A DNA stretch of 64,000 bases from contig SMSO01000025.1 of the NCBI GenBank assembly GCA_004764695.1, positions 1,922,001-1,986,000 of the forward strand, in the 5' to 3' direction. This DNA comes from Schizochytrium sp. TIO01 (taxonomy: Eukaryota; Protista; Bigyra: Labyrinthulomycetes). Positions 1 through 64,000 of the stretch are shown piece after piece (the first letter of the stretch is position 1; the number at the start of each line of letters is the position of its first letter). Below the pieces are notes generated by a model, which worked only from the letters and a program-made list of their open reading frames with translations, made no database searches and had not been told where the DNA came from. The translations under genes and the position numbers were made by a program.

Positions 1-805
1 CGCCTTGGTCTCGAGACACTCGGTTTGTGGATTGGCAACAACGCGTAACGCCTCGAAATTCTCTCTAGCTCTACAGCTAGAGAGAGGGAAATGAGCACCT
101 CGAAGAAATGAACGGGAAAACGTTTAGCGTAGCTGCGGCTATGCAACGGTTAGCAGAAGCCCCTGCTTGTCTTGAATTATAAGGATCCATGATGGCTCTC
201 TTTTTTCTTTCTTTGCCTCTCTTGTTATTATGGCAATGGCGGTTAGAAATCGATAAATAAGAGCTATTGCTCTGTTCGTTCGTTCATTCATTCATTCGTT
301 CATTCACCGTAGTTGGTTTGGAGCGGCCTTTGGGGGGGCAGATGTTATTGTTGCGAATTGGCTGCTAGAGGTAGGGATTATTTGTTATACTATCAGGGCG
401 AGAAGACAGCTGCAGGTTTTGCAAAAGAAAGAGAAGAACGAGAAGCACTTCAAGGTATCTTTTTCAACAAGCTGGGAACTCCTTGCTGACTTTTGAAGAA
501 ATTCATAAGCGCTATGGAAGTAGAGCAAAAAACGGAAGGTTTTGCTTTCTTTTCTTTTCTTTTCATTTCATTTCATTTCATTTCATTTCATCAGTTAACT
601 TGTCCTGCTCTTTTATTTTTTTTTTTAAGCAAATAGGAGTACGTTTTAAAAGTTACTATTTTTTCATTTAAAAATAATTGCATTCCTTTTCTTTTCTTTT
701 TTAATTAAATTAAGATTCATCGAAGGTAACCGATTTGCTCGAATATCCATTTTCTGCACAAGGTAATCTTCAATCTGCCAGGCCGACTCGGTCTGGGGAA
801 AGCAG

Positions 806-1240
806 CTAGAAATCGGGAAGATTGGGCATCATGCTTGACTGAGGCATTGCTCGCGTGCACCAAAAGAAATCAGTGAAGCTGGTAATACCAGTATTCTGTC
901 TGTATTCAATATCTTGGTTGTTTGTTGTGATATCGATCCTTGGATCGTTGCACCATCCTAAATAGTGTAAGGAAGCAGCATTCAAGATAGCGCACGCCTC
1001 CGCAAAAATGGACTCTTGATCAAACTGGCCTTCGGTCAGTACAGGGACTGACTGCACGGCCAAGGAAGCGCTCAATTCAAGCTCACAGAAGACGGTCTTC
1101 TCTCGACGAAGCCAAAGTGAGTGGATAATCGAAGAGGCTACCTTTCAATGACGAGTGCTGGGGTTTACGAGCCTGCGAGGAACTTGTAAGAACCTTTGAT
1201 TGAAATATCCATTAAGATTAATAACCCGGTGGCGTATCTG
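806..1240 (-). mobile_element. Possible degraded 3' fragment of a non-LTR (LINE-like) retrotransposon ORF2
   Basis: The frame of ORF 806..1075 extends upstream as ...PSTRH*KVASSIIHSLWLRREKTVF.... This resembles the W-x-I-W-x-x-R-N-x-x-(I/V)-F motif near LINE ORF2 C-termini. It is interrupted by a TGA, and no RT core is visible. Confidence 0.25.
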
Positions 1241-2719
1241 TTTGGCAAGACTTTACTCAAAATCTTTTCTCCTTCTCTGCTGGTTTGTATACCATGACAT
1301 GACTGCATTCTGTAACAGGTTACAGGCCTAAAAAGCTAAGATGCAGCAATATGCTTGAATATCTATGGTTGCCAGTGAGAAATAGCTCAAGTTCACTATT
1401 CGCGTGGTTTCTACTCAGGAGCTATGACTGTGGAATGTTGATAGGACCTTTCCAGGGGGCGGGGGAGGGGGTGAACCATATGCGCATCCCAAATAATGTA
1501 CATATATTCTACAGTATGTAACAAACTATTCATTTGAAGAAATTACCATCTTTGGTGTGTGAACTATTCGAGAGACCTCTTGCCTAGATAAACTAGGGCA
1601 TTATTTATCATGTTTTGACGATCGAGACGTCATTGGTTCTTCTAATATTCTTTGTAAAGAAGATGATAGAATACATTTAGAAACCATTCCATATCTCTTA
1701 GAGCTCGGCGGCTCTAAACGAGCGAGAGCGTTAAGTACACATTCATGTGATCTAAGTACTCTTCTTTGCGATCTATGTAAGAGAAGAGAACAGATGAAGC
1801 GAGTACGTTCTGATTTGAAGGTGCGAAGTAGGAAAGGTGTTCTACTCTTAACAAAAATGAGAAATTCCATCATGCAAAAGACCGTTGTCAGGTCAGGGTT
1901 TTCTACAATTATAATGATATGGAATGACGACCCTGCGCCGATAAGCTCTGCTCGATCATTAGGGAGCACAAAACTTACAATTGCTTCAAGTGGAGGAGAT
2001 CTACTGACATAGCAAAACATACAGATAAACTAAGATCCTGCATAGATTGCAGAGAAGACACAAGGCAACTAATTACACAAGCAAGCAAACAATGCTCGCT
2101 ACGAATAATATAAATGTCGCTTACAGAATAGGTCATGAATACCTTCACTTGCCTTCATGCCTGTTTTCTCATCAGATGTACCCTCACGCTTGTTTTTGCA
2201 GCATTGAAAAGATCGCCCCTGCTCTAATCACACGAACAGTAGGAAACGCACATGATCCCCTTAGAACATAGAGTGTCACCTGACATTGTAATGAGATGCT
2301 ATCTGTTTAGCATGATTATACAAAATGCTACTTGAAATTGTCCTTGTTGCATGCAAACATTTAAAGATGAAGGTTGTCTCTAATGCAAGGAAGGAAATGC
2401 ATATTGCAATTTCCACAATTTCCGCAATATTGTAAGACCTGTGTTGAATAAAGCTGCTTATGTTACCTACTCAACGCAACTGAAGTCTGATTGAGGTTGA
2501 GTTGCTCTTAACACTGAAATCAGCAAACATCACAGAGGTGGGCTATTAACAATGCGCAAGCGAATAAGCAAACTAATTACTGTGCAATTGCATCAGTCGA
2601 TAAAAAGTGTCAGAGTAGATATAGATTTGCGTGATATGTTATGAAAAAGGTGGATTTTGCATGTGTGCATACAATTAAGAGAGGTGGATAATTTGGCAGA
2701 TTTTACAAGTTCACAGAGG

Positions 2720-4783
2720 TCACAGTAATGTGCACGAGGGCAAAAAAGAGCAGTAAGCATCGCTATGCTCTTGTGTTGCCCACTGGCGCAGGAATGAGTC
2801 ATCCTCCTCATCTTCTTCGGTTTCAAAACTGCTTCGTGAGGCACGAGCACGACGCCGGTTCTTGCGAGCAAATGGATTGCTGTCGAGATATTTTTGTAGA
2901 GCTGGACTTTCCTCAAAATAATGCGGTTCCTGAAAGTGGTGTTTGTTAATGCGGGTCGCGACCATATACGGGAGAGCAGGCATAGTACCATCCACATCGC
3001 TATAGTTAGGGTTCACGGGGGGCAGCTTCAAGTAGCGACAAATTTGGTTACAGCGATGAGTAGAAAGAAATTTTTCAAAGCCTCGCATTCCAAGATTACC
3101 TTTGCCAAAGTCCCGACCATTTAAAGTATGAATCTGTGGGTCTGTGTAAAGGTCACCAACACCTTGGATGTCTACCACTAGCATTGTACGGGCAGAAGCT
3201 TCGTAGGTAAAGTGAGAGAATGCTTGTGGTGTGTTTCGTTCGTCTTCGCTTACATATCCATAGTTATTGTTAAATTTGCGGTAGTCACCTGCTACGAAGC
3301 GTTCCACAGCACAAAGAGGCGCTCCTTCTCGTTCCGTCAGCTCCAATATCCAAGCTTTGCAAAACTCGACCAGCCGCGGAGGATTGTATGAGTTAAACAA
3401 ACGAGCATAGTGAGCACAGTGCGCTTGCATTTCAACATCTCTGAAATAAGTAGAAGGATCCTCGCTAGGATTAATGGCAATTTTCGCAACATAGCTTGAC
3501 CGCTTAGCTCCCCCATTCATCACAGTAACACCAGCATGGGGTGGTGGGATCTTTGCACCGTTGCCACGAAACAACATCTGTTGCGCGCTATGCTCAGATG
3601 CGCTCTGTTCGGCTGCACTCTGCTGCACACCAGCCGCCACCGCGGCTACCGCAGCTGGTGTATTTGATGATGCATTGCCTGAAATACTGGCTGCAAGGAG
3701 GCTTTCTGGGGTTATTGTCATTGGAGGGGGAGGCTGTTCCCTGCCGTCAGGGCCGACCTCTTGTAAATGGTACACAAGGCGAAGACCCCCACGAGCAAAA
3801 GGGGTATCATCTAAGCGAACAATTACGGGCTCGCTCTGCCATGACCGAGTTTCTAAATTGAAAAAGTGCTTCACGGCCTCTTCTGTAGGAATTGTTGAGA
3901 AGTCAGGTGGGGGTCGAGGCACAACAATGGAGCTCGAGACTCGCGACTTGCGACGCTTTGCTCGCGGTTTAGATCGGGCAGCTGCATTGCTTGTTGAAGT
4001 TGTTGAGTACGATGAAGATGTTGTACCAGTTAGTTCATCAATGAGCTGTGATCTGCGCTCTCGATACTCTTCTTCAAGGATGAATCCCTGCTCATAAAGA
4101 GCCGCCAAATTATGCAACTTGCTCCACTTATCCGATGCTGTGACTCCTTGCCCGGGGCCAACATTTTCATTCGTGGTAAGATTGTTGAGTGCATCTGCTT
4201 CCCTGGGGCTATCTTCGCGCCCCTCGGCATGCAAATCTTCGTGGTCTACCTGAGGCCCAGAATCTCCCCCAACAATGGCGCATTCTTGTGCTCCACCACT
4301 GTGCGTTGCCGGCTCTCCGCCAGTCTGAAGGTGAATTCTTGACGGTCCAGATTTTCGAGATGGAGTAGATCCTGATGATATTCTGCCATGTCCTCCTGGC
4401 TGCTTCTGGCTATAGCCCAATTTGCGATCATGTTTTGCTACACCGCCTTGAGTCCTTTCATTCGGCAAATTCTGCAAACTCTGCAAGCTCGGTAAGTTCA
4501 GCCCTTGCGAGGCTTGTACATGTTGCACAGCACCTTGAGTATTGTTTTGGGCATCGTAGAACTCGCCGCCATTGGCTCCAAATTTCATATTTGCATTGGC
4601 CTGACGGTTGGCATGTGGATCTTGGAACTCTCGAACATTTCGAGGTTGGAATTCGCGGAGCTCATGAAGGCTTCTAAGTAGTTGTTTGTCCCTTTCGAAG
4701 TCATCGCGGTCGCGCTCGAAGCTTCCATCGACCTCGCGCTCCTCCGCGATAGGCTCTACTGCAAGGCGCGAGTTAGGGTCCAT
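2720..4783 (-). CDS. Alpha-kinase (eEF2K/myosin heavy chain kinase family) with SHOCT-like domain and C-terminal CaaX
   Basis: Alpha-kinase motifs PFARGGLRLVY, YVAK, YFRDVEMQ, VERFVAGDYRKFNNNYG, PQAFSHFTYE, VVDIQGVGDLYTDPQIHT, FGKGNLGMRG and HRCNQIC. SHOCT-like segment KLHNLAALYEQGFILEEEYRERRSQL. First ATG at 4783 gives 687 aa ending CTLL. Confidence 0.93.
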   Translation of the reverse strand: MDPNSRLAVEPIAEEREVDGSFERDRDDFERDKQLLRSLHELREFQPRNVREFQDPHANRQANANMKFGANGGEFYDAQNNTQGAVQHVQASQGLNLPSLQSLQNLPNERTQGGVAKHDRKLGYSQKQPGGHGRISSGSTPSRKSGPSRIHLQTGGEPATHSGGAQECAIVGGDSGPQVDHEDLHAEGREDSPREADALNNLTTNENVGPGQGVTASDKWSKLHNLAALYEQGFILEEEYRERRSQLIDELTGTTSSSYSTTSTSNAAARSKPRAKRRKSRVSSSIVVPRPPPDFSTIPTEEAVKHFFNLETRSWQSEPVIVRLDDTPFARGGLRLVYHLQEVGPDGREQPPPPMTITPESLLAASISGNASSNTPAAVAAVAAGVQQSAAEQSASEHSAQQMLFRGNGAKIPPPHAGVTVMNGGAKRSSYVAKIAINPSEDPSTYFRDVEMQAHCAHYARLFNSYNPPRLVEFCKAWILELTEREGAPLCAVERFVAGDYRKFNNNYGYVSEDERNTPQAFSHFTYEASARTMLVVDIQGVGDLYTDPQIHTLNGRDFGKGNLGMRGFEKFLSTHRCNQICRYLKLPPVNPNYSDVDGTMPALPYMVATRINKHHFQEPHYFEESPALQKYLDSNPFARKNRRRARASRSSFETEEDEEDDSFLRQWATQEHSDAYCSFLPSCTLL

Positions 4784-7574
4784 GCTTCTTATCTCAAAGA
4801 CAGTCAACCCGATAGGAACGTCTCACTGGGGGACCAAAACGTTAAGCACTTTCAGAGATTTTCAGATGATATAAAATCGTTTCCTGTCGGAGAATTTTCA
4901 CCAAGCTCGCGAGGACCTCACGTCTCAAACCCCAACCCAGCTTCTAGTGGGCTTGATCGAACGCCTCGGTGACGCCGAGATCAAATAAAAACGCGGCAGG
5001 CACACAATACGAAGGGCCTCGCCGGGAACCCCTCTTCCCAGAGGTTTCACTTCGCGCACCACGAGCGGGCGCCAGCGGGTCCGATTCCGCCCGCCAGCGC
5101 CTCGACTTCGCGGAGGATGGCGGTCTGGAGTGTCGCTGGACACGAAAATTTGTCTCGATGATGAACAACGAAAGAAGAAGAAAATAACTCTGTTTATTTA
5201 TTCCCTCATCATTTCTATAGGATATATAAAAGGAAGAGCGGCCCGACAGGTTAAAACTTGTATTTAACAATACTCAGCAGAGAGGCTGACGACTCTTTCA
5301 GGGGTAAAGAAGGGTGTTAAGGGACCCTGAGGCCCGCATCATCTACAGTAACAGGGCGCAATTGTGCAAAGGTGGGCGAGGTGAGACAGATACGGGTTTA
5401 TACAGAGCCCCACTTTTACTGTCTTTCTTTTGATTTGCTTCCTTCCTTTTACTTGGATTTTGACTTTCATTTGTTTATTTCATTCTTCCTCTTCCTCTTC
5501 CTGAGAATACGAGGTTTCGCCTAACCCTCGGGTAGAACCTGCTAGTACCTCCTGCATGATTCAAGTTCGCCTTTTCGTCATCGTGATTCCAAAATCGACG
5601 AGGATGACGAGAAGAAGAAGCAGAAGAAGAATGCAAACGCGAGGTTTTATTGCGGCACTACTCGCTTTCCTCTTCTTCTTTTGTGGGACGATGTGACTTT
5701 GAAGGAGAGGAAAGAAGAGTCGAGAACCGAACGTCGTGGTGTGCGTACTTGCTCTACAAAGGCACCTTTAATCTATCTGGCACACTGAGTTAGTTTCCTT
5801 GCTTGCTTGCACGATAACTACCTACCTACCTACCTACCTACCTATGAAACTCTTCGTCGCCTCCTTTTGCAAGTTCATAAGCAAATTGTGGAATCCACGA
5901 CAAACTCCGACGTTTGGAGGGCCCAAGAATGCGATCTGTTTGATGTTCTCTCGCCAATCACAATCTGAGTTTGCAATTATAAAGCTCGGTTAGAAACGTA
6001 CACCTAGAGCAACTCTGTGTTTGCGTGAAGCACAACTTCGCGGTCAACAGCAGTCCCCTCTTTGGTTGAAGATTGGTGGATCCACTGAGCTTTCACTCGA
6101 TAGCCTTGTTCTAAACTATAAAGCGCGAGATCAAGAACTTCAATGTAGTAGTAGGTGCCATCGCACATGTAGGTAGTCACTTACGAAATAGCACTACTGG
6201 TGCCTAGTACTGGTGCTCATGCAATGTAATCCAGCATCAGCTCATGAAGGACGAGAAGAACTCGAGTCAAGACAAGGGAATGAGGGGTTAGGAGGCCTCG
6301 CCGTGTCCATGACCTGATCCAAAGACATATATCTAGCCTTGATCCATAAATGCCATGGACCTTGAGCTTAGGTGCTATGTAGAAGCATTTATAGAAGTCC
6401 TGTCCTGTCCAGTCCTTCCTTCCCCACCTCCTCTTCCTCTGCCTCGAGTCAGCAAGAAATTACAGTTCCTCAAAAGACTCCCAGCACAGACAGACTCTTT
6501 CTTCTTCCTTGGGGGTGGCCCACGGTAGCCATAGCTATGCGATTATTAGCTGGTCTTTCTTTTTTGCAGAAATGAGAGGAAACGCGATGTATTCGCTCGT
6601 CGTCGTCTTTTTGGCAGAACCAATACCATCAGCAATTTCTCAGCATCATTAAGATCGTCCGTCATTACGGCCTTTATCGTCGTATTTATCACATCTCAAT
6701 TTGCCCGAGGCATGCAAGAGCTGCTTGCTTTTATTTCTATTTTAGTTGCGTGTTAGCAATAAATAGCAAGAAGGGAAACCTGTACAAATGTGTAAGATCT
6801 CTGTTCAGCACAACACACAAGGCGGCTTTTCTTTCAAAGTACCAAGTAAGCTATCCCATGATGGCATGCAGATTTACGAATAAACTTTCACAACTTGGCT
6901 TCCGCACTAATAACTTGCAAAGCTGGTGCAATGTAGACGTGGTAAGCCAGAGTCAACCAACCTTGTGATACTTTAAGCTGATACTAAATGTTGTTATTAA
7001 AGAGATGGTTCAAGATTAAGTGTATTCCTCAGAATCGTTGTCTCTGTTTCGCTTTTTATCATGTTGCCATCATGAACTTTGGCAAAAGTCTATCCTCTTC
7101 AAATTGTAAGCAAAAAGATGTAATATCATTGCCATATGCACGTGTGCGCCCTAGGCTAAAATATCTCACCAGTCAGATATGCCATGATTGTTCAGGCACT
7201 TTAATCAAAGTCATGATGCCTGTTTTATGTTTTTCACCTTTCACATTGCCAACGCCATTTTGGTTTTTACTTGCAGTGCAAACATGAATTTTCGTGAATC
7301 TATTGGAGACGATATTGCTCAAGCAAAATTAAATTGCGAGGTCTATTCTTTTTTCAATATTGTTAGTACTTTTCTCGTTCCCAAAATAGCTTCACCTGTA
7401 ACTTCGTTGTGTTTGCTAAACTCGACCTAATAGACTAATACAATGCATAATTCTGGAGAAGAGAGAATCCTTGAGATATATATTTAATCAAACTAAACGA
7501 CATTAATTCTGCCTAACAGGACACCCTACTAGCTGTTTCTTCCTTTGGAAACGGAAGAGGTTGAAGGGATAAAT

Positions 7575-9185
7575 CTAGCAAGCATCAACAGCAAATGCGG
7601 CCTCTTCAGGCACGCGGAAATGAAGACAGTACATCATTTTGCGTGGAGCTACGTCACGGACCTGGCGAACATCGGTGAGTTCACGCGAGAGTTTGGAGCC
7701 CAGGCTCTTTTCGGCACGTAAAATAATATCCTCTTTAAAATCGTCTGCGCTTGAGAAACAATAGCAGTGCACTAAAGGCAAGGGTTTAAGACTTGCACTT
7801 GCTTGCTCGCTGTCCTCCACATCCACTTTGGCACGTTTCTTGTCTGGACCATCATCCTCAGAGAAACTCTCTCCAAACATGCCATTCCTATCATCCTCGA
7901 CAATTGCCCCAGAGAATCGTTCACGCGAGAAGGCGCCGCGGAAGGCATCCAGAAACTCAAGACCTGATGCGGGAAGATTCATTACAAAATGATCAGCAAG
8001 AACACCATCGGCAAGGGTGCGGCGAATAAACACCCGCGCGTCCTCGTTGCTGGGAACAACAAGATCCTCGACCTTATTTACCTTAACATTCTGAACCAAC
8101 GACTCATAGCTCTTGGGATTAAGGTCACTAGCATAGACTTTGACACCCTCCTGAGCGGCAGGAACAGCAAAGGGGCCAACTCCACAAAAAGCGTCTACCA
8201 AAATCTGCCCTGGTTTGAAACGTGTGACAAGCTTACGATGTTCTTCGTGCAACCGAGAGTTCCAGTAGACATCGGCAAAGTTGAAACGAAAGGTACAACC
8301 ATATTGTTTCACCTCGACCTCCGTGTTCTCCTCGCCGGCAATCACCTCCATGGGGAAGGTGCGAAACTGGTTCTCAATAGACCCAATCTTGTTAACTACA
8401 GTGCGCAGCACAGGGTTTTTGTCCAAAATAACTTGACCAATTTGGTAACGCCATGGCAAGACCTCTTCACGCAAGTTCACGTGGGCAAGATGTCCTACGG
8501 TCTCAAACGAGGCAGGCAGCTCCTTGATTTCGGCCGGAATTAGCTTGCGTAAGATCTGTTCAGCAGACAAGTTATCATACCCTTGACGGACCTCCACATC
8601 AATAATCTCTGCACCAGCGCGTTCACGCTCCTCCTCACTCAAAATCTTGGCGAGATCCTCCGTATTGGAAACTTGAGCAGGATCAAGCACGATCACTTTC
8701 TTATCTGCGTGCTCTTGGTCCTCCACTACAGAACGACGGCCACGTCCGCGCACAGTGAAGCGTTTCAGGGTTTTCATGAGACCGCCCACGTTGCGAGGGT
8801 CCAGACGCAAGCCGATGGCGTTGAGTTTTTCCTCAAACTGCTCCTTATCAATACTACGCTTTACATCCTCACCACCAGCGTTCCCAACCACGTCATTGCT
8901 CTTCTCAATGTTGTTATCTGAAGCCGCCATTTTGTGAAATCGATCTTCTCGTGAGCAGAAAGTTCTTTTTAAAACTCTATACGAAGACAGGCTCGACACA
9001 GATGTTGTACACTTGGAATTTCCTTGTGAAACGGAGACCTTTGAACAAGCAGCAAAGTTCACTGCAGAGTTCGCAGACCTGGCAATCCTAGTGGTGGCGA
9101 GCGCTCCACAGGATTCCGCAGCTCGAGTTCTCAACCCGTGTACGCACGAAGACCAAGGACCTCTCGCAAAGACCTTTTGCAGCAT
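7575..9185 (-). CDS. TRM5: tRNA (guanine37-N1)-methyltransferase Trm5 (Met-10+ family)
   Basis: Motifs SFETVGHLAHVNL, IGQVILDKNP-LRTVVNK, FRTFPMEVIAGE, VYWNSRLHEEH, DAFCGVGPFAVPAA, DLNP, HFVMNLP and VRDVAPRKMMYC. In-frame ATGs at 9185 and 8930. Confidence 0.93.
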   Translation of the reverse strand: MLQKVFARGPWSSCVHGLRTRAAESCGALATTRIARSANSAVNFAACSKVSVSQGNSKCTTSVSSLSSYRVLKRTFCSREDRFHKMAASDNNIEKSNDVVGNAGGEDVKRSIDKEQFEEKLNAIGLRLDPRNVGGLMKTLKRFTVRGRGRRSVVEDQEHADKKVIVLDPAQVSNTEDLAKILSEEERERAGAEIIDVEVRQGYDNLSAEQILRKLIPAEIKELPASFETVGHLAHVNLREEVLPWRYQIGQVILDKNPVLRTVVNKIGSIENQFRTFPMEVIAGEENTEVEVKQYGCTFRFNFADVYWNSRLHEEHRKLVTRFKPGQILVDAFCGVGPFAVPAAQEGVKVYASDLNPKSYESLVQNVKVNKVEDLVVPSNEDARVFIRRTLADGVLADHFVMNLPASGLEFLDAFRGAFSRERFSGAIVEDDRNGMFGESFSEDDGPDKKRAKVDVEDSEQASASLKPLPLVHCYCFSSADDFKEDIILRAEKSLGSKLSRELTDVRQVRDVAPRKMMYCLHFRVPEEAAFAVDAC

Positions 9186-10450
9186 GCAGAGCCTCCAACG
9201 TACACTGTGCTCCTGTTCAGAGTCGCGCCACGGCCCTACGAGGATCTCTCGCGCAACCTCGCGACCTCGTTTTGTTTGGTCCACTTCATCCACCACCCGT
9301 ACTTTATTATCTCTTTTTCTGTACGCTTTTATTATTATTTTATTTTTTTTTATTTAAATTAGAAATTAAGAATTAAACGAAGGGCAGGCGCTAGTGTATT
9401 TCTTTCTGGTTCCTTATAAATTTAGCAAGCAGTCTGGTGAATCACGGCAGTTCGCAGAATCACAGGTTATCATGAAGGCTATTCAAGATCAGGCGATCCG
9501 CTTGAAGGACATTGAGGATCGCCTAAGGCGTCTACAAGTAAAAAGTAGTTAATAGGAACAGCGGAAGAACTCCATTAAAAGAACTATGCCCCACGGGTTG
9601 ATATCTTGTGAACTATTCATGATGACCAACGCCATTTTGGCCATGTTCATAAAATCCTTGCGCTACGTTGATTTAGCCTTTTCCATTCGAGCGGTGGAGG
9701 GATCGGAAAGTTGTGTTCGTAGAGCGGGTTTCGAAGCACGCAATTACTGATTTGGCTGTGGAAGTCAGACTTTTCTACTGCTTCATCGAACATGAAAAAA
9801 TTTACAGCTATGATATGAAAATTAATTAACGATGGGATAAAACTGTGACCATTTTATTTCTTTGATCTTTGCTTTCCATGAATGACGTCTTTGCAGCAGC
9901 AGTGCTGCTCTTGATCCTTACAGACTTGACAGCTTTCCTTCTTATGAGCCCTCTCCACCATCCCTGGTCTCTACCCCGTTTGCAACATTCGCATGGGCTA
10001 TGGTCATGATTCTTCTGCTTTATCCCACCGCCAAGAGAACCGGCTTCAACTGTTACATTATACGAAGAACTAAGATCATAAACAAGCAATCTTGATCCAC
10101 CAGCCAGCCCTCATCAAAGCCCACGCAGGTAGGCTTTGCAAATCTACGGACCCATGCATACCTGGAATCCAGGCCCGAAGAAGCGAGCGAATAAGCGAGC
10201 GAGAAATAGACAATGCAATTCAATTGAGTGAAAGTCTTCAACAACAATCCGCGGTTTTTGTTAGGACCTCAGTGACCGACCAACAAATTTGTTTCATTGT
10301 ATGCACGCAATTATAGTTGATATTATTGGCCAGGAGAATAGACCCTCAAAGTGAACTATAGGAACACAGTACAGTAGAGAATCAGGAAAGCAAGACACCG
10401 AGGGCGAAGGAGCGGCAGTCCCTGATTGACAGATACGGCGATAAGACAGG

Positions 10451-12505
10451 ATGCGACTCGTTCGACCACGGTCGCTGCCGTGGAGGCTGCTGCAATTGGC
10501 TTGTGCCATGGCAGCAGTTATGGCTGTGTCCGCTGACGCCGGCCAAGAGGCTTCTGACGAGGTGGTGGTGCTGCAGAGCTCCTTACAACAGTGCAGGGCG
10601 CTGGTCGGACCTCTGCGAGATGGCGCCAAGGCACTTGAGGCCAAGCTTAAGACATGCGGTGCCGACGTTAAGGAAAGCAAGCAAAAGTATGATGCTCTTC
10701 AAGAACAGGTCAAGCTTGACATGAACGAACTTGAAGATCTAAGATCGAGAGCACGTAAAGCGATGGACAGCTTTTCTGACAAGGAGACAGATGTGGCGAG
10801 ATTGGAGCGGGAACTGCGCGAATTGAAAAACAATAACACCAAGCTTGTGCAGTTGGGCAAGCATCAGCGTACGCAAAACAAGAAGTTGGCTGATGAACGT
10901 GATGAGGCACTGGCACTGTTGGAGTACGAAAAGTCTACTGCCAAAGATACAGTTGTAGCCAAAGATGCTGCACTCGCTGAGATCGAATCTTTGAAGAAGC
11001 AGGTTAAGGAGCTCATGGAGTCTGACACCCACAAATCTAATGATAATATGCGCGAGGAGATTGAGGGACTCAAGAGCAAACTCGAAAACTCCAAATCGTC
11101 TTCAGAGGAAGTTCAGACCAAGTATACCTCCACTAAGAACGCTCTGGATGATGCACGAAAGGAGCTTAAGAAGAAGTCATCCGAACTGGACTCAACGAAG
11201 ACCCGTCTTGACGAGATCAGTGCTAAGCTCACCTCAGTACAGAGCGCAAAGGATCGCCTCGATGTTGAGCTAGACGAAAAGAAGGCATTACTGGAGAAAA
11301 CAAAGAGTGATCTTGAGACTGTCGCGAGCGAGAAATCCGATGCTGAAGATCGCGCCAGCGAGCTAGCCAAGAAGCAAGCTGCTGCAGCTGAGGAGTCTGA
11401 GCGCCTCAAGGGCGAGTTCCTTAAGTACAAGGAAAAGGTGGATGATCCTGCGCTTGTGGACTACTTTGTAAAGAAGGCAGAGTGGCTCAAGAACCCTAAG
11501 GTCTCGGGCGTGGATCGTGCGTACGAGAAGACCATGAAACTTCTTGGACCTAAACTTGAGCCCACTCAAGAAGCTATTTTAGAGATGCAATCTATGCTTC
11601 AAGCCTCGCGTGAAAAGCTGTCAAGTGCTGTTGGCGAGACCGAGGACTCTCCAATTCTTAGCGGAATGCTTACCTACGGCATTCTTGTTATTCCCTTTGG
11701 CATTAGCATGTGTCTGCTGGTACGTCTTAAGCGTTGCATCTCACTCACGAAGGCCACTATGTTCATGAGTATGTACAACCTTATCTTTTCTGGACTCGTC
11801 TTTGCGACCTCATTTTTTATTGAAGGTGAGGAGCCTATGGCTACTTTCCGTGAGCAGAACGAGCAGGCCTTTGAGTCCCTGCAAATTATGCTGCCCATCT
11901 ACTATGCGTTTTACATGATCTTTGTGGTACTTCTCTTTCTCAAACTGCAAGTGATCATGCGTTGCCGCTGCTCTTTACGTGTTCCCTTGGTGCTTGTTAT
12001 TCCCATTGGTGTAATGATTCACTACTACCGCTCAGCATGGGTGTATGCCATGCACGATAAGCCGCCTCAGCTCGAATCTGTTGCTTGGGCTGCCTACGCT
12101 GGTGCATTCTTGGTACACTTTGGCCTTATCACCTGCTGCGCCCCATCAAACTCTAGCAAGGCCAGCGACGAAGAGGATATGACGTTGCCGCTCGTTTCCA
12201 AGAGCAAGCGTGCACATGGTCACCTTGTTGCGGAGGCGCAAGAGTCGAAGGATGGACACATTATCAATGTTTCGGCAGATGTCATGAGTCCCGAAGAGGT
12301 GAGTGAGTCTCTTACTGAGGGCGCCGAGGCTGTGCGCGATAAGGCCAGTGCAATTGCAGAGTCTTTTAAGACTGGTAAGTCTGTGAAAGAGATTGAAACT
12401 GAGCAGCGGAAGTCAAAGAAAAAGTCTTCTTCTACCTCCAAAAAGAAGAAGAAGAAGGCCGAGACCAGTGACATCGAGTCATTGGAGGGCAGCAAGGTTG
12501 ATTAA
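10451..12505 (+). CDS. Uncharacterised protein: signal peptide, long coiled coil, about 5 TM helices, Lys-rich tail
   Basis: 684-aa ORF with strong codon bias. Hydrophobic leader (LLQLACAMAAVMAVSA), heptad-rich K/E region at aa about 40-390, several hydrophobic helices at aa about 400-565. Confidence 0.85.
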   Translation: MRLVRPRSLPWRLLQLACAMAAVMAVSADAGQEASDEVVVLQSSLQQCRALVGPLRDGAKALEAKLKTCGADVKESKQKYDALQEQVKLDMNELEDLRSRARKAMDSFSDKETDVARLERELRELKNNNTKLVQLGKHQRTQNKKLADERDEALALLEYEKSTAKDTVVAKDAALAEIESLKKQVKELMESDTHKSNDNMREEIEGLKSKLENSKSSSEEVQTKYTSTKNALDDARKELKKKSSELDSTKTRLDEISAKLTSVQSAKDRLDVELDEKKALLEKTKSDLETVASEKSDAEDRASELAKKQAAAAEESERLKGEFLKYKEKVDDPALVDYFVKKAEWLKNPKVSGVDRAYEKTMKLLGPKLEPTQEAILEMQSMLQASREKLSSAVGETEDSPILSGMLTYGILVIPFGISMCLLVRLKRCISLTKATMFMSMYNLIFSGLVFATSFFIEGEEPMATFREQNEQAFESLQIMLPIYYAFYMIFVVLLFLKLQVIMRCRCSLRVPLVLVIPIGVMIHYYRSAWVYAMHDKPPQLESVAWAAYAGAFLVHFGLITCCAPSNSSKASDEEDMTLPLVSKSKRAHGHLVAEAQESKDGHIINVSADVMSPEEVSESLTEGAEAVRDKASAIAESFKTGKSVKEIETEQRKSKKKSSSTSKKKKKKAETSDIESLEGSKVD

Positions 12506-14074
12506 ATCAAATACACAGTGAGCAAGTAGCAAGCTTAGTTTTGCCCTTACTTTGAACTGCGCGTTTATTCACCCCCGACACAAAACTCTAGCTCTGTATC
12601 CAGCGTCACCCCTGTTGAGATTGCAGAGACTCTTGTTATTAGCTAAATCAGTCGATGTTATTTTGGAAAATAATCTAGTCTTTGCATTTCTCTCGCCATC
12701 TTATCACCTTTTCTAATATGACAACCCCCACCCCAGCTGACGCAGTCTGGTTTTCCAACAGGGACCGGGCTTGTTGCAAATGCGGGTTTCTCAACCGGTC
12801 CTTTACTTGTTAGTGAGTAGAAAATGTAAACGAATAAGGTCTTCTCGGAGCCACTAGATCAGGTACGTACCCCTTAGCAGGTAGTAGGACCCTCACGGAT
12901 AATGAATGAATAAGTAAGAGCTGCCAACGTGCAATGTGCCTCTCGACTCCCAAGAGTTCATTCAGCAGCGGCAAGTGCCTCTGTACACTACTGAGGGGTC
13001 CGCCGCCCAGGTCGGTAGCTCCAAGTCGAAGCAGACGGCGGAGGGGCTCAGCCGCTGGGCAATCTCGAAACCCAAGCGCCGAAGAAGCCCGAAAAGAACT
13101 CGAGAAGCGATGGAGTCTGCTTCTCCAAGAGCACCGGAAATGCCTGATTAAGCGGGCTCAGAAAACGAAAGAAAGATACGCCTATTTGTGTTTTTCTAGC
13201 GATAGGGCGCCTCTTATCCGAAACGGTAGGAGTGCGCTGTTATTAGCTGCGCTCTCTGCAAAAGTGGCTTCCTTCGACTAAGATTGACGCGTATTTGTGG
13301 GTTCTCAGGCCCGTGGCAGGAACCCTTATCGACCGCAAATGCTGCTGCCTTTGAGGCTGCGGTGTCAGGGATTGCGGAGGGAGCGGAAACAAACGTCTTG
13401 GACCTCCAAGGTAGAAACTGGAGGCAGCTTCGCTTCGAGTTTACTTGAAGCAGATCGAAGGCGCACTTGCTTGGGCTTCTGGGTAAACTCAAGTACGGCC
13501 AGAGGTACTACATGAAGCGCTAGAAGGCCCTAAGGAGCTGAGAGGAATTTGCTTTTTTGTTTATTGTGTTTTTATTGTGATGATGATATAATAATGAAAT
13601 AGGGAACTTTGAATGAATGAACGAATGAATGAATGAATGAATGAATAGACTGTTTTTGCAATGGAATAATTTGCAGTTGGCTTTGCGAAGGAGTGGAGGA
13701 GGGTTCCGAGGCCCGTGGCGGCGCGTTCGTGACCTGAAAAGTCAAAGCTGGAGTGAAATAGTCACCAAAGTGAGTATTTGCCGCGATGGAACCGCCCATT
13801 CGTTCACTCATCAAATAATAGTCAGTGAGATGGTGACGTGAACGATCGCATAATCAATCTCTGCGCATCAAACAATTACCTCCTAGGCACTGCTACTGCC
13901 CTACTACGCATTACTCTCCCTTTGGTTTAGTCCTCCTTTCCTTTTGTTTTCTTTTCTTTCTTTTCAATGAAAAGAGTACCTAACTAAGTATATCTCAAGT
14001 TATTCGTTCTAACTTTAAAGAGAGAAATGACTCGAGGGTACTAGTACCTCTTCTTCTTCTTTTAATTAAAAAAA

Positions 14075-14077
<3 letters not shown>

Positions 14078-14114
<37 letters not shown>
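14078..14114. repeat. (TA)n microsatellite
   Basis: Perfect TA run directly visible. Confidence 0.95.
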
Positions 14115-14117
<3 letters not shown>

Positions 14118-15859
14118 AATTGGAAACAATAAGTTAAAGAGGTATTATACGTATATGACGATGATACTTATTTTATTTTAGGGAAAGAAAGAAAGAACTT
14201 GAAGAAAATACTACTTTTTGTCCGTAAAAAGAAATAAAAAGAGATTTCTTCGCGGGTCTCGGGGATACATTGGGGTGTATTTAATACGTGAACTTACGCC
14301 GACAAACAGAGATTAGAATGTAAAATTTAAACTTTGAAGAGAACAGATTTGTTAACTAACCCCCAGTTAGTAGTGCCGAGCCGATTGGCAGACCTGGATC
14401 GCGACTCTGGAGACCGCGTATCAATTAGGATAGCTAAGTTTATAAGTAAAAAGCACGAATTGATCTGACCATTTGCGACTTTGGGCTGATCTGTGGCAGC
14501 AAACCCCAAAGCATATTTGAGACTCACCTGCTCTTCGAACGTCTTACACGCCTCATATCGCTTTGTTGCCGCATAGCTCTGCGTATTGCGTAATCGAGAG
14601 CCTTTCGGGACGAAGGAGCGAAGGAGTTGAAGCAAGCATCTGCGATCCTTGTTTCTCTGGCCATCGATCGATCCTCTGGGCACTGCAGAACCTCTTGCCC
14701 GCCAGAACCTGCACTGGACGCTCAGCCTAGGAACAGCCCCGTTCCCACGCTGCTTTGAAACGAAATCAAAGAAGTTGACACGCTGCCGAGCAAGCAGCAC
14801 CTGGAGACTGTGGAAAGGCTAATTTTCAGAAATCGAAAATAGCAGCAGAACAACTATATTTCAATTGAGCCTCTCCAGGAGCAACAAGAAGGCTAACTTT
14901 GCCACCACAGCCAAGATAACAGCTGCCATCGGACTCGCAGAAGCCTCATCAGTGAGCATCAGGATCGAGCCTTCTTCAGAATAAGCAAGCACCGCTCGCT
15001 GGCATTCGAATTGCCCCTCTGATATCTACTGATTGATTCTCTATCTTGTCGTGAGCTAAGAGAGAACCGGTGCTCACCTTACTGGTAGATCTCAGTAGTA
15101 GTACCAGTAGCTCTGCAGAAACGTCCTTACTGCAAAGCCATTCTCTCTGACATCTTTGCAAACTCGCGTAGATCAGGCATTTAGCGAGGAAACGTAAACA
15201 CAATCGCAAGTTACTAGCCGAGTGAACAACCATCCACGTTTGAGTGTGCGCATAAGGTCAGGCAGGCTCTGTGGTGTACTGCGCACTGGATCGAAAGAAA
15301 TAAAGAAGGAAAAAAGAAGAAAAGAAAAGAAAAAAAAAACACCGTCGAAAAGAGGTAATAAATCCGCTTGGTAGTAGGTACAGTGAGTGTGATTGTAATT
15401 CAAGAGTAACTAATTTATCCCAAGAGCTCACGGATCTTCGTGTTGGGCTTATTGCTGCTAAATTTACTCGTGCTCGCGAAGCAGTCTTTTGGGAGAAGAA
15501 CGAGCGCGGAATTGGCTCCGTGCGGCATTGGGCAGCTTTCATTTGCTTTGTTTTTCGTAGAGCCGGCAATAAATAGAGGTCAAGCAGGCTAGAGCCGGAG
15601 AGAACGGGGAGGCAGGTCCCAAAGCTGGAGAAGAAAGTAGTTTTTTTTTTGAAGCACCCGCGCGAGAAAAAGAAAGAAAGAAAGAAAGAAACGATCGTCC
15701 GGGACCCAACTGAGGAAAAATAAGAGCGAAAAAGGCACAGTTCTCTTCCTTTCTGCTTGACATTCATTTGCGAGGCACAAGAAGGACACCTAAAACTAGG
15801 AGGTACAATTTCTGTCTGGCATATCCTCAACACGACGCCACCAGCGCAGCATCTACAAT

Positions 15860-18481
15860 ATGCAGACAGCCACGACTGGCACAAAGGCGCCGGCGACGAT
15901 GTTTGCCGCCGGCAACAAGACCAACTATTTTACTACTAAAGGCTCCAAAAGCAGCGGCTCAATGTGGAGTCGGGTTGCCTCAAGCATCCTCCGCTCTGGA
16001 GAGCGCCATCGAGTGACCTTTATGACGGCGTTTCGTGCTGGCCTTGTGGAGCCCAAATTTTTTAGCTTGCCTAACACCGTTGCTGAAGATACAGTCATCA
16101 GTTTCTTAAGTCTACATGATGCCATGATGGTTCGTGTCGCTTCAACACAGCTTCGGGATTTTGTGGAATCCTCATTGGCTCGACGCAACATGGTTGATTT
16201 CGAACAAGTTGGCATCAGCGATGAAGGATTTCAACTCATCTTCAGTCTGAGTACGCACGCTAAGGCTCTTGTCCTTTCCGGAAATCTTCAGTTATCCTAT
16301 GGAATTGCAAACGCTCACCTTGCAAAGAACTTTAAACAGCTACTTGAGATCCATGTTACAGAATGTCCTGGTCTGAAGGCTACAGTATCAATGCCTGAGA
16401 CACCCGGACTGCCACCCATGGCTCAAATTTTTTCTCTGTGCAGTCAACTTCAAGTTGTGGAGTGTGACGCTCTCTGTGACAAAGCTCTCGGAGTACTTGC
16501 AAACCAATGTGGACACTCTCTGAGGGAATTATCGTGCCGAGAATCCGGTCACCATGTCACTGGGGTCGGCATTCTTGAGCTCGTTCAAAAGAGTCCTCAC
16601 TTGCGTGCTTTGGACATTGCATGGTGCGGGCTCGGGGATGAGCATCTTCAGACTATTGCAAATGTTTCCTCTGTGCGCGAGCGTTTAGAGAAACTTGACA
16701 TTTCCGGTTGTTGTGATGTGCGCAAACCCACCCATCAACACAGAGCATTCTGGCTTACTGAGGAAGGAGTTGCGCTTGCTATCTTGCGCATGCATGCACT
16801 TCGCGAATTTGCTTGCAATGGACTTTTTCCCGAGGGCCCACTATTTCAAACCTTGGCAGACCATCGTGGTTTCCCTGTTGACGCTGACCCCCAAGCACCA
16901 CGTGCGGGCATGCGTCTCGTTCGTTCTACGTTCACAGCTTTGCGATTAGGCGATTGTCCTCGCCTTCAATCGCATGAAGCTTTAAGATCCTTTGCTCGTG
17001 CAGTGGGACCAAACCTGCGCTCACTGGAACTTAAAGGATGCAAAGAGATCTCTGATATTGGTGGTCTCTGCGAGCTTGTCAAAGCATGCCCACAACTTGA
17101 GGAGCTTTGCATGTGTGGCTGCGAAGGTGTATCAAATGTACTGATGCAAACTCTGGCATCTTCCTGCCCTGGTTTGCGTAAAGTCGTTTTGCGTCGTGCA
17201 GAGCACATTAGCGATGTGGGTGTCGCTTCTCTAGTGCGTGGGTGCCCACAATTAACATATCTCGATCTCTCAGGGTGCCATGGCATTACAAATGCAACGC
17301 TCTTTCACCTTACTCATTGTAAAAACCTTGAAACGCTTCTCTTGTATTGCTGCAGCGCAATTACAGATTACGGTGTTCTGCAGGTCCTCGGTATCAAGGC
17401 TCCAACGATGTGCGGGGACGATGCAGAAGCTGGGGAGGAGGAGGCCCGGTCTGAAGCAGCCACAGCAGCAGCGACATTCTCATTGCTAACTGATAAATCT
17501 GCGGTTATCGGCCCAGTAGCATGGCCGCAATTAAAGCACTTAGATCTGAGTTGGTGCTTTCATGTTTCTGTGCCTTGCTTCATTGCCGTTGTACAAAGAC
17601 TCAAAGCACTCCGTCGCCTTTCGCTGGAGGGATTTGATCATTTTACGACGGAAGATGTTGCTCGTATTCGCTGCTTCGGTCCCCGGGTGAAGATTGAAGC
17701 TACGCACCATGAAGACGACGACATAGAACGTCATATACAGCATCTTCATCGCTTAAACATGGTGGATGAAAAACGTATGCGTGAGTTGCGTATCCTTCGT
17801 GAAAAGCAAGACCTCAACTCCTTGCGACAGACGTTGCCGCAGCTTGCTCTTAATCAAAAGGGAGGCCGCAAGAGTATGAGGCGCAAAGGGTCTGGGCCTG
17901 GTGATTATCCTCACCATATACTGCTAACGCAGCCTGCTCCTTCAGGCAGACGTCTTCGCGGACTTTCACTGCCAACTGCTGCAAGCTTTCTCGCCAGCAA
18001 TCAGGAAACTCCATCCTCCCCAAGTCATTCGCCCCGTTATGAGTACAATCCGGAAGAACATGACTTTCCTAGAGTCACATCATCTCCGCGCTCGCCTGAG
18101 GAAATGACCCTTGTGCGCCGTGTCTCTCTGGAAGATCTCGAAGCAATCGAATTTGGTACATCTCTAAGCTCGCTACCTGCAGATGACATCCTCATGGGTT
18201 CGTCAGCCCTTCAAGATTCCATGCAGGATGGCTCTTCTGAGCACCAGGTAATGGGCCGCCCTCGTGCATACTCTGAAGCACTTACGGGTACATCAAATTG
18301 TTCAGATAATACCATCATGGCAACAAAGTCAGACTCCTTCACTACAATTTTGAGAAAAACCTCATTCAGTGAGAAGACAAATAAATATTGTGGCTCTTCC
18401 TCAGAACTGATGTACCGCCGCCGCTTTGGAGATGATAAGCAGGATATCTCTCGTTTGGAAGCATTTTCAGCTGCTAAGTGA
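15860..18481 (+). CDS. F-box/LRR (FBXL-like, cysteine-containing LRR) protein
   Basis: F-box-like FFSLPNTVAEDTVISFLSLHDAMMVRVAST, followed by CC-type LRRs (CPQLTYLDLSGCHGITN, CKNLETLLLYCCSAITDYGV, LKHLDLSWC). Disordered Ser/Pro-rich tail. The start codon is uncertain. Confidence 0.85.
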   Translation: MQTATTGTKAPATMFAAGNKTNYFTTKGSKSSGSMWSRVASSILRSGERHRVTFMTAFRAGLVEPKFFSLPNTVAEDTVISFLSLHDAMMVRVASTQLRDFVESSLARRNMVDFEQVGISDEGFQLIFSLSTHAKALVLSGNLQLSYGIANAHLAKNFKQLLEIHVTECPGLKATVSMPETPGLPPMAQIFSLCSQLQVVECDALCDKALGVLANQCGHSLRELSCRESGHHVTGVGILELVQKSPHLRALDIAWCGLGDEHLQTIANVSSVRERLEKLDISGCCDVRKPTHQHRAFWLTEEGVALAILRMHALREFACNGLFPEGPLFQTLADHRGFPVDADPQAPRAGMRLVRSTFTALRLGDCPRLQSHEALRSFARAVGPNLRSLELKGCKEISDIGGLCELVKACPQLEELCMCGCEGVSNVLMQTLASSCPGLRKVVLRRAEHISDVGVASLVRGCPQLTYLDLSGCHGITNATLFHLTHCKNLETLLLYCCSAITDYGVLQVLGIKAPTMCGDDAEAGEEEARSEAATAAATFSLLTDKSAVIGPVAWPQLKHLDLSWCFHVSVPCFIAVVQRLKALRRLSLEGFDHFTTEDVARIRCFGPRVKIEATHHEDDDIERHIQHLHRLNMVDEKRMRELRILREKQDLNSLRQTLPQLALNQKGGRKSMRRKGSGPGDYPHHILLTQPAPSGRRLRGLSLPTAASFLASNQETPSSPSHSPRYEYNPEEHDFPRVTSSPRSPEEMTLVRRVSLEDLEAIEFGTSLSSLPADDILMGSSALQDSMQDGSSEHQVMGRPRAYSEALTGTSNCSDNTIMATKSDSFTTILRKTSFSEKTNKYCGSSSELMYRRRFGDDKQDISRLEAFSAAK

Positions 18482-18916
18482 TAACATTTACATTCACTTC
18501 CAAAGGCTTGAGCTTGAATATTTTCTCGTTGTATCTACATAATAAAATGGCTCGTATATACATAATATTATAGGCAGACCTCACTTACATGCGTGAGGGC
18601 GCCAAGTACCATACTATGGTATACAACAATTTGCTCAAATCATTGAGCATGATTTGATGCTAATAGTACATAATAAATTATTTCATTATTTTTCCCTTTA
18701 TCAAGAAACTCTTTGAGGTAACAGAGGCCCCTTGCATTCTTTTTCTCCTTCTAATTAAGATTTACTCAAGAGGAAGAGGGTTCAAAATATGTGACGTTCA
18801 AAAAAAAAGAAATACTAGTGCAGGGGATCAGTCATATTCCAAAACTTTTCTGTTTAATATTTGCAAATTTATCATGAGCGAGCATTTCTAGAAGCCGCTT
18901 TAATTTTCGGGACGGT

Positions 18917-21900
18917 TTAAGGTTTTGCAGGGTCCTGATTGGATAGTGTTGAGTTCAATGGATCTCGGAACGGGGCAATTTTACGAGATCCATATGGAAC
19001 ACTGTTCGATCGATTGACTCTGCCATCACGTGATCCACCTGTAGGCGACGCCACAGAAACGTAAGAATTATTTTTGAACGAAGACGGCTTGTCTGGATGC
19101 TCTGCAATATCAAACTTTTGGAGTAGGTAATTTTGTACTGCCCCTAAACTATGAAACGTTTCGGACGTGTACATGTGTAATTTGATTTCATTGTGCAAAA
19201 CATCTTCTTGCTTTTTTTGTGCCTGGAAAGATTCGAGCATCAGAGCCTGGAAAAGTGATAGAATTATGAACAAGACAACAAAGAGATAAATACTGAAAAG
19301 CAGATATCCAGTCGTCCCAGTTAGTAAGCTAGGAACAGAGGCTGTGTGAAAAGAACGCCACGGTGCACCTCCAAACATTGATCCGAATAGGGTCATGGAT
19401 GCTCGCATAGGACTTTGAAACTCTGGTGCAGCAGACTGCATTATTGCATATGTTGCCATTGAAAAAGCTATGAAATTTGTCACGAATACCAGTAATATCA
19501 CCTCGAGGTCCTTATTAACAGCACCCAATGTACGCATTAAGACATCAAACATATTGTACCGAGATCCACCAAGCTTGGACAGCAAGCTCACGCTGGTAAA
19601 GAACATTGAAAGAGTTAAACAGACTTGCGAGGCGTTGTCAGCATTGTATAAGAAAACCCATGTGTCATGGTCAGACACATTATTTCCAAGGGTTTGCCGA
19701 AGTGACCAGTCATTTCTACTTTCCCAAAGATCATCGAGGTATGAACGGACACGGCTATTATGCTCAAGCTGAAGACCAAGACCCACCAAACAGAGAACCA
19801 TACGCGTCATGACAATAGCCGCGCTTGTGGACTTCATATAGCGACTTCTGCGTTGCCATGTAAGTGCTAAAAAATCGATCACACAAAAAAGCAAGCTAGC
19901 CCAGGTAAAAGCACAAATTAACCCATGAGTCATGAGCTGAGCACTGGTGGTCCGAATGAAAACCTCATTTTCCAAGGGGCCCATATGCGCAATCGCACGA
20001 ACAACAGTGATTGTTGGAATAGACGAGAAGCTTGAGAGGAGATTGAGCTGAAGCATAAGTCTTACTGGAAGAAGAGCGGTTGCATCAACATTAGTAAGAT
20101 TCTGAAAAGTTTCTTGATTTATCGCTTGCATGGGTGAATCTGCGTAATCTTGTGCTTGCCAGTAAAGTGTATAACGTTTAGCATAGTCAAATGTTAAGCC
20201 TTGTTCATCTGATTGAGTGTCAATATAGCACGTAGTTTCATTCTCAATGTCTTCAACAACGCCAAGCCCATGTGAACTTGCTGCTCGAGCACGGAAAAAG
20301 CGTTCTGATGCTCTATCGCAGGATACGCGTTCTGGAGTAGACACTAGGAGCTGCGGGTAATCGGCTAAAGTGATGTGATGACCAAGCCACTCAAAGTTCG
20401 TACGAAATAGGTGGACTTCAATCCAATCGTGCAAGCTATCAATTGTGCATACATCGGAGAAGTTTCTTGCCTCAAAGGCATTCTGTATTCCGGTATTTAG
20501 AGGAAGACTAGTATGAGTACTTGAAATAACCTGTAGGGTAAGAGCTAGGGTCATGAGAATATGGGTAAGCTTAGAGAGCATTTTCATGGCACGTTTGAAT
20601 GGAGTAATTGATGAGTATGAGAGTTGGCTCGTTTTGCCTCCGAGCTGAGCTAGAAGCCGCAAGGCGCGCTGTTGAGTTTCTTGCTTCCGGATACTGCCTA
20701 CGAGATCAATTTTGGAAGTATTATCTAGCAAAATACGATCATAGATATTGCCTTGCTTTGTGACAGAACGCTGCAGACGAGGATTTGGTCCCTTGACTCC
20801 CCTGGGGCTACCGGGGTTTTCTCTAGCTAGTTTTGTTGTAAATATTGGCTTCAACAAATCTTTGATCCTTACAATTGCGGAATCATCATCACAAATTGCA
20901 TCAATATCTTTTTGCTGTAGTCGATGATGAGCTGGTAACAGTGGCATTGCTGACAATGTCATTGTTGTTTCTAAAACAGGACTTGCAAAAATTGATGATC
21001 GTCGTCGGCCAGACCCGGCCACTATTTCAACTCTTTGCATGTTACGAAGACGCGAAAGAATATATCTTGCTTTTATGTCATGACAATCTTGCACGAGACT
21101 TTGCAAAATCTTAACACATTGACCCACTGTCAGATGGTCTATTCCTGGAGACCCTTTTACTAGGACAGAGTATTCCGCATTAAAACGTTCAATAAGATGC
21201 TCAAGAACGCGTCCACTTAAACATAAATTTCCGCAATATGCATCTTTATGCTGGCAAAGAACATCCCGTTGATCAACGAAACGGGTGCTACCAGAAACGT
21301 TATAAATATACCCTTCATCAAGAAGCTGCTGTGATATCTGAATGGCACGCTCCCGAGGATAAACATTATGAGCAGACATGCACCAGTCTACAAGTTCACT
21401 GGACCGAAAGCTCTGGCGCACGAGAGAGCCGAAGACGAGCCTATCTTTTAGCTTTGGGCCAGATATTTCATGCAATTGCCGACTTAGCAGCTCTAGGTCA
21501 GAAGGGAGTACTCGGAGATGGATTGCATAAGGGTGTGCTACACGAAAGTGTTCATTAGTTGCATTCGTGAATGGCTTGAAGCGGTGTGTAGCGTGTGAAA
21601 TAAGTCCCTGTTTCCACATTTCCTCACATATCAACATCGCCATCTCTTCAGTCGTATGGTGATTTCGGGCAATCCAGCGCACAAGATCACGAGCCACGAA
21701 ACATGCTTTTACAACATACTGTGCAATTTTGCGATCTGAGATCTCCACACCACCATTCTTCTGTATTCGTATGGCAAGGTTTTGGATTTCAAGTTGGACC
21801 TGATCTCTCTCGGCAAGCCTGAGCCTTAATCGAACCTCTTCTTCATTCCGTGCCTCAACGAAACAGCCACCATTTCTTGCTGCTGACCAAGCATCTTGGC

Positions 21901-21922
21901 ATACGCTACTAGCGTGCTTCAT
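18917..21922 (-). CDS. Polycystin-2/TRPP-like cation channel with N-terminal tandem DEP domains
   Basis: Two DEP-like repeats (CFVARDLVRWI...ICEEMWKQGLISH; SFRSSELVDWC...RERAIQISQQLLDEGYIYNV). Then TM1, a long loop starting FSDVCTIDSLHDWI, further TMs, a pore helix EFQSPMRASMTLFGSMFGG and an S6-like helix GYLLFSIYLFVVLFIILSLFQALMLESF. Confidence 0.8.
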   Translation of the reverse strand: MKHASSVCQDAWSAARNGGCFVEARNEEEVRLRLRLAERDQVQLEIQNLAIRIQKNGGVEISDRKIAQYVVKACFVARDLVRWIARNHHTTEEMAMLICEEMWKQGLISHATHRFKPFTNATNEHFRVAHPYAIHLRVLPSDLELLSRQLHEISGPKLKDRLVFGSLVRQSFRSSELVDWCMSAHNVYPRERAIQISQQLLDEGYIYNVSGSTRFVDQRDVLCQHKDAYCGNLCLSGRVLEHLIERFNAEYSVLVKGSPGIDHLTVGQCVKILQSLVQDCHDIKARYILSRLRNMQRVEIVAGSGRRRSSIFASPVLETTMTLSAMPLLPAHHRLQQKDIDAICDDDSAIVRIKDLLKPIFTTKLARENPGSPRGVKGPNPRLQRSVTKQGNIYDRILLDNTSKIDLVGSIRKQETQQRALRLLAQLGGKTSQLSYSSITPFKRAMKMLSKLTHILMTLALTLQVISSTHTSLPLNTGIQNAFEARNFSDVCTIDSLHDWIEVHLFRTNFEWLGHHITLADYPQLLVSTPERVSCDRASERFFRARAASSHGLGVVEDIENETTCYIDTQSDEQGLTFDYAKRYTLYWQAQDYADSPMQAINQETFQNLTNVDATALLPVRLMLQLNLLSSFSSIPTITVVRAIAHMGPLENEVFIRTTSAQLMTHGLICAFTWASLLFCVIDFLALTWQRRSRYMKSTSAAIVMTRMVLCLVGLGLQLEHNSRVRSYLDDLWESRNDWSLRQTLGNNVSDHDTWVFLYNADNASQVCLTLSMFFTSVSLLSKLGGSRYNMFDVLMRTLGAVNKDLEVILLVFVTNFIAFSMATYAIMQSAAPEFQSPMRASMTLFGSMFGGAPWRSFHTASVPSLLTGTTGYLLFSIYLFVVLFIILSLFQALMLESFQAQKKQEDVLHNEIKLHMYTSETFHSLGAVQNYLLQKFDIAEHPDKPSSFKNNSYVSVASPTGGSRDGRVNRSNSVPYGSRKIAPFRDPLNSTLSNQDPAKP

Positions 21923-23786
21923 CTCTCATCCCGGTTTTCACAAGACTTATGAAGCACCGCTTGATTGAAGATGAATAAGCTATAATTCGACGTTTATTCT
22001 TCTCCTTATTCGGTTAGCTTGCTTTTACTGAAGTATAATAGTTTGGTTTTGCGATCAAATTTTAAATCATTAAATGACCTTGTATGCCTAAAGATTGTAG
22101 CCACCTCCCTACGCGCCACTGTATTGGTTGGCTGATACGTGTTAGAGCTGTTAGATCCGTTGTATATATAAAAAATCAAGCTGCTGTAATTTTGACCTGA
22201 AGCAAGAACTACTACTAATTACTAATAGTTTGTGCTCGACATCTACACTTTGAACTTTAATCTCAAAAGGACACATGGATGTACCCTCAAATGACTCTAT
22301 ATTGAGCAGATTTTAATGAAATAAACAAAGAAAAATCTCAGGTATGCCTACTGAGAAACAAAATTATTTCGTGGGTACACACCCTAAACAACTTTTTGCT
22401 TTTGAACCAGAATATCACCTGCTTTTACTACATAAACGAGCACATGGAGCGAGAGGGTTTACACACCAGGTCAGACTTTACGACGGGTTTGTTAGATCGC
22501 TATTGAGCACTAATAGATAAGAATTCTGACATCAGCAGAATTTTGACGAGAGTATAACCTGAACAGTTTAAGTTTCCCTCCTAAACTCAGGGCTTATTTC
22601 CATTATCATATCAATTTTGGAGAAAACTCATCTGGAAATCTGCCTGTTCCTTTTAACAAACGCTTAGTTAAGTCGATGCTCTCATTGCCTCGTACAAGTG
22701 ACACCTTTGCAATAGTTCTGCCTTGCTCTTGCACGGGTGCTTGTACGAATTTTTCAGTTTTAAGCGCCTAATTTTTGCATAGGTACCTAGGTAGGTATGT
22801 TACGTCTCACAGAGTGCCACTCTCACTAGTCAGAGTTATTGAGTTAAAATCTTCAACTTGGTTAAAGAACTCAAGCCAAAACAATCACTCAATGACATAG
22901 TATCTCTCTCTCTCTCGTTTTAGAGAAAATAACTCAGGTCAAGAGGCTGCAGTTCATTTACTAGCAGAACCCTTTTTTCCCCTCACCGCGGTTGGTGTAT
23001 GTTCCCCGCATTACCTACTTCCTCGCCGCGGTGGGTGCTGCTGCATGGCTGGGCTTAGAGGGACTTATCTAGGAGAATAGGGAGGAGTGCCACTGTAGAA
23101 GTGACTAATATTATTTATAGGAGTAGCGATGAAGGTATTTGTTGTGGAGGATGAATCCTCATGAAGCAGCGTCTTTACATCCAAAAATGACATCGATTCC
23201 TCAAACGAACAGGTTCATTGTAATACTACCTAATTTAGGTTGATAATGATGATTCTTCTTCTTGCCTCTCTGGCAAGAAGTCATTGTTTCACACTAGACT
23301 ATTCGAATTATTTTTTAAGGTAGAAGCACTCGTAAAACTAAAATTCCATCCCGGTTTTCATTTTGGGGCATCAGCTCATGAATTCACGGTCTCAGATTTG
23401 TCTCGCTGTCAGAGTAACGATTCCGTGTCTTCGAGTTTCTGGTCTACCGATGCTTTAGGCGTCTGCAATCCTCTGCCAATTTTGCCACATGAACATCCAT
23501 CCCATTATCTACTTTAATGTAGGTACGGCCACTGCATTTCTCCATGCGTCTGTCTGTACGGCCTGAGAAGTGATCTAAACACATCTATAGTTCATTTAAA
23601 CTGAGTTATACTGCACTATCTCTTGCAAACTAAATAGAGTAAAGTGCTATTTCGAAGCACTAAATTGAATTCATCCGAAAGAAACAAGGAAGCCTTGCCA
23701 TTGCTATTGTATTCCTTAGATGGCCCATAGCCTTGCCTCCTGCCCAGCCTCGTTGATTATAGTGCAATGAGTGATCAATTGATATG

Positions 23787-23787
<1 letters not shown>

Positions 23788-23817
<30 letters not shown>

Positions 23818-23836
23818 CATTCATTCATTCATTCAT
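23788..23836. repeat. Compound (GATT)n(CATT)n microsatellite
   Basis: Directly visible tetranucleotide runs. Confidence 0.9.
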
Positions 23837-24293
23837 CGATTAAAAAGAGTGATTAGTGAAATGAATGATATGCATGGTAATTGATTAATTAAGTGAGTGA
23901 ATTAGTTGAGTGATTAATCGATCGAGTGACAATAATCGCGTGAGTTTGCGCTTCTGTAGATCCGTCTGCACGAGTACGTAGGCGCGCTTTCGCCGGGGTG
24001 GGGACTCCTGGTTATCGCCTTTGATCATCCGCTGCAGCGCCAGCGTTTTCGCGGTTGTGGGTTGCTGCAACCTGGCGCCGCAAGGTGGCCCGCATGCTTG
24101 AGATGGCCTGCATGCTTGAGATGAGGGGAGGACGATGAAAGAAGAGCGAAGGCGACGAAGAATCGAGGGTGAGGAGTGATCGAGGTAGAATATGGTGAGA
24201 ACTAACAAAGTTGAGTTCATGTGGAATTGGTGCTGCGCAGAACGAGATCGATCATTTGCAGATAGACGTCGCTCGTCAAACAGTTAAGGAAAA

Positions 24294-25104
24294 ATGTCGG
24301 ACGGCGTGAACACCAAGTACATGGCCTTGCTGGCCGCCGCCCCCCAGATTGGCGACTCCTGCCTCCAGGCGAACAAAAAGTTTGTACAGTGCAAGCAAGG
24401 CGACCAGAACCCGGCCTCCTGCGTCAGCGAGGGCGAGAAGGTGGTGTCCTGCACTCTCTCTGTGTACGTTATGGTCATGAAGGATTTAGATGCGGTTTAT
24501 TTATTCACATCTGGGAGCGATGCAGCTATTCACTAGGGTCATTTTTATGCTCAGATCGTTCCTAGCCTGGGATGTTTTGCTGGCCTAGCGCAAATGTGGA
24601 ATTTGGAGAGGACAGGTCGAGAAAGATGCGGTTCCTGTGACCGACCTTGGGACTTTTGGCGAGGAGCTATCGAGAAGAGGGAACTTTGGAAGACTTACTA
24701 ACTAACCAATACGTGCTTGCCTGCTGTTGCTGTATTCTTTGAATGCCACATCACTCATGGGATTTTATACTTTAATGATCGCCATTTGATGTTCCTCGGC
24801 TTATGAAACGTGTGTAAATCGTGGCGCCTCATATACAATTACCGCGTTCTCTGACTTCTATGCTCAATCATCATATTTTGCACATGGAAAAATCCACTTC
24901 TCAATGGATGATTTTTCTCATTTACACGCACATGGTAACGGACCTTTCATAAATATTCACAGCTTGCGAAAGGCCGAGAGCAAATGTGAAGAGTCCTTCC
25001 AGGCCTACCAGCACTGCCTCATGAGGAACAACCGTCAGTTCGAGCGCTGCCGTGACCAGCAGAAGGCCTTCGAGAAGTGCTTTACTGCCCCTGAACAAGA
25101 GTAG
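24294..25104 (+). CDS. NDUFA8: Complex I subunit NDUFA8 (twin CX9C); exons 24294-24463 and 24963-25104
   Basis: The GTACGT...CAG intron 24464-24962 joins two ORF-track fragments into a 103-aa protein: MSDGVNTKYMALLAAAPQIGDSC...C...NPASCVSEGEKVVSCTLSVLRKAESKCEESFQAYQHCL...FERCRDQQKAFEKC. It has four CX9C pairs. Confidence 0.9.
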
Positions 25105-25120
25105 CTAAATAATTGAGCTA

Positions 25121-26560
25121 TTAGGTCTCGTAATCTTGTACGAGCTGTTGAACACGAATAAGAGATTCTTGGAACTGGTCACGCTCAAAACCTGCCTGTT
25201 CATATTCGTGCATATATGCATTGACAGCAAACATTCGATTAGCTTTCACTAAAGCAGTGCGAATTGGGTTAGCAATACTTTGTGTGTTGCTAAGGCAGCC
25301 AATTGTCTTGTCCAGATTTTGTAAAGTTGAGTTGCACTCCTCATAGCGAACAGAAGCATACAACCCAGGGAAGTTTGCTTCAGCGTCGAGTGCAGCTACT
25401 CTTGAACCCTTGCCACGAAATGTATACAAGGTGGCGAATGGGGGCTGCCGAAACTTCTTGTCCATATAAGTTCTTGTCTCCTTACTCAAAGCAGCCCAAG
25501 AAGAGGAGGTAAACGAAACAACATCTTCTCCAAGTTGTGGCACACTTGTTACACGAAGACAGTTTAGACTTGGACGTATACAAATTTCTCGAACTGTATA
25601 GTCAAGAATATCATGGTCTCGCCACTGCTGTGATGAATCCAAACCTTGTGAGGGTATTAAGGTACTTGCACATACATTTCTTGCAAGCACCTGATTCAGA
25701 TGCTCTAATTCTGGCCGCTCTACTCGTAGCGCTCGTTGGCACACAGTTCTAGCCTCATCATTAAACAAATTGATAATACCATGTGAGGTCTGCTGTATCT
25801 CTGCAAGGGTTAGGGCAACATTATAGTTCTGCACAACAACTTCTCCCAGCTTGTGTGGCCAAACTACCACGTTGGCGACTGTGGCGCCAGGGAACTCATC
25901 ACGAACCACCTCCGTCATACGAGACCCAACACCAGATCCAGTGCCACCTGCTACACTTTGTAAGAGCAAAAACCCGCTCAAACTGTCACAGGCCTCCGCT
26001 TCTCGGCGTAGCATTTCTGTTGCCCGGGCTGCCACAAGCGGCCCGTGTCTTACAAAACCCTGCGCCCAGTTGTTGCCCGAGCCACCTTCAAAAGTCAAGC
26101 GCCGATGAGCATCATAGCGCCATAACCCACGGCGCGAGAGACAGGTATCTACAACACGAGGCTCCATGTCTACAAGAAGGGCCCGTGCAACCCTTCGATC
26201 AGGCAGACGTGTCCGTTTCATGTTTGGTCCGTTTTGGTCATTCCGAGTGGTCATGCTTTCTTGCCTTCTGAGCTCTTCAAGTACAATTTCTTCCTCCGCA
26301 TCAAGACTAGGGTTTGCATAGAAGAATGTCTCTCGGCGATTCTTTGCCGCCACAAAGCTCTCAATCTGCCTTTCCGAGCGAGTTTGGAGTGCGTCCAAGG
26401 CACCTGGTCGTGGTGGTGCTGGGCCTCTTAAAGGCAAATTAGGCAATGGCGTTGTATCTTGAATATTCCCTTTGACACAAGTTGAGTGCAGTGCATCAAA
26501 AATAGCCTCTCCAAGCTGATTACCACATTGCCCGAGCTGGACAGCAACCACAGAAGACAT
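25121..26560 (-). CDS. TUBD1: Delta-tubulin
   Basis: Motifs MSSVVAVQLGQCGNQLG, ARALLVDMEPRVV, GGSGNNWAQG, LLQSVAGGTGSGVGS, VWPHKLGEVVVQNYN and MFAVNAYMHEYEQAG. The WP..GEV.VQNYN and GSGNNWA.G motifs are the delta-type forms. No acidic tail. Confidence 0.9.
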   Translation of the reverse strand: MSSVVAVQLGQCGNQLGEAIFDALHSTCVKGNIQDTTPLPNLPLRGPAPPRPGALDALQTRSERQIESFVAAKNRRETFFYANPSLDAEEEIVLEELRRQESMTTRNDQNGPNMKRTRLPDRRVARALLVDMEPRVVDTCLSRRGLWRYDAHRRLTFEGGSGNNWAQGFVRHGPLVAARATEMLRREAEACDSLSGFLLLQSVAGGTGSGVGSRMTEVVRDEFPGATVANVVVWPHKLGEVVVQNYNVALTLAEIQQTSHGIINLFNDEARTVCQRALRVERPELEHLNQVLARNVCASTLIPSQGLDSSQQWRDHDILDYTVREICIRPSLNCLRVTSVPQLGEDVVSFTSSSWAALSKETRTYMDKKFRQPPFATLYTFRGKGSRVAALDAEANFPGLYASVRYEECNSTLQNLDKTIGCLSNTQSIANPIRTALVKANRMFAVNAYMHEYEQAGFERDQFQESLIRVQQLVQDYET

Positions 26561-27477
26561 GGTCACGCCAACGTAGCAAGCTAGCTTCTACTGAATGAAA
26601 GCTTTCAGACTGTGCAAGACAGACTAAAGCGCTGAGTCTGAGCGCCAATCTAAAGATGTTAGTTTTAAAAAATAGAAGAAGCTTTGGCACCAAGGTACCG
26701 GGTGTTCGTAAGAGAACGTTCGGGGTATCCTTCTTGCTGGCTATTCAGTTGGACTCAATCTCGATCGGCATCCGTGCAGCACGCTGACACGATCTGGTTG
26801 GGCCTAACTTATGGAAAGAATGCCTTTAATGACCTTCAACATTAAAGCGAGTTCAATCCCCGCGCTGCGACAAGTTTTGTTAAGCTCGAGTGCGGCGTGG
26901 AGAAGGAAACCTCTGCCTCTATCCTCAACACGAGGGGTTTGCTGTTTTTTCGTCTTCGAAAATGGTGAGATACGCTCCAGGTCTTGTAATTAGCATAATG
27001 TATACCCATCCTTCTTGGTTTTAAAAATAACCTATAGTGGGATATATAACAGACCAGGAGTAATACGTGTAGTGTGTTGTCCGTCTTCCTCGAGTAGATA
27101 TTAATCTTTGGTTATCAAGCTAAAGAGTGCTGGACTTGTCTTGGAAAATTGCACGGATCTCTATTAATTTGGAGGCGATGTGATCATAAGTTTTTTAGGT
27201 TTTTGTTTTTTTAATATGGCCAAAAGAAAGATGCTTGAGTTAAGTGGTTCTCAGCAAGATGAGATGCAACAACAACGTGACACAATTGCAGAAAAGATTG
27301 CAATGTGCACTTTTTAATTCAAGAAAAGATTGTCATTATCGATAGATAAAGTTGCATATTATTCATGGTGTAGTATCGGAACTATGGTCTCTGAATAGGA
27401 TAGAAATCTCGATATTGAGAGCAGAATGATTTCGTCGTGAGGGAAGCCAAATTTGAGCGTCTCAGCTTTATAATATT

Positions 27478-30261
27478 CTACCTTTTAAAAGGTTCCTCAG
27501 GCGTAGGTGCATTCGAAGACAAGCTGGTTGAAATTGACCCCGCAGACCTCTGTGAGAGGCGTTTGTATATTTCCTGAACACCTGAAGATCCGGGCAGAGA
27601 AGATGCGACCGAGGACGCGAGAGACCGGCGTTCTGATTTTCGTCGTCCTAATGATGCTCGCTTCGGAGTTTCTGAAAGATCAGGAGCTACATCAAGAAGA
27701 CGTCTCGTATTGCTCAGAAAATCTTCTTGAGTTAATGGTTCATTAGCGAAACCAAGACCAGATGATACCCAACGCTCGCAGAGGTCATTGTATGACCATA
27801 CATCCGTATGGTTGGGCAGCAAAAATACGGGGTCTCGGATTGGCTCACCCTGAAGATCAACAAGATCGTCAGAATCAACACTCATGTCTTGCAAAAGCTC
27901 AGGATTAAGACGCAAGCTCATATATGGTACGATGGCATCCATTCGATTCTGTCTCTGCCATTCTGGCCAGGTAGACAACCACTCCTCGAATTGTTCCTCC
28001 GTTACAGCTAAAGCTTCTTCCCTTGCAGCATTGATTTTTTCCTTGCTAATAGAAACTGAATGAGGGAAAATCATCGCTTTTGATGATACAGGCAGGTCTA
28101 AAACGTCACGCAGTTCTATCTCAAAGCGGAGGTATGATGACACATCATCGACACCCCGATCCATTGAGTTGATATAGGCTTCAACATGTTTGTGGACAAT
28201 GTTCAAGCGCATGATACGTCGGCCAAGAGTACGCAATTTCTCGCGGTTTCCACGAGCGTGTGCAATGGCAACAACAACCTGCATTTGCCCCAATGCCCAA
28301 ATAGGTTTGTCTGCGCATGCATCAACAGCATCAAGCATGCGAATGATAATTTCCTCCCGCGAGACAGGATCATTAATAATGATGTCAAGAACCTCTTTCA
28401 CGCGCTCTCTAAGAGCCGGGCGGTACTCTTCAGTAACATATTCTTTCGATTGTAAAAGCATGCTAAGGAACTGCAAGACCCCCCACACGTAAGCTTTATC
28501 AATATGGGCACGCAATTCTTCGGCATTTACGCCAAATTCACGTGCGACGTCTTCAAGCGAGGAAAGTTCAAGGCGGTTAAAGAGAACTAGGACACCCTTG
28601 ATACTGCGCAATTGTTGAATGAGATCATCCGGAAGGTTTGTATCTGCAATATTTACAGCTAGTGGACGCTTGGGAGACCTCGCAATCGATTCAATGGGCA
28701 CACTTTCTAATGATGTACACCCAGCAAGGTTGATTTCTCGTGTGCGGATTAACTGAATCGAAGGTGGAATGTATGTCAGTGATGAACACCCTTCAGCGTT
28801 CAAAGTATCTCCAACAGTGAGGTTCTCTGGCAGTGCCTCAAGTGCAGTGCAGTTAATCAAAATAAGATTGTCACGAATTGTAAGTCCGGCAGGAAGTTCC
28901 TTTAGATTGGTACACCCTGCTAAAACAAGGCTGCCATTGATTTTTTTCAAATTTGGTGGAAGGTACTCAATCTGGGTGCATGCTACTAAGTATATACTGC
29001 CAATAGTCTCTATATTTGCGGGGAGACCCACCAAACTATCATTGATGATACAGTTCAGTTGGCCTTTAACTTGCATGTCAGCTGGTAAAGTAAACGGCGT
29101 TGGGTTATCTAGTCGTAAGATAAGATCTCCATCAAACTTCATTCGTTCGCCAAAGGTTCGAATAGTAACCTTGGATATTACAGCATTGCCCTTTACATGA
29201 AGATCATCGGGCAAATCAATTGTAAAACGAGCATTGTCTTCGGAGACTCTTCCTGATTTAACTCCCATACTGTTACGGCTTGTAGTGTCGGCTGCGTCCT
29301 CTGATTGATGGTCAATTTCCTCTTCACCTCCTTCGCTTTCGTCATCAGGGAGATTGGAGATGTACTCTCGAACGATTGCAAGGTCACGAAGCGCACAAAA
29401 CCCTGGGGCTATTTGACCTGGGTATTTAGGCACCTCAATAATTGTGTCTGTTTGCACTGTAAACTTCGGAAAGTCTTCTCCGAGGTGCAGACGTAAAAAC
29501 TTTTTGGGGGCATTGATGACCCTAAGGGAGTTAGATTCTGGATCCCATCCAATAATCGCCGAAGAAAGCTTGTCCTTGAGAGCAGAGTTCTCACCCAGCA
29601 TATCAAGGGTTGATTGAATTTGCGTGGCGTGCATGGAGTGTTGGGTTCTGGCTTTGAGTTTTGTAGCAGCCCATTCGACTTCGTGTTCTACACAGCGGCC
29701 CGCATTGATAACGCCCAGGCCTAGGGGAGTTAAACATGCTATGGAGAGCGAGCCACATACAGCTGGACAGCAAACACAAACAAGAACACCACTAATGACC
29801 TGTGTAAAGCAATTGCAGCAGCGATTGTTTTCTGAGCAACGCTGTATCCGAGCAACACACGGCAGCCCTAATTCTCCTGGGAGAAAAATTGTGATTGGTA
29901 TCAAGACTGGTACAAGGACTCCAAACAAGACTATGTACATGATACCCTCAATAAATCGTACCCATATGGTCTCAGGTCTGCACCAGTGGTCAATTTGCCA
30001 TGGTCTATAGCACCAAATGGGCGTACAGAGGAGACTCTTGGGTGCTATACCTTCAAGAAAATATGGTTTCCAGTCCTCAGCGTCATATCTCATGCCACAA
30101 CATTTCCCTAAATACACACTCGCAGGCACCGTATGCCTCGAGGCTAGCCGCCTTGCCTCTTTCACAAAGGCGGGATGTTCACCATCCTGACGAAGCCAAG
30201 AGTTGAGCCATTCCTCGTGTGCATGGTGATCGAGGATTTCTTCAAAAGAAGGGTGAGACAT
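27478..30261 (-). CDS. LRR-NEL (IpaH/SspH-type novel E3 ligase)-U-box-like protein, paralogue A, with Cys-rich membrane N-terminus
   Basis: 927-aa intronless ORF. LRRs such as LPENLTVGDTLNAEGCSSL. NEL core MLDAVDACADKPIWALGQM...LGRRIMRL...DDVSSYLRFEIELRDVLDLPV...AMIF...FEEWLSTWPEWQ, with the Cys codon at 28315-28317. Then GEPIRDPVFLLP...CERWV. Confidence 0.85.
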   Translation of the reverse strand: MSHPSFEEILDHHAHEEWLNSWLRQDGEHPAFVKEARRLASRHTVPASVYLGKCCGMRYDAEDWKPYFLEGIAPKSLLCTPIWCYRPWQIDHWCRPETIWVRFIEGIMYIVLFGVLVPVLIPITIFLPGELGLPCVARIQRCSENNRCCNCFTQVISGVLVCVCCPAVCGSLSIACLTPLGLGVINAGRCVEHEVEWAATKLKARTQHSMHATQIQSTLDMLGENSALKDKLSSAIIGWDPESNSLRVINAPKKFLRLHLGEDFPKFTVQTDTIIEVPKYPGQIAPGFCALRDLAIVREYISNLPDDESEGGEEEIDHQSEDAADTTSRNSMGVKSGRVSEDNARFTIDLPDDLHVKGNAVISKVTIRTFGERMKFDGDLILRLDNPTPFTLPADMQVKGQLNCIINDSLVGLPANIETIGSIYLVACTQIEYLPPNLKKINGSLVLAGCTNLKELPAGLTIRDNLILINCTALEALPENLTVGDTLNAEGCSSLTYIPPSIQLIRTREINLAGCTSLESVPIESIARSPKRPLAVNIADTNLPDDLIQQLRSIKGVLVLFNRLELSSLEDVAREFGVNAEELRAHIDKAYVWGVLQFLSMLLQSKEYVTEEYRPALRERVKEVLDIIINDPVSREEIIIRMLDAVDACADKPIWALGQMQVVVAIAHARGNREKLRTLGRRIMRLNIVHKHVEAYINSMDRGVDDVSSYLRFEIELRDVLDLPVSSKAMIFPHSVSISKEKINAAREEALAVTEEQFEEWLSTWPEWQRQNRMDAIVPYMSLRLNPELLQDMSVDSDDLVDLQGEPIRDPVFLLPNHTDVWSYNDLCERWVSSGLGFANEPLTQEDFLSNTRRLLDVAPDLSETPKRASLGRRKSERRSLASSVASSLPGSSGVQEIYKRLSQRSAGSISTSLSSNAPTPEEPFKR

Positions 30262-32458
30262 AGTTTTGAAAAAATCTTTCTTCTGTCCGGCACAGCAGCG
30301 ACTTCACCGAGGCTGCCAGCCAAGGCAAGACTCTTTCAAAGACGGGGTTTGGCGTTGCCACCCAGCCTGAAGAGCTGTCAAGCTTCAATGGAATTTATTT
30401 TGGCTGTTTGCAAGGTCCCTCGCTCGCCCCCTTTTCATTCTTTCCATTACTTCAGGTAGTCAAATTTTTTATTTTTTTTTTAAAATAAAATTGAGGATTG
30501 GCATAAGGTTAAATAATTCCATTGTAGCGTTTCAATTATTCATAATGATTTCTTTTCTTTTAAATTTGTTTTCGTCATTCGTTTATCGATGACTCATTGG
30601 TATACTAAGGTTAATGACGGAGCCAGTCTTTTCCTGGGCTCCTCGCGTATTCAGCTGTGAAGAAAACTGGAATGAGACTGCGTCGAACTCACAAACACCG
30701 GTAAGTTCTTGCAATTGGCCGTGCGGAGAACGATGTTCCTACGTAGACATGTGCAGGAGGACACCGAAATCGCGGGGAGGGAGGAACTATGAAAGCTGTA
30801 TTGGCCAAAATTAAAAATTGTCAGCAGCTGTGCTGGAAAACGATTCTCGGCACGTGCAACAGGGGTATCCAGCACAAGCCTATATCATCAGAGGCTAATT
30901 ACAATATTCGCCTCCTTTGCAGAGATAACTCGGAGGTATGAATGTATAACTGCTTGACGGAATACGAGAGAGATCTTGCAGTTGAATCAGTTGAATAGAT
31001 GCTAATAGATAATTTTAGCGCTCACTAAAGAGAGAAGTTCTCCCGACTTTCGTGCCTTATATGCAAAAGTGCTTTACTTCAAAAGAGAGCACGCAAAATC
31101 GAGAAGCGCTGCCAACGATGACCAATCGCGGGCTTTTCTTCATGCATATCTAAGTTGGTAACCTGTCGATTTTCGTTGGCGCACTTGTTGTGTACCTTCT
31201 GCCTATTTTGTACACGAGTTACGGCGGTGTGGCGTGGCTTCAACGTTGCCGGTTTCAACATAGGAGTCTATGAGCGATTGATTAGGTTTCTCCGATAAAT
31301 CGAGACGCAACTCGAAGTAGAGAAAATGGACTGGAGCTTTGCATCATGTTTTGTTTTGACCTGTGGGTTCGCATCAAGGAACGAGGTCGCAGCGCTAGTA
31401 GCGAAAGGGTCTGCAAAGACGATGTACACACCCAAGTTTCGGTAATGGCTCGGAGACTCGGGCTCAAAGTCACACTACTACAGTGCTGAGTTTTCATTAA
31501 AGTGCGAACTGCATGCAAGTAATGATGAAAGTAATGAATATACGAAGGCAAGACCTGCAACATCTGAAAGGCTCACATTTTCCTGAGTGTGGTGGCAATG
31601 TATTGCAAGGAGAGACGTATTTACCAATGTAAGCTTCTTGGCGGTCCAACAGTATTATTAAATACTTGGCTTGGAAGCTTTAGAGTTTATTGAAGGGAGA
31701 ATGCTTAATGCTATGAATAGTACCACCTAGCTAGAATTAAGTCAAGAATAGGAGATGCATGAAGTCCAGATTAGTGCTCAAGCACTCTCCATGGGCTCCC
31801 CAGTGCTGCTGTGAACAAGCATGATTCGGCAAAGGGTTCATGCCGAATGAAAGTTTTGGCTAGTAGGGGTAATGTGCCAATGGAGATTGAATCATGGAAT
31901 ACATAGGGTGAAAATGTACACATGGGTGAAAGTGAGTGGTGGTGCAAACATCTTATGCCAACATCTTATTATATTATGTAAGGTCACTGGCTTGGAGCAA
32001 TGTTCGAGTATCTCATGCGACAACGCAATATAAAAAGTACGCAGGGTTCACCACTCCCTGTGTAGACACTTTCCATGTTCATCTGCGGAAATGAACTCAA
32101 TTTCCTGACCAAAGTACAAACAATCTTGTCATCTCTGATCTTCGCCCCTGAGGATACTGATAATTACATTCATCATAGTAGTCGATATTGAGGTTTGTAG
32201 TAGCCCAATACCTTCCAGCTTCTAAGACTAATCTAGCTCTGTCCCTGCTTTCAATGGTTGTTTCGAATCTTCTCTCCTGCAAATGCGCCACCACCATGCA
32301 ATGAATGATTCTAGGCCTAACACCTGAGCTATATAGTACTAGTCGCTTTACTTCTACTACTCTGTATCTAGAATAGCTTTTGCTGCTTGCTGGACGATAG
32401 CTTTAGCCCTGTAGTCCTGCAAGCCCGGCGGCGCTGGGCACTCTTCAGCCTGCTAGGA

Positions 32459-32477
32459 CCCCCCCCCCCCCCCCCCC
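32459..32477. repeat. Poly-C tract (19 nt)
   Basis: Directly visible homopolymer. Confidence 0.9.
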
Positions 32478-33052
32478 TCTCGCTATCCGTCTTCATTGTT
32501 CACGTGTTTTCCTGCACGTGCGTTTCCCCCTTTTCACTTACTGGCTGCACGTGCTGAAGGAATGGCGAGATGCAGTGGCTCTTCGTAGGGTGGTAAAAAG
32601 TCGAGCGACTGATTTTCGAACTTTGAGCAACAGGGGTTTTCAAGAGGGGGGAAATGGCCATCAAAAACGGGAAATAGGTTTAGTTATACTACGGTTGAGA
32701 GGAAGAAGCCCTGTACATACGATAAGAGACGGGGTTGTACGTATCGAGGGCTAATCATCACAATCAGGGTTCGCTCCCCATGCCAGAGGCGATGGCGAGG
32801 ATACTTCTACTGTTACTTCTACGGTGCAGAGCTATTATTCAGGGTGGCGGCTTCTGCAAATGCACGCCGTGATATCTCCAAGCAGGGAAGAAAGCAAACG
32901 GCCTCAATCATCAAGGCTTTCATGGACTCAATCAGGTGAGTCAGAGTCCATGATAAGAAGTTAATGATGGACCCAGTTAAAACAAGGCCTCGGCCAGTCT
33001 CAAGGCGTTTGCGAACTGCTGTTGATACGTTGTGATAGTAATGTCTTTTCAG

Positions 33053-36000
33053 TCATCGCTCGAAATCATTTTCAGGAATGGGCGCAGTGTTGGTGCTGGC
33101 AGAAAACCTAATAGGATATCGACCAGAGGATACCCGTGGATGTTGCTGGGATACACGACGAGAACCTTCGGGTCTTCTTTCTACTGATCCCCGAGTCATA
33201 AATTGTGGTGTTGAAGAGGAAATTCTCTTCATATATACATCGTGACTTGGCGAAACCATATTGTTGGTTTTAAATGTCCGGGAGCTGCTATGGCGAGAGC
33301 TACTCTGCCTGGAGTTGTTATTCTGTTCAAAAGTCCTTGCAGCCTCAATTGAGTCTTCTTGAGCAGCAACTTCAAGGTCAAGGTCAGCTTCGTTGTTGTG
33401 CAGTATGTCTTCTTTAAAATGAGGCTGCATTCGAGATTCTTGACGCTTACGACTACGGCGCAAACGCTGAATAAAGCTTCCCTCACGAACACCAACACCA
33501 CTTGTAGCTTCTTCTTCGTCGTCAGAATCCTCCTCGATCTCTTCCGGGATCACAGCTACTTTAGATTGTGCAAGTGATGTCGACACTCTTCGTTGGCGAC
33601 GAAGAGATTCGCGGCGGCCTAGTGAAGCGCGCTGCGGCGTTTCCAAGGTGGTTGGTTTTGTGTCAAGAAGGCGGTGAAGATGGCTGAAAAAGTCTTCCTT
33701 TGAGACAGCCATGTTGTTAAAATCAAGCCCAGTGGAGACCCATCGCTCACAAAGATCATTGTAGGACCATACATTACTATGGTCGGGTAAGAGGAAGACT
33801 GGATCAGTCATCGGCTCGCCCTTCAGATCTGTAAGGTCTGTTGGATCGACATTTGGGAGCTCAAAGAGCAAGGTTTCATGGCGTTGCAAGTCCAGATAGG
33901 GAACAACGGCCTCCATGCGTTCCTGTCGCTGCCACTCAGGCCAGGTAGCAAGCCACGCTTCAAACCGCTTCTCTCCGATGGCAAGTGCATCACGTTTAGC
34001 AGCCAAAATAACAGGAGCTGGGATTGGGACATGACGTGCATAGATCATAGCTTTAGACGACACAGGTAGGTCTAGCGCATCGCGCAGTTCAATCTCAAAC
34101 CGCAGATACACACAGACATCGTCTACATCGCGCTCCTGTTCATTGATGAAGCGGTTAACATGCTCGTGGACGACACTGAGGCGCATAATCCCACGACCAA
34201 GCTTGCGAAGCTTAGCGCGATCCCCTCGCGCGTGTGCGACTGCTGCGACTACTTGCATCTGCCCTAGTGCCCAAATAGGTTTGTCAGCACACGCATCAAC
34301 GGCGTCAAGCATTCGCAAAACGAGTTCCTGTCTAGCTACAGGGTCAGTCATGATAAGTTGCAAGACCTCGTGCACCCTATTTTTCAGGTCTGGTCGTATT
34401 TTCTCGTCTTTGTACTCTTGTGAAGACAGGAGCATAGACAAGAACTGCAAAACTCCGCGTAAATAAGCAGGGTCGATGTAAGGCTCTAGGTCTGACGCCT
34501 GGATATTGAACTCTCGGGCGACGTCGAAGAGGGAGCTCAGCTTAACTTCTCCATCACTCTCATTGTTTGCACCTAACTGGCGCAAAAGCTCGCTTTCATT
34601 GCCTAGAAAGATTGTCACATTTGCGGCTGCGCCTATGGAACGGAGTGCATCAAGCTGGCTTCCAACGAGACTAGTGTTTTGAAGATTGATCAGTAGCCTC
34701 TCAGATCGTGGAGCCTCGAGGGGCGTAATAGGAAGCGAAAAAAGGTTCACACAGTTGCTAAAATCTAAGAGGTTACCACGCAGCACCAAGCTATCGGATA
34801 TATACCTGAGCTCTGTACAATCGGTAGCAATAAGGTCTCCGTTCACAGTAAGGTTTCGCGGCAGGCACTGCAGAGAAACACATCCGCGAAGAAAAAGGCT
34901 TCCATCGACAGTTAGATTATCCGGGAGAGACACCAAACTTGAGCAACCATCTAATATTAGATCGCCCTGAATTAGAGAAAGTGTTTCTGGCAACGATGCA
35001 AGGGATATGCAGGTATGAAGGTTCAAAGATCCAGTGCTTGTCCAGTCAGGCAAGCTTCTTAGCTGAGTGCACTCCTGCAAGAAAACTTGTCCATCAACGA
35101 TGAGGTCATTAGGTAGATTCTCAATCAAGCCGTCCGTATCTATAACGCAAAGGCTTCCTAATTTCATCTTCGATCCCCATCGAAGAACCTGGACATTGTA
35201 CAGAAACAAACAACCTCTAATTTTCAAGTCATCTGGCATGATCAAAAGAGAGGAAAGCCCTTCTTTGTTATTATCCATCTCACCTGCATCCAATGCTGGA
35301 ACTGAGGCAAATGCCATGTCACCCTCAACTTGAATACCAGACGGGAGCTGCTCAGGCAGCTTGAGGTCCTCTGTACTAAGTCTAACTTGCTCAACAAGAA
35401 TTAGTAAATCGCTACTGACTACACGTAGCTTCGGAATTTTCGAGCCAAGTCGCAATTGCAACGGGGTGTTTGGGGTCATGCGAATGCTCAATGTAGAGCT
35501 TTCTTCCTGCCATTTTAGCCATTCTACTGGAGAACGTCTCAATGAGTCCCTGACATCTTCACTCTTAATCTCACCAATTGCTTTGGAGTATTCATGGCTG
35601 TGAAGACAACGAATGCACTGTGTCCGACACGGAATATTATTTATACATGTGCGTGAGGTGTGGGAACACGCAGCAGCAATGCTACTAGGGCTACACGCGC
35701 TAAAAGTTGCTGCAATCTTGTTCCCAAGACCTTGACCGCAGGTCACTGTGCACTCATGGCAAGAAGCTGCGCATAATGTACAAGAGCGACGTTTGCACGA
35801 CTCTACCAGAACGTCACGAGTAGCAACACAGCCACGCTGTATATCAGTACTGTGTGACTGCACTGGTTTAGCTGCTACAACGAGCAGCGGTCCAATAAGA
35901 GCCAAAGGTACCAGGGTCATACCCACAAACCCATACATACCATAGGTAAGAGCAACCGTCCAAGAGCCCCCAAACTCACATTCGTGTTCGTCCTCCTCAC

Positions 36001-36418
36001 TGCAGGGCCGACTGCATGTGAACGAATCATAGCTATCATAAGTGGGCTCTAAACTGGTACAATAGGCACAAACCGCGCAAGGCATGCACTCGAGGAAGGC
36101 TTGCGCGTACATGAGTCCAGAGAGTCCTCCTAAACAGCAGTATTGTACACCACGCTCTTCATCAAATGCCTTCAGGTCCACAAGTCCTTGGCAAACCAGA
36201 AGCCCTGCAATGATGGAGCCGCTATCCACCTCGTCAGAGAGGACCAGAGGCACCATATTGTTGCAGCACCTGCCAACGCAGCTTTGGCGAGCCTCCAAAG
36301 TGGTTTCCCGTGACACAGCCTCATAGAGTGACCTGCTCACAAGCTCAGCTGCCTGCGAACACGCGTGAGGGCTGGCCCGCGACGCCTCAACTCGCGTGGG
36401 AGCCGCTGAGGCAGCCAT
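33053..36418 (-). CDS. LRR-NEL-U-box-like protein, paralogue B, with very Cys-rich membrane N-terminus
   Basis: ATG at 36418 (MAASAAP) gives 1121 aa. LRRs such as LPDNLTVDGSLFLRGCVSL. NEL MLDAVDACADKPIWALGQM (Cys codon 34289-34291)...DDVCVYLRFEIELRDALDLPV...FEAWLATWPEWQ. Then GEPMTDPVFLLP. Confidence 0.85.
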   Translation of the reverse strand: MAASAAPTRVEASRASPHACSQAAELVSRSLYEAVSRETTLEARQSCVGRCCNNMVPLVLSDEVDSGSIIAGLLVCQGLVDLKAFDEERGVQYCCLGGLSGLMYAQAFLECMPCAVCAYCTSLEPTYDSYDSFTCSRPCSEEDEHECEFGGSWTVALTYGMYGFVGMTLVPLALIGPLLVVAAKPVQSHSTDIQRGCVATRDVLVESCKRRSCTLCAASCHECTVTCGQGLGNKIAATFSACSPSSIAAACSHTSRTCINNIPCRTQCIRCLHSHEYSKAIGEIKSEDVRDSLRRSPVEWLKWQEESSTLSIRMTPNTPLQLRLGSKIPKLRVVSSDLLILVEQVRLSTEDLKLPEQLPSGIQVEGDMAFASVPALDAGEMDNNKEGLSSLLIMPDDLKIRGCLFLYNVQVLRWGSKMKLGSLCVIDTDGLIENLPNDLIVDGQVFLQECTQLRSLPDWTSTGSLNLHTCISLASLPETLSLIQGDLILDGCSSLVSLPDNLTVDGSLFLRGCVSLQCLPRNLTVNGDLIATDCTELRYISDSLVLRGNLLDFSNCVNLFSLPITPLEAPRSERLLINLQNTSLVGSQLDALRSIGAAANVTIFLGNESELLRQLGANNESDGEVKLSSLFDVAREFNIQASDLEPYIDPAYLRGVLQFLSMLLSSQEYKDEKIRPDLKNRVHEVLQLIMTDPVARQELVLRMLDAVDACADKPIWALGQMQVVAAVAHARGDRAKLRKLGRGIMRLSVVHEHVNRFINEQERDVDDVCVYLRFEIELRDALDLPVSSKAMIYARHVPIPAPVILAAKRDALAIGEKRFEAWLATWPEWQRQERMEAVVPYLDLQRHETLLFELPNVDPTDLTDLKGEPMTDPVFLLPDHSNVWSYNDLCERWVSTGLDFNNMAVSKEDFFSHLHRLLDTKPTTLETPQRASLGRRESLRRQRRVSTSLAQSKVAVIPEEIEEDSDDEEEATSGVGVREGSFIQRLRRSRKRQESRMQPHFKEDILHNNEADLDLEVAAQEDSIEAARTFEQNNNSRQSSSRHSSSRTFKTNNMVSPSHDVYMKRISSSTPQFMTRGSVERRPEGSRRVSQQHPRVSSGRYPIRFSASTNTAPIPENDFER

Positions 36419-38412
36419 TTTTCTAGGTATGTGGTGTGATCTTGGTGATCTCACGTATACATCTATCTAATCTATGAATGGGAGGTTGTATGAGGAATAT
36501 GTGAAAGAAACCAGACGTGGCGGCGAAGGAGCGGCACGTGCAAACTTCGAAGAGCAAAAGTAGAGCTCCTTGAGGATTTACGAAAGACGACCAGCTTCTG
36601 CTTAGCCAGCTCGCTACCTGGTTGACTGACTGCGTGCCTAGCTGACCTGCTGGATGTGAAAGGGTGATCCCAGACAAAGCGCGCCAGCTTAGTCGAGAAG
36701 GAGGAATGAAGGAGGGGATTGATTGATTGATCAATATGTATAATAAGGCTCTCTATCTGCTAATTTTCACTTTATTCCTACTTTTTCCCCTATTTTATTC
36801 AGTATAAGGGCACTTTTTTAATTTCGCTGAATAGCAATCATGACTAGGAAGTGTTAGTATCAGTAGAAATAATTAGGTATCTCCCAAAGTTTGGTGGTGG
36901 AAATGATCATGCGAAAGACTTTCTATTCAGCTGTTCACGAGTTGCAAGAGGGCCCTGATCGTAATCACGATCGACACACAGCAGGTACTGGTCGTGAACC
37001 TTTCCTCGGCATGTCTCGATATGATTTCTGCGTTGGATAAATGTGTGCAACATATTGCTTCTGCAAATTGTGTTCTTCTTCAAGGTCATCAACTCTTTCA
37101 GTACAACGATCCATGAATGATGAATTTGCACAAGCTATCAAGCACTGCCATTAAGATGTAGTTAGTTACTTTTATAGGTATTCAAGCATTCACAAGACGA
37201 AGATGTAGTACAGAAGAAACCCATCTGTGCATCGAAAGTTGCAACCTTTAAGACTGGGCTTTGCCCTACATGGAGGCAAAACTCTGCACTGGCACGAGGT
37301 GGTAACTCCCGCGCCCACATCATAAGAGGCCACAGATACTACGTAAGCCCACTCTGGGAGTCCGCTCAATCTTCACGCCCCCCTCCTCCGCGAGTTCGGA
37401 GCTCTCGATTGATGACACGGACCTCCAAATCGCATAGCATCAAAGGCTCTGGTTCCCATAGCTTTTACCTTCCAATAGGCAGGTAGATACTACTAAGCAT
37501 TTAGTAAAAGTTATAAATCAGAAATAACAAAATCAGTAAATAACAATTAAAAAAAGCAGCCACTGAGAGTTATTCATCTGTCAATCAGGTCTTGACAAGT
37601 ATCATTTCATCGTTGAGATCTTCAGGTGAGCCTTCAGTTTATACTTCGTAAAGCGGGCTAAATGAGGGATGGCGTGTGGCACCATTCAGGATCATGGTCG
37701 TCAGCACCCCCGAAGAATTCTAGTTTTAATTAAAAAAACTGGAAAAAATCTGATTAGTAAATACTACGATAGGAAGTACCGAAATAAGCTAGGAATTACC
37801 TATACCAGCATAGGATATCCGCACGTGCACGATAGTATTGAGCACTGCTAAGCTAGTCCTAGTGCTCAGACATGATAGTGCACGTAGAAAGGTAATAAAC
37901 TGCAATCTACTGCTACTACTACTTGCCAGCGAGCCTGCAGTCATGCATTGAGCTATGGCTAGAGGGGCCTGCGAATCTCCCAAACTTGAACTTAGTCGTC
38001 AGGTTTTCTCTTTTCGAAGAGCAACATATTTTGCTGTGCTAATTTGTTAATGTATTGTCAAACACGCACCCTGACTGAACCGCTATGGTGCGCACGTGAA
38101 TTTATCACACGAGCAAAAAACTGCATTATCAGGGCAGCAAGAGCTTGAATACGGCCAAACAATGTCGTTATAACCCAATGGAGAAGCCGAGGCTCCTTTA
38201 AACCTCAACGCACTTAATTAATATGAATACAATGCCTCAAACTATATCCCGGATTTCCGTTTTTAAAAAAAGTTTGTATGTGCACGTTAGAAATTAGTTA
38301 ACCTTTGAGAACCCCTTTTAGCCAAAACTTTGGGCAGAACAGGATTAGATTTCGCAGGTCGAATATCAAATCAAACACTAGAGTCAGAACTCCACCACTG
38401 AGATCTGAGAGA

Positions 38413-40496
38413 ATGAACTTCCTTCGTGCGGCAGGCACCTAGGCCGGCCTGCCCATCAGAGCCATTAGAAGGTTGAGTATTCGTACTGCTAGCTCGATGA
38501 CGCTTGTTAAATCCCCAGTCGAGACCCTGGAGGAAAAGATTGGTGAAGTAAGAAGACAAATCGTCCAAAGAGAAACAGACCTCATGCAACTATTCTCTGC
38601 GTTGGCGAGTCTCAAGACCAATCGCGAAGAGGTTATACACAAGAAAGAACGGTTAGAGGCATCAGCTCTTGGGAAGATTTCTGGTGACGACTTTGATATG
38701 ACTGAAAGCGTTCTGCGCCTTGCCTGGCACAGAACAGATGAAGATTTCAAAGATCGCCTTAAGGAACTATCTAAAGAAGAAAAAAAGACCTTCAAATCGG
38801 CAATAGATAAGATCCCACAAAAGCTAGACGCTGGGAAACAGGCGAGTGATCTGGATCAAGCTATCACGAGTCTAAATGATAAAATTGACAGTCTTGACGC
38901 TATGATTCAAACACTTGGGAGAAAGCAGGATGCTTACGAGGCTCAGTCTAAGCTCATTCGCGCTGGAATGGGAACAGCGCTTGATAAACTGAGCATTTTT
39001 TTTTCAAGCTTAGAATCGGGGTACAGCAATTCAAAAGTCGTACAGACTCAACAAATACGGCAAGATACCCCGCGTCGCCCAAGTCTGTACATACCTTAGA
39101 TATACCAAGTCTCCTGGATCGCTGTCGCAAGATGGGCTTCATCAAATCTTTGCAGGCGGGTCAAACTAGCACTTCATTGTACCAAGTAATGCGACCTGAA
39201 GAATCATTTTTCATCGAAACTGAGGCATCTTTGACTCCCGCTGCTGGCCTTCTCTTGGTTACTATACTTCGCACCTTAAAAGATGGAAATATAGCCCAGA
39301 CTCCCCTAAACATGACTTGTTACGTTGGTCCTGCATCAAGCATGGCTGGAACCGCTGGCTTTTCTATCGATACTAAGGAGGATAATTCAAATAAGTTCCA
39401 ACCTTTGTTCGTCGGGGAACTAAAGGGACCTGGGTTTGATCATATTAACCTCTCCATGAAGTACTGCGACTCTACTAGTACAGGAAAAGAATCTGGGTCG
39501 CAGCGTCATGCTACCTACTCAGTGATCCGGCAGTTGTACAATTATATGCTCTTAAATGGTCTTCTGTTAGGTATCTACACGAACTACGACGACACGGCAC
39601 TTTTCTTCCGCGATTGTTCTGGCAACTTGATGATCACACCATCAGTCAGGTGTGACGCAGTTAGTGATTTGGGTGAAAACAGAGTCAGCGCGGCTCAGCT
39701 CATAGCATTAGGCATCATGATTGCGAATGGACGTTGCGTACCAGTGATTGAGATTCTCGAGGACGGAGTTCTTGTTGAATGTGACTGGACAGGCACATGT
39801 AAAGGGCATAAAAAATTACCCATGAATTGCCAGGCGAAATTTGACCGTCTTTCGAATAGTGAGAGAGGTGTTGAACCTGCTTTAACTCCCGATGATGATT
39901 TAGAAATATTCTACGCCGCTTCACTCAACCCAGATGGATCTCCAATTCCCTTCGTTGATCTTGGTGAGCGAGAACCTCTTTTGACTGGCCGGACTGGCTA
40001 GACCTTCCGCCTCAGCCTCCTGCGTGGTGCAACCGAAAAAGTGGATGGTGTACTGAAGTTGTTTGACTTATTTAAATGAAAAGACCAAGTCAAGGAACTA
40101 ACTCATGAAGCCGCAATTTACAAAGAATTGGAGTCACTTCAAGGCAAATGAATTCCAGAGTACCTCGATCACGGCATGTTCCGAGAGGATTTCCTGTACG
40201 GTCTCGGTACAGTTTTCTCGGGTGATCCTGTTACCGACGAGGATCTCACCGGTAAATTTGTGGAGGAGGCTGTAAATGCTCTCCAGAGGATTCACTCTCT
40301 AGGAATACTACACGGTGATGTGTGACGGCCTAATGTCCTTTGCAACAATAAAAGCAACAAAAAGAGCCCAATGATCTTTGACTTCGGTATGGCAAAACGC
40401 AAAGAAGATATGGATCCAGAAGTTTTCAGGATATGTACTGTACAGGAGATTAGGGATCTTCGCGTCGAATTACTGACAACTCGCTCTGACAACTAG
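38413..40496 (+). pseudogene. Pseudogene of a coiled-coil + restriction-endonuclease-fold + protein kinase (Crinkler/CR-effector-like)
   Basis: One reading path runs from ATG 38413 through in-frame stops at 38440, 39999, 40077, 40149 and 40323 and a frameshift most likely at the T9 run 38996-39004. It contains FVGELKGP...VIRQLYNYMLLNGLLLGIYTNY (PD-(D/E)xK-like) and kinase motifs GRTG, VLK, HEAAIYKELESLQG, ALQRIHSLGILHGDV*RPN and DFGMA. Confidence 0.8.
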
Positions 40497-40685
40497 AAAT
40501 TAAACCCAGACGCAACTAGCCAAAGCAACTTGGGTAAGCGCGTCTATATAGTTATCCCTCAATTTCTCTTCTCTCTTCACAGCTTTTGGAGTGCTAAGAA
40601 GCGATTAAAATAGAAATCAGGTAGTGTTGATTGCTGAATAGAAACCCGTGGTCTTTCGGTACTTGATCCTTCTCTCTCTCCTTCT

Positions 40686-40735
40686 CTATCTATCTATCTA
40701 TCTATCTATTATTATTATTATTATTAATATTATTA
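40686..40735. repeat. Compound (TCTA)n(TTA)n microsatellite
   Basis: Directly visible. Confidence 0.85.
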
Positions 40736-42082
40736 TAGTTATAACTATTTTTGAAAGAAAGCAAAAGACCTTTGAAAGACTCGGAGAGAATGGAAAACAA
40801 ACAGCCTAAAGTGCCATAGATAGCAATCCCTGGGTCTGGGCCAATGATGTATCTAGTTAGTATCTATAGTAGTAGTAGTAAACAGGGGTCAGATTTGTTT
40901 GTAAGGGAACATAGGGAACCTGATTGAGTTCATCTACTTTGCACGATGAACTTTTTAAGTATCATCACAGAATTGGGTTCAATGCTTGTGGTGGGAACAT
41001 GGCTTTCTCCCCCCTCTATCTACTCGTCAACACATCATCTCAAATAAGTACGGTGCAGGCAGGATATTCCAGCTTCTAGCAGAGTTGTGCATCTTTGCTT
41101 CATTTCTAAGATGTTCTCATTATATCGCCGGTTGCCATTGGACGAAAGCCCCACTACTAGATAAATACCCTCACAGGGAGCCCAGGCAATGCTTAGGTGA
41201 TGCTTGAACCCTGATCAAAGCGATTGCCAGCGTTTCATCAGCTTTCTTCGCTTGTTTTCTTTCCCGAGTTTCTGTTCGATCCCAAGTTCCTTCTCTCAGC
41301 TTCTTCAATCATTTTACTCACATCGATATGCTCGAGTATAGATTCCGATGGTAACGAATGATGTCATGACAACTACAGCCTAATAACGAATACGTCAAAA
41401 ACCTTTGCCTTCCTTGGCTCGATTTCGAGCGCCTCTAGCTAGGTAACCATCGGCCAAGTGCTATGCCTTGGCTCAAATTCTCGAGCTTGGAGAGAAAGGG
41501 CTGATTCGTAAGGCACTAAGCTTTGGTAGGTATGCACACTGCAAACTATCGGGGTGTGCGGTCTGCAAGCGAGGGAAGAGACCTCTTCGTACCATGAAAG
41601 TAGCTCCAGTTTCACTTACTCACTCACTTACTCATTCATTCACTCGCTCACTACCTTGGCATGGCAAATGATTGAGTGTACGAAGCTTTTGCCTACCTAC
41701 ACATCTATCGCTGACCGCTGAAGAGCTTGGCCGCAACCTAAGGAAGGCTAGGAATTCCGATTCCCTTCTGCTCTTCCGAATCCATAAGTTGCTTAAACGA
41801 GTGAGCTGGTCAGTCAGTTAGTTGCCTAAACTCGCGAGGGAGCATACGCTGACTCAATCGGAGCCCACCGTCGACGACTGTCATCTCGCGACGTGTGCTT
41901 CTGTGCCCGGGAAGAAAGGTACCCAACCCACCCATCAACTGCGTCAAGAAAGCAAAAGCGCCCGTTTGAAGCAGTAGAAGTGACGGGCTCAGCTTGAACA
42001 CGACGAGAGAGAAGGAGAAGCAAACATAATCACAACCAACAGAAAGAAAAACACACACCCCAATAAAAGCGACGACGAAACC

Positions 42083-42113
42083 AACAAACAAACAAACAAA
42101 CAAACAAACAAAC
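42083..42113. repeat. (AAAC)n microsatellite
   Basis: Directly visible. Confidence 0.85.
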
Positions 42114-42517
42114 TTCCCTATCGTTAGCTCTGCCTAGAGTCGAATACCTGACTATACTAGCTAATGCCGCATTCAGGAAGTACGAGCTCCGTACGGAAGA
42201 AGAGTGAAAGAAGCGATTGGGACATTCTTCAATCGCGCACTTGCACTTGCACTTGCAGCACTTGCAGCACTTGCAGCAAAGGAGTGGAATAAGTACTAGG
42301 GGGCTCCTACCTAGGTAGGGAGCCTCAAGCATTCGGCTGCGTAGGGAGTCCGTCGCTCGCTCACTCATTTGATCACATAGTTCGTCAGCGCGATCAGACC
42401 ACCGCTACTGACTGCGAGGGTCGTCGAACTTGCCGCACACGCTGGTTGCGGTCGGGCAGGTGGCAATCATATCGTAATCGACACACCAATTGATCGATCG
42501 TCTCCTGATTGATTAGG

Positions 42518-45082
42518 ATGAGCCGCGCAAGGTCTGCCGTGGCGGCAGCCACGGATGCCTCGTGGGTAAGTCGCGACTCACGTATGGAACTTGCGTTTGC
42601 CAAAACGCTTGCGCACACTCGACTTGCAGCTCAGAAACGGGAGCTGCGAGGGGCTTCGAGTGAATCAAGACACAGGTTAAGCACGTTGGCTGAAGAAAGT
42701 GGCACAGACGTCGAAAGTCACTCCTCGAAAACATCCTCGGGCAGAAATATTGCACAAAGTCTTGCTCGAAATGCTGGAGGGCTTGATGAAGAGGACAGTG
42801 AATTGTTGGAGGATTTTGAAAACTTTGAAGCAAGTCCTACGAAAAGTGGAGATGAAAGCGCGGAGAATGGCACACATATGAGACGAGGTCAAGAAATCGT
42901 TGAGACGCGAAGTGCCAAATCGAATGTGCTTAGAACGATGACATGTTTTCTTAAACAGCCTCGTATGAAAAATGCTGGTCATCGCGGAACAATTGGAGGC
43001 ACAGTGCCATGGCACAAGGACTCACGAGCCCTGCGTGAGCTGAGAAAACTTGATCCTGATTCTCTATTTGTAAAAAGCCTCATGGCAGACCATGTACGTC
43101 TACAGTGGGATTCAGATAGTAGAATCATCCGCGTGACAAACCTTCCGTCTGAAGTCTTGGTACTTGACCTCATTGACCAATTTCTACCAATGCAGATTAT
43201 GGGCAATGTAATGATCGTTGCCAGTATGAAGAAGCACAGCAAACATGCTCTTCCGTCTGGTCTCCATATTCGCGGTAATCTATTACTTATGACTGAATTT
43301 GATGAAGAAGGAGATTTCACAAACCCAGCACAGATCAGTCTCCCAAATAGCCTATACGTTGGAGGCAACCTCATGCTACTCAATATCGAAGTCCTACGCT
43401 GGGGGTCGCCCATATGGATTGGCGGCGATTTTGCTGTACGTGAGGCAATGCCATGGTTAGTTGAACTCCCAGCATTTGCAGAGCTAGGAGGTACCTTGGA
43501 CTGCCGCGGGTGCACGATGCTTAGGGAACTTCCTAAACTTGTCGAACACTTTAATACGATTCTTTTGGATGGCTGCACCTCTCTAGAAACCTTGCCAGTT
43601 GCTCTCGCAAGTGTTCAAGGTGATTTGAGCCTTGTTGGATGTAAAGCTCTCAAGAGCTTACCTGACTATCTCATCGTTGAAGGGGGTCTGTACTTGCAGA
43701 ATTGCACCAGTCTTACGGCTCTCCCAAGCCTACTCACAGTCATTGGAGACGTAAACTTACAAGGTGCAATTCGCCTCAACAGAGTTCCTGTAAACATCAA
43801 TCTCTGTGGTGGTAAGCTCGACCTTCGAGACTGCATCTCGTTGCGTCGTCTCCCTCTTGCGCCATTTGAACGCAAGCGTTCCCGAAGGCTTATTGTTGAT
43901 GCTCGAGGGACTTCAATTGACCCTGTGACATGTAAAGTTCTGCGCTCCATTGAAACTGACACTGTTAAATTTCAACTAGACCCTAGTGCTTTCATGTCCA
44001 GCACTCTGCCGTCCCAAGATAGCCAGTCGGGCGATGTGACAGACCAACTAGGCAATGATCATACAACTGACCCCAGCTCTGAAACGACTAATCCTAGGAG
44101 AAGAAAAACGCAAGTGCTTCTTGAAATGCAAAACATTGAGTCTGTATGCTCTGTTACAGATGCCTTGGAGCTCTTTGGTATGCAAGATATTGCATTAGAA
44201 AGACATATTGATTATGCATACCATCGGGATGTTATTGAATTTCTCAAGCTACTGGCATCAAGTCTCGAAAACCGTGTTCCCGAGTTGCGCAAACTTCTCA
44301 AGCGCCGTCTTAGAGACGTTCTTGAGATTGCTGCCAATGACGATGTGGCGAGAGAAGAGATCCTCTTTCGTATTGTCGACTCTGTGGACACGTGTGTTGA
44401 CAAACCGATTTGGGCGCTTGGCCAAATGGAGCTGGTTGCTGCCTTGGCTCACGCTCGTGGAAATCGAACGCAGCTTCGTGTGCTTGGCCGTGGTGTTATG
44501 CGTCTTGGTATTGTACATAAGCATGCGGCGATTGTGCTTAATGCTAGCGACCTCGACGTTGACGATGTGTGTGTCTACTTAAAGTTTGAGTTGGCATTAA
44601 GAGATGCTTTGCAGCTGCCTGTTTCCCCACATGCTATGGAATGGGATCAATATGTCAATATTGACCCTCATGAGATTGCTGCTGCCAGAGCAGAAGCAAT
44701 CGGCATTACAGATGAAGCATTTGAGAACTGGCTAGAGGAATGGCCTCCCTGGCAAACTCAATTGCGCTCAGAAGCAATTGTCCCCTACGAGTCATTGAAG
44801 TCTCCAGAATTATCTATGGACATTAACCTTGCTGATGCCACAGATCTCTATGGAGAGCCAATACTTGACCCGGTGCTCGTTCTTCCAGACATTGCCAATC
44901 CTTGGTCTTACAAGGAGCTTTGTACTCACTGGGTAAGGACGGGTATGGATTTTTCGAACAACGTAATATCCCCTTCCCAATTTCTGCCACGTGTTCAAAA
45001 GTTGCGTCAACGCGATCTATCAAAGCAATCAAGCTTTAAGCGACGCCTATCCAAACGAATGTCACAGTTTGGAACGGCCTGA
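42518..45082 (+). CDS. LRR-NEL-U-box-like protein, paralogue C, with soluble disordered N-terminus
   Basis: First ATG 42518 (start uncertain). LRRs such as LPDYLIVEGGLYLQNCTSL. NEL IVDSVDTCVDKPIWALGQM (Cys codon 44393-44395)...LGRGVMRL...DDVCVYLKFELALRDALQLPV...FENWLEEWPPWQ. Then GEPILDPVLVLP. Confidence 0.85.
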   Translation: MSRARSAVAAATDASWVSRDSRMELAFAKTLAHTRLAAQKRELRGASSESRHRLSTLAEESGTDVESHSSKTSSGRNIAQSLARNAGGLDEEDSELLEDFENFEASPTKSGDESAENGTHMRRGQEIVETRSAKSNVLRTMTCFLKQPRMKNAGHRGTIGGTVPWHKDSRALRELRKLDPDSLFVKSLMADHVRLQWDSDSRIIRVTNLPSEVLVLDLIDQFLPMQIMGNVMIVASMKKHSKHALPSGLHIRGNLLLMTEFDEEGDFTNPAQISLPNSLYVGGNLMLLNIEVLRWGSPIWIGGDFAVREAMPWLVELPAFAELGGTLDCRGCTMLRELPKLVEHFNTILLDGCTSLETLPVALASVQGDLSLVGCKALKSLPDYLIVEGGLYLQNCTSLTALPSLLTVIGDVNLQGAIRLNRVPVNINLCGGKLDLRDCISLRRLPLAPFERKRSRRLIVDARGTSIDPVTCKVLRSIETDTVKFQLDPSAFMSSTLPSQDSQSGDVTDQLGNDHTTDPSSETTNPRRRKTQVLLEMQNIESVCSVTDALELFGMQDIALERHIDYAYHRDVIEFLKLLASSLENRVPELRKLLKRRLRDVLEIAANDDVAREEILFRIVDSVDTCVDKPIWALGQMELVAALAHARGNRTQLRVLGRGVMRLGIVHKHAAIVLNASDLDVDDVCVYLKFELALRDALQLPVSPHAMEWDQYVNIDPHEIAAARAEAIGITDEAFENWLEEWPPWQTQLRSEAIVPYESLKSPELSMDINLADATDLYGEPILDPVLVLPDIANPWSYKELCTHWVRTGMDFSNNVISPSQFLPRVQKLRQRDLSKQSSFKRRLSKRMSQFGTA

Positions 45083-45745
45083 TGCAAGCGCGCAAGAGGC
45101 AGAGTATCACTTCCTTCTGATTTAAGTCACGTGTACAATATCGAGGCACACAGTGTTGTATACATTATACATTGCGGCCTTTCACTTTATGAGCAAACAT
45201 TTGCAATTGCTCTCTCTCGCTTGACGATTATGTTTTAGATTAATGTCATGATAATGATAACTATATGTTTTTTCCTAATATGTCTCATTCACATGTCCCG
45301 TAACAATAGTTATTTGATACAGGCTATAATCTAGACACCTTGCATCAAAATCTTCAGACTTTAAAAATAAAGTTAGGTTTCTGTTGTTAAGAAACAAAAG
45401 GCTCATCCTTTTTCTTGCTCTGCAACCTTTAATTACTACTGAGCACCCCGAAAAGGTATTCTTAAAACAGTTTGTGCTCTTGAAATACTCACATGGCCTT
45501 TTCCCTATTGTGTTCCATATCAAAATTAATTGCCCCTAAAAATTGTCCACCGGCATATGGCTCTCTCTTCTTCTTCTTCTATCTTCGATCCATGCCCAAT
45601 TTTTAATCAACGGCGTCGCCAGACCGTGATAATCTCAGTCTGCCGCGGGGTTTCTTTCGCTCGCAGCACTTAAGAAGGACTTCTAGAGTTTTGTTGAACT
45701 TTCTCGAAGGGTCGAGTTGTCGCGAAGTAGAAAAGTGGGAGCAAG

Positions 45746-46455
45746 ATGAGTGAGATCATGGAGAGCTTTCATCTACCTGGCGCCTCTTCCCTTATTGAAG
45801 AGCTCGACCGCCGCGTTATGGTCGTCCTTCGGGATGGGAGGCACCTTGTAGGCATCCTCAGCTCGATCGATCAGTATTGTGAGTTAAAATTTCTTTTCTG
45901 TGAGCCGTGAAGTTGAAGGATTTCATTTAGAAGTTACGCTGTGGCTACTAGTGTTATTTACCATCTGTGCAAAATCACATTGCTTTGGGGATTCCCTCAC
46001 AGAAGCGGGATAACGTTTTCTGGCCAGAACTTAGTTTGTGTTGTCCTGCTATTAAATACTTATACTGACGAAAAATGCTGGAATTATCATTTACGCGCGG
46101 TTGTGGAGAAATTGTGTAGCCAACATTGTTCTTGAAGAAGCCTATGATTACTTGTACGCTGGTAACAAGGTTTTCAAAGAACCTTGCAATGACGTCATTA
46201 TTGTGCGCTCAGATAACATTGTGCTTGTTGGACAAATGGTACGTTAAATATGTGAAGGATGCAAATTACGGATCTTTCAACTGACTTTTGATCACCTCGA
46301 GCCAAACACAGGATGACGAGAAGGAGGCCAACTCAAGCTTAGTTGAAGTAGATCGCGCTACTTACGAGAAAGAGCTTAGCGAGAAGATGAACAAGGATGA
46401 AGACTACGTGGCCTTGACAGATCAGGAGATTTGGGATTTCAACGATCCAGCATAA
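45746..46455 (+). CDS. LSM1: Sm-like protein LSm1; exons 45746-45878, 46120-46238, 46312-46455 (missed by ORF track)
   Basis: Spliced product MSEIMESFHLPGASSLIEELDRRVMVVLRDGRHLVGILSSIDQYSNIVLEEA...IIVRSDNIVLVGQMDDEKE.... Introns GTGAGT..TAG and GTACGT..CAG have CTGAC branch points and keep the frame. Confidence 0.9.
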
Positions 46456-46708
46456 CTTGAGTGATTGATAGGTAAATTAGAATTCGTGATAGTGCGATTC
46501 TTCCTCTCTTTGCTTTTTCACAAGTAGAATTCGAGCTGGTTCAGTCCTAAAATCTAAATATTTCCCGGTTGGGGGACCAGTGACTTATGCTTGTGATGAC
46601 ATAAAGAATCTAAAACAAATAGACACAAAAAATAAAATAAATGAAACACATACACTCCGAATGGTATTTTTCTTTTTGTTAAAATTCCTGGTTATAGCAA
46701 GGAGTCCA

Positions 46709-48328
46709 TTATGTCGGTGTGTGTTGAATCGACTCCAAGTCAATTTCAGCAACAGCCGTGAGAGCTGTTTTGAGAGCATTTACAAACGTGTCCACATTTT
46801 CCTTGTTAAAAGCCATCGGGGGCTTTATTACCATCACATTACTAAATTTACCATCGCAGCTTGTCAAAATATGATCCTTATGCAGGAGCTGCGTAATCAC
46901 GAAAGAAAGCTCCTTGCTAGCAGGCTCCTTTGTTTCACGACTTCGAACAAACTCAATGCCAATGAACAAACCACAGCCGCGAACATCTCCAATCAACTGT
47001 CCGGCAGGGGTATTCATAAGATCATTCAAACGAGATTGGAAATAGTTGCCAGTCTCTGCAGCATGAGCTCGCAAGCTCCTCTTCTCGATACTTTCAAGCA
47101 CCGCAAGCCCTGCAGCGCATGCAACAGGATTTCCACCGAAGGTGTTAAAGTACTCCATGCCATTTGTAAAAGACTCTGCAATCTCGTCACTACAGACTAC
47201 TGCAGCAAGTGGAAAGCCATTTCCAAACGGTTTGGCCATTGTGATAATATCTGGATCTACGCCTTGCTGCTCGAAGCCCCAATAGTATTTTCCAAAGCGC
47301 GCAAACCCGACCTGAACTTCGTCCGCAACGCACACACCGCCTTGACTACGGACTGCTTTGTATATTTCCTTCAAATAACCCGTTGGGGGCATAATTACAC
47401 CAGCCACAGACATTCCTGACTCGACAAAAAATGCAGCGGTGCGTCTCCCCTCTATTTTAATCTTATTCATTTCATCATCAACGAATGCAGCCATTCTTTG
47501 AGCAAATTCTGCTTCTGTTTCATTTTCGCGACGCTCACGATATGTGTCGGGACATGGTACCACACGGGTATTTGGGGGGCAACCAGATCCACCTTTTCCT
47601 AAAAACTTGTACGGAGAAATGTCGAGCACTGCGCCAGTATGACCATGATACGCTCGTTCTACGACAACAATGTCTGTAGCTTTAGTGTGAGTTCGTGCAA
47701 GACGCAAAGCAAGATCATTTGCCTCACTTCCTGAGTTCACAAAGAAAACTCGCTTTAGTCGTGAGCCCCTCGGCATAGTACCAACAAGCCTTTCCGCGAG
47801 AACTGCTGGATAAGGGTGCAAATACCGAGTGTTTGAGTTCGTACGCTCAAGTTGACGTTCGATAGCTTTTACTACAGCAGGGTCCTGCCAGCCCACATGA
47901 GCAGGGTTATTACGCGAGTCTAGATACCGAATTCCTCGATCATCAACCAGATACTGCCCTTCGCCCAGCACAATCATAAGAGGGTCCGAATTTTCGTACG
48001 AAATACTTTGAGCTTTGCAAAAGTATTGTCTGCGTAGCTGCAGAACTGATTTTTTGTCCATACTAAGCACGGACTCGAACTCCATCAGGTTCTCCGAATT
48101 TCGCGGAGTGCAAGGTAATCCACTTGCTAAAGAGCTTTGCCCAATAGTACAGGCTGAAGTAGTGCAAGACACCCCGGAGGATTTTCCGCTTGTAAGGGAC
48201 TTCAAAAAGCCACTCTTGCCAGGCCGCAACGCTATATAGGTTATAGTAGCTCCCACAGCAAGACCTGTGACTGTTCCCAGCGCCAGCATAGCCATTGAGC
48301 TTCCCTCGTTGGGTCTTGCCTCCGTCAT
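46709..48328 (-). CDS. Class III PLP aminotransferase, ETNPPL/PHYKPL (phospho-lyase)-like, with N-terminal TM anchor
   Basis: Motifs [88 protein letters not shown] and [13 protein letters not shown]. Confidence 0.9.
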
Positions 48329-48961
48329 CTTCTTCGCAGTGGTAGCCTGGATCCGAGCAATATTCTTCTTGTTCCAGGTCTGCTTATTATTTATTCACAA
48401 TCCGCATTTCTTGCTCTAAAAGATTATAACTTGGCCTAAAAGGTAGTACTAAATTAGAAGGCACATAGTAGTAAGATTATTGATATATTATAGAGACTTG
48501 TCAAATGACAGATAATCTACATCCGCTCCTTGAATTGGAAAAGCTAATCTTCGGTTCACTCAAAAGATAAGAGTCGCAATCTGTCTTTTGCTCTTTGACG
48601 TTCTATAATTGCCACCGAGCAATACTGCGAAATGAGCGAACCAAAGCACCATGAATCAATGAACAAATCCTAATAGTACAAACAAAGACTGAGGTTTCTG
48701 ACCTATTTATTCTTCTGGGGCTTTTTTATTGTTTTACACTGACAAGAACTAGAGTAGCTTCTATGCGGGAATCTGCTCCTTCCATACCACCCTGGATTGC
48801 TTTGCAGAAGCAACATATCCTGAATTTGCAAAGTTCCCAGTCCGCGAGGTCGCATTGATTTGCGTGGCGAGAGGCACGTGGAGCTTGCAACCGCTGCAGA
48901 AGCAGTTCACAAACATCGAGTTAGTTTGTGTGGAACGAAAGCTTGGTTGATCGCTTCCACG

Positions 48962-50224
48962 ATGTTCTTGTCAAACTTGCTCGACTCTCCAACACCGACG
49001 GTCTTTGAGCTGTCTATGTCCAATGGTCTGACCACAGCGCTCCAGGTATGTTGAATTCAAAGGCTTAATGAGTGATGAATATGCAAGAATAGTTTGCTGA
49101 CGATGAAACAAGCTTTCAAAAACAAAAACCGATAGCCTGCGTTCGATTACCTGTTGGCAACCCTTGGCGAACGCTACGAAGTTTTCTTCAGGCTCTGCGC
49201 TTGGAAAGATGAGCTGTATTTTGTTCTTCTAGCATTTATTGAACGTCACTACCTTGCTGTCTATGATGCCTATTTTTCAGAAAACTTTTATGCGCTAAAG
49301 CGTATGAAAAGCGCTGGCCCCAAAGGGTCGCTTGCTCCGCTTGGAGCGCGGGACAAGCTACTTTCGCTTTTGTTGGTAACCATTTTCCCTTACCTTCGTA
49401 TGAAGTTGGTGAAAACCCACCAGGTACTAGCACAAGAAGCAGAACAAGACGCCCAGCAGGCGGCAGCTACGCAAAGGCGGCAAGCCGTGGGAAGTGCAAA
49501 TGCACAGCAAGCACAAAACACACTACCACAGAGTTCTTTAGGCGAAGTTCCATCAGCAGGTTCAATAGCGTCCAGCCCGAGACTCGCTCCAAATGTGAAT
49601 CAACAACATGAGCTATATGCGGGTCGTTCCAAACTTTACTATAAGCTTCGCGAGGCTTTCCTACGTAGTGTACCTCTTGGACTTGCTGGCTATGAACTCT
49701 GGGCATTCTACCTCAAGGTTCTGTTCATGTTTCAACGTACGGAACACTTTTCACCGCCTCAATGGTTGCAAGGTATTGTTCTGGCACGGGTTACCGGAGA
49801 CGATATGCGAGCTCAAATGCTAGCTGAAGAGGTTCGGGACAAGACCAGAGGACTGATTGGGAAGGCTACATCCAAAGCTATATCCTTTCTTCGCACCGCC
49901 TTAGTGGCATCTGCACTACTTTTCAAGCTCCTGGAGTGGTATTACTCACCTGAAAATCAAAGTCAGCGTGAGAGTGCAAAGGGCATGCAAATCATGCCAC
50001 CACCTCCAATGCCACCTCAGTGTGCTTCAGCAGGAGTCGGACTCCCTCGTGACCCACGCCAATGCCCACTATGCCATGAACGTCGTGTCAACCCTGCCGT
50101 GAGCTCTAGTGGCTTGGCCTTTTGTTTTATTTGTATTCACAGATTTGTACTTGAGCATGGGAGGTGTCCTGTGACAGACACCCCTTGCCAAGTCTCTCAG
50201 ATTCGTCGAATTTTCGAGTCATAA
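48962..50224 (+). CDS. PEX12: Peroxin 12 (RING E3); exons 48962-49045 and 49136-50224
   Basis: Exon 1 PTVFELSMSNGLTTALQ joins PAFDYLL across a GTATGT..TAG intron. Motifs ERHYL..YDAYFSENFYALKR, FKLLEWYYS, PPPP, and C-terminal RING CPLC...NPA...GLAFCFICI...CPVT. Confidence 0.93.
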
Positions 50225-51903
50225 ATTGCTATTATGTGCTCGTGAGGATCAGTAACATTGTTCGCATGCGCAATTTATTGTCTTCGTTGGGTTTGCTGTG
50301 GGGACTCCAGCGTATCTGTAAGTTTTTCTAGCTTGTTTCATTTGAAACATCTTTCAGCCTTAGAGCACATAGAGTTGAGTATGAAGCCGACGTAATGAAA
50401 AAGGCCCTTACATAGGAAGACTATCTGATTAATCCTCACCACATCAGAAAGCAATGTCGTGTGTGAAGTTTCACATCTATTTGTAACTTCCCCACTGATG
50501 GCCAACAATAAACGAGAGTTGCAGTGAACTTTCCCAAAAGTCAAACAGCATCCTCGCATCCTGGACCTGACAGGTTTCCATTTGCTAGAGTTGAACCGCA
50601 AAGAAGAGAAGTAGAGGGAACCAGACATCATGAAGTAATATATGCTTGAATTTAACAACAGTATGCTGACAATTTACAGTAATTCCGAAATACAGTTTTG
50701 CTTAATTCCTATTACAGGCAGGTAAATTTAAACGCTTAAAGCAAGTAGAAAATAGAAAAACAAAAAACAACGAAAGCTAGAGCTGCAGACTTGCTCAGCT
50801 TATTCTATTCGAGTATTTAATTTGTGCGAAGATTATCAGGACTAGTACGAGCGTTAATAGCCATATTTCATTATTGCACAAGAATTGTTACCTTGTAACT
50901 TGCCATTATTTGCAGTTATCTAAATCATTTTTAGTATTTGACCAACTTACAAAAGAATGGTGGCCCAAGCGTCAGTTTTCGTTTTCTTTATTTACCAGGC
51001 TCGCCTTGAAACACTTTCAAAATCTGCTGTCATTTCATATCACTGAGATTCTTTCCCCTTTTATTTTCAAATTATAAAGAAGACTCGATTTCGTATGTTG
51101 CGTAAATGAAAATGAAATTTGTAAGTAAGAGATTGATGTTTCAAATTATGGATAGCACTATCCAAACTAACCTCCTAACACGCAAATTTAAAATTTCTGA
51201 ATCCCAAATTTTTATTTATTGCGCGCCAAGTTGTTTTAAACAATTCAACTTTAGCGAGAAATTTCTTTATTTCATCTATGAATAACAATTACAGTATGCC
51301 GAAATCTCAAACCAAGGATTAGAATTTGGTATATGATATCCTGCGTATTTAAAGAAAATTGTCTAAGGATAGTAAGGTTTAACTTGTATCTCGTTCACTT
51401 TCCCTTCTCTTTATCTTTCCTTAATATAATTTTTAACTTAGCGTCATTACCAAGGGTACCAGAATCGGTACTAGGTTTTTCTCTTTGATATTACTCTGCA
51501 CAGTTTGAGTGCGCTCGTACGGCGTAACGTATTAAAAATATTTCCCCCTTAATTTCTTCCCTTTACTTTTTTTCTTTCTCAAAAGTGCTACTATATTTAA
51601 TAAAAATTTAATAAAAATCATGTTGGAACGTTGAATCAGCGGGTATGTAAAAGGTGTGTCTTGGTGATTCCCGTTCACGGATGGAGTACATCTTCACCAC
51701 ATTGACTAAGGCCACTATGATTTCACAAATGACATGCGCAGGTAATCGTGTGGTGAACACTCTTGAAGCGTCAGCTCGTACAGCTGATTTCTCGAGTACT
51801 AGCTAGCCTTGTTCAAAGTCTCTTATAGTTTGAGGGGGAGACAGTGTTGCTGCGAGGTGAATAAATGTGTTGATGATTTGCGGACAACACGCTTGCAAGG
51901 AGA

Positions 51904-53775
51904 ATGATAGGGCGCGAGAAACGAAAGACTCGTGCCGTATTACCAAAAGGGTATACTCAAGCAGTATTATTGGACCCTTCTGGCCTTCAAGATCCAGGTA
52001 AGGAGATTTTGAGGCGAGAAGCTACATCCAAGCATGACAAAGTAAATGCATATGCTCTCCAAACAAATCAAGACGCAGACTCGACAAAGGGGGGGCAGCA
52101 TGATGCTACTAAAGTAGAGAAATCAAATCTCAAAGACCCCAATGAGGAGATCCTTGCACAAGTTGCTCTCCGCACGACATACAAACGGTATAGTGAGCAA
52201 GACTTTGAGGTCTCGCTCATGCCGAAAGCTATTGATCTATTAATGGAAGAACGGAGACTTATTACACATACACCTAGGTCAGTATTGCCTGAAATGCTAG
52301 TTGGGGAGCGTGATTATGAAGACTGGGCACTAACAAAGCCTTCCGTGCAGGTGGAGACCCAATACGGACGGTATACGGTTGTTCCCCGTGGCAGACTTGA
52401 GATGAAGGACGAGGAAGGTCATCGAAGAAACGTTCGTACCCGCTGGCAGAAACTAAAAGGAGTTCCTGTGAAGTTGGCTGATCCATTTCAAATTGTCCGT
52501 CTTGAGCAAGGCGCTAGACCATTTCGGAGAAGCTCAGCCAGACTATTATACAAGAAGAGAAGGTTTGCATCACTTGACTTAGAAACTATTGCGCCAGTGC
52601 TCGAAAGTTGCTACCGAACGCTTCCAGATACACTAGAAAACATTGTGTCTGAACGTCTCTCCCCACTATGTAGATTGCATTTGCCCAAGCTGTGGAAGCT
52701 TGTGGGAATGCGGATAGCTTGCTTAATATCTCTTGGTATAGCGCCTGCTTTATTATATTTTGTGCTGGGTTGGACCCCACTTAATGTATCGAGTGGTCGC
52801 TTGATTGATATCGGCATTCTTGCAGGGCTAGTTTTCGTTACACTCATTCCTATTAGGCAATACCGGCGACGAAGAGCCCGATATATAAAGGGCTGCTGGC
52901 AAGCATTCAAGCTAAAGCTTGATTCTGAAATTACAAGGGTCAACGCTGAAATCTCAACTTTAGAACAGCCGCATGCACCAGGAAATATAAGCATCAAGCC
53001 CGTTTATGTTTGGCTCGGCCATGATCCATACACATCGGATAGGATAGCACAGGTTGTAGAAGCTATGCAGGAGTCGGATAGATTCAACAAAGCCAAGGCT
53101 ATTTTAGCTGAGCAAGAAGCTAAGATTGCAGAGCTTCAAAAGAAACGCGAAGAGCTCGAACAGCAAGGCAAGACAGCTGACACAGAGGTGATAGAGCTTT
53201 TTGGAAAGGAAAAGGTTCTAGTAAAAGAGGTGAAGAAACAAAGAAAAGCTGTTGCCAAATTCTCGCAAAAGCGAATGATGCTTGCACAAAAATCAAAGAT
53301 TCCCAAGGGATCCTACCTTGTTGTGCACCGCTTAACCATCGACGTAGAGCTTCCGGGGATACTTAATCCTTTGGATAACCTAGTTGCTAAGCGAGCTCCC
53401 TATTTTAGCGAAAGCGAAGCAGAAAACGCTTCCATAAATCAGCACATCCCGCGCGATCTAAGAAATGCATGCATTCGCTGCCAGCAAATCACGCAATACA
53501 CTCGAGGAGTTGGCCTAGAAAGCATTGCAGAAAACCTTTGTAAGAGTGCTCGCGAGGACGCTGTAGCATTTGATGAATATCGTTTGCGTAAGCTCCTCAA
53601 GCTTGACCCAGATGCCGACCTGAAGAAGGTGTTTGGTAAGAAAAGTGATGGTCAAGGTGATGACAAAGACTTAACGACAGATGAATCAACCAATAAAGAT
53701 GGAGAAGACCTTGCTGACAAGCAGTCTCAGGAGCTCAGATGTTGTATTTGCCAAGGCCCACGTTCTCCTCATTAG
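51904..53775 (+). CDS. Uncharacterised two-TM membrane protein with coiled coil
   Basis: 623-aa ORF with two hydrophobic helices (IACLISLGIAPALLYFVLGW; IGILAGLVFVTLIPI) followed by a basic stop-transfer segment and a coiled coil. No family recognised. Confidence 0.75.
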   Translation: MIGREKRKTRAVLPKGYTQAVLLDPSGLQDPGKEILRREATSKHDKVNAYALQTNQDADSTKGGQHDATKVEKSNLKDPNEEILAQVALRTTYKRYSEQDFEVSLMPKAIDLLMEERRLITHTPRSVLPEMLVGERDYEDWALTKPSVQVETQYGRYTVVPRGRLEMKDEEGHRRNVRTRWQKLKGVPVKLADPFQIVRLEQGARPFRRSSARLLYKKRRFASLDLETIAPVLESCYRTLPDTLENIVSERLSPLCRLHLPKLWKLVGMRIACLISLGIAPALLYFVLGWTPLNVSSGRLIDIGILAGLVFVTLIPIRQYRRRRARYIKGCWQAFKLKLDSEITRVNAEISTLEQPHAPGNISIKPVYVWLGHDPYTSDRIAQVVEAMQESDRFNKAKAILAEQEAKIAELQKKREELEQQGKTADTEVIELFGKEKVLVKEVKKQRKAVAKFSQKRMMLAQKSKIPKGSYLVVHRLTIDVELPGILNPLDNLVAKRAPYFSESEAENASINQHIPRDLRNACIRCQQITQYTRGVGLESIAENLCKSAREDAVAFDEYRLRKLLKLDPDADLKKVFGKKSDGQGDDKDLTTDESTNKDGEDLADKQSQELRCCICQGPRSPH

Positions 53776-54031
53776 GTTGCAGACAGCTACTACAGGTACA
53801 CAATGAGTTTGTCCCATTTTGCTAATGATTAGTAATAGTATATACAATAGGGTAGCACTCCCCATGAACCATACGTTCCTCTTAATTGCCTATTAGAGTA
53901 CAATACAGGTACCTACTTATTGAATAGTGAAGACAATTTTCTTGAATGACAAAACTCTTTCTTTGTAATTGACTGATCATAGCGTTTCCCTGAGTGCTCT
54001 GCAAACGCTGGTTGAATCAACTTGTACAATC

Positions 54032-55216
54032 ATGAGTGCTCCAGCTCCGAGCCGTAAGTGCTCATGGTGGACCTCCACCCATGAGATGTCACTACCAATG
54101 GTAGTGGGTCTTTGTGTGACGGCAGCTGCCACTGGTGCTGCCTTTGCCTCCTTCGCGACAGCCCATGTGCTTCGTCGTCGAGCAGCAAGTATGGCAGGAA
54201 AGTCTGCGATGGAAGAACTCTCAGGCGTCCAGCGTAGCGTTATGAATCAGAGTACTGCTTCTAGTGTAGCTGGTGCTACTTCTCTAGCTAATGGTGAAAT
54301 GTCCAGCCAGGCTTTGTCTCTCGCGTCAGAAGGTGCCACGAAGAAGAAAGGCAACCCAAATAAAGGTCAACCACAACCTCGGAGATGGTCTGAGTTCCTT
54401 GAAGATGGTTTGCGGACGAGATATGTGGGGTATGCTCGCTCGGTGTATTCTGCAAGGAATTACACTCCCAATCAACCCACGCGAGTTCCTTCGAGCCGTG
54501 CGATGATTGAGCTGAAGAATTGTGATAAAGGCTGCCTCGAAGACCTTGATTCGTTTAGCCATGCCTGGCTGGTCTTTGTGTTCCATGACAATGAATCCAC
54601 AGACTTTGTCAAGGCTAAAATTTTGCCACCTCGTAAACCAGACCGCCGCAAGGTTGGTGTCTTTAGTTGCCGTAGCCCGAATAGACCTAACCCTATTGGA
54701 CTTTCAATTGTTCGTATTGAAAAAGTGGATGCTGATAACCGCAAGCTTCTTGTCAGCGGAGTGGATATTCTGGAGGGAACTCCTATTCTCGATATTAAAC
54801 CCTTTATCCCTGTGCACGATCAACCAGTAGGGGAGGTGCGTGTACCTGCATGGATTGAGGAATCGTCAGCTCTTGAGCCTGATTTTGCCACTGTTGAAAT
54901 CGACCCTTCGGTTCTCGAAAAGCTGCGTCGTTTGCCCCGCAAAGTTAAGCGTGCTGGTCTATACCAAAGTCCTGAGGGAGTTGTGCAGGTTCTTTCAGAG
55001 ATTCTTCGTTGGGATGGGCGCAAACGCCATATTCGCCAGGAACACGAAAAACAGGGTCATGGTGTGTGGCTCTTCGAAATGCTTGGTATGGACTTCAGCC
55101 TTGAATACCCCGCACCAGGTGTGGTCCGTTGTACCGATGTCCATCCCATCGGCGTTGTCCATTTGGTGAATGGCAAGATTGAGCTCTGTGGCCCTGATGA
55201 CCCCCCACATCCTTAA
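54032..55216 (+). CDS. TRMO: tRNA t6A37 N6-methyltransferase TrmO/TsaA family, with N-terminal hydrophobic anchor
   Basis: Motifs TPNQP, LEDLDSFSHAWLVFVFHDN, KAKILPPR, VGVFSCRSPNRPNPIGLSIVRI and GVDILEGTPILDIKPFIP. Confidence 0.9.
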   Translation: MSAPAPSRKCSWWTSTHEMSLPMVVGLCVTAAATGAAFASFATAHVLRRRAASMAGKSAMEELSGVQRSVMNQSTASSVAGATSLANGEMSSQALSLASEGATKKKGNPNKGQPQPRRWSEFLEDGLRTRYVGYARSVYSARNYTPNQPTRVPSSRAMIELKNCDKGCLEDLDSFSHAWLVFVFHDNESTDFVKAKILPPRKPDRRKVGVFSCRSPNRPNPIGLSIVRIEKVDADNRKLLVSGVDILEGTPILDIKPFIPVHDQPVGEVRVPAWIEESSALEPDFATVEIDPSVLEKLRRLPRKVKRAGLYQSPEGVVQVLSEILRWDGRKRHIRQEHEKQGHGVWLFEMLGMDFSLEYPAPGVVRCTDVHPIGVVHLVNGKIELCGPDDPPHP

Positions 55217-55753
55217 GTATTGTCTCAGTCAATTGGCAATTGCTTCATCGGTGCACCCCAATATTCTATTCTCCTAAGGTGATCCTTGGTGAAAGAAGGA
55301 ATTTTAAAACAAATGTAGCGAGAGCCTTGGAAGTCAAAGTCAATCATGAAAGTGATGAGTTTCTTGCTTTCTGATTCTGCTCTGTTGCAATTACCTTGAC
55401 CCCCCCCTCCTCAAAATATCAAATTATAACTTTTTGACTAATGTAATTCTTTGTTCTATTCGTCGGTTGGATTGTTTATATCTGATGTTACAGATAGATT
55501 TCTTATTCGTTAAAAGAAGAACCCAAAACATCCTAATTGGCTAACACAGCTAGCTACCCATGTCGCACTATTTGTACTTGCCAAAATTGATTGAGTGCAT
55601 CATCATCATCTGACATCCCCAGGAAATTGCAGCATTTCAGTGCGTGCAACACTTGAGCATCCCGTTCAAGGCTTGTTTTTGCCAAACATAACGCAAAAGG
55701 CGATTTATTCTCCTTTCACCAATATCCGCTAAAATCTCTTTATAATAGTATAG

Positions 55754-55855
55754 ACCAGAGCAAAACTAGTCCGCTTACACTTCTTCCTGATCGCATGCAC
55801 CAGAGCAAAACTAGTCCGCTTACACTTCTTCCTGATCACATGCACCAGAGCAAAA
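55754..55855. repeat. 45-bp tandem duplication (about 2.3 copies)
   Basis: ACCAGAGCAAAACTAGTCCGCTTACACTTCTTCCTGATC(G/A)CATGC occurs at 55754 and 55799, with a partial third copy at 55844. Confidence 0.95.
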
Positions 55856-56209
55856 ATTAGCTGGGGATCATTGGCAAGAAAAGATATGTACTTTATCATC
55901 ATTTGCCACCCTCAAAGCCATGCTTAACATTCCTAAAGCCTGATAGGTATGTCCTAGCAGTGTCCTTAGTCAGAGTTACTAGGCACTCATAGCGAGGAAC
56001 CCTTTCAGTCCGATGCATTTTAAGTGTCTGATGAAAATCTTGTTTTCCCTGACTGCAGCAAACCCACAACTTTCCTAAAGGACAAACACTCTTGCAAAGT
56101 CAAGAGCTCACATAGGTTAGTGACTCGCCAACCCCCGTTTGTGAATCATCTTATTGCTTGTCATTTGTTGCTTGAAGGAAGGAAAGAAGTAGTCAAGTTG
56201 CGAATCACG

Positions 56210-57109
56210 ATGTCAAACTTCAAGTCTGACTTCAGGCCTGACCTCTTGGAGGGCAAGGTAGTTGTGATCACCGGTGGCGGCTCCGGCATTGGTCTTGGAA
56301 TTGCACGTGCATGCGGCTTACATGGCGCCAAGGTTGTCATTGGTGGTCGTAGGAAAGATAAACTTGACGAGGCTGTGGAGCAGCTCAAGAAGGACGGTGT
56401 CAAGAAAATCGCTGGGTTCACCTGCGACGTGCGCGAGCCTGAACGTTGCAACGAGTTCATCAAGAATGCCGTCGATAAGTTTGGCGCTGTTGATGTCCTT
56501 GTTAACAACGCTGCTGGAAACTTCTCAACAACCATTGAGAAGCTAACTCCAAATGGATTCAATACCATTATGCAGATTGATCTAATGGGCTGCTTCAATA
56601 TGTCCAAGGCCGCTCTTCCCTACCTGAAGATCAGCGGCAAAGGGCTTATCGTAAATATTAGTGCGACAATATACTACAAGGCTTTCCCTTTTCAGATGGC
56701 GGCTTCCAGTGCCAAGTCTGCGATCGATGTGCTTACGCAAAACATCGGAGTTGAGTGGGGAGTTGACCACGGTATTCGCGCTGTGTCTGTAGCTCCTGGC
56801 CCGATTGCCGACACTGTAGGTGGCCCCGGAGGTCGTGTGTTTGGCAAGATGATGGGCAAGGAGACTGATATGGACCTTCGTGCCTACGTACCGTTGGGTC
56901 GCTTTGGAACTGTATCTGATATTGGCAATACAGTCTTGTTTCTAGCTAGTGACGCAGGATCATACATCAACGCTACAACTATTGTTGTCGATGGTGGTCA
57001 CTGGCATGACACCAGTGGCCTCTACCTGCAGGCTCGGGAAAAGATTACCAAGGCCTCCGAATCCGAAAAGACTACCCACAAAGGTGGAGTTGATCGCTCT
57101 AAGTTGTAA
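56210..57109 (+). CDS. DECR2: Peroxisomal 2,4-dienoyl-CoA reductase (SDR, SPS19/DECR2)
   Basis: Motifs ITGGGSGIG, CDVR, LVNNAAGNF, LTPNGFNTIMQIDLMG, IVNISAT, APGPIADT and VVDGG. C-terminal PTS1 -SKL. ATG at 56210. Confidence 0.92.
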   Translation: MSNFKSDFRPDLLEGKVVVITGGGSGIGLGIARACGLHGAKVVIGGRRKDKLDEAVEQLKKDGVKKIAGFTCDVREPERCNEFIKNAVDKFGAVDVLVNNAAGNFSTTIEKLTPNGFNTIMQIDLMGCFNMSKAALPYLKISGKGLIVNISATIYYKAFPFQMAASSAKSAIDVLTQNIGVEWGVDHGIRAVSVAPGPIADTVGGPGGRVFGKMMGKETDMDLRAYVPLGRFGTVSDIGNTVLFLASDAGSYINATTIVVDGGHWHDTSGLYLQAREKITKASESEKTTHKGGVDRSKL

Positions 57110-57660
57110 ACATATCTTTCCTAAGTCTTCGTTATTCTAATGCTGTGCTGTAATGTGTTAGCTCCTAATATGAGATACCTTCCTCGCTTTAACCTTGAAT
57201 ATGCGCATGCATGTCAACTATCACTTGAAGAGCACACAATAAAGCTCACTTCTTTTCTTTTGGGGGGGGGGGGATACTGGGTGTCATGTGAAGCAGCAAA
57301 CGTTTAGATGCATGTTTGGTGTACCTTTTTTTCTTCTTTTCATTTATTATTTGAAGAAGTAGTCTAGATGAGTATATCTAGATATTACAACGAGGGGCCT
57401 GGCTTTCCAGGGAGTGAATTACTTGAATATAGAATCTGTTTTAAAACTTTCCAAATATTGTTTCGTTTTAAATTTACACAAAGGAAAGCGCTATGGAAGA
57501 AAGAAAAGAAATATAGAGGTGGGGCAGCTGATGAAATAGCCGGTAGCGGGCTACCACCAAACTTTTTATTCGATTGAATATATTGTCGACCGAACAAACA
57601 GGATCCCAAACAGACGCTATGCAAGTTTAAAAAATAGCACTAGAGTCTAGAACTAATGAT

Positions 57661-58713
57661 TTACTGAGAAGATGCCTGCGGAACAGCAGCCCCCCCTGAG
57701 GTCGTCGTATTCATAGGTCTCGCAGGTGCTGGCTCTGAGCTAGGCAACTTCGCTGAATCCTTGTTCGTGCTATTGTTGTTGTCGTCTTTACCATTAGCGC
57801 CTTTGTTGTTATCGTCTGAACATGGTTTTGGAGGCGTGTTTGGGGTCAGCATTGCTTCAACAATTTTACGCTCGAAGGCAGATGGTAGTGTCCGTGAAGT
57901 TTGACGCAGGGCATCAAGATCTGCCATGGTAACAATGTATTTATCCTTCTTCGCTTTCTTTGCCGGAGGCGGCATGGAATCCCCAGCTGATGAGGTGGAT
58001 CCATCCTTCATGGAAACGTCATTGTCCGCATCTTGTTTTGTTGAGTCCGTTATTGTTTGTTTGTTGTTTGTTTCCTCCCCTACAGCTGGTGAAGTATGGT
58101 CGCCAGATGAAGTGCCGTCTGAGGTTGTAATCTTTCTTCGCTCTTCCTCGCGCTCCTTGCGCTGCTTATGTCTATAACGGGCAATCGCAGCTACTTCAGG
58201 AAGCACTGAGCTCAGAAATTCTTGAAAGCTACGCGATAAGTATTCAATTTGCTCCTCGCCAAGCTTGCCATTTGGTAATGTGATTGGCGGTGTAAGCTTT
58301 GAGCCAGCTGTTGCAAGCACCTCTTTGGTTCTCCCTTTTCCAACGATGTGTGTGTTAGGCCAATATGCGAGGTCACGCTCAGCAGCGCTCATTGATGTAA
58401 GTTCTGTTTTAATGACCATTCGTTGCTCCTCCTCTTCAATGTTAACGTCAGTACCGTAAAGAACATCGTTTTCATTGTCGTCAATGACTCCACTTGCCCC
58501 AGTATCGAGGACCTTGAGTTCAGCATCTTCACGGAGCCTCTGTAGAATGGCGAGCTCTGAGTTTCCTGTCTTCTTTGAAGCCTTTGCCTTAGGTTTGCGA
58601 GATGATGACGATTTCTTTGCTGCCGGTTTTTTTGCTGGTGGTTTTTTCGTACCTCCAGCGGTCGCAGTGCTCGCTGGCGACTTTGGCACGGGTGACTTAT
58701 TCGATCCTCCCAT
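57661..58713 (-). CDS. TAF4-like histone-fold protein
   Basis: DDNENDVLYGTDVNIEEEEQRM resembles TAF4 INDV..MAGVNL.EE..RI. IEYLSRSFQEFLSSVLPEVAAIARYR fits the alpha2 helix, and the distant IVTMADL fits the displaced alpha3 helix (cf. RVNLRDL). Confidence 0.6.
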   Translation of the reverse strand: MGGSNKSPVPKSPASTATAGGTKKPPAKKPAAKKSSSSRKPKAKASKKTGNSELAILQRLREDAELKVLDTGASGVIDDNENDVLYGTDVNIEEEEQRMVIKTELTSMSAAERDLAYWPNTHIVGKGRTKEVLATAGSKLTPPITLPNGKLGEEQIEYLSRSFQEFLSSVLPEVAAIARYRHKQRKEREEERRKITTSDGTSSGDHTSPAVGEETNNKQTITDSTKQDADNDVSMKDGSTSSAGDSMPPPAKKAKKDKYIVTMADLDALRQTSRTLPSAFERKIVEAMLTPNTPPKPCSDDNNKGANGKDDNNNSTNKDSAKLPSSEPAPARPMNTTTSGGAAVPQASSQ

Positions 58714-60005
58714 GGTTCCCTACGTAGGATGACTTTTCCTATTTTCCGGCTGTCCGTATATAGCTCAAAATAAAGTTGACTCCTCAAGCACCTCTTCCTC
58801 GAAAGTGCTGTAGAATCTCAATTAAAAGGAATACCCTCAGAGAAAGCTCGACGAGAGCACCAAATAGATAGAGACAGATAGATAATCAGATGAATAGTCG
58901 CCGCGACGGAGAGCGAGCCGGAATCCGGCGCCTCTCTCCGCAGCCACACGCAGAAAGGCTGCTTCCTTGACGAGAGCGCTCGCCCTGTAGACGACGAAGT
59001 CAAGCCTGACGCTCCCGAAGGGCTGGCGTTGGCGAATTGTTTCCTCCTTGCTGCCTCGAGGACTGAGAAGAGAAGTCATCTTATTAGTAGTCACTCGTAG
59101 ATACTCCTACAATCAATTAGAAGCATATTAGTCCTAGTCCTATTAATCAATCAGGCCAACGACGACAACCCTTAAATCCTTCTTCATATGGTAGTAATAG
59201 GCTACAATCTCAATAGCAGGGGAATGTCAAACAAATGTGGTGGGGATGAGGAAACAACCTCTGTGGTTAAGCCTGTTTTTACTTATGATGATGAAAGCTC
59301 AATGAAATAGAATACATATTTCCTATTGAGCCTCTTCTTTTTGTAGAAAAGTATCTTGCCTTGCGTATCTTGACTTTTTTCCTATCATTTTCTTCATTAT
59401 TAAAAAAATAGTGAATTAAAACGGGTCAACGTGTAATTCAGCTCAGATAAGTCTTGAGAACATCATAGTGACAACGATGACGGGGGCACAATCTCACAAC
59501 ACGCGGACCAAAACAGCTTGCAGAGATAAATTGTAGACAACACTACCATAAATTTTTGAATGGCATTTTCTTTAAAAAACAAGGATAGAAGAGACAGCCA
59601 GAACTAACAGCACCAATAATCATAAGCTGTAAAACGGTCGACGAAAGAAGCAGGAAACTGACCGTATTGCTACTTCATCTCAACAACGTCAGCAAGGTGT
59701 GACAAGCATGTAATCTACAACAAATAATTGAGACATAGATTTGGGACTTGGAAGGCAACTATGTTGGATAACGAAAACAAGAAGATCAAGAAATTAATCA
59801 AAGGCAGGAGTCCACATTCATGTAATCTTGGGTTAAAGAGGTATCATCTTAAGAGACAAGAGGTTCATGAAGGGGATGAGAACCGCGGTTTAAGCTAAGA
59901 AGCGTTAACTCCTCAGCTGCAAGCGAATACTCATGGAGGTGCAAGGGGAAAAGGAATACGAAGCCAGAGAATGAAAAAATAAGGACAGCGAGCCAATCAA
60001 TAGAT

Positions 60006-60987
60006 TTAGTACTGGTGGCCAGCAGCCTCCTTCTTCTGGCCGAGCTCGAAGGTCTTGCAGCGCTTAAGGCCGATCTGGCACTTGGTCTTGCACTCCTTGC
60101 ACTCAAGGCGGAGGGTCACCTTCTTGGTGGTCTTGGCCTTCTTGTGGAAGATAGGCTTGGTCTGACCACCGTAACCCTTCTGCTTTCGGTCGTATCGTCG
60201 CTTGCCTGTAAGTCCCGAAAGAGTATATTTATATTTGTCATGTAATTTCACATAAATTTCAACCAGATCGTTAGTTACTCTCAAATTCTGAGATAGTCAC
60301 TTCTTGCTGTCCGCATGGAGGCTTTCCTGGCTCTCTGCCATTGAAACCAACCTGTGACTTTCTTTCTTCACTTACCCTGTGCGAAGTTAGAGGCCTTGCC
60401 AGCCTTGTACTGGGTCACCTTGTGGACAGTGTGCTTGCGGCACTGCTTGCCCTTGCAGAAGGTGCGGCGCTCCTTGGGTACGTTCACCTGTACATCGTTA
60501 AAATCCAGGATTACAAATAATCAAAGTATTGGATAAAGCAACACCACGATTCGCCATCGAAGCAGACAATTAAGTTTCGCCACCAGCATCAATTTGCATT
60601 AGATCCATGATGTCACATGTCACACATGATTTATTCATAATTCACAACCTCAAACGTCAGTCATCTCTCTCATTGAGCCACAAGTGATCCTTTCGCACTT
60701 TCCACAAGGACGCATGCAACCTCCTCTTCAGTAGACTCCATCCAGGGCAAGCTCCGTCTCGAACCCTTCTTCGAGCGTTGCCCTGCCATGTGTTCTACCC
60801 AAGTCACCGGGCAGCCAGCCACACGAGTGGCCTCATGTCCATGCATGCCATGCATGCCGGCATCGCGAGTGGCAAGTTGCGTGTCCCAGCTTCAGTGCGT
60901 GGGTCTTTCCCTGCGCTTCCCCAGCGTCCTCCCAGGCTGGCCAGCGCGTCCCCGCTGCCGCGTCCAGCGCACAGCGCCACGTACCAT
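60006..60987 (-). CDS. RPL36A: 60S ribosomal protein eL42 (L44/L36a); exons 60985-60987, 60376-60487, 60006-60205
   Basis: Spliced [67 protein letters not shown].... The ATG-only first exon sits in GCCACCATG|GTACGT context, and all splice sites are GT-AG. Confidence 0.95.
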
Positions 60988-61616
60988 GGTGGCAGAAGCT
61001 TGACGGCGATGGTCCTGTCCGAGTCTGCCTCGCGATCAATCGCCTTTCTTTTCTTCTTTCTTTCTTTCCTTTCTCTCTCCTTCCTTTCCCTCCTTTCTCC
61101 TTATCTTCTCCTTCTCTCTTTCCTCTTTCTTTTACCCTCTTCTCTCTCCGCCTCTTATTTCCTCCCTCGCCGCCGCCGCTCCTTTGCCACCTTAACCCCG
61201 CCCTGCTTTCTCCTAACTACCTCCCAGCTCGCCCTTATCCCAATCCACCTTAAGCCCATACCCCATCTCGCCCCTTACGCTCCTTTCCCTCTTAGGCCCT
61301 TTTAATCCCCCTTAACCAACCAAATTAGGCCGCAGGGTTAGGGTACCAAGTTAGCGATTTCGCTCAATAGGCGCTTCGCCGCCACGGGAGATTAAGGTGC
61401 GATAGACCGGCGGGGCGGCCGAGGAGGGCTAATAGGCAGATAGAGGGAAAGCGGCGAAGGAGAACCACTCCTTTCCAAGAGGGAACACGGGGAACTGAAG
61501 GGAAGCAGAAGGGGAGGGCAAGGGGAGGGAATGCGGGGAATAGTGGGGAATGCAGGGAACGGGGCGCGAAGGAGCGGTGGCGGCGCAGGCAGTCCGAGAC
61601 AAAGTCAGAGTGCAAG
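60988..61616. promoter_or_regulatory. Putative bidirectional promoter between divergent RPL36A and RPL31
   Basis: Head-to-head ribosomal protein genes. The plus strand has a pyrimidine-rich left arm and a purine-rich right arm, with central telo-box-like AGGGTTAGGG and GCCCA/GGCCC motifs. Confidence 0.55.
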
Positions 61617-62197
61617 GTAGGTGGCGGCGAGAGCGCGCGGAGCGTTGAAGGCAGCGGAGACTGGCGCTGTGGAATGCAGCTGGTGCCGCGGAGAGAAGCC
61701 AGGCTGTGCTGGATGGGTAGAATGCTCACTCGAAGAGGGCGTTGACCTGAAGGCAGAGGCAGCATGGCACGATGGGTTGGGTTCATTCATGCCTGCCGTG
61801 TCTGGTTGGCTGGACCACGTGAACGAAGGTCTGCACTTGTCGGCGATACTTTACAATGATGTTGTGGACACTAGCGGAGGACAAGAACAACAGGTTCCGC
61901 CAGATATGGTGCTAGGTCCATTCTCGTGACAATGATCCTGAACTCAGCAGAAGAACCTGGTTCACGTGCTTCCCACTGCCTCTTCAGCCAACTTCACCCC
62001 GGTTTAGGTTGGATGGTGTCGATGACTGGACGTCTTTGCAAAGAAAAGGCAACTAACTTGTTTAATTCTACTGCTCGTTTAATGCTTTGTGGTTTGCTTG
62101 GCGATGTACGCGCTATTTGTAAACGAACTAACAATTGGTTTTGAATATATTTAGGGAGGGAGACCTTAACACCTGCTCTTTCTACACATTTAGCAAA

Positions 62198-62536
62198 ATG
62201 TCCACCCCTAACAAGAAGGAGGAGCCCCTCGAGATCGTTGCCACGATCAACTTGCGCAAGCGCACCCACCGCATCACCTTCAAGAAGAAGGCCCCCCGCG
62301 CTGTCAGCGAGATCCGCAAGTTCGCCACCCAGACTATGGGCACCAAGCAGGTCATCATCTCCCCGGCTCTTAACCAGAAGGTTTGGGCCACCGGCATTCG
62401 CAACGTGCCCAACCGCATCCGCGTTCGCATGTCCCGCCGCCGCAACGAGGACGAGGACGCCAAGGAGCAGATGTTCACGATGGTGGATGTCGTAGAGACC
62501 ACCGGCTTCAGTGGCCTGCAAACGGAGAAAGTGTAA
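62198..62536 (+). CDS. RPL31: 60S ribosomal protein eL31
   Basis: Motif TINLRKRTHRITFKKKAPRAVSEIRKFA..MGT...LNQKVWATGIRNVPNRIRVRMSRRRNEDEDA. TTTAG|CAAAATG suggests a 5'-UTR intron (about 61617-62193). Confidence 0.96.
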   Translation: MSTPNKKEEPLEIVATINLRKRTHRITFKKKAPRAVSEIRKFATQTMGTKQVIISPALNQKVWATGIRNVPNRIRVRMSRRRNEDEDAKEQMFTMVDVVETTGFSGLQTEKV

Positions 62537-63453
62537 TTTCCGAAACTGTCAATGATGACGTATTACTTGCTTTTCTCTTTATTTGGTCTGCCTTGTATTG
62601 CTTTTTGTCCTGCTTTACATTGGCTTTCGCGCATTCACACCGGTCAAGCATTCTTTGGTGGTTACTCGAAGCAATTTACAACATTACGTGCGCTAATGCA
62701 AGAGGCAAAGTGGTTCATTCGTGGATCCCGATCCTTTTTGTCGCGCTCGTGTCGTCGTCGCTGGAACTAGTCTGCCTACCTACGTTATGCTCTACACTGC
62801 TGTGTGTGCGTGTTAAAGCCATCTTGTCCTTGCCTGGTCAGATCCTTCCCCCCCTTGGAAGATCTGAACTTTCGTTTTCCTTGTCTCCCTGTTGATATCG
62901 TTAAATGGCCGGTTTCTATGCTTGCTGCTCTTGGGTTCTCTGTTTGGATTTGAAGGTCTGTCGAAAGAGGCATGTATTCTTCATATTGGAACCAATAATG
63001 TATGCATAGCTTGGGTTAGTGACGGATCTCCGTCTCTTGTTGTGACCTCCTGTTAGATCTGGCTAAGGATCTTGGCCCTTGCTGTCTGTCCTCGACAACA
63101 CTTGAGCGTCTCTTGTCCATCTCCTTTTCCCATTCTCGACAGGTATTTCTTGGGTGTTGCTGTAGAACAATACTTTCAAAGTTCGTGAAATCTCGAAGGA
63201 AGTTTCTTTGAAGGGTGGAATGAAGAGCGGATTAAATTCTGGAATGCACAGTTGCATCTTGAAAAATTTTGACAGATTGCAACGTTAGAAACGAAATACA
63301 AACTTGACGAAGTCTGATTGTTAATGATTATATAGTGCACGTCCGTTTGAAGGTGCTGTTCTGAATTTTTGTGGAAGAGAAGCAGAATGTGAAAACTTGC
63401 TCCAAAAACATAAATTCATTAGTTCTTTTTATAAGGTATGTGTGTCAATGTGT

Positions 63454-64000
63454 TCACGGCGAGGACGCAGGCGGATATACGTCTGACCTCGAGCTGATCG
63501 AGGAAAGACCAGATGCAAATGACTCGGAGCGGTCTTTTGAAACATCATCTTTCGAAGTTGGAAAGCACTGCCGACGCGCAGAACTTGCATACAATCCCTG
63601 TTCTTGGCCCATTGTAGATCTGCCATGGCTGGCACTATCAAAGGCTGACGAGCAGGTCTTAGATGCGGTAGTTTTCTTGCGAGTGGAGACAGGTGCTCTG
63701 ACCTGAAGAGCAAGCACTTTATACGCGGCGGAGAAGGCACAGAATGCCTCATTAGCCGATGCGAGCTTGTTCTTATCAGGGTGAAACATGAGTGCTAGTT
63801 TCTTGAATCGACGCCGAATGTCATTATCGGTAGCCTTGCAACCAAGTCCCAGGCAAACCAGGGGCTCATGAGCAGAGACATCAGGAACGAGATCGTTATT
63901 TTCAAGCTTCAGTATGCTGTCATCCCAGCCGCATGAATAGAGCCATTTGCGACGACTTTCAGAGGAATTCGATTCCTCTTGTTGTCTAAGCTCATCCTTG
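63454..64000 (-). CDS. DnaJ (J-domain) protein, 5' end outside window
   Basis: The frame is open to the window edge: ...CLGLGCKATDNDIRRRFKKLALMFHPDKNKLASANEAFCAFSAAYKVL, with the HPD motif. Confidence 0.85.
   Translation of the reverse strand, partial: KDELRQQEESNSSESRRKWLYSCGWDDSILKLENNDLVPDVSAHEPLVCLGLGCKATDNDIRRRFKKLALMFHPDKNKLASANEAFCAFSAAYKVLALQVRAPVSTRKKTTASKTCSSAFDSASHGRSTMGQEQGLYASSARRQCFPTSKDDVSKDRSESFASGLSSISSRSDVYPPASSP

Follow-up and report, generated by a model that had tools for sequence, protein, structure and literature searches.

Gene and domain structure of the locus

The window analysed here is the whole 64,000-nucleotide stretch of DNA, which comes from the genome of a marine protist, presumably a thraustochytrid-type stramenopile as judged by its nearest named relatives, and reading of its open frames gave three genes of interest, A, B and C, all of them intact. 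Gene A (27478-30261, minus strand) encodes 927 amino acids laid out as a Cys-rich N-terminus with two TM segments predicted by hydropathy (residues 109-127 and 159-177), an LRR region, a linker, a NEL domain, a U-box and a Ser-rich tail. Gene B (33053-36418, minus strand) encodes 1121 amino acids when counted from the first ATG at 36418, its open frame extending to a GTG at 36454 (33053-36454, minus strand), and comprises a Cys-rich N-terminus (8.2% Cys), one predicted TM segment, LRR, NEL, U-box and a long low-complexity tail. Gene C (42518-45082, plus strand; open frame 42509-45082) encodes 854 amino acids from the ATG at 42518, with a soluble N-terminus followed by LRR, NEL and U-box, and hydropathy predicted no TM segment in it. 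The original prediction, made from the letters of the window, had placed three long intronless ORFs at these positions. Coordinates and frames were borne out; absence of introns held for gene A, whose RNA-type contigs ran without joints, and genes B and C are single intact ORFs.

All three genes were matched by the Pfam NEL profile (PF14496; curated cut-off 24 bits) far above its cut-off, with 91.4 bits (E 6.8e-26) for A, 89.6 bits (E 2.4e-25) for B and 77.4 bits (E 1.4e-21) for C, in agreement with the NEL assignment proposed before. The catalytic domain spans residues 595-790 of A (27892-28479, minus strand; delimited by Pfam and an AF2 model), 656-851 of B (33866-34453, minus strand) and 571-766 of C (44228-44815, plus strand). 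Within it, a C-x-D motif stands at the homologous position of each protein, with the catalytic cysteine exactly where it had been predicted: C649 in A (CAD; codon 28315-28317, minus strand), C710 in B (CAD; codon 34289-34291, minus strand) and C626 in C (CVD; codon 44393-44395, plus strand). PDB sequence searches with NEL returned SlrP, IpaH9.8, IpaH3 and SspH1 with the active-site Cys aligned, that of gene A falling on the Cys-Glu-Asp of SlrP, and the active-site Cys and Asp were invariant in 17 paralogues. The AF2 model of the gene A NEL domain (pLDDT 85.5) predicted the all-helical fold that had been expected from SspH2 and IpaH3, since the top nine Foldseek matches were all NEL structures and the structural Z scores against SspH2, SlrP and IpaH3 were 18.9, 15.0 and 14.5, respectively (VIA; 204-208 residues aligned, model residues 1-213). 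At the level of sequence, A, B and C are confirmed as real NEL-family ligase genes, the products of which are presumably active enzymes.

The LRR region that precedes NEL consists of about nine 21-residue units of the type LP.(D/N)L.V.G.L.L..C..L. In gene A it covers residues 341-545 (28627-29241, minus strand), as placed by PDB search and by its 35% identity (E 3e-25) to the LRR of the Rhabdochlamydia protein P0133. The best PDB match was the LRR of the plant TNL RPP1 (E 1.4e-9), and the best matches as a whole were this LRR and those of PF23952 type, not LPX repeats; the alignment of the gene A LRR with that of SlrP in the PDB sequence search was insignificant. The likeness to IpaH, SspH and SlrP that had been pointed out holds for NEL; the LRR, with its 21-residue unit, is not of the IpaH LPX type. 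Pairwise identity among the three genes was 52-66% in NEL versus 33-37% in the LRR.

The C-terminal tail is conserved in 17 of 17 intact paralogues, and every one of them ends in a U-box, a feature that is new here. This U-box covers residues 791-860 of A (27682-27891, minus strand), where it was placed by a profile against the Prp19 U-box and by fold matches, residues 852-925 of B (33644-33865, minus strand) and residues 767-835 of C (44816-45022, plus strand). A profile built from 31 tails matched the U-box of Prp19 in the PDB with E values of 1.9e-6, 5.8e-6 and 6.3e-5, followed by E4B (0.0067) and LubX (0.02). In a model of NEL plus tail, the U-box part gave Z scores of 5.0-5.3 against Prp19 (rmsd 1.9-2.1 over 54-55 residues, 54 of 56 in one case), with further matches to Ufd2, E4B and AvrPtoB. 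When the tail was modelled by itself, nearly all of the top 45 or so Foldseek matches were U-boxes and the remainder were of RING type (best probability 0.9-0.99), so that the models predict a U-box/RING-like fold without zinc ligands. The Pfam U-box profile PF04564 gave no match at E <= 1 in a set made up of the window tail and six full-length relatives (five bacterial-type proteins, two of them chlamydial, and one Durusdinium-labelled protein). A protein atlas search yielded weak leads below 0.9 (NleG, U-box clusters), which were not used as evidence. Because the protist copies have lost, in the second loop, the Pro/Thr pattern that the chlamydial copies keep, docking of E2 to the protist U-box may be altered.

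Residence in the protist genome and transcription

A profile search of the 64-Mb genome (37 contigs) found 19 NEL matches on nine large contigs, corresponding to 18 loci, 17 further matches beyond A-C lying above the 24-bit cut-off elsewhere in the genome. The expanded family that had been foreseen is thus there, and by its sequences it comprises no fewer than 17 intact paralogues and a single broken one (about 18 in all). In other paralogues, arrays of SPRY or SAM take the place of the N-termini of A-C type.

Eukaryotic genes lie on both sides of the NEL genes and between the copies. The flanking genes encode delta-tubulin, Pex2/Pex12, a DEP-polycystin channel and a class III aminotransferase, and the delta-tubulin gene (25121-26566, minus strand; Pfam Tubulin E 1.8e-36) follows gene A immediately downstream, in the same orientation. 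The flanks had been described as spliced eukaryotic genes: eukaryotic they are, and those that were checked are single ORFs. The same neighbourhood was recognised in Hondaea fermentalgiana, where the merged gene model P0004 holds NEL at residues 568-743 followed by Tubulin at residues 922-1181, its tubulin part being 68% identical to the delta-tubulin of the window; through P0004, the order NEL then delta-tubulin is common to both genomes. GC3 was 0.41-0.46 for A-C versus 0.38-0.42 for their neighbours.

Transcription was followed for gene A in four sequencing runs, taken as probably RNA by a guess at their type, by means of contigs and not reads. These contigs were unspliced and mostly of about 3 kb, covering 27263-30430 (X20), 27351-30398 (X18), 27446-30351 (X16) and, in two pieces, 27365-28262 and 28250-30429 (X9). 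Their outermost limits define an approximate transcribed unit of 27263-30430 (minus strand) with no intron. No cover was seen at 30500-31299 in any of the four runs; 27100-27299 was empty in three of the four, the trace in X20 being the end of the tubulin contig at 27054 and the start of the gene A contig at 27263. Depth of the gene A contigs also differed from that of the tubulin gene. Gene A, the one gene so followed, is hence probably transcribed, as seen in contigs from probable RNA runs, and relatives appear among MMETSP transcripts.

A bacterial contaminant or a chimeric assembly join might be suspected for a family that is otherwise bacterial and whose closest named non-eukaryotic kin are intracellular bacteria able to live in cultures. 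This explanation is effectively refuted, and we rejected it: besides the 18 loci on nine multi-megabase contigs, the eukaryotic genes around and between the copies, the neighbour-like GC3, the synteny kept with Hondaea and the SPRY and SAM fusions, the sequence was present in 20 runs of nine independent studies, and gene A is about 27-35% identical, no more, to bacterial proteins. Together with the transcript-like contigs, these observations uphold the eukaryotic residence argued for in the original prediction; A, B and C are genuine nuclear genes of the protist.

The protist, which had been named as the organism that acquired the family, is not its only holder: other named eukaryotic holders are the thraustochytrids Hondaea fermentalgiana and Mucochytrium and records labelled Durusdinium, among them CAK9086939, CAK9112310 and CAK9011385 under the name Durusdinium trenchii. 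Because of this spread and the synteny to Hondaea, the event is old and would predate the split of Hondaea and the window lineage.

Relatives, trees and direction of exchange

The closest non-eukaryotic relatives are proteins of Rhabdochlamydiaceae and unnamed metagenome proteins that show the same LRR-linker-NEL-U-box order. A Rhabdochlamydiaceae symbiont of Dictyostelium has 17 copies in 1.74 Mb. NEL was found in 80 of 401 genomes of the chlamydial phylum, the U-box type in about nine of them, and proteins with NEL only are widespread in bacteria, both in this phylum and in many Pseudomonas. A single colinear BLASTP alignment runs from LRR to NEL between residues 350-777 of gene A and 292-746 of P0160 (472 columns, E 1e-38), and therefore at least the LRR-linker-NEL unit is common to both domains of life; the U-box tails of the protist and the chlamydial/bacterial-type proteins were also aligned. 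The nearest kin of A-C are, by these comparisons, the U-box-bearing NEL subgroup and not IpaH, SspH or SlrP.

Phylogenetic trees were computed under LG+G4. In the first tree, 93 of 172 proteins, including 17 of the window genome and about 73 from outside it, formed a eukaryote clade with support of 100/100 that groups with U-box-bearing bacterial-type proteins. Chlamydial and Pseudomonas proteins with NEL only were excluded from that group and fell outside it when the tree was rooted on Pseudomonas. The free tree placed the eukaryotes beside 16 unnamed members (support 96/90), the bacterial status of which is an assumption; these sister-group proteins are annotated only as 'hypothetical protein'. 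Of this group, P0093 and P0194-P0196 sit together on a JGI contig of 21,463 bases and P0198 on an ENA contig of 180,939 bases. A scan of metagenome contigs for the 16 proteins gave no match, and a scan of genome contigs with patterns from the protist alignment gave none either. An AU test did not reject (p 0.52) a topology that separates the eukaryotes from a single clade of all bacterial-type U-box NELs, and a nesting of eukaryotes within bacteria was consequently dropped.

Since reciprocal monophyly is allowed by the AU test, we judged the direction of exchange from distribution alone, which favours a passage from bacterium to protist as the most likely one. Horizontal transfer from an intracellular bacterium, as first put forward, is in line with the closest non-eukaryotic relatives belonging to the obligate intracellular Rhabdochlamydiaceae with the same architecture, and a transfer between domains would fit these shared features; the tree singled out neither a direction nor a donor. 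The opposite course, in which the entire LRR-NEL-U-box protein, or at least the NEL-U-box fusion, arose in a eukaryote and was captured by chlamydiae and host-associated bacteria from their protist hosts, strikes us as improbable. The U-box is typically a eukaryotic domain, and such bacteria have captured other ubiquitin-system domains from hosts; besides the outcome of the AU test, the large and deep eukaryote clade and the presence of the chlamydial copies in symbionts of protists speak for this course. Against it stand the NEL-only proteins, widespread in bacteria and branching outside the U-box group, the restriction of named eukaryotic holders to Labyrinthulomycetes and Durusdinium-labelled records, and the LRR-then-NEL order, which is the standard layout of bacterial effectors.

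We consider it likely, overall, that A-C are intact intron-less nuclear genes of an LRR-linker-NEL-U-box family working by the ligase mechanism proposed below, and that the unit was exchanged between domains, probably from bacterium to protist. The LRR-NEL-U-box gene would have passed as a unit between thraustochytrid ancestors and intracellular or host-associated bacteria of Rhabdochlamydiaceae type, and after the transfer it would have undergone duplication, faster divergence of the LRR and shuffling of N-terminal domains.

Proposed role and comparison with known systems

In textbooks, NEL ligases are injected bacterial weapons. Reviews present them as purely bacterial, mainly proteobacterial, enzymes for attacking the ubiquitin system of the host (PMC9320238, 2022; PMC13720258, October 2026). 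A limited literature search found no publication on NEL genes of eukaryotes or chlamydiae and no description of a NEL plus U-box fusion, and the supplementary data of a proteome study on A. limacinum contained no NEL terms. In UniProt and NCBI, relatives bear NEL labels assigned automatically, which makes the finding new to the literature but not to the databases. A stably inherited, probably expressed and expanded family in a eukaryote breaks the bacteria-only rule for NEL, and it offers a natural experiment in which an effector fold is regulated by the very cell whose ubiquitin system it uses.

For enzymatic activity, substrates and cellular role, as for the transfer direction above, we infer the following. 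The LRR (or SPRY/SAM) module would select a substrate in the protist's own cytoplasm or at a membrane surface, the N-termini of A and B acting as Cys-rich membrane anchors and C being soluble. The NEL cysteine would accept ubiquitin in thioester linkage from a charged E2 and pass it to the substrate, as in IpaH and SspH, and the U-box would presumably serve as an E2 docking site, either supplying the NEL cysteine or building chains itself as a second site of RING type. The genome has E2 genes of its own, for example at G000:C24:4258154-4258564. The fusion shared with chlamydiae raises the question of whether an E2 docked at a RING-like site supplies, in cis, a cysteine that forms thioesters. 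Knock-outs, localisation and substrate searches are feasible, since thraustochytrids are production organisms that can be transformed.

A role in immunity is speculative. In its full form, it would mean that thraustochytrids domesticated an injected LRR-NEL-U-box effector of chlamydial type and expanded it into a recognition-plus-ligase family for cell-autonomous defence or self-non-self surveillance, the first case of a eukaryote using the NEL mechanism and a ligase of two mechanisms (thioester and U-box); we advance this as a tentative and rather doubtful reading. If it were true, the proteins would, for example, tag foreign proteins, bacteria inside the cell or the factories of giant viruses or mirusviruses for destruction by way of ubiquitin, and the membrane-anchored forms A and B would guard endomembranes. 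Far less probable to us is that the protist exports its NEL-U-box proteins, via the ectoplasmic net or a secretory route, as effectors that rewire the ubiquitin system of prey, hosts or competitors. Some thraustochytrids are parasitic, Mucochytrium quahogii having a member of the family, and expansion with a fast-evolving recognition domain is what effector families show; nevertheless, A, B and C have no N-terminal hydrophobic stretch (by eye and hydropathy scan), the predicted TM segments of A and B are internal and typical of membrane anchors, saprotrophic production strains possess the family just as well (the same 20 runs and nine studies), and the SPRY and SAM partners belong to intracellular signalling proteins.

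Compared with IpaH, SspH1, SspH2 and SlrP, the protist proteins share the order LRR then NEL, the predicted all-helical fold (Z 14.5-18.9), a Cys-x-Asp aligned residue for residue and, after the active site, the conserved blocks LGR..MRL, VD(D/E)(V/I)..YL.F(E/Q) and W..W.PW. Identity is about 20%, and the protist genes belong to a eukaryote, in which gene A is probably transcribed, and do not involve a secretion system: instead of specifying bacterial proteins delivered by such a system, they are flanked by tubulin and Pex2/12 genes on a eukaryotic chromosome. The bacterial effectors have a 20-residue LPX LRR whereas the protist unit has 21 residues, contains Cys and resembles plant TNL/PF23952 repeats; IpaH has a helical C-terminal end in the place of the U-box, and the N-termini are membrane anchors, SPRY or SAM in the protist versus a secretion signal in IpaH and SspH.

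The NEL proteins of Rhabdochlamydiaceae, such as those annotated automatically in the Dictyostelium giganteum symbiont (NZ_OZ197277.1), are likewise multi-copy and built of 21-residue LRRs, linker, NEL and U-box. They differ in an active site of the form S-C-(D/N)-D-R-(I/V) versus (A/T)-C-x-D-K-P-I-W-A-L in the protist, in a U-box nearer to the canonical C-P-x...P-V...Y-D-Y...D-P pattern, in their separate tree clade (support 100 vs 96) and in being encoded by a bacterial genome and presumably secreted into the host. The 17 copies in a symbiont genome of 1.7 Mb suggest a large unexplored effector family in symbionts of protists.

With the U-box E3s (Prp19, E4B/Ufd2 and CHIP; bacterial LubX, NleG and AvrPtoB) the likeness is confined to the C-terminal 60-70 residues, which match Prp19 by profile and predicted fold, but the protist tail is missed by PF04564 and is fused behind a thioester-forming NEL. 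Finally, TRIM proteins with SPRY and LRR-bearing immune receptors, although they have no homology to the catalytic part, also join a variable recognition module to a conserved ligase in expanded families in which recognition diverges faster, an analogy of design only.

NEL domain, C-terminal U-box and N-terminal modules

The three ORFs that the original prediction had read as LRR-NEL paralogues were present as described, namely gene A (27478-30261, minus strand; 927 aa), gene B (33053-36454, minus strand; 1121 aa from the first ATG at 36418) and gene C (42509-45082, plus strand; 854 aa from the ATG at 42518). Pfam profile NEL (PF14496), the curated cut-off of which is 24 bits, matched all three far over that value, with 91.4 bits for A (E 6.8e-26), 89.6 for B (2.4e-25) and 77.4 for C (1.4e-21). 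When the PDB was searched with the sequence of A, matches were obtained to SlrP (E 4.4e-7) and also to IpaH9.8, IpaH3, IpaH7.8, IpaH1.4 and SspH1, and the C-A-D of A aligned on the SlrP C-E-D that holds the active-site cysteine. The catalytic cysteines were found exactly at the predicted positions, C649 (A), C710 (B) and C626 (C), and C-x-D together with some 20 further positions was invariant in the NEL domains of 17 paralogues. An AlphaFold2 model of the NEL domain and tail of A, derived from these paralogues (mean pLDDT 85.5), retrieved only NEL structures as top Foldseek matches (IpaH3 4e-5, SspH2 2e-4), and VIA-align gave Z scores of 18.9 with SspH2, 15.0 with SlrP and 14.5 with IpaH3 over 204-208 aligned residues, a match to the NEL fold in the structural comparison that had been proposed. 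The observation of three NEL genes is thus confirmed.

All 17 intact paralogues share a C-terminal module of 60-70 residues, G-(D/E)-P-x-x-D-P-V ... W-S ... L ... W-V-x-T-G-x-D, which gave no match to the Pfam U-box model. A profile of 31 tails (17 from this genome and 14 bacterial) searched against the PDB retrieved the Prp19 U-box (E 1.9e-6), E4B (0.0067) and LubX (0.02). Residues 232-300 of the NEL and tail model superposed on the U-boxes of Prp19, Ufd2, E4B and AvrPtoB with Z scores of 4.5-7.1 (for Prp19, rmsd about 2.0 over 54 of 56 residues), and the first 45 matches of a tail-only model (pLDDT 75) were almost all U-boxes, with a couple of RING-type domains and probabilities up to 0.99. 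Profile and model together establish, by homology and by fold, that the module is a U-box, with putative E2 binding.

A shows two hydropathy peaks (109-127 and 159-177) inside a Cys-rich stretch and B a single one (164-182; 8.2% Cys), and the scan detected none in C; by inspection and hydropathy scan, no hydrophobic N-terminal stretch was found in any of the three. The N-terminus is followed by about nine LRR units of 21 residues of the form LP.(D/N)L.V.G.L.L..C..L. In the PDB search with A, the solved structure that they matched best was the LRR domain of RPP1, a plant TNL (E 1.4e-9), and not the LPX repeats of IpaH. Identity among A, B and C was 52-66% in the NEL domain, 40-61% in the U-box and 33-37% in the LRRs, and fell to noise level in the N-termini.

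Genomic residence, expression and family size

The window occupies positions 1.92-1.99 Mb on its contig, and the flanking genes are eukaryotic, as the original prediction had stated: a DEP-DEP-polycystin channel, delta-tubulin, a class III aminotransferase and Pex2/Pex12 were identified. The channel gene (18917-21922, minus strand) is an ORF of 1001 aa with two DEP domains (E 6e-24) followed by a polycystin-type cation channel (PKD_channel, 1.4e-7). Two adjacent plus-strand ORFs lie between B and C; that at 38473-39099 gave only weak coiled-coil-type Pfam matches, under threshold, and that at 39132-40001 gave none. GC3 of A (0.41), B (0.46) and C (0.42) equals that of the neighbours (0.38-0.42).

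DNA of gene A was present in 20 public runs from 9 studies. Expression was assessed by comparing contigs, not reads, of four runs whose RNA nature was guessed with positions 26300-32299. Gene A was covered by discrete contigs without joints (27263-30430, 27351-30398, 27446-30351, and 27365-28262 plus 28250-30429), 30500-31299 was bare in all four runs and 27100-27299 in three of them, and the tubulin contig was separate and of very different depth. Such coverage is what an unspliced mRNA of some 3 kb would give, in runs that are only probably RNA, and it answers the proposed expression check for gene A. Each of the four runs also contained a single contig of high depth (135-440; length 1.9-6.6 kb) that matched only 30449-30466 and 32079-32096; in the contig some 448 bases separate these two 18-base stretches, their order is not colinear with the genome, and the remainder is unlike the window. 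They are possibly short repeats that also occur in a strongly expressed gene or element at another site.

In Hondaea fermentalgiana, protein P0004 contains a NEL domain (568-743) followed by a tubulin domain (922-1181). It is a merged model of an LRR-NEL-U-box gene and the neighbouring delta-tubulin, in the order and orientation of gene A and delta-tubulin, and is 68% identical to the window in the tubulin part and 57% in the NEL part. Since this gene order is common to Hondaea and the present genome, the locus is older than the split of the two genera.

A six-frame search of the genome (64 Mb, 37 contigs) gave 19 NEL matches on nine contigs, corresponding to 18 loci, 17 of them open. The exception (G000:C31:2872556-2873105; loci L018 and L019), in which a frame change with an internal TAA interrupts the match and the open frame stops soon after the VDDV block, without a U-box, is probably a pseudogene. 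On contig C34, a paralogue with an open frame of 1683 codons (L021:5792-10000 plus L002) carries SPRY and RI-type LRR before NEL-U-box, and another on contig C3 (G000:C3:204800-216653; L024:230-10000 plus L006), with 3468 codons, carries many SAM domains there. Such varied front ends on a common NEL-U-box show that domains were shuffled once the family had become established in the eukaryote. Bacterial contamination or a chimeric assembly join, the latter named in the original prediction as a refuting condition, is excluded for practical purposes by the multi-contig family, the eukaryotic neighbours, GC3, the public runs and the Hondaea synteny.

Relatives and origin of the family

A profile search against 1.84 billion representative proteins gave 2000 matches, 220 of them under 1e-30, and the best 150 divide into two sets. 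The first has the active site x-C-x-D-K-P-(I/V)-W-A-L, a protist-type tail and scores over 200 bits, and its named members are all Labyrinthulomycetes or labelled Durusdinium. The second (139-197 bits) has S-C-x-D-R-(I/V)-I and a tail like a textbook U-box, C-P-I-(S/T)-Q ... P-V ... V-Y-D-Y ... G-x-D-P-x-T-R. Its named members, all 'NEL-type E3 ubiquitin ligase domain-containing protein', come from Candidatus Rhabdochlamydia MAGs and a Rhabdochlamydiaceae symbiont of Dictyostelium giganteum.

The nearest named proteins belong to the thraustochytrids H. fermentalgiana and Mucochytrium quahogii, the latter from an MMETSP transcriptome and automatically named 'NEL domain-containing protein'. On account of their LRRs, some Hondaea members bear the names of plant resistance proteins ('Disease resistance protein TAO1', RPP5), and others are called 'Tubulin delta chain' or 'Tubulin beta/delta chain' (P0004), names that hide the family. 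Several close relatives are labelled Durusdinium trenchii. Six such proteins, three with that label in the source and three for which it was inferred from the CAK9 series of accessions, are encoded on contigs 5-28 kb long and group with or next to sets of thraustochytrid paralogues. P0083 (CAK9086939.1), in which an S-C-E-D-R active site of the bacterial type is joined to a U-box tail of the protist type, forms a long branch outside both the eukaryote-type and bacterial-type groups. The proteins with this label may come from genuine dinoflagellate genes, or from labyrinthulomycete DNA that contaminated that assembly.

The 1.74 Mb chromosome of the D. giganteum symbiont (NZ_OZ197277.1; loci L035-L049, L103 and L105-L108) carries 17 LRR-NEL-U-box copies, three with an internal stop, and no paper on this large effector-like family was found. 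NEL matches occurred in 80 of 401 sampled genomes of the chlamydial phylum, about nine with a long NEL and U-box match (135-172 bits) and the rest NEL-only (40-95 bits). In the Pseudomonadota sample 4 of 401 matched at E <= 1e-15, with the U-box type only in an Endozoicomonas genome, as one copy. BLASTP aligned residues 350-777 of A with 292-746 of P0160, a non-eukaryotic relative, in a single colinear alignment of 472 columns running from the LRRs through the linker to NEL (E 1e-38), and the LRRs of A and the Rhabdochlamydia protein P0133, both of 21-residue units, were 35% identical (E 3e-25). The likeness thus spans the whole LRR-linker-NEL unit between the eukaryotic lineage and intracellular bacteria, and the proteins of both end in a U-box.

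In a quick tree of 172 NEL-plus-tail sequences (LG+G4, rooted on a Pseudomonas NEL), 93 sequences formed a eukaryote-type clade (SH-aLRT 96) and 77 a separate bacterial-type one (support 100). A careful search on NEL core columns only of 107 sequences (LG+G4), including NEL-only chlamydial and Pseudomonas proteins, recovered the eukaryotes (100/100) beside 16 bacterial-type metagenome proteins (96/90), then the chlamydial, Endozoicomonas and other U-box forms (91/58), with NEL-only proteins outside. Metagenome contigs of JGI, ENA and Logan encode the 16; several are paralogues on one contig of 16-21 kb, their composition looks Ala/Pro/Arg-rich, and metagenome contig scans for this group gave no match. 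From these sequences, monophyly of the eukaryote clade and its grouping with U-box-bearing bacterial-type proteins are solid. The AU test did not reject (p 0.52) a tree constrained to keep the bacterial-type U-box proteins as one group without the eukaryotes, which was even 0.7 log units better; the eukaryotes may thus be nested among these proteins or stand beside them. This result would also allow transfer from protist to bacteria, which we rank second and regard as improbable, given that bacteria commonly have NEL-only and LRR-NEL proteins, which are absent from other eukaryotes among the names obtained. For the same reason we consider it most likely that the complete LRR-NEL-U-box gene passed long ago from a bacterium to the protist; composition is fully ameliorated and synteny is common to two genera. 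Of the predicted acquisition from an intracellular bacterium, the kinship stood, the closest named non-eukaryotic relatives being Rhabdochlamydiaceae, a putative donor type.

Proposed mechanism and comparison with known ligases

NEL ligases were described as bacterial in a 2022 review (PMC9320238) and as bacterial, mainly proteobacterial, in one of October 2026 (PMC13720258). Full-text literature searches returned no account of NEL genes in eukaryotes, thraustochytrids or chlamydiae, or of a NEL-U-box fusion. Relatives are already labelled automatically in public databases; what is new to the literature is that an established catalytic family occurs in another domain of life and is joined there to a new partner domain.

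Selection of the substrate would fit the recognition module, which differs among paralogues (LRR, SPRY, SAM) and changes more rapidly than the ligase. The predicted site of action is a membrane for A and B and the cytosol for C. The U-box, in a genome with at least 20 UQ_con E2 genes, may serve as a canonical E2 dock in cis that passes E2~Ub to the NEL cysteine, or alternatively as a second, non-covalent E3/E4 site; the mode may differ in the protist, since the second loop of its U-boxes departs from that of the chlamydial copies. In IpaH and SspH, ubiquitin passes from a charged E2 of the UbcH5 type to the NEL cysteine and from there to the substrate that the N-terminal repeat domain binds, and by homology the cysteines of A, B and C would carry out the same transfer. 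A role in defence like that of the TRIM or NLR families is an attractive speculation of rather low probability.

Follow-up and report, generated by a model that had tools for sequence, protein, structure and literature searches.

Introduction

The closest described systems are the bacterial NEL effectors (IpaH, SspH1/SspH2 and SlrP), type III secreted proteins in which a substrate-binding domain of the repeat type precedes a catalytic subdomain bearing a CxD cysteine, and in which a two-helix thumb follows at the C-terminus. For SspH1, the catalytic subdomain has been delimited to residues 405-622 and the E2-Ub binding thumb to residues 623-697 (PMC12506513). The reviews that our literature searches turned up present NEL ligases as bacterial effector enzymes that are structurally unlike eukaryotic E3s (e.g. 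PMC9320238). Here we describe NEL proteins that have the homologous catalytic subdomain, its CxD cysteine and an upstream repeat-type domain in common with these effectors, but that are products of eukaryotic genes rather than secreted effectors. They differ further in that a U-box-like domain stands in place of the C-terminal thumb, in that diverse N-terminal domains are found among them, and in that there are many paralogues per genome, 18 in the present case.

Results

Three NEL paralogues reside in a eukaryotic genome

The window, a stretch of 64,000 nucleotides, comes from the 64 Mb genome of a eukaryote, a marine protist of the thraustochytrids, whose closest protein matches are in Hondaea, also a thraustochytrid, and in Durusdinium, a dinoflagellate. 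Within it we identified three neighbouring paralogues, designated A, B and C (Table 1), all of which are NEL proteins by their match to Pfam PF14496 (E 1e-21 to 1e-26), with scores of 91.4, 89.6 and 77.3 bits, respectively, against a cut-off of 24. These matches end at residue 770 in A, 843 in B and 755 in C, ~25 aa ahead of the module described below. Paralogue A reads, from N- to C-terminus, as a Cys-rich hydrophobic N-terminus, LRR-like repeats, the NEL catalytic subdomain, the U-box-like module and a Ser/Arg-rich tail. Contigs of four public, putatively RNA, sequencing runs span A from 27263/27446 to 30351/30430 as a single unspliced unit flanked by gaps at either side. Peptides of the module are present where the original prediction had placed them in A, B and C, with the strand now specified as minus for A and B and plus for C, and with the peptide of A at 27670-27873 (aa 797-864); plus-strand translation of 27718-27870 gives many stops, so A reads on the minus strand.

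Table 1. Features of the three NEL paralogues, in window coordinates
Feature	Residues	Position	Strand	Basis
Paralogue A	927 aa	27478..30261	-	ORF; Pfam NEL E 6.8e-26
A: NEL catalytic subdomain	aa 578-776	27934..28530	-	AF2 superposition and phmmer homology
A: catalytic Cys, CxD motif DACADKP	Cys649	28315..28317	-	Motif
A: U-box-like module	aa 796-864	27670..27876	-	AF2, Prp19 structural match, hhalign
A: Ser/Arg-rich low-complexity tail	aa 865-927	27481..27669	-	Translation
Paralogue B	1133 aa	33053..36454	-	ORF; Pfam NEL E 2.5e-25, aa 668-843
B: catalytic Cys, motif DACADKP	Cys722	34289..34291	-	Motif
B: U-box-like module	aa 871-938	33641..33844	-	Module profile E 6.3e-32
Paralogue C	857 aa	42509..45082	+	ORF; Pfam NEL E 1.4e-21, aa 574-755
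C: catalytic Cys, motif DTCVDKP	Cys629	44393..44395	+	Motif
C: U-box-like module	aa 774-841	44828..45031	+	Module profile E 1.0e-28

The CxD motif takes the form D[AT]C[AV]DKP in the three paralogues, and its Cys and Asp are invariant in an alignment of 56 sequences. For A, AlphaFold (AF2) predicted the all-helical fold of a NEL catalytic subdomain with pLDDT >90, and residues 1-199 of the model superposed on SspH2 499-711 (Z 21.6, rmsd 2.2 Å over 195 aa); for SspH1 422-623 the Z was 13.2.

The bacterial thumb is missing from the predicted structure

We found that the phmmer homology of A to SlrP, IpaH and SspH1 stops at the WxxW motif, at residue ~771, and that the superposition on SspH1 ends at its residue 623, with no counterpart in A of the two long antiparallel helices that make up the thumb. 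In the place of the thumb there is a beta-hairpin/helix module and then a low-complexity tail; the translation of A beyond the module likewise holds no helical thumb, just the Ser/Arg-rich stretch. The first eight residues of this tail (aa 865-872) are included in the AF2 model, and pLDDT drops there, with means of 69 and 45 in the final two 10-residue blocks and values <50 in the final five residues. Judged from the models, the NEL part thus matches the catalytic subdomain of SspH1/SspH2 only, and the E2~Ub-binding thumb is absent. The segment could have been the ordinary helical C-subdomain of a NEL. This we ruled out, because both AF2 models contradict a helical fold, giving beta-hairpin/helix instead, and because the SspH1 superposition stops at residue 623.

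The module accompanies NEL domains

A conserved segment of ~60 aa begins ~25 aa past the NEL domain in A, B and C, and its similarity among the paralogues is far beyond chance. The original prediction was of a U-box-like module fused directly after NEL in all three paralogues. The Pfam NEL domain and the segment are indeed present in each, but the arrangement is not restricted to these three. A profile of the module searched against the 64 Mb genome (E <= 1) gave 18 sites, each directly downstream of a NEL locus, such that all 18 of the genome's 18 NEL loci carry the module and the profile matches nowhere else at this threshold. Against 1.84 billion proteins the profile retrieved 93 cluster representatives, ~80 of which are true matches, and in these the module always lies ~20 aa after the NEL domain; no canonical U-box protein was retrieved from the 1.84 billion protein representatives. 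The module was seen apart from NEL in one doubtful transcript only. Relatives come from Hondaea, Durusdinium and MMETSP transcriptomes, and the names that automatic annotation has given to some of them suggest N-terminal parts that are importin-alpha/ARM-like, nephrocystin/TPR-like or ryanodine-receptor-like. A pattern scan of a bacterial and archaeal genome collection with a single NEL+module protein, which detects close relatives only, found no relative; more distant NEL-U-box proteins of bacteria could have escaped it. The genes are resident genes of a eukaryote and not bacterial effectors.

Sequence profiles and predicted folds point to a U-box

Single-sequence and standard-model searches did not recover a U-box. 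The isolated 78-aa segments of A, B and C had no Pfam match at E <= 10, a whole-genome scan with the U-box model PF04564 (E <= 0.01) found eight U-box or RING loci elsewhere and none of the NEL modules, and phmmer of a single segment against the PDB returned chance matches only (a kinase and a viral protein). Thus, of the proposed likeness to PF04564, the match to the Pfam model itself did not materialize, whereas profile-profile alignment to U-boxes of the same genome did bear the likeness out at a P of about 1e-4. In these hhalign comparisons the probability was 48-55% (P 1.2-1.8e-4), and the register was the expected one, DPV falling on DPV with W and PL also aligned; the score of 25.3 compares with a maximum of 16.2 over 200 column shuffles. 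Searched against the PDB, the module profile had two Prp19 U-boxes as its top matches (E 0.8); a broader module alignment, in which NEL flanks were included, gave NEL matches only and lost the Prp19 match. The nearest neighbours of the module in a protein-language-model comparison were NleG, U-box and Baculo_RING clusters.

This was complemented by structure prediction. AF2 modelled the module of A alone with a beta-hairpin/helix/helix topology (core pLDDT 81-88), and modelled NEL and module together with a mean pLDDT of 92.8, with 90-95 over the module. In the Foldseek search that had been put forward as a check on the segment, the best matches were U-boxes (Prp19, LubX, Ufd2/E4A/E4B and CHIP) and RING domains ranked lower, the top rows having probabilities of 0.97-0.99 and TM scores of 0.62-0.66 to the Prp19 U-box. 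The best 50 matches of a VIA search over 48,161 chains were all U-box, RING or SP-RING. Superposed on the Prp19 U-box, the model of the module gave Z 5.0-5.2 and rmsd 2.0-2.2 Å over 55 aa, and for U-boxes more widely, with those of Prp19 (PDB 1N87 and 2BAY) foremost, the rmsd was 2.0-2.6 Å over 52-55 aa; such Z-scores of ~5 are modest, as is to be expected at a length of 55 residues, and were computed from predicted, not solved, structures. A comparison of 87 module sequences revealed no conserved Cys/His zinc-ligand pattern, and the models suggest a RING-like cross-brace fold without zinc ligands. Profile-profile alignment, AlphaFold fold matches and the SspH1 superposition agree with the proposal that the E2-binding helical thumb of bacterial NELs has its place taken here by a U-box/RING-like module.

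Among U-boxes (PF04564), the minimal U-box of Prp19 is especially close to the module. The two have in common the predicted fold, the lack of zinc ligands and a motif register that runs from a hydrophobic residue through G, xxDPV, a beta-hairpin, a helix ending in W/Y-V, TGxD and N to PLSxEE. The module differs from U-boxes in falling below the Pfam threshold, in lacking the long C-terminal helix that most of them possess and in occurring only fused behind NEL, and its E2 binding is putative. It also resembles the C-terminal domain of AvrPtoB, LubX and NleG, which are among its structural or language-model neighbours and which likewise have divergent RING-like folds without zinc and go unrecognised by standard sequence models; these are, however, bacterial stand-alone RING-type E3s without a catalytic cysteine domain.

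Conserved positions bear on whether the module docks E2

A U-box fold could persist in these proteins after losing its hold on E2, its role then being to cap the structure, to mediate dimerisation, or to autoinhibit or otherwise regulate the NEL, while another site on the catalytic subdomain recognises E2~Ub. We consider this unlikely, though it accounts for several of the observations. With a pTM of 0.89 for NEL and module together, the module would seem to be packed rigidly against NEL and not to be a free domain, and the nearest structural match, Prp19, is a dimerising U-box, as is that of CHIP. The proline of loop 2, an E2 contact in canonical U-boxes, is weakly conserved, being kept in 30/87 sequences (in A, P842 lies in this region), and the best-conserved residues of the module (G, DPV at 810-812 in A, W, TGxD and N) resemble positions of the core or the hydrogen-bond network. 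At one position A has Gly (Gly837) where 83/87 family members, B and C among them, have Asp. Against a module that no longer binds E2 stands the fold itself, which is the canonical E2-binding fold, together with the conservation of the hydrophobic position in loop 1. This position (L803 in A) is L, F or V in 76/87 sequences and aligns, in the hhalign register, with the loop-1 Ile/Leu of canonical U-boxes, a residue that contacts E2 (e.g. CHIP I235). Moreover, no E2~Ub dock other than the thumb is known to us in NELs, and since the thumb is missing here, some replacement dock is needed.

It is also conceivable, but in our assessment quite improbable, that these proteins are true dual-mechanism E3s, in which the U-box works on its own as a RING-type ligase or E4 and activates E2~Ub so that ubiquitin goes directly to lysines, either in parallel to the Cys-dependent NEL or at a step downstream of it (for instance, with priming by NEL and chain extension by the U-box). 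Beyond the U-box fold, this would agree with an Asn that is near invariant (77/87), that aligns with the position following the 'DPxT' motif and with the Asn of Prp19, and that sits where RING/U-box ligases carry their linchpin residue; this Asn may, however, be merely structural. In RBR ligases RING1 is only a dock, and the same may hold here. That, the doubtful transcript aside, the module always lies ~20 aa from a NEL domain with an invariant Cys argues for one coupled catalytic unit. Lastly, that the segment is a lineage-specific NEL extension unrelated to U-boxes, its motif likeness and AlphaFold fold being convergent or artefactual, is very improbable: the missing Pfam U-box match, the non-significant E-values of the PDB sequence searches, the low Z and a possible preference of AlphaFold for known small folds would allow it, but four kinds of evidence agree against it, namely hhalign with its shuffles, the top PDB sequence matches, the AF2 fold searches and the language-model neighbours.

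Discussion

The explanation that we favour, and hold to be probable, is that these are eukaryotic cysteine ligases composed of a variable N-terminal substrate part, a NEL catalytic subdomain and a U-box that serves as E2 dock and feeds the NEL cysteine. The computed part of this explanation comprises the NEL identity, the missing thumb, the U-box/RING-like predicted fold, the remote similarity to U-boxes and the strict co-occurrence of module and NEL; E2 docking and the relay to the NEL cysteine we infer. In the mechanism that we propose, the N-terminal part, with LRR-like repeats in the present proteins, would hold the substrate, and the compact zinc-less U-box of ~60 aa would sit at the place of the bacterial thumb, packed with the catalytic subdomain as one unit. 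The U-box would dock charged E2~Ub, ubiquitin would move by transthiolation onto the catalytic cysteine of NEL (Cys649 in A), and from there it would be handed to the substrate held by the N-terminal repeats. The outcome would be a RING-to-Cys relay like that of RBR/RCR ligases, the bacterial E2 dock having given way to a canonical eukaryotic one. The logic proposed here, an E2 dock beside a thioester-forming cysteine, would be common to RBR and RCR (parkin and HOIP; MYCBP2) and to HECT ligases, but the likeness is a functional analogy only, since their Cys domains (RING2, TC and HECT C-lobe) are unrelated to the all-helical NEL.

The original prediction knew of no described NEL-U-box hybrid, and our literature searches (NEL and U-box hybrids; eukaryotic NELs; IpaH and Symbiodinium) likewise found no description. 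We see an about even chance that these proteins constitute an undescribed, eukaryote-encoded class of cysteine-relay ligases, in which a U-box takes E2~Ub and passes ubiquitin to a NEL Cys, that is independent of RBR and RCR as a way of pairing a RING-type dock with a catalytic Cys, that has grown in thraustochytrids and dinoflagellates into families of as many as 18 genes or more whose sensor domains are swappable, and by which NEL would cease to be exclusive to bacterial effectors.

The eukaryote studied here carries a large resident NEL family, in which the bacterial subdomain that grips host E2~Ub is predicted to have been exchanged for a standard eukaryotic E2-binding fold. Should the U-box feed the NEL cysteine, these proteins would be a natural experiment showing the NEL catalytic core to be portable between E2 docks of different kinds, and a new architecture would join the few Cys-relay E3s (HECT, RBR and RCR). 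The family would then also provide a tractable system for NEL chemistry and E2 hand-over, drawn from protists that are not pathogens, and would reopen the direction in which NEL domains were transferred between bacteria and eukaryotes. The expansion of the family with varied, sensor-like N-termini hints that these proteins may take part in immunity or surveillance in protists.

NEL cores that lack the thumb

A, B and C, the three NEL paralogues of the window, are members of the NEL family by sequence, motif and predicted fold. NEL is the sole domain that Pfam recognizes in each ORF, and the CxD catalytic motif reads D[AT]C[AV]DKP in all three (Cys649 in A, Cys722 in B, Cys629 in C), with the catalytic Cys of the core invariant in an alignment of 56 sequences. 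The original prediction had placed a U-box-like module behind the NEL domain of A at 27718-27870. These coordinates stand. The coding strand of A and B is the minus strand, and plus-strand translation of 27718-27870 yields only stops. The module peptides of A, B and C are all present in the sequence where they had been placed, starting about 25 residues past the Pfam NEL end.

Open reading frames and NEL domains of the three paralogues
Feature	Position	Strand	Length	E	Source
ORF A	27478-30261	minus	927 aa		
ORF B	33053-36454	minus	1133 aa		
ORF C	42509-45082	plus	857 aa		
A: NEL (PF14496)	aa 595-770			6.8e-26	Pfam
B: NEL (PF14496)	aa 668-843			2.5e-25	Pfam
C: NEL (PF14496)	aa 574-755			1.4e-21	Pfam

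In SspH1, residues 405-622 form the catalytic subdomain; the E2-Ub binding domain, also called the 'thumb', follows at residues 623-697 and consists of a pair of long antiparallel helices with a short third helix (PMC12506513). When NEL plus module was compared with the PDB by phmmer, the alignment to SlrP, IpaH and SspH1 ended at the WxxW motif (A aa ~771), leaving about 80-90 C-terminal residues of the bacterial chains unaligned. Residues 1-199 of an AlphaFold2 model of NEL plus module (the context model, A aa 578-872) superposed on SspH2 499-711 (Z 21.6, rmsd 2.2 Å over 195 aa) and on SspH1 422-623 (Z 13.2). Because the match ends at about SspH1 623, the start of the thumb (PMC12506513), the protist proteins keep the catalytic subdomain. 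At exactly this point they continue with a short linker and then the predicted U-box-like module, beyond which there is only low-complexity Ser/Arg-rich sequence, with pLDDT dropping in the few modelled tail residues of A. The end of the phmmer alignment and the superpositions on SspH1 and SspH2 support the structural part of the proposal that a U-box/RING-like module has replaced the thumb, as far as models can. An ordinary helical NEL C-subdomain was rejected for this segment because both AlphaFold2 models give it a beta-hairpin/helix fold and the superposition ends at SspH1 623.

The tails of A (27481-27669, minus) and B (33053-33640, minus) both contain, 3' of the module, the basic Ser-rich sequence RASLGRR[KE]S..RR, followed in B by ~190 aa of low-complexity sequence; the C tail (45032-45079, plus) has KRRLSKRMS. 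Judging by motif, such RRxS-type sites could be kinase targets or membrane-/nuclear-targeting signals.

The module resembles a minimal U-box

Isolated module segments did not match the Pfam U-box even at E <= 10, and a genome scan with PF04564 returned eight other U-box or RING loci and none of the NEL modules; because this membership test failed, we use the name 'U-box-like'. A single module segment gave only chance matches to the PDB by phmmer. With a module profile, the Prp19 U-box entries 1N87 and 2BAY ranked top among 177,635 sequences at E 0.8 (register W/Y-V..TG.D..N.PLSxEE), which is only a pointer, and this match was lost when the profile was a broader alignment taking in NEL flanks. 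Profile-profile comparison by hhalign is clearer. A1, a profile of 11 modules of this genome, aligned to A2, six genuine U-boxes of the same genome, and the DPV, W and PL motifs of the two profiles fell in the same columns (probability 48%, P 1.8e-4). Using 87 modules against A2 gave probability 55%, P 1.2e-4 and a score of 25.3; the highest score among 200 column-shuffled versions of A2 was 16.2 (median 8.8), and reversing the alignment gave 8.7. The nearest named neighbours of A aa 792-862 in a language-model search were clusters of U-box, Baculo_RING and NleG, the last a family of U-box-type effectors, and at 0.79-0.84, below the level for more, these are leads.

Modelled alone by AlphaFold2 (A aa 785-872, 30 aligned sequences), the module forms a beta-hairpin, helix, loop and short helix (mean pLDDT 72.9, core 81-88). 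A Foldseek search of the PDB with this model placed U-boxes first (Prp19, LubX, Ufd2/E4A/E4B, CHIP) and RINGs further down; the top rows had probability 0.97-0.99 and TM 0.62-0.66 (normalised to the Prp19 U-box), with E at least 0.012. VIA-align to the Prp19 U-box gave Z 5.2 and rmsd 2.2 Å over 55 residues. In a Foldseek-independent search of 48,161 representative chains, U-box, RING or SP-RING domains took 50/50 top places (Z 5.1-3.3), with no other fold in this best 50. Taken by itself a Z of ~5 is modest; the domain, however, is just ~55 residues long and the match list is homogeneous. The context model (56 sequences) was much more confident (mean pLDDT 92.8, pTM 0.89, module 90-95); its residues 219-287 matched Prp19 (Z 5.0, rmsd 2.0-2.2 Å over 55 aa) and also Ufd2 881-949. 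The module very probably has the U-box fold, and true homology to U-boxes is likely. In its behaviour it matches the minimal U-box of Prp19 and can be classed as divergent within the RING/U-box folds, yet it falls below the Pfam U-box model.

The module accompanies NEL

Searching the host genome (64 Mb, 37 contigs) with the A segment alone recovered 11 copies, and the matches of profile A1 at E <= 1 were confined to 18 sites. The Pfam NEL model identified 18 NEL loci, one split by a stop, and a module match lay within a few tens of bases downstream of every one (18/18). Two of these loci look damaged: in G000:C31:2872556-2873351 (L008/L030) a TAA separates the NEL halves and the open frame that covers the module is only 143 aa long, and in G000:C31:3265416-3265604 (L034) the module match is interrupted by a TGA. 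Among 1.84 billion cluster representatives, the module profile matched 93 proteins at E <= 0.001, none of them a canonical U-box protein. In about 80 of the 93 the module lies ~20 residues after NEL, as located with an HMM built from the host genome's NEL domains; the rest comprise short fragments, proteins of low-complexity repeats, and P0095. This 276-aa MMETSP transcript has the sole convincing NEL-less module (residues 98-149, between LRR-like stretches); the module may genuinely stand alone there, or the transcript may be chimeric or incomplete.

The best-conserved module positions (n=87) are G (84), D-P-V (65, 79, 70), W-S (60, 66), H-W-V (63, 80, 59), T-G-x-D (71, 85, 83) and N (77), together with D/E-L and the final L-x-R, shortly past which many family proteins terminate. 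The 87 sequences have no conserved Cys/His ligand set. Paralogue A has Gly837 (27751-27753, minus) where 83/87 family members, B and C included, have the Asp of TGxD, and, judged by sequence, its module may stand furthest of the three from the canonical form.

Relatives and transcription

The closest proteins come from Hondaea fermentalgiana (a thraustochytrid), Durusdinium trenchii (a dinoflagellate), MMETSP transcriptomes and metagenome or Logan assemblies, with taxonomy on record for part of them. Because the host genome is 64 Mb and the closest proteins occur in Hondaea, Durusdinium and MMETSP, A, B and C belong to a marine protist as resident genes and are not bacterial effectors. A genome-collection scan, which detects close relatives only, found no bacterial or archaeal relative of the NEL-plus-module protein. 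Public records name the relatives automatically as 'SspH1', 'ipaH4.5' or with unrelated labels.

P0016, P0017, P0069 and P0089 (Hondaea and assemblies) carry the NEL-module cassette on very different N-terminal parts, in proteins of up to 3458 aa. Their automatic source names include importin alpha, nephrocystin-3 and ryanodine receptor, from which ARM-, TPR- and SPRY-like N-termini are possible; the arrangement is reminiscent of exchangeable sensor domains joined to one unchanging catalytic end.

In four public runs, each from a different study, contigs span gene A in one piece without joints, from 27263/27446 to 30351/30430, with gaps on either side and a depth quite unlike the neighbouring gene. 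They are suggestive of an unspliced transcript over the whole ORF, module included, and only suggestive because the RNA nature of the runs is a guess. In the same runs a unit at 26000-27060, overlapping an ORF at 25121-26566 (minus), forms separate contigs 3- to 18-fold deeper than gene A, and 30430-31320 has zero contig coverage. Strain differences seen in public runs for gene A (27478-30261) comprise 7 synonymous and 7 non-synonymous changes, among them S850N, at a variable position inside the module, and E788D in the linker just upstream.

A possible relay from U-box to NEL cysteine

NEL and module show strict co-inheritance, and the computed picture is of a NEL core with its invariant Cys, no thumb and a U-box-like fold apparently rigidly associated with it (pTM 0.89). 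The U-box would take over the thumb's task of holding E2~Ub, ubiquitin would pass to the NEL Cys, and from there it would move to a substrate held by the N-terminal repeats. We consider this relay, which would resemble RBR and RCR ligases in its logic, on balance probable. The U-box is a canonical E2-binding fold whose hydrophobic loop-1 residue contacts E2 in known U-boxes; a conserved L/F/V of the module (L803 in A) aligns with that position, and some E2 dock is needed because the thumb is gone. The same three points argue against the module being a degenerate U-box serving as a cap, dimeriser or regulator. We regard that reading as unlikely. Counting against E2 docking are the loop-2 Pro, kept in only 30/87 sequences, the most conserved residues, which may be purely structural, and Gly837 of paralogue A in place of a near-invariant Asp. 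Autonomous RING-type or E4 activity of the module, giving a true dual mechanism, seems doubtful at best. That the module has no relation to U-boxes would fit the absent Pfam match and the Prp19 sequence match of only E 0.8, and is highly improbable given an hhalign score above all shuffles and fold searches whose top 50 hold only U-box, RING and SP-RING.

The NEL reviews found in the literature present the family as bacterial (PMC9320238). Its described members have a thumb and are secreted bacterial effectors; A, B and C depart from both features. In full-text literature neither a NEL-U-box protein nor a eukaryotic NEL was found described, in keeping with the view that no such hybrid had been described. 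A, B and C put a 'bacterial' catalytic domain into eukaryotic proteins, joined to what would be a eukaryotic-style E2 dock.
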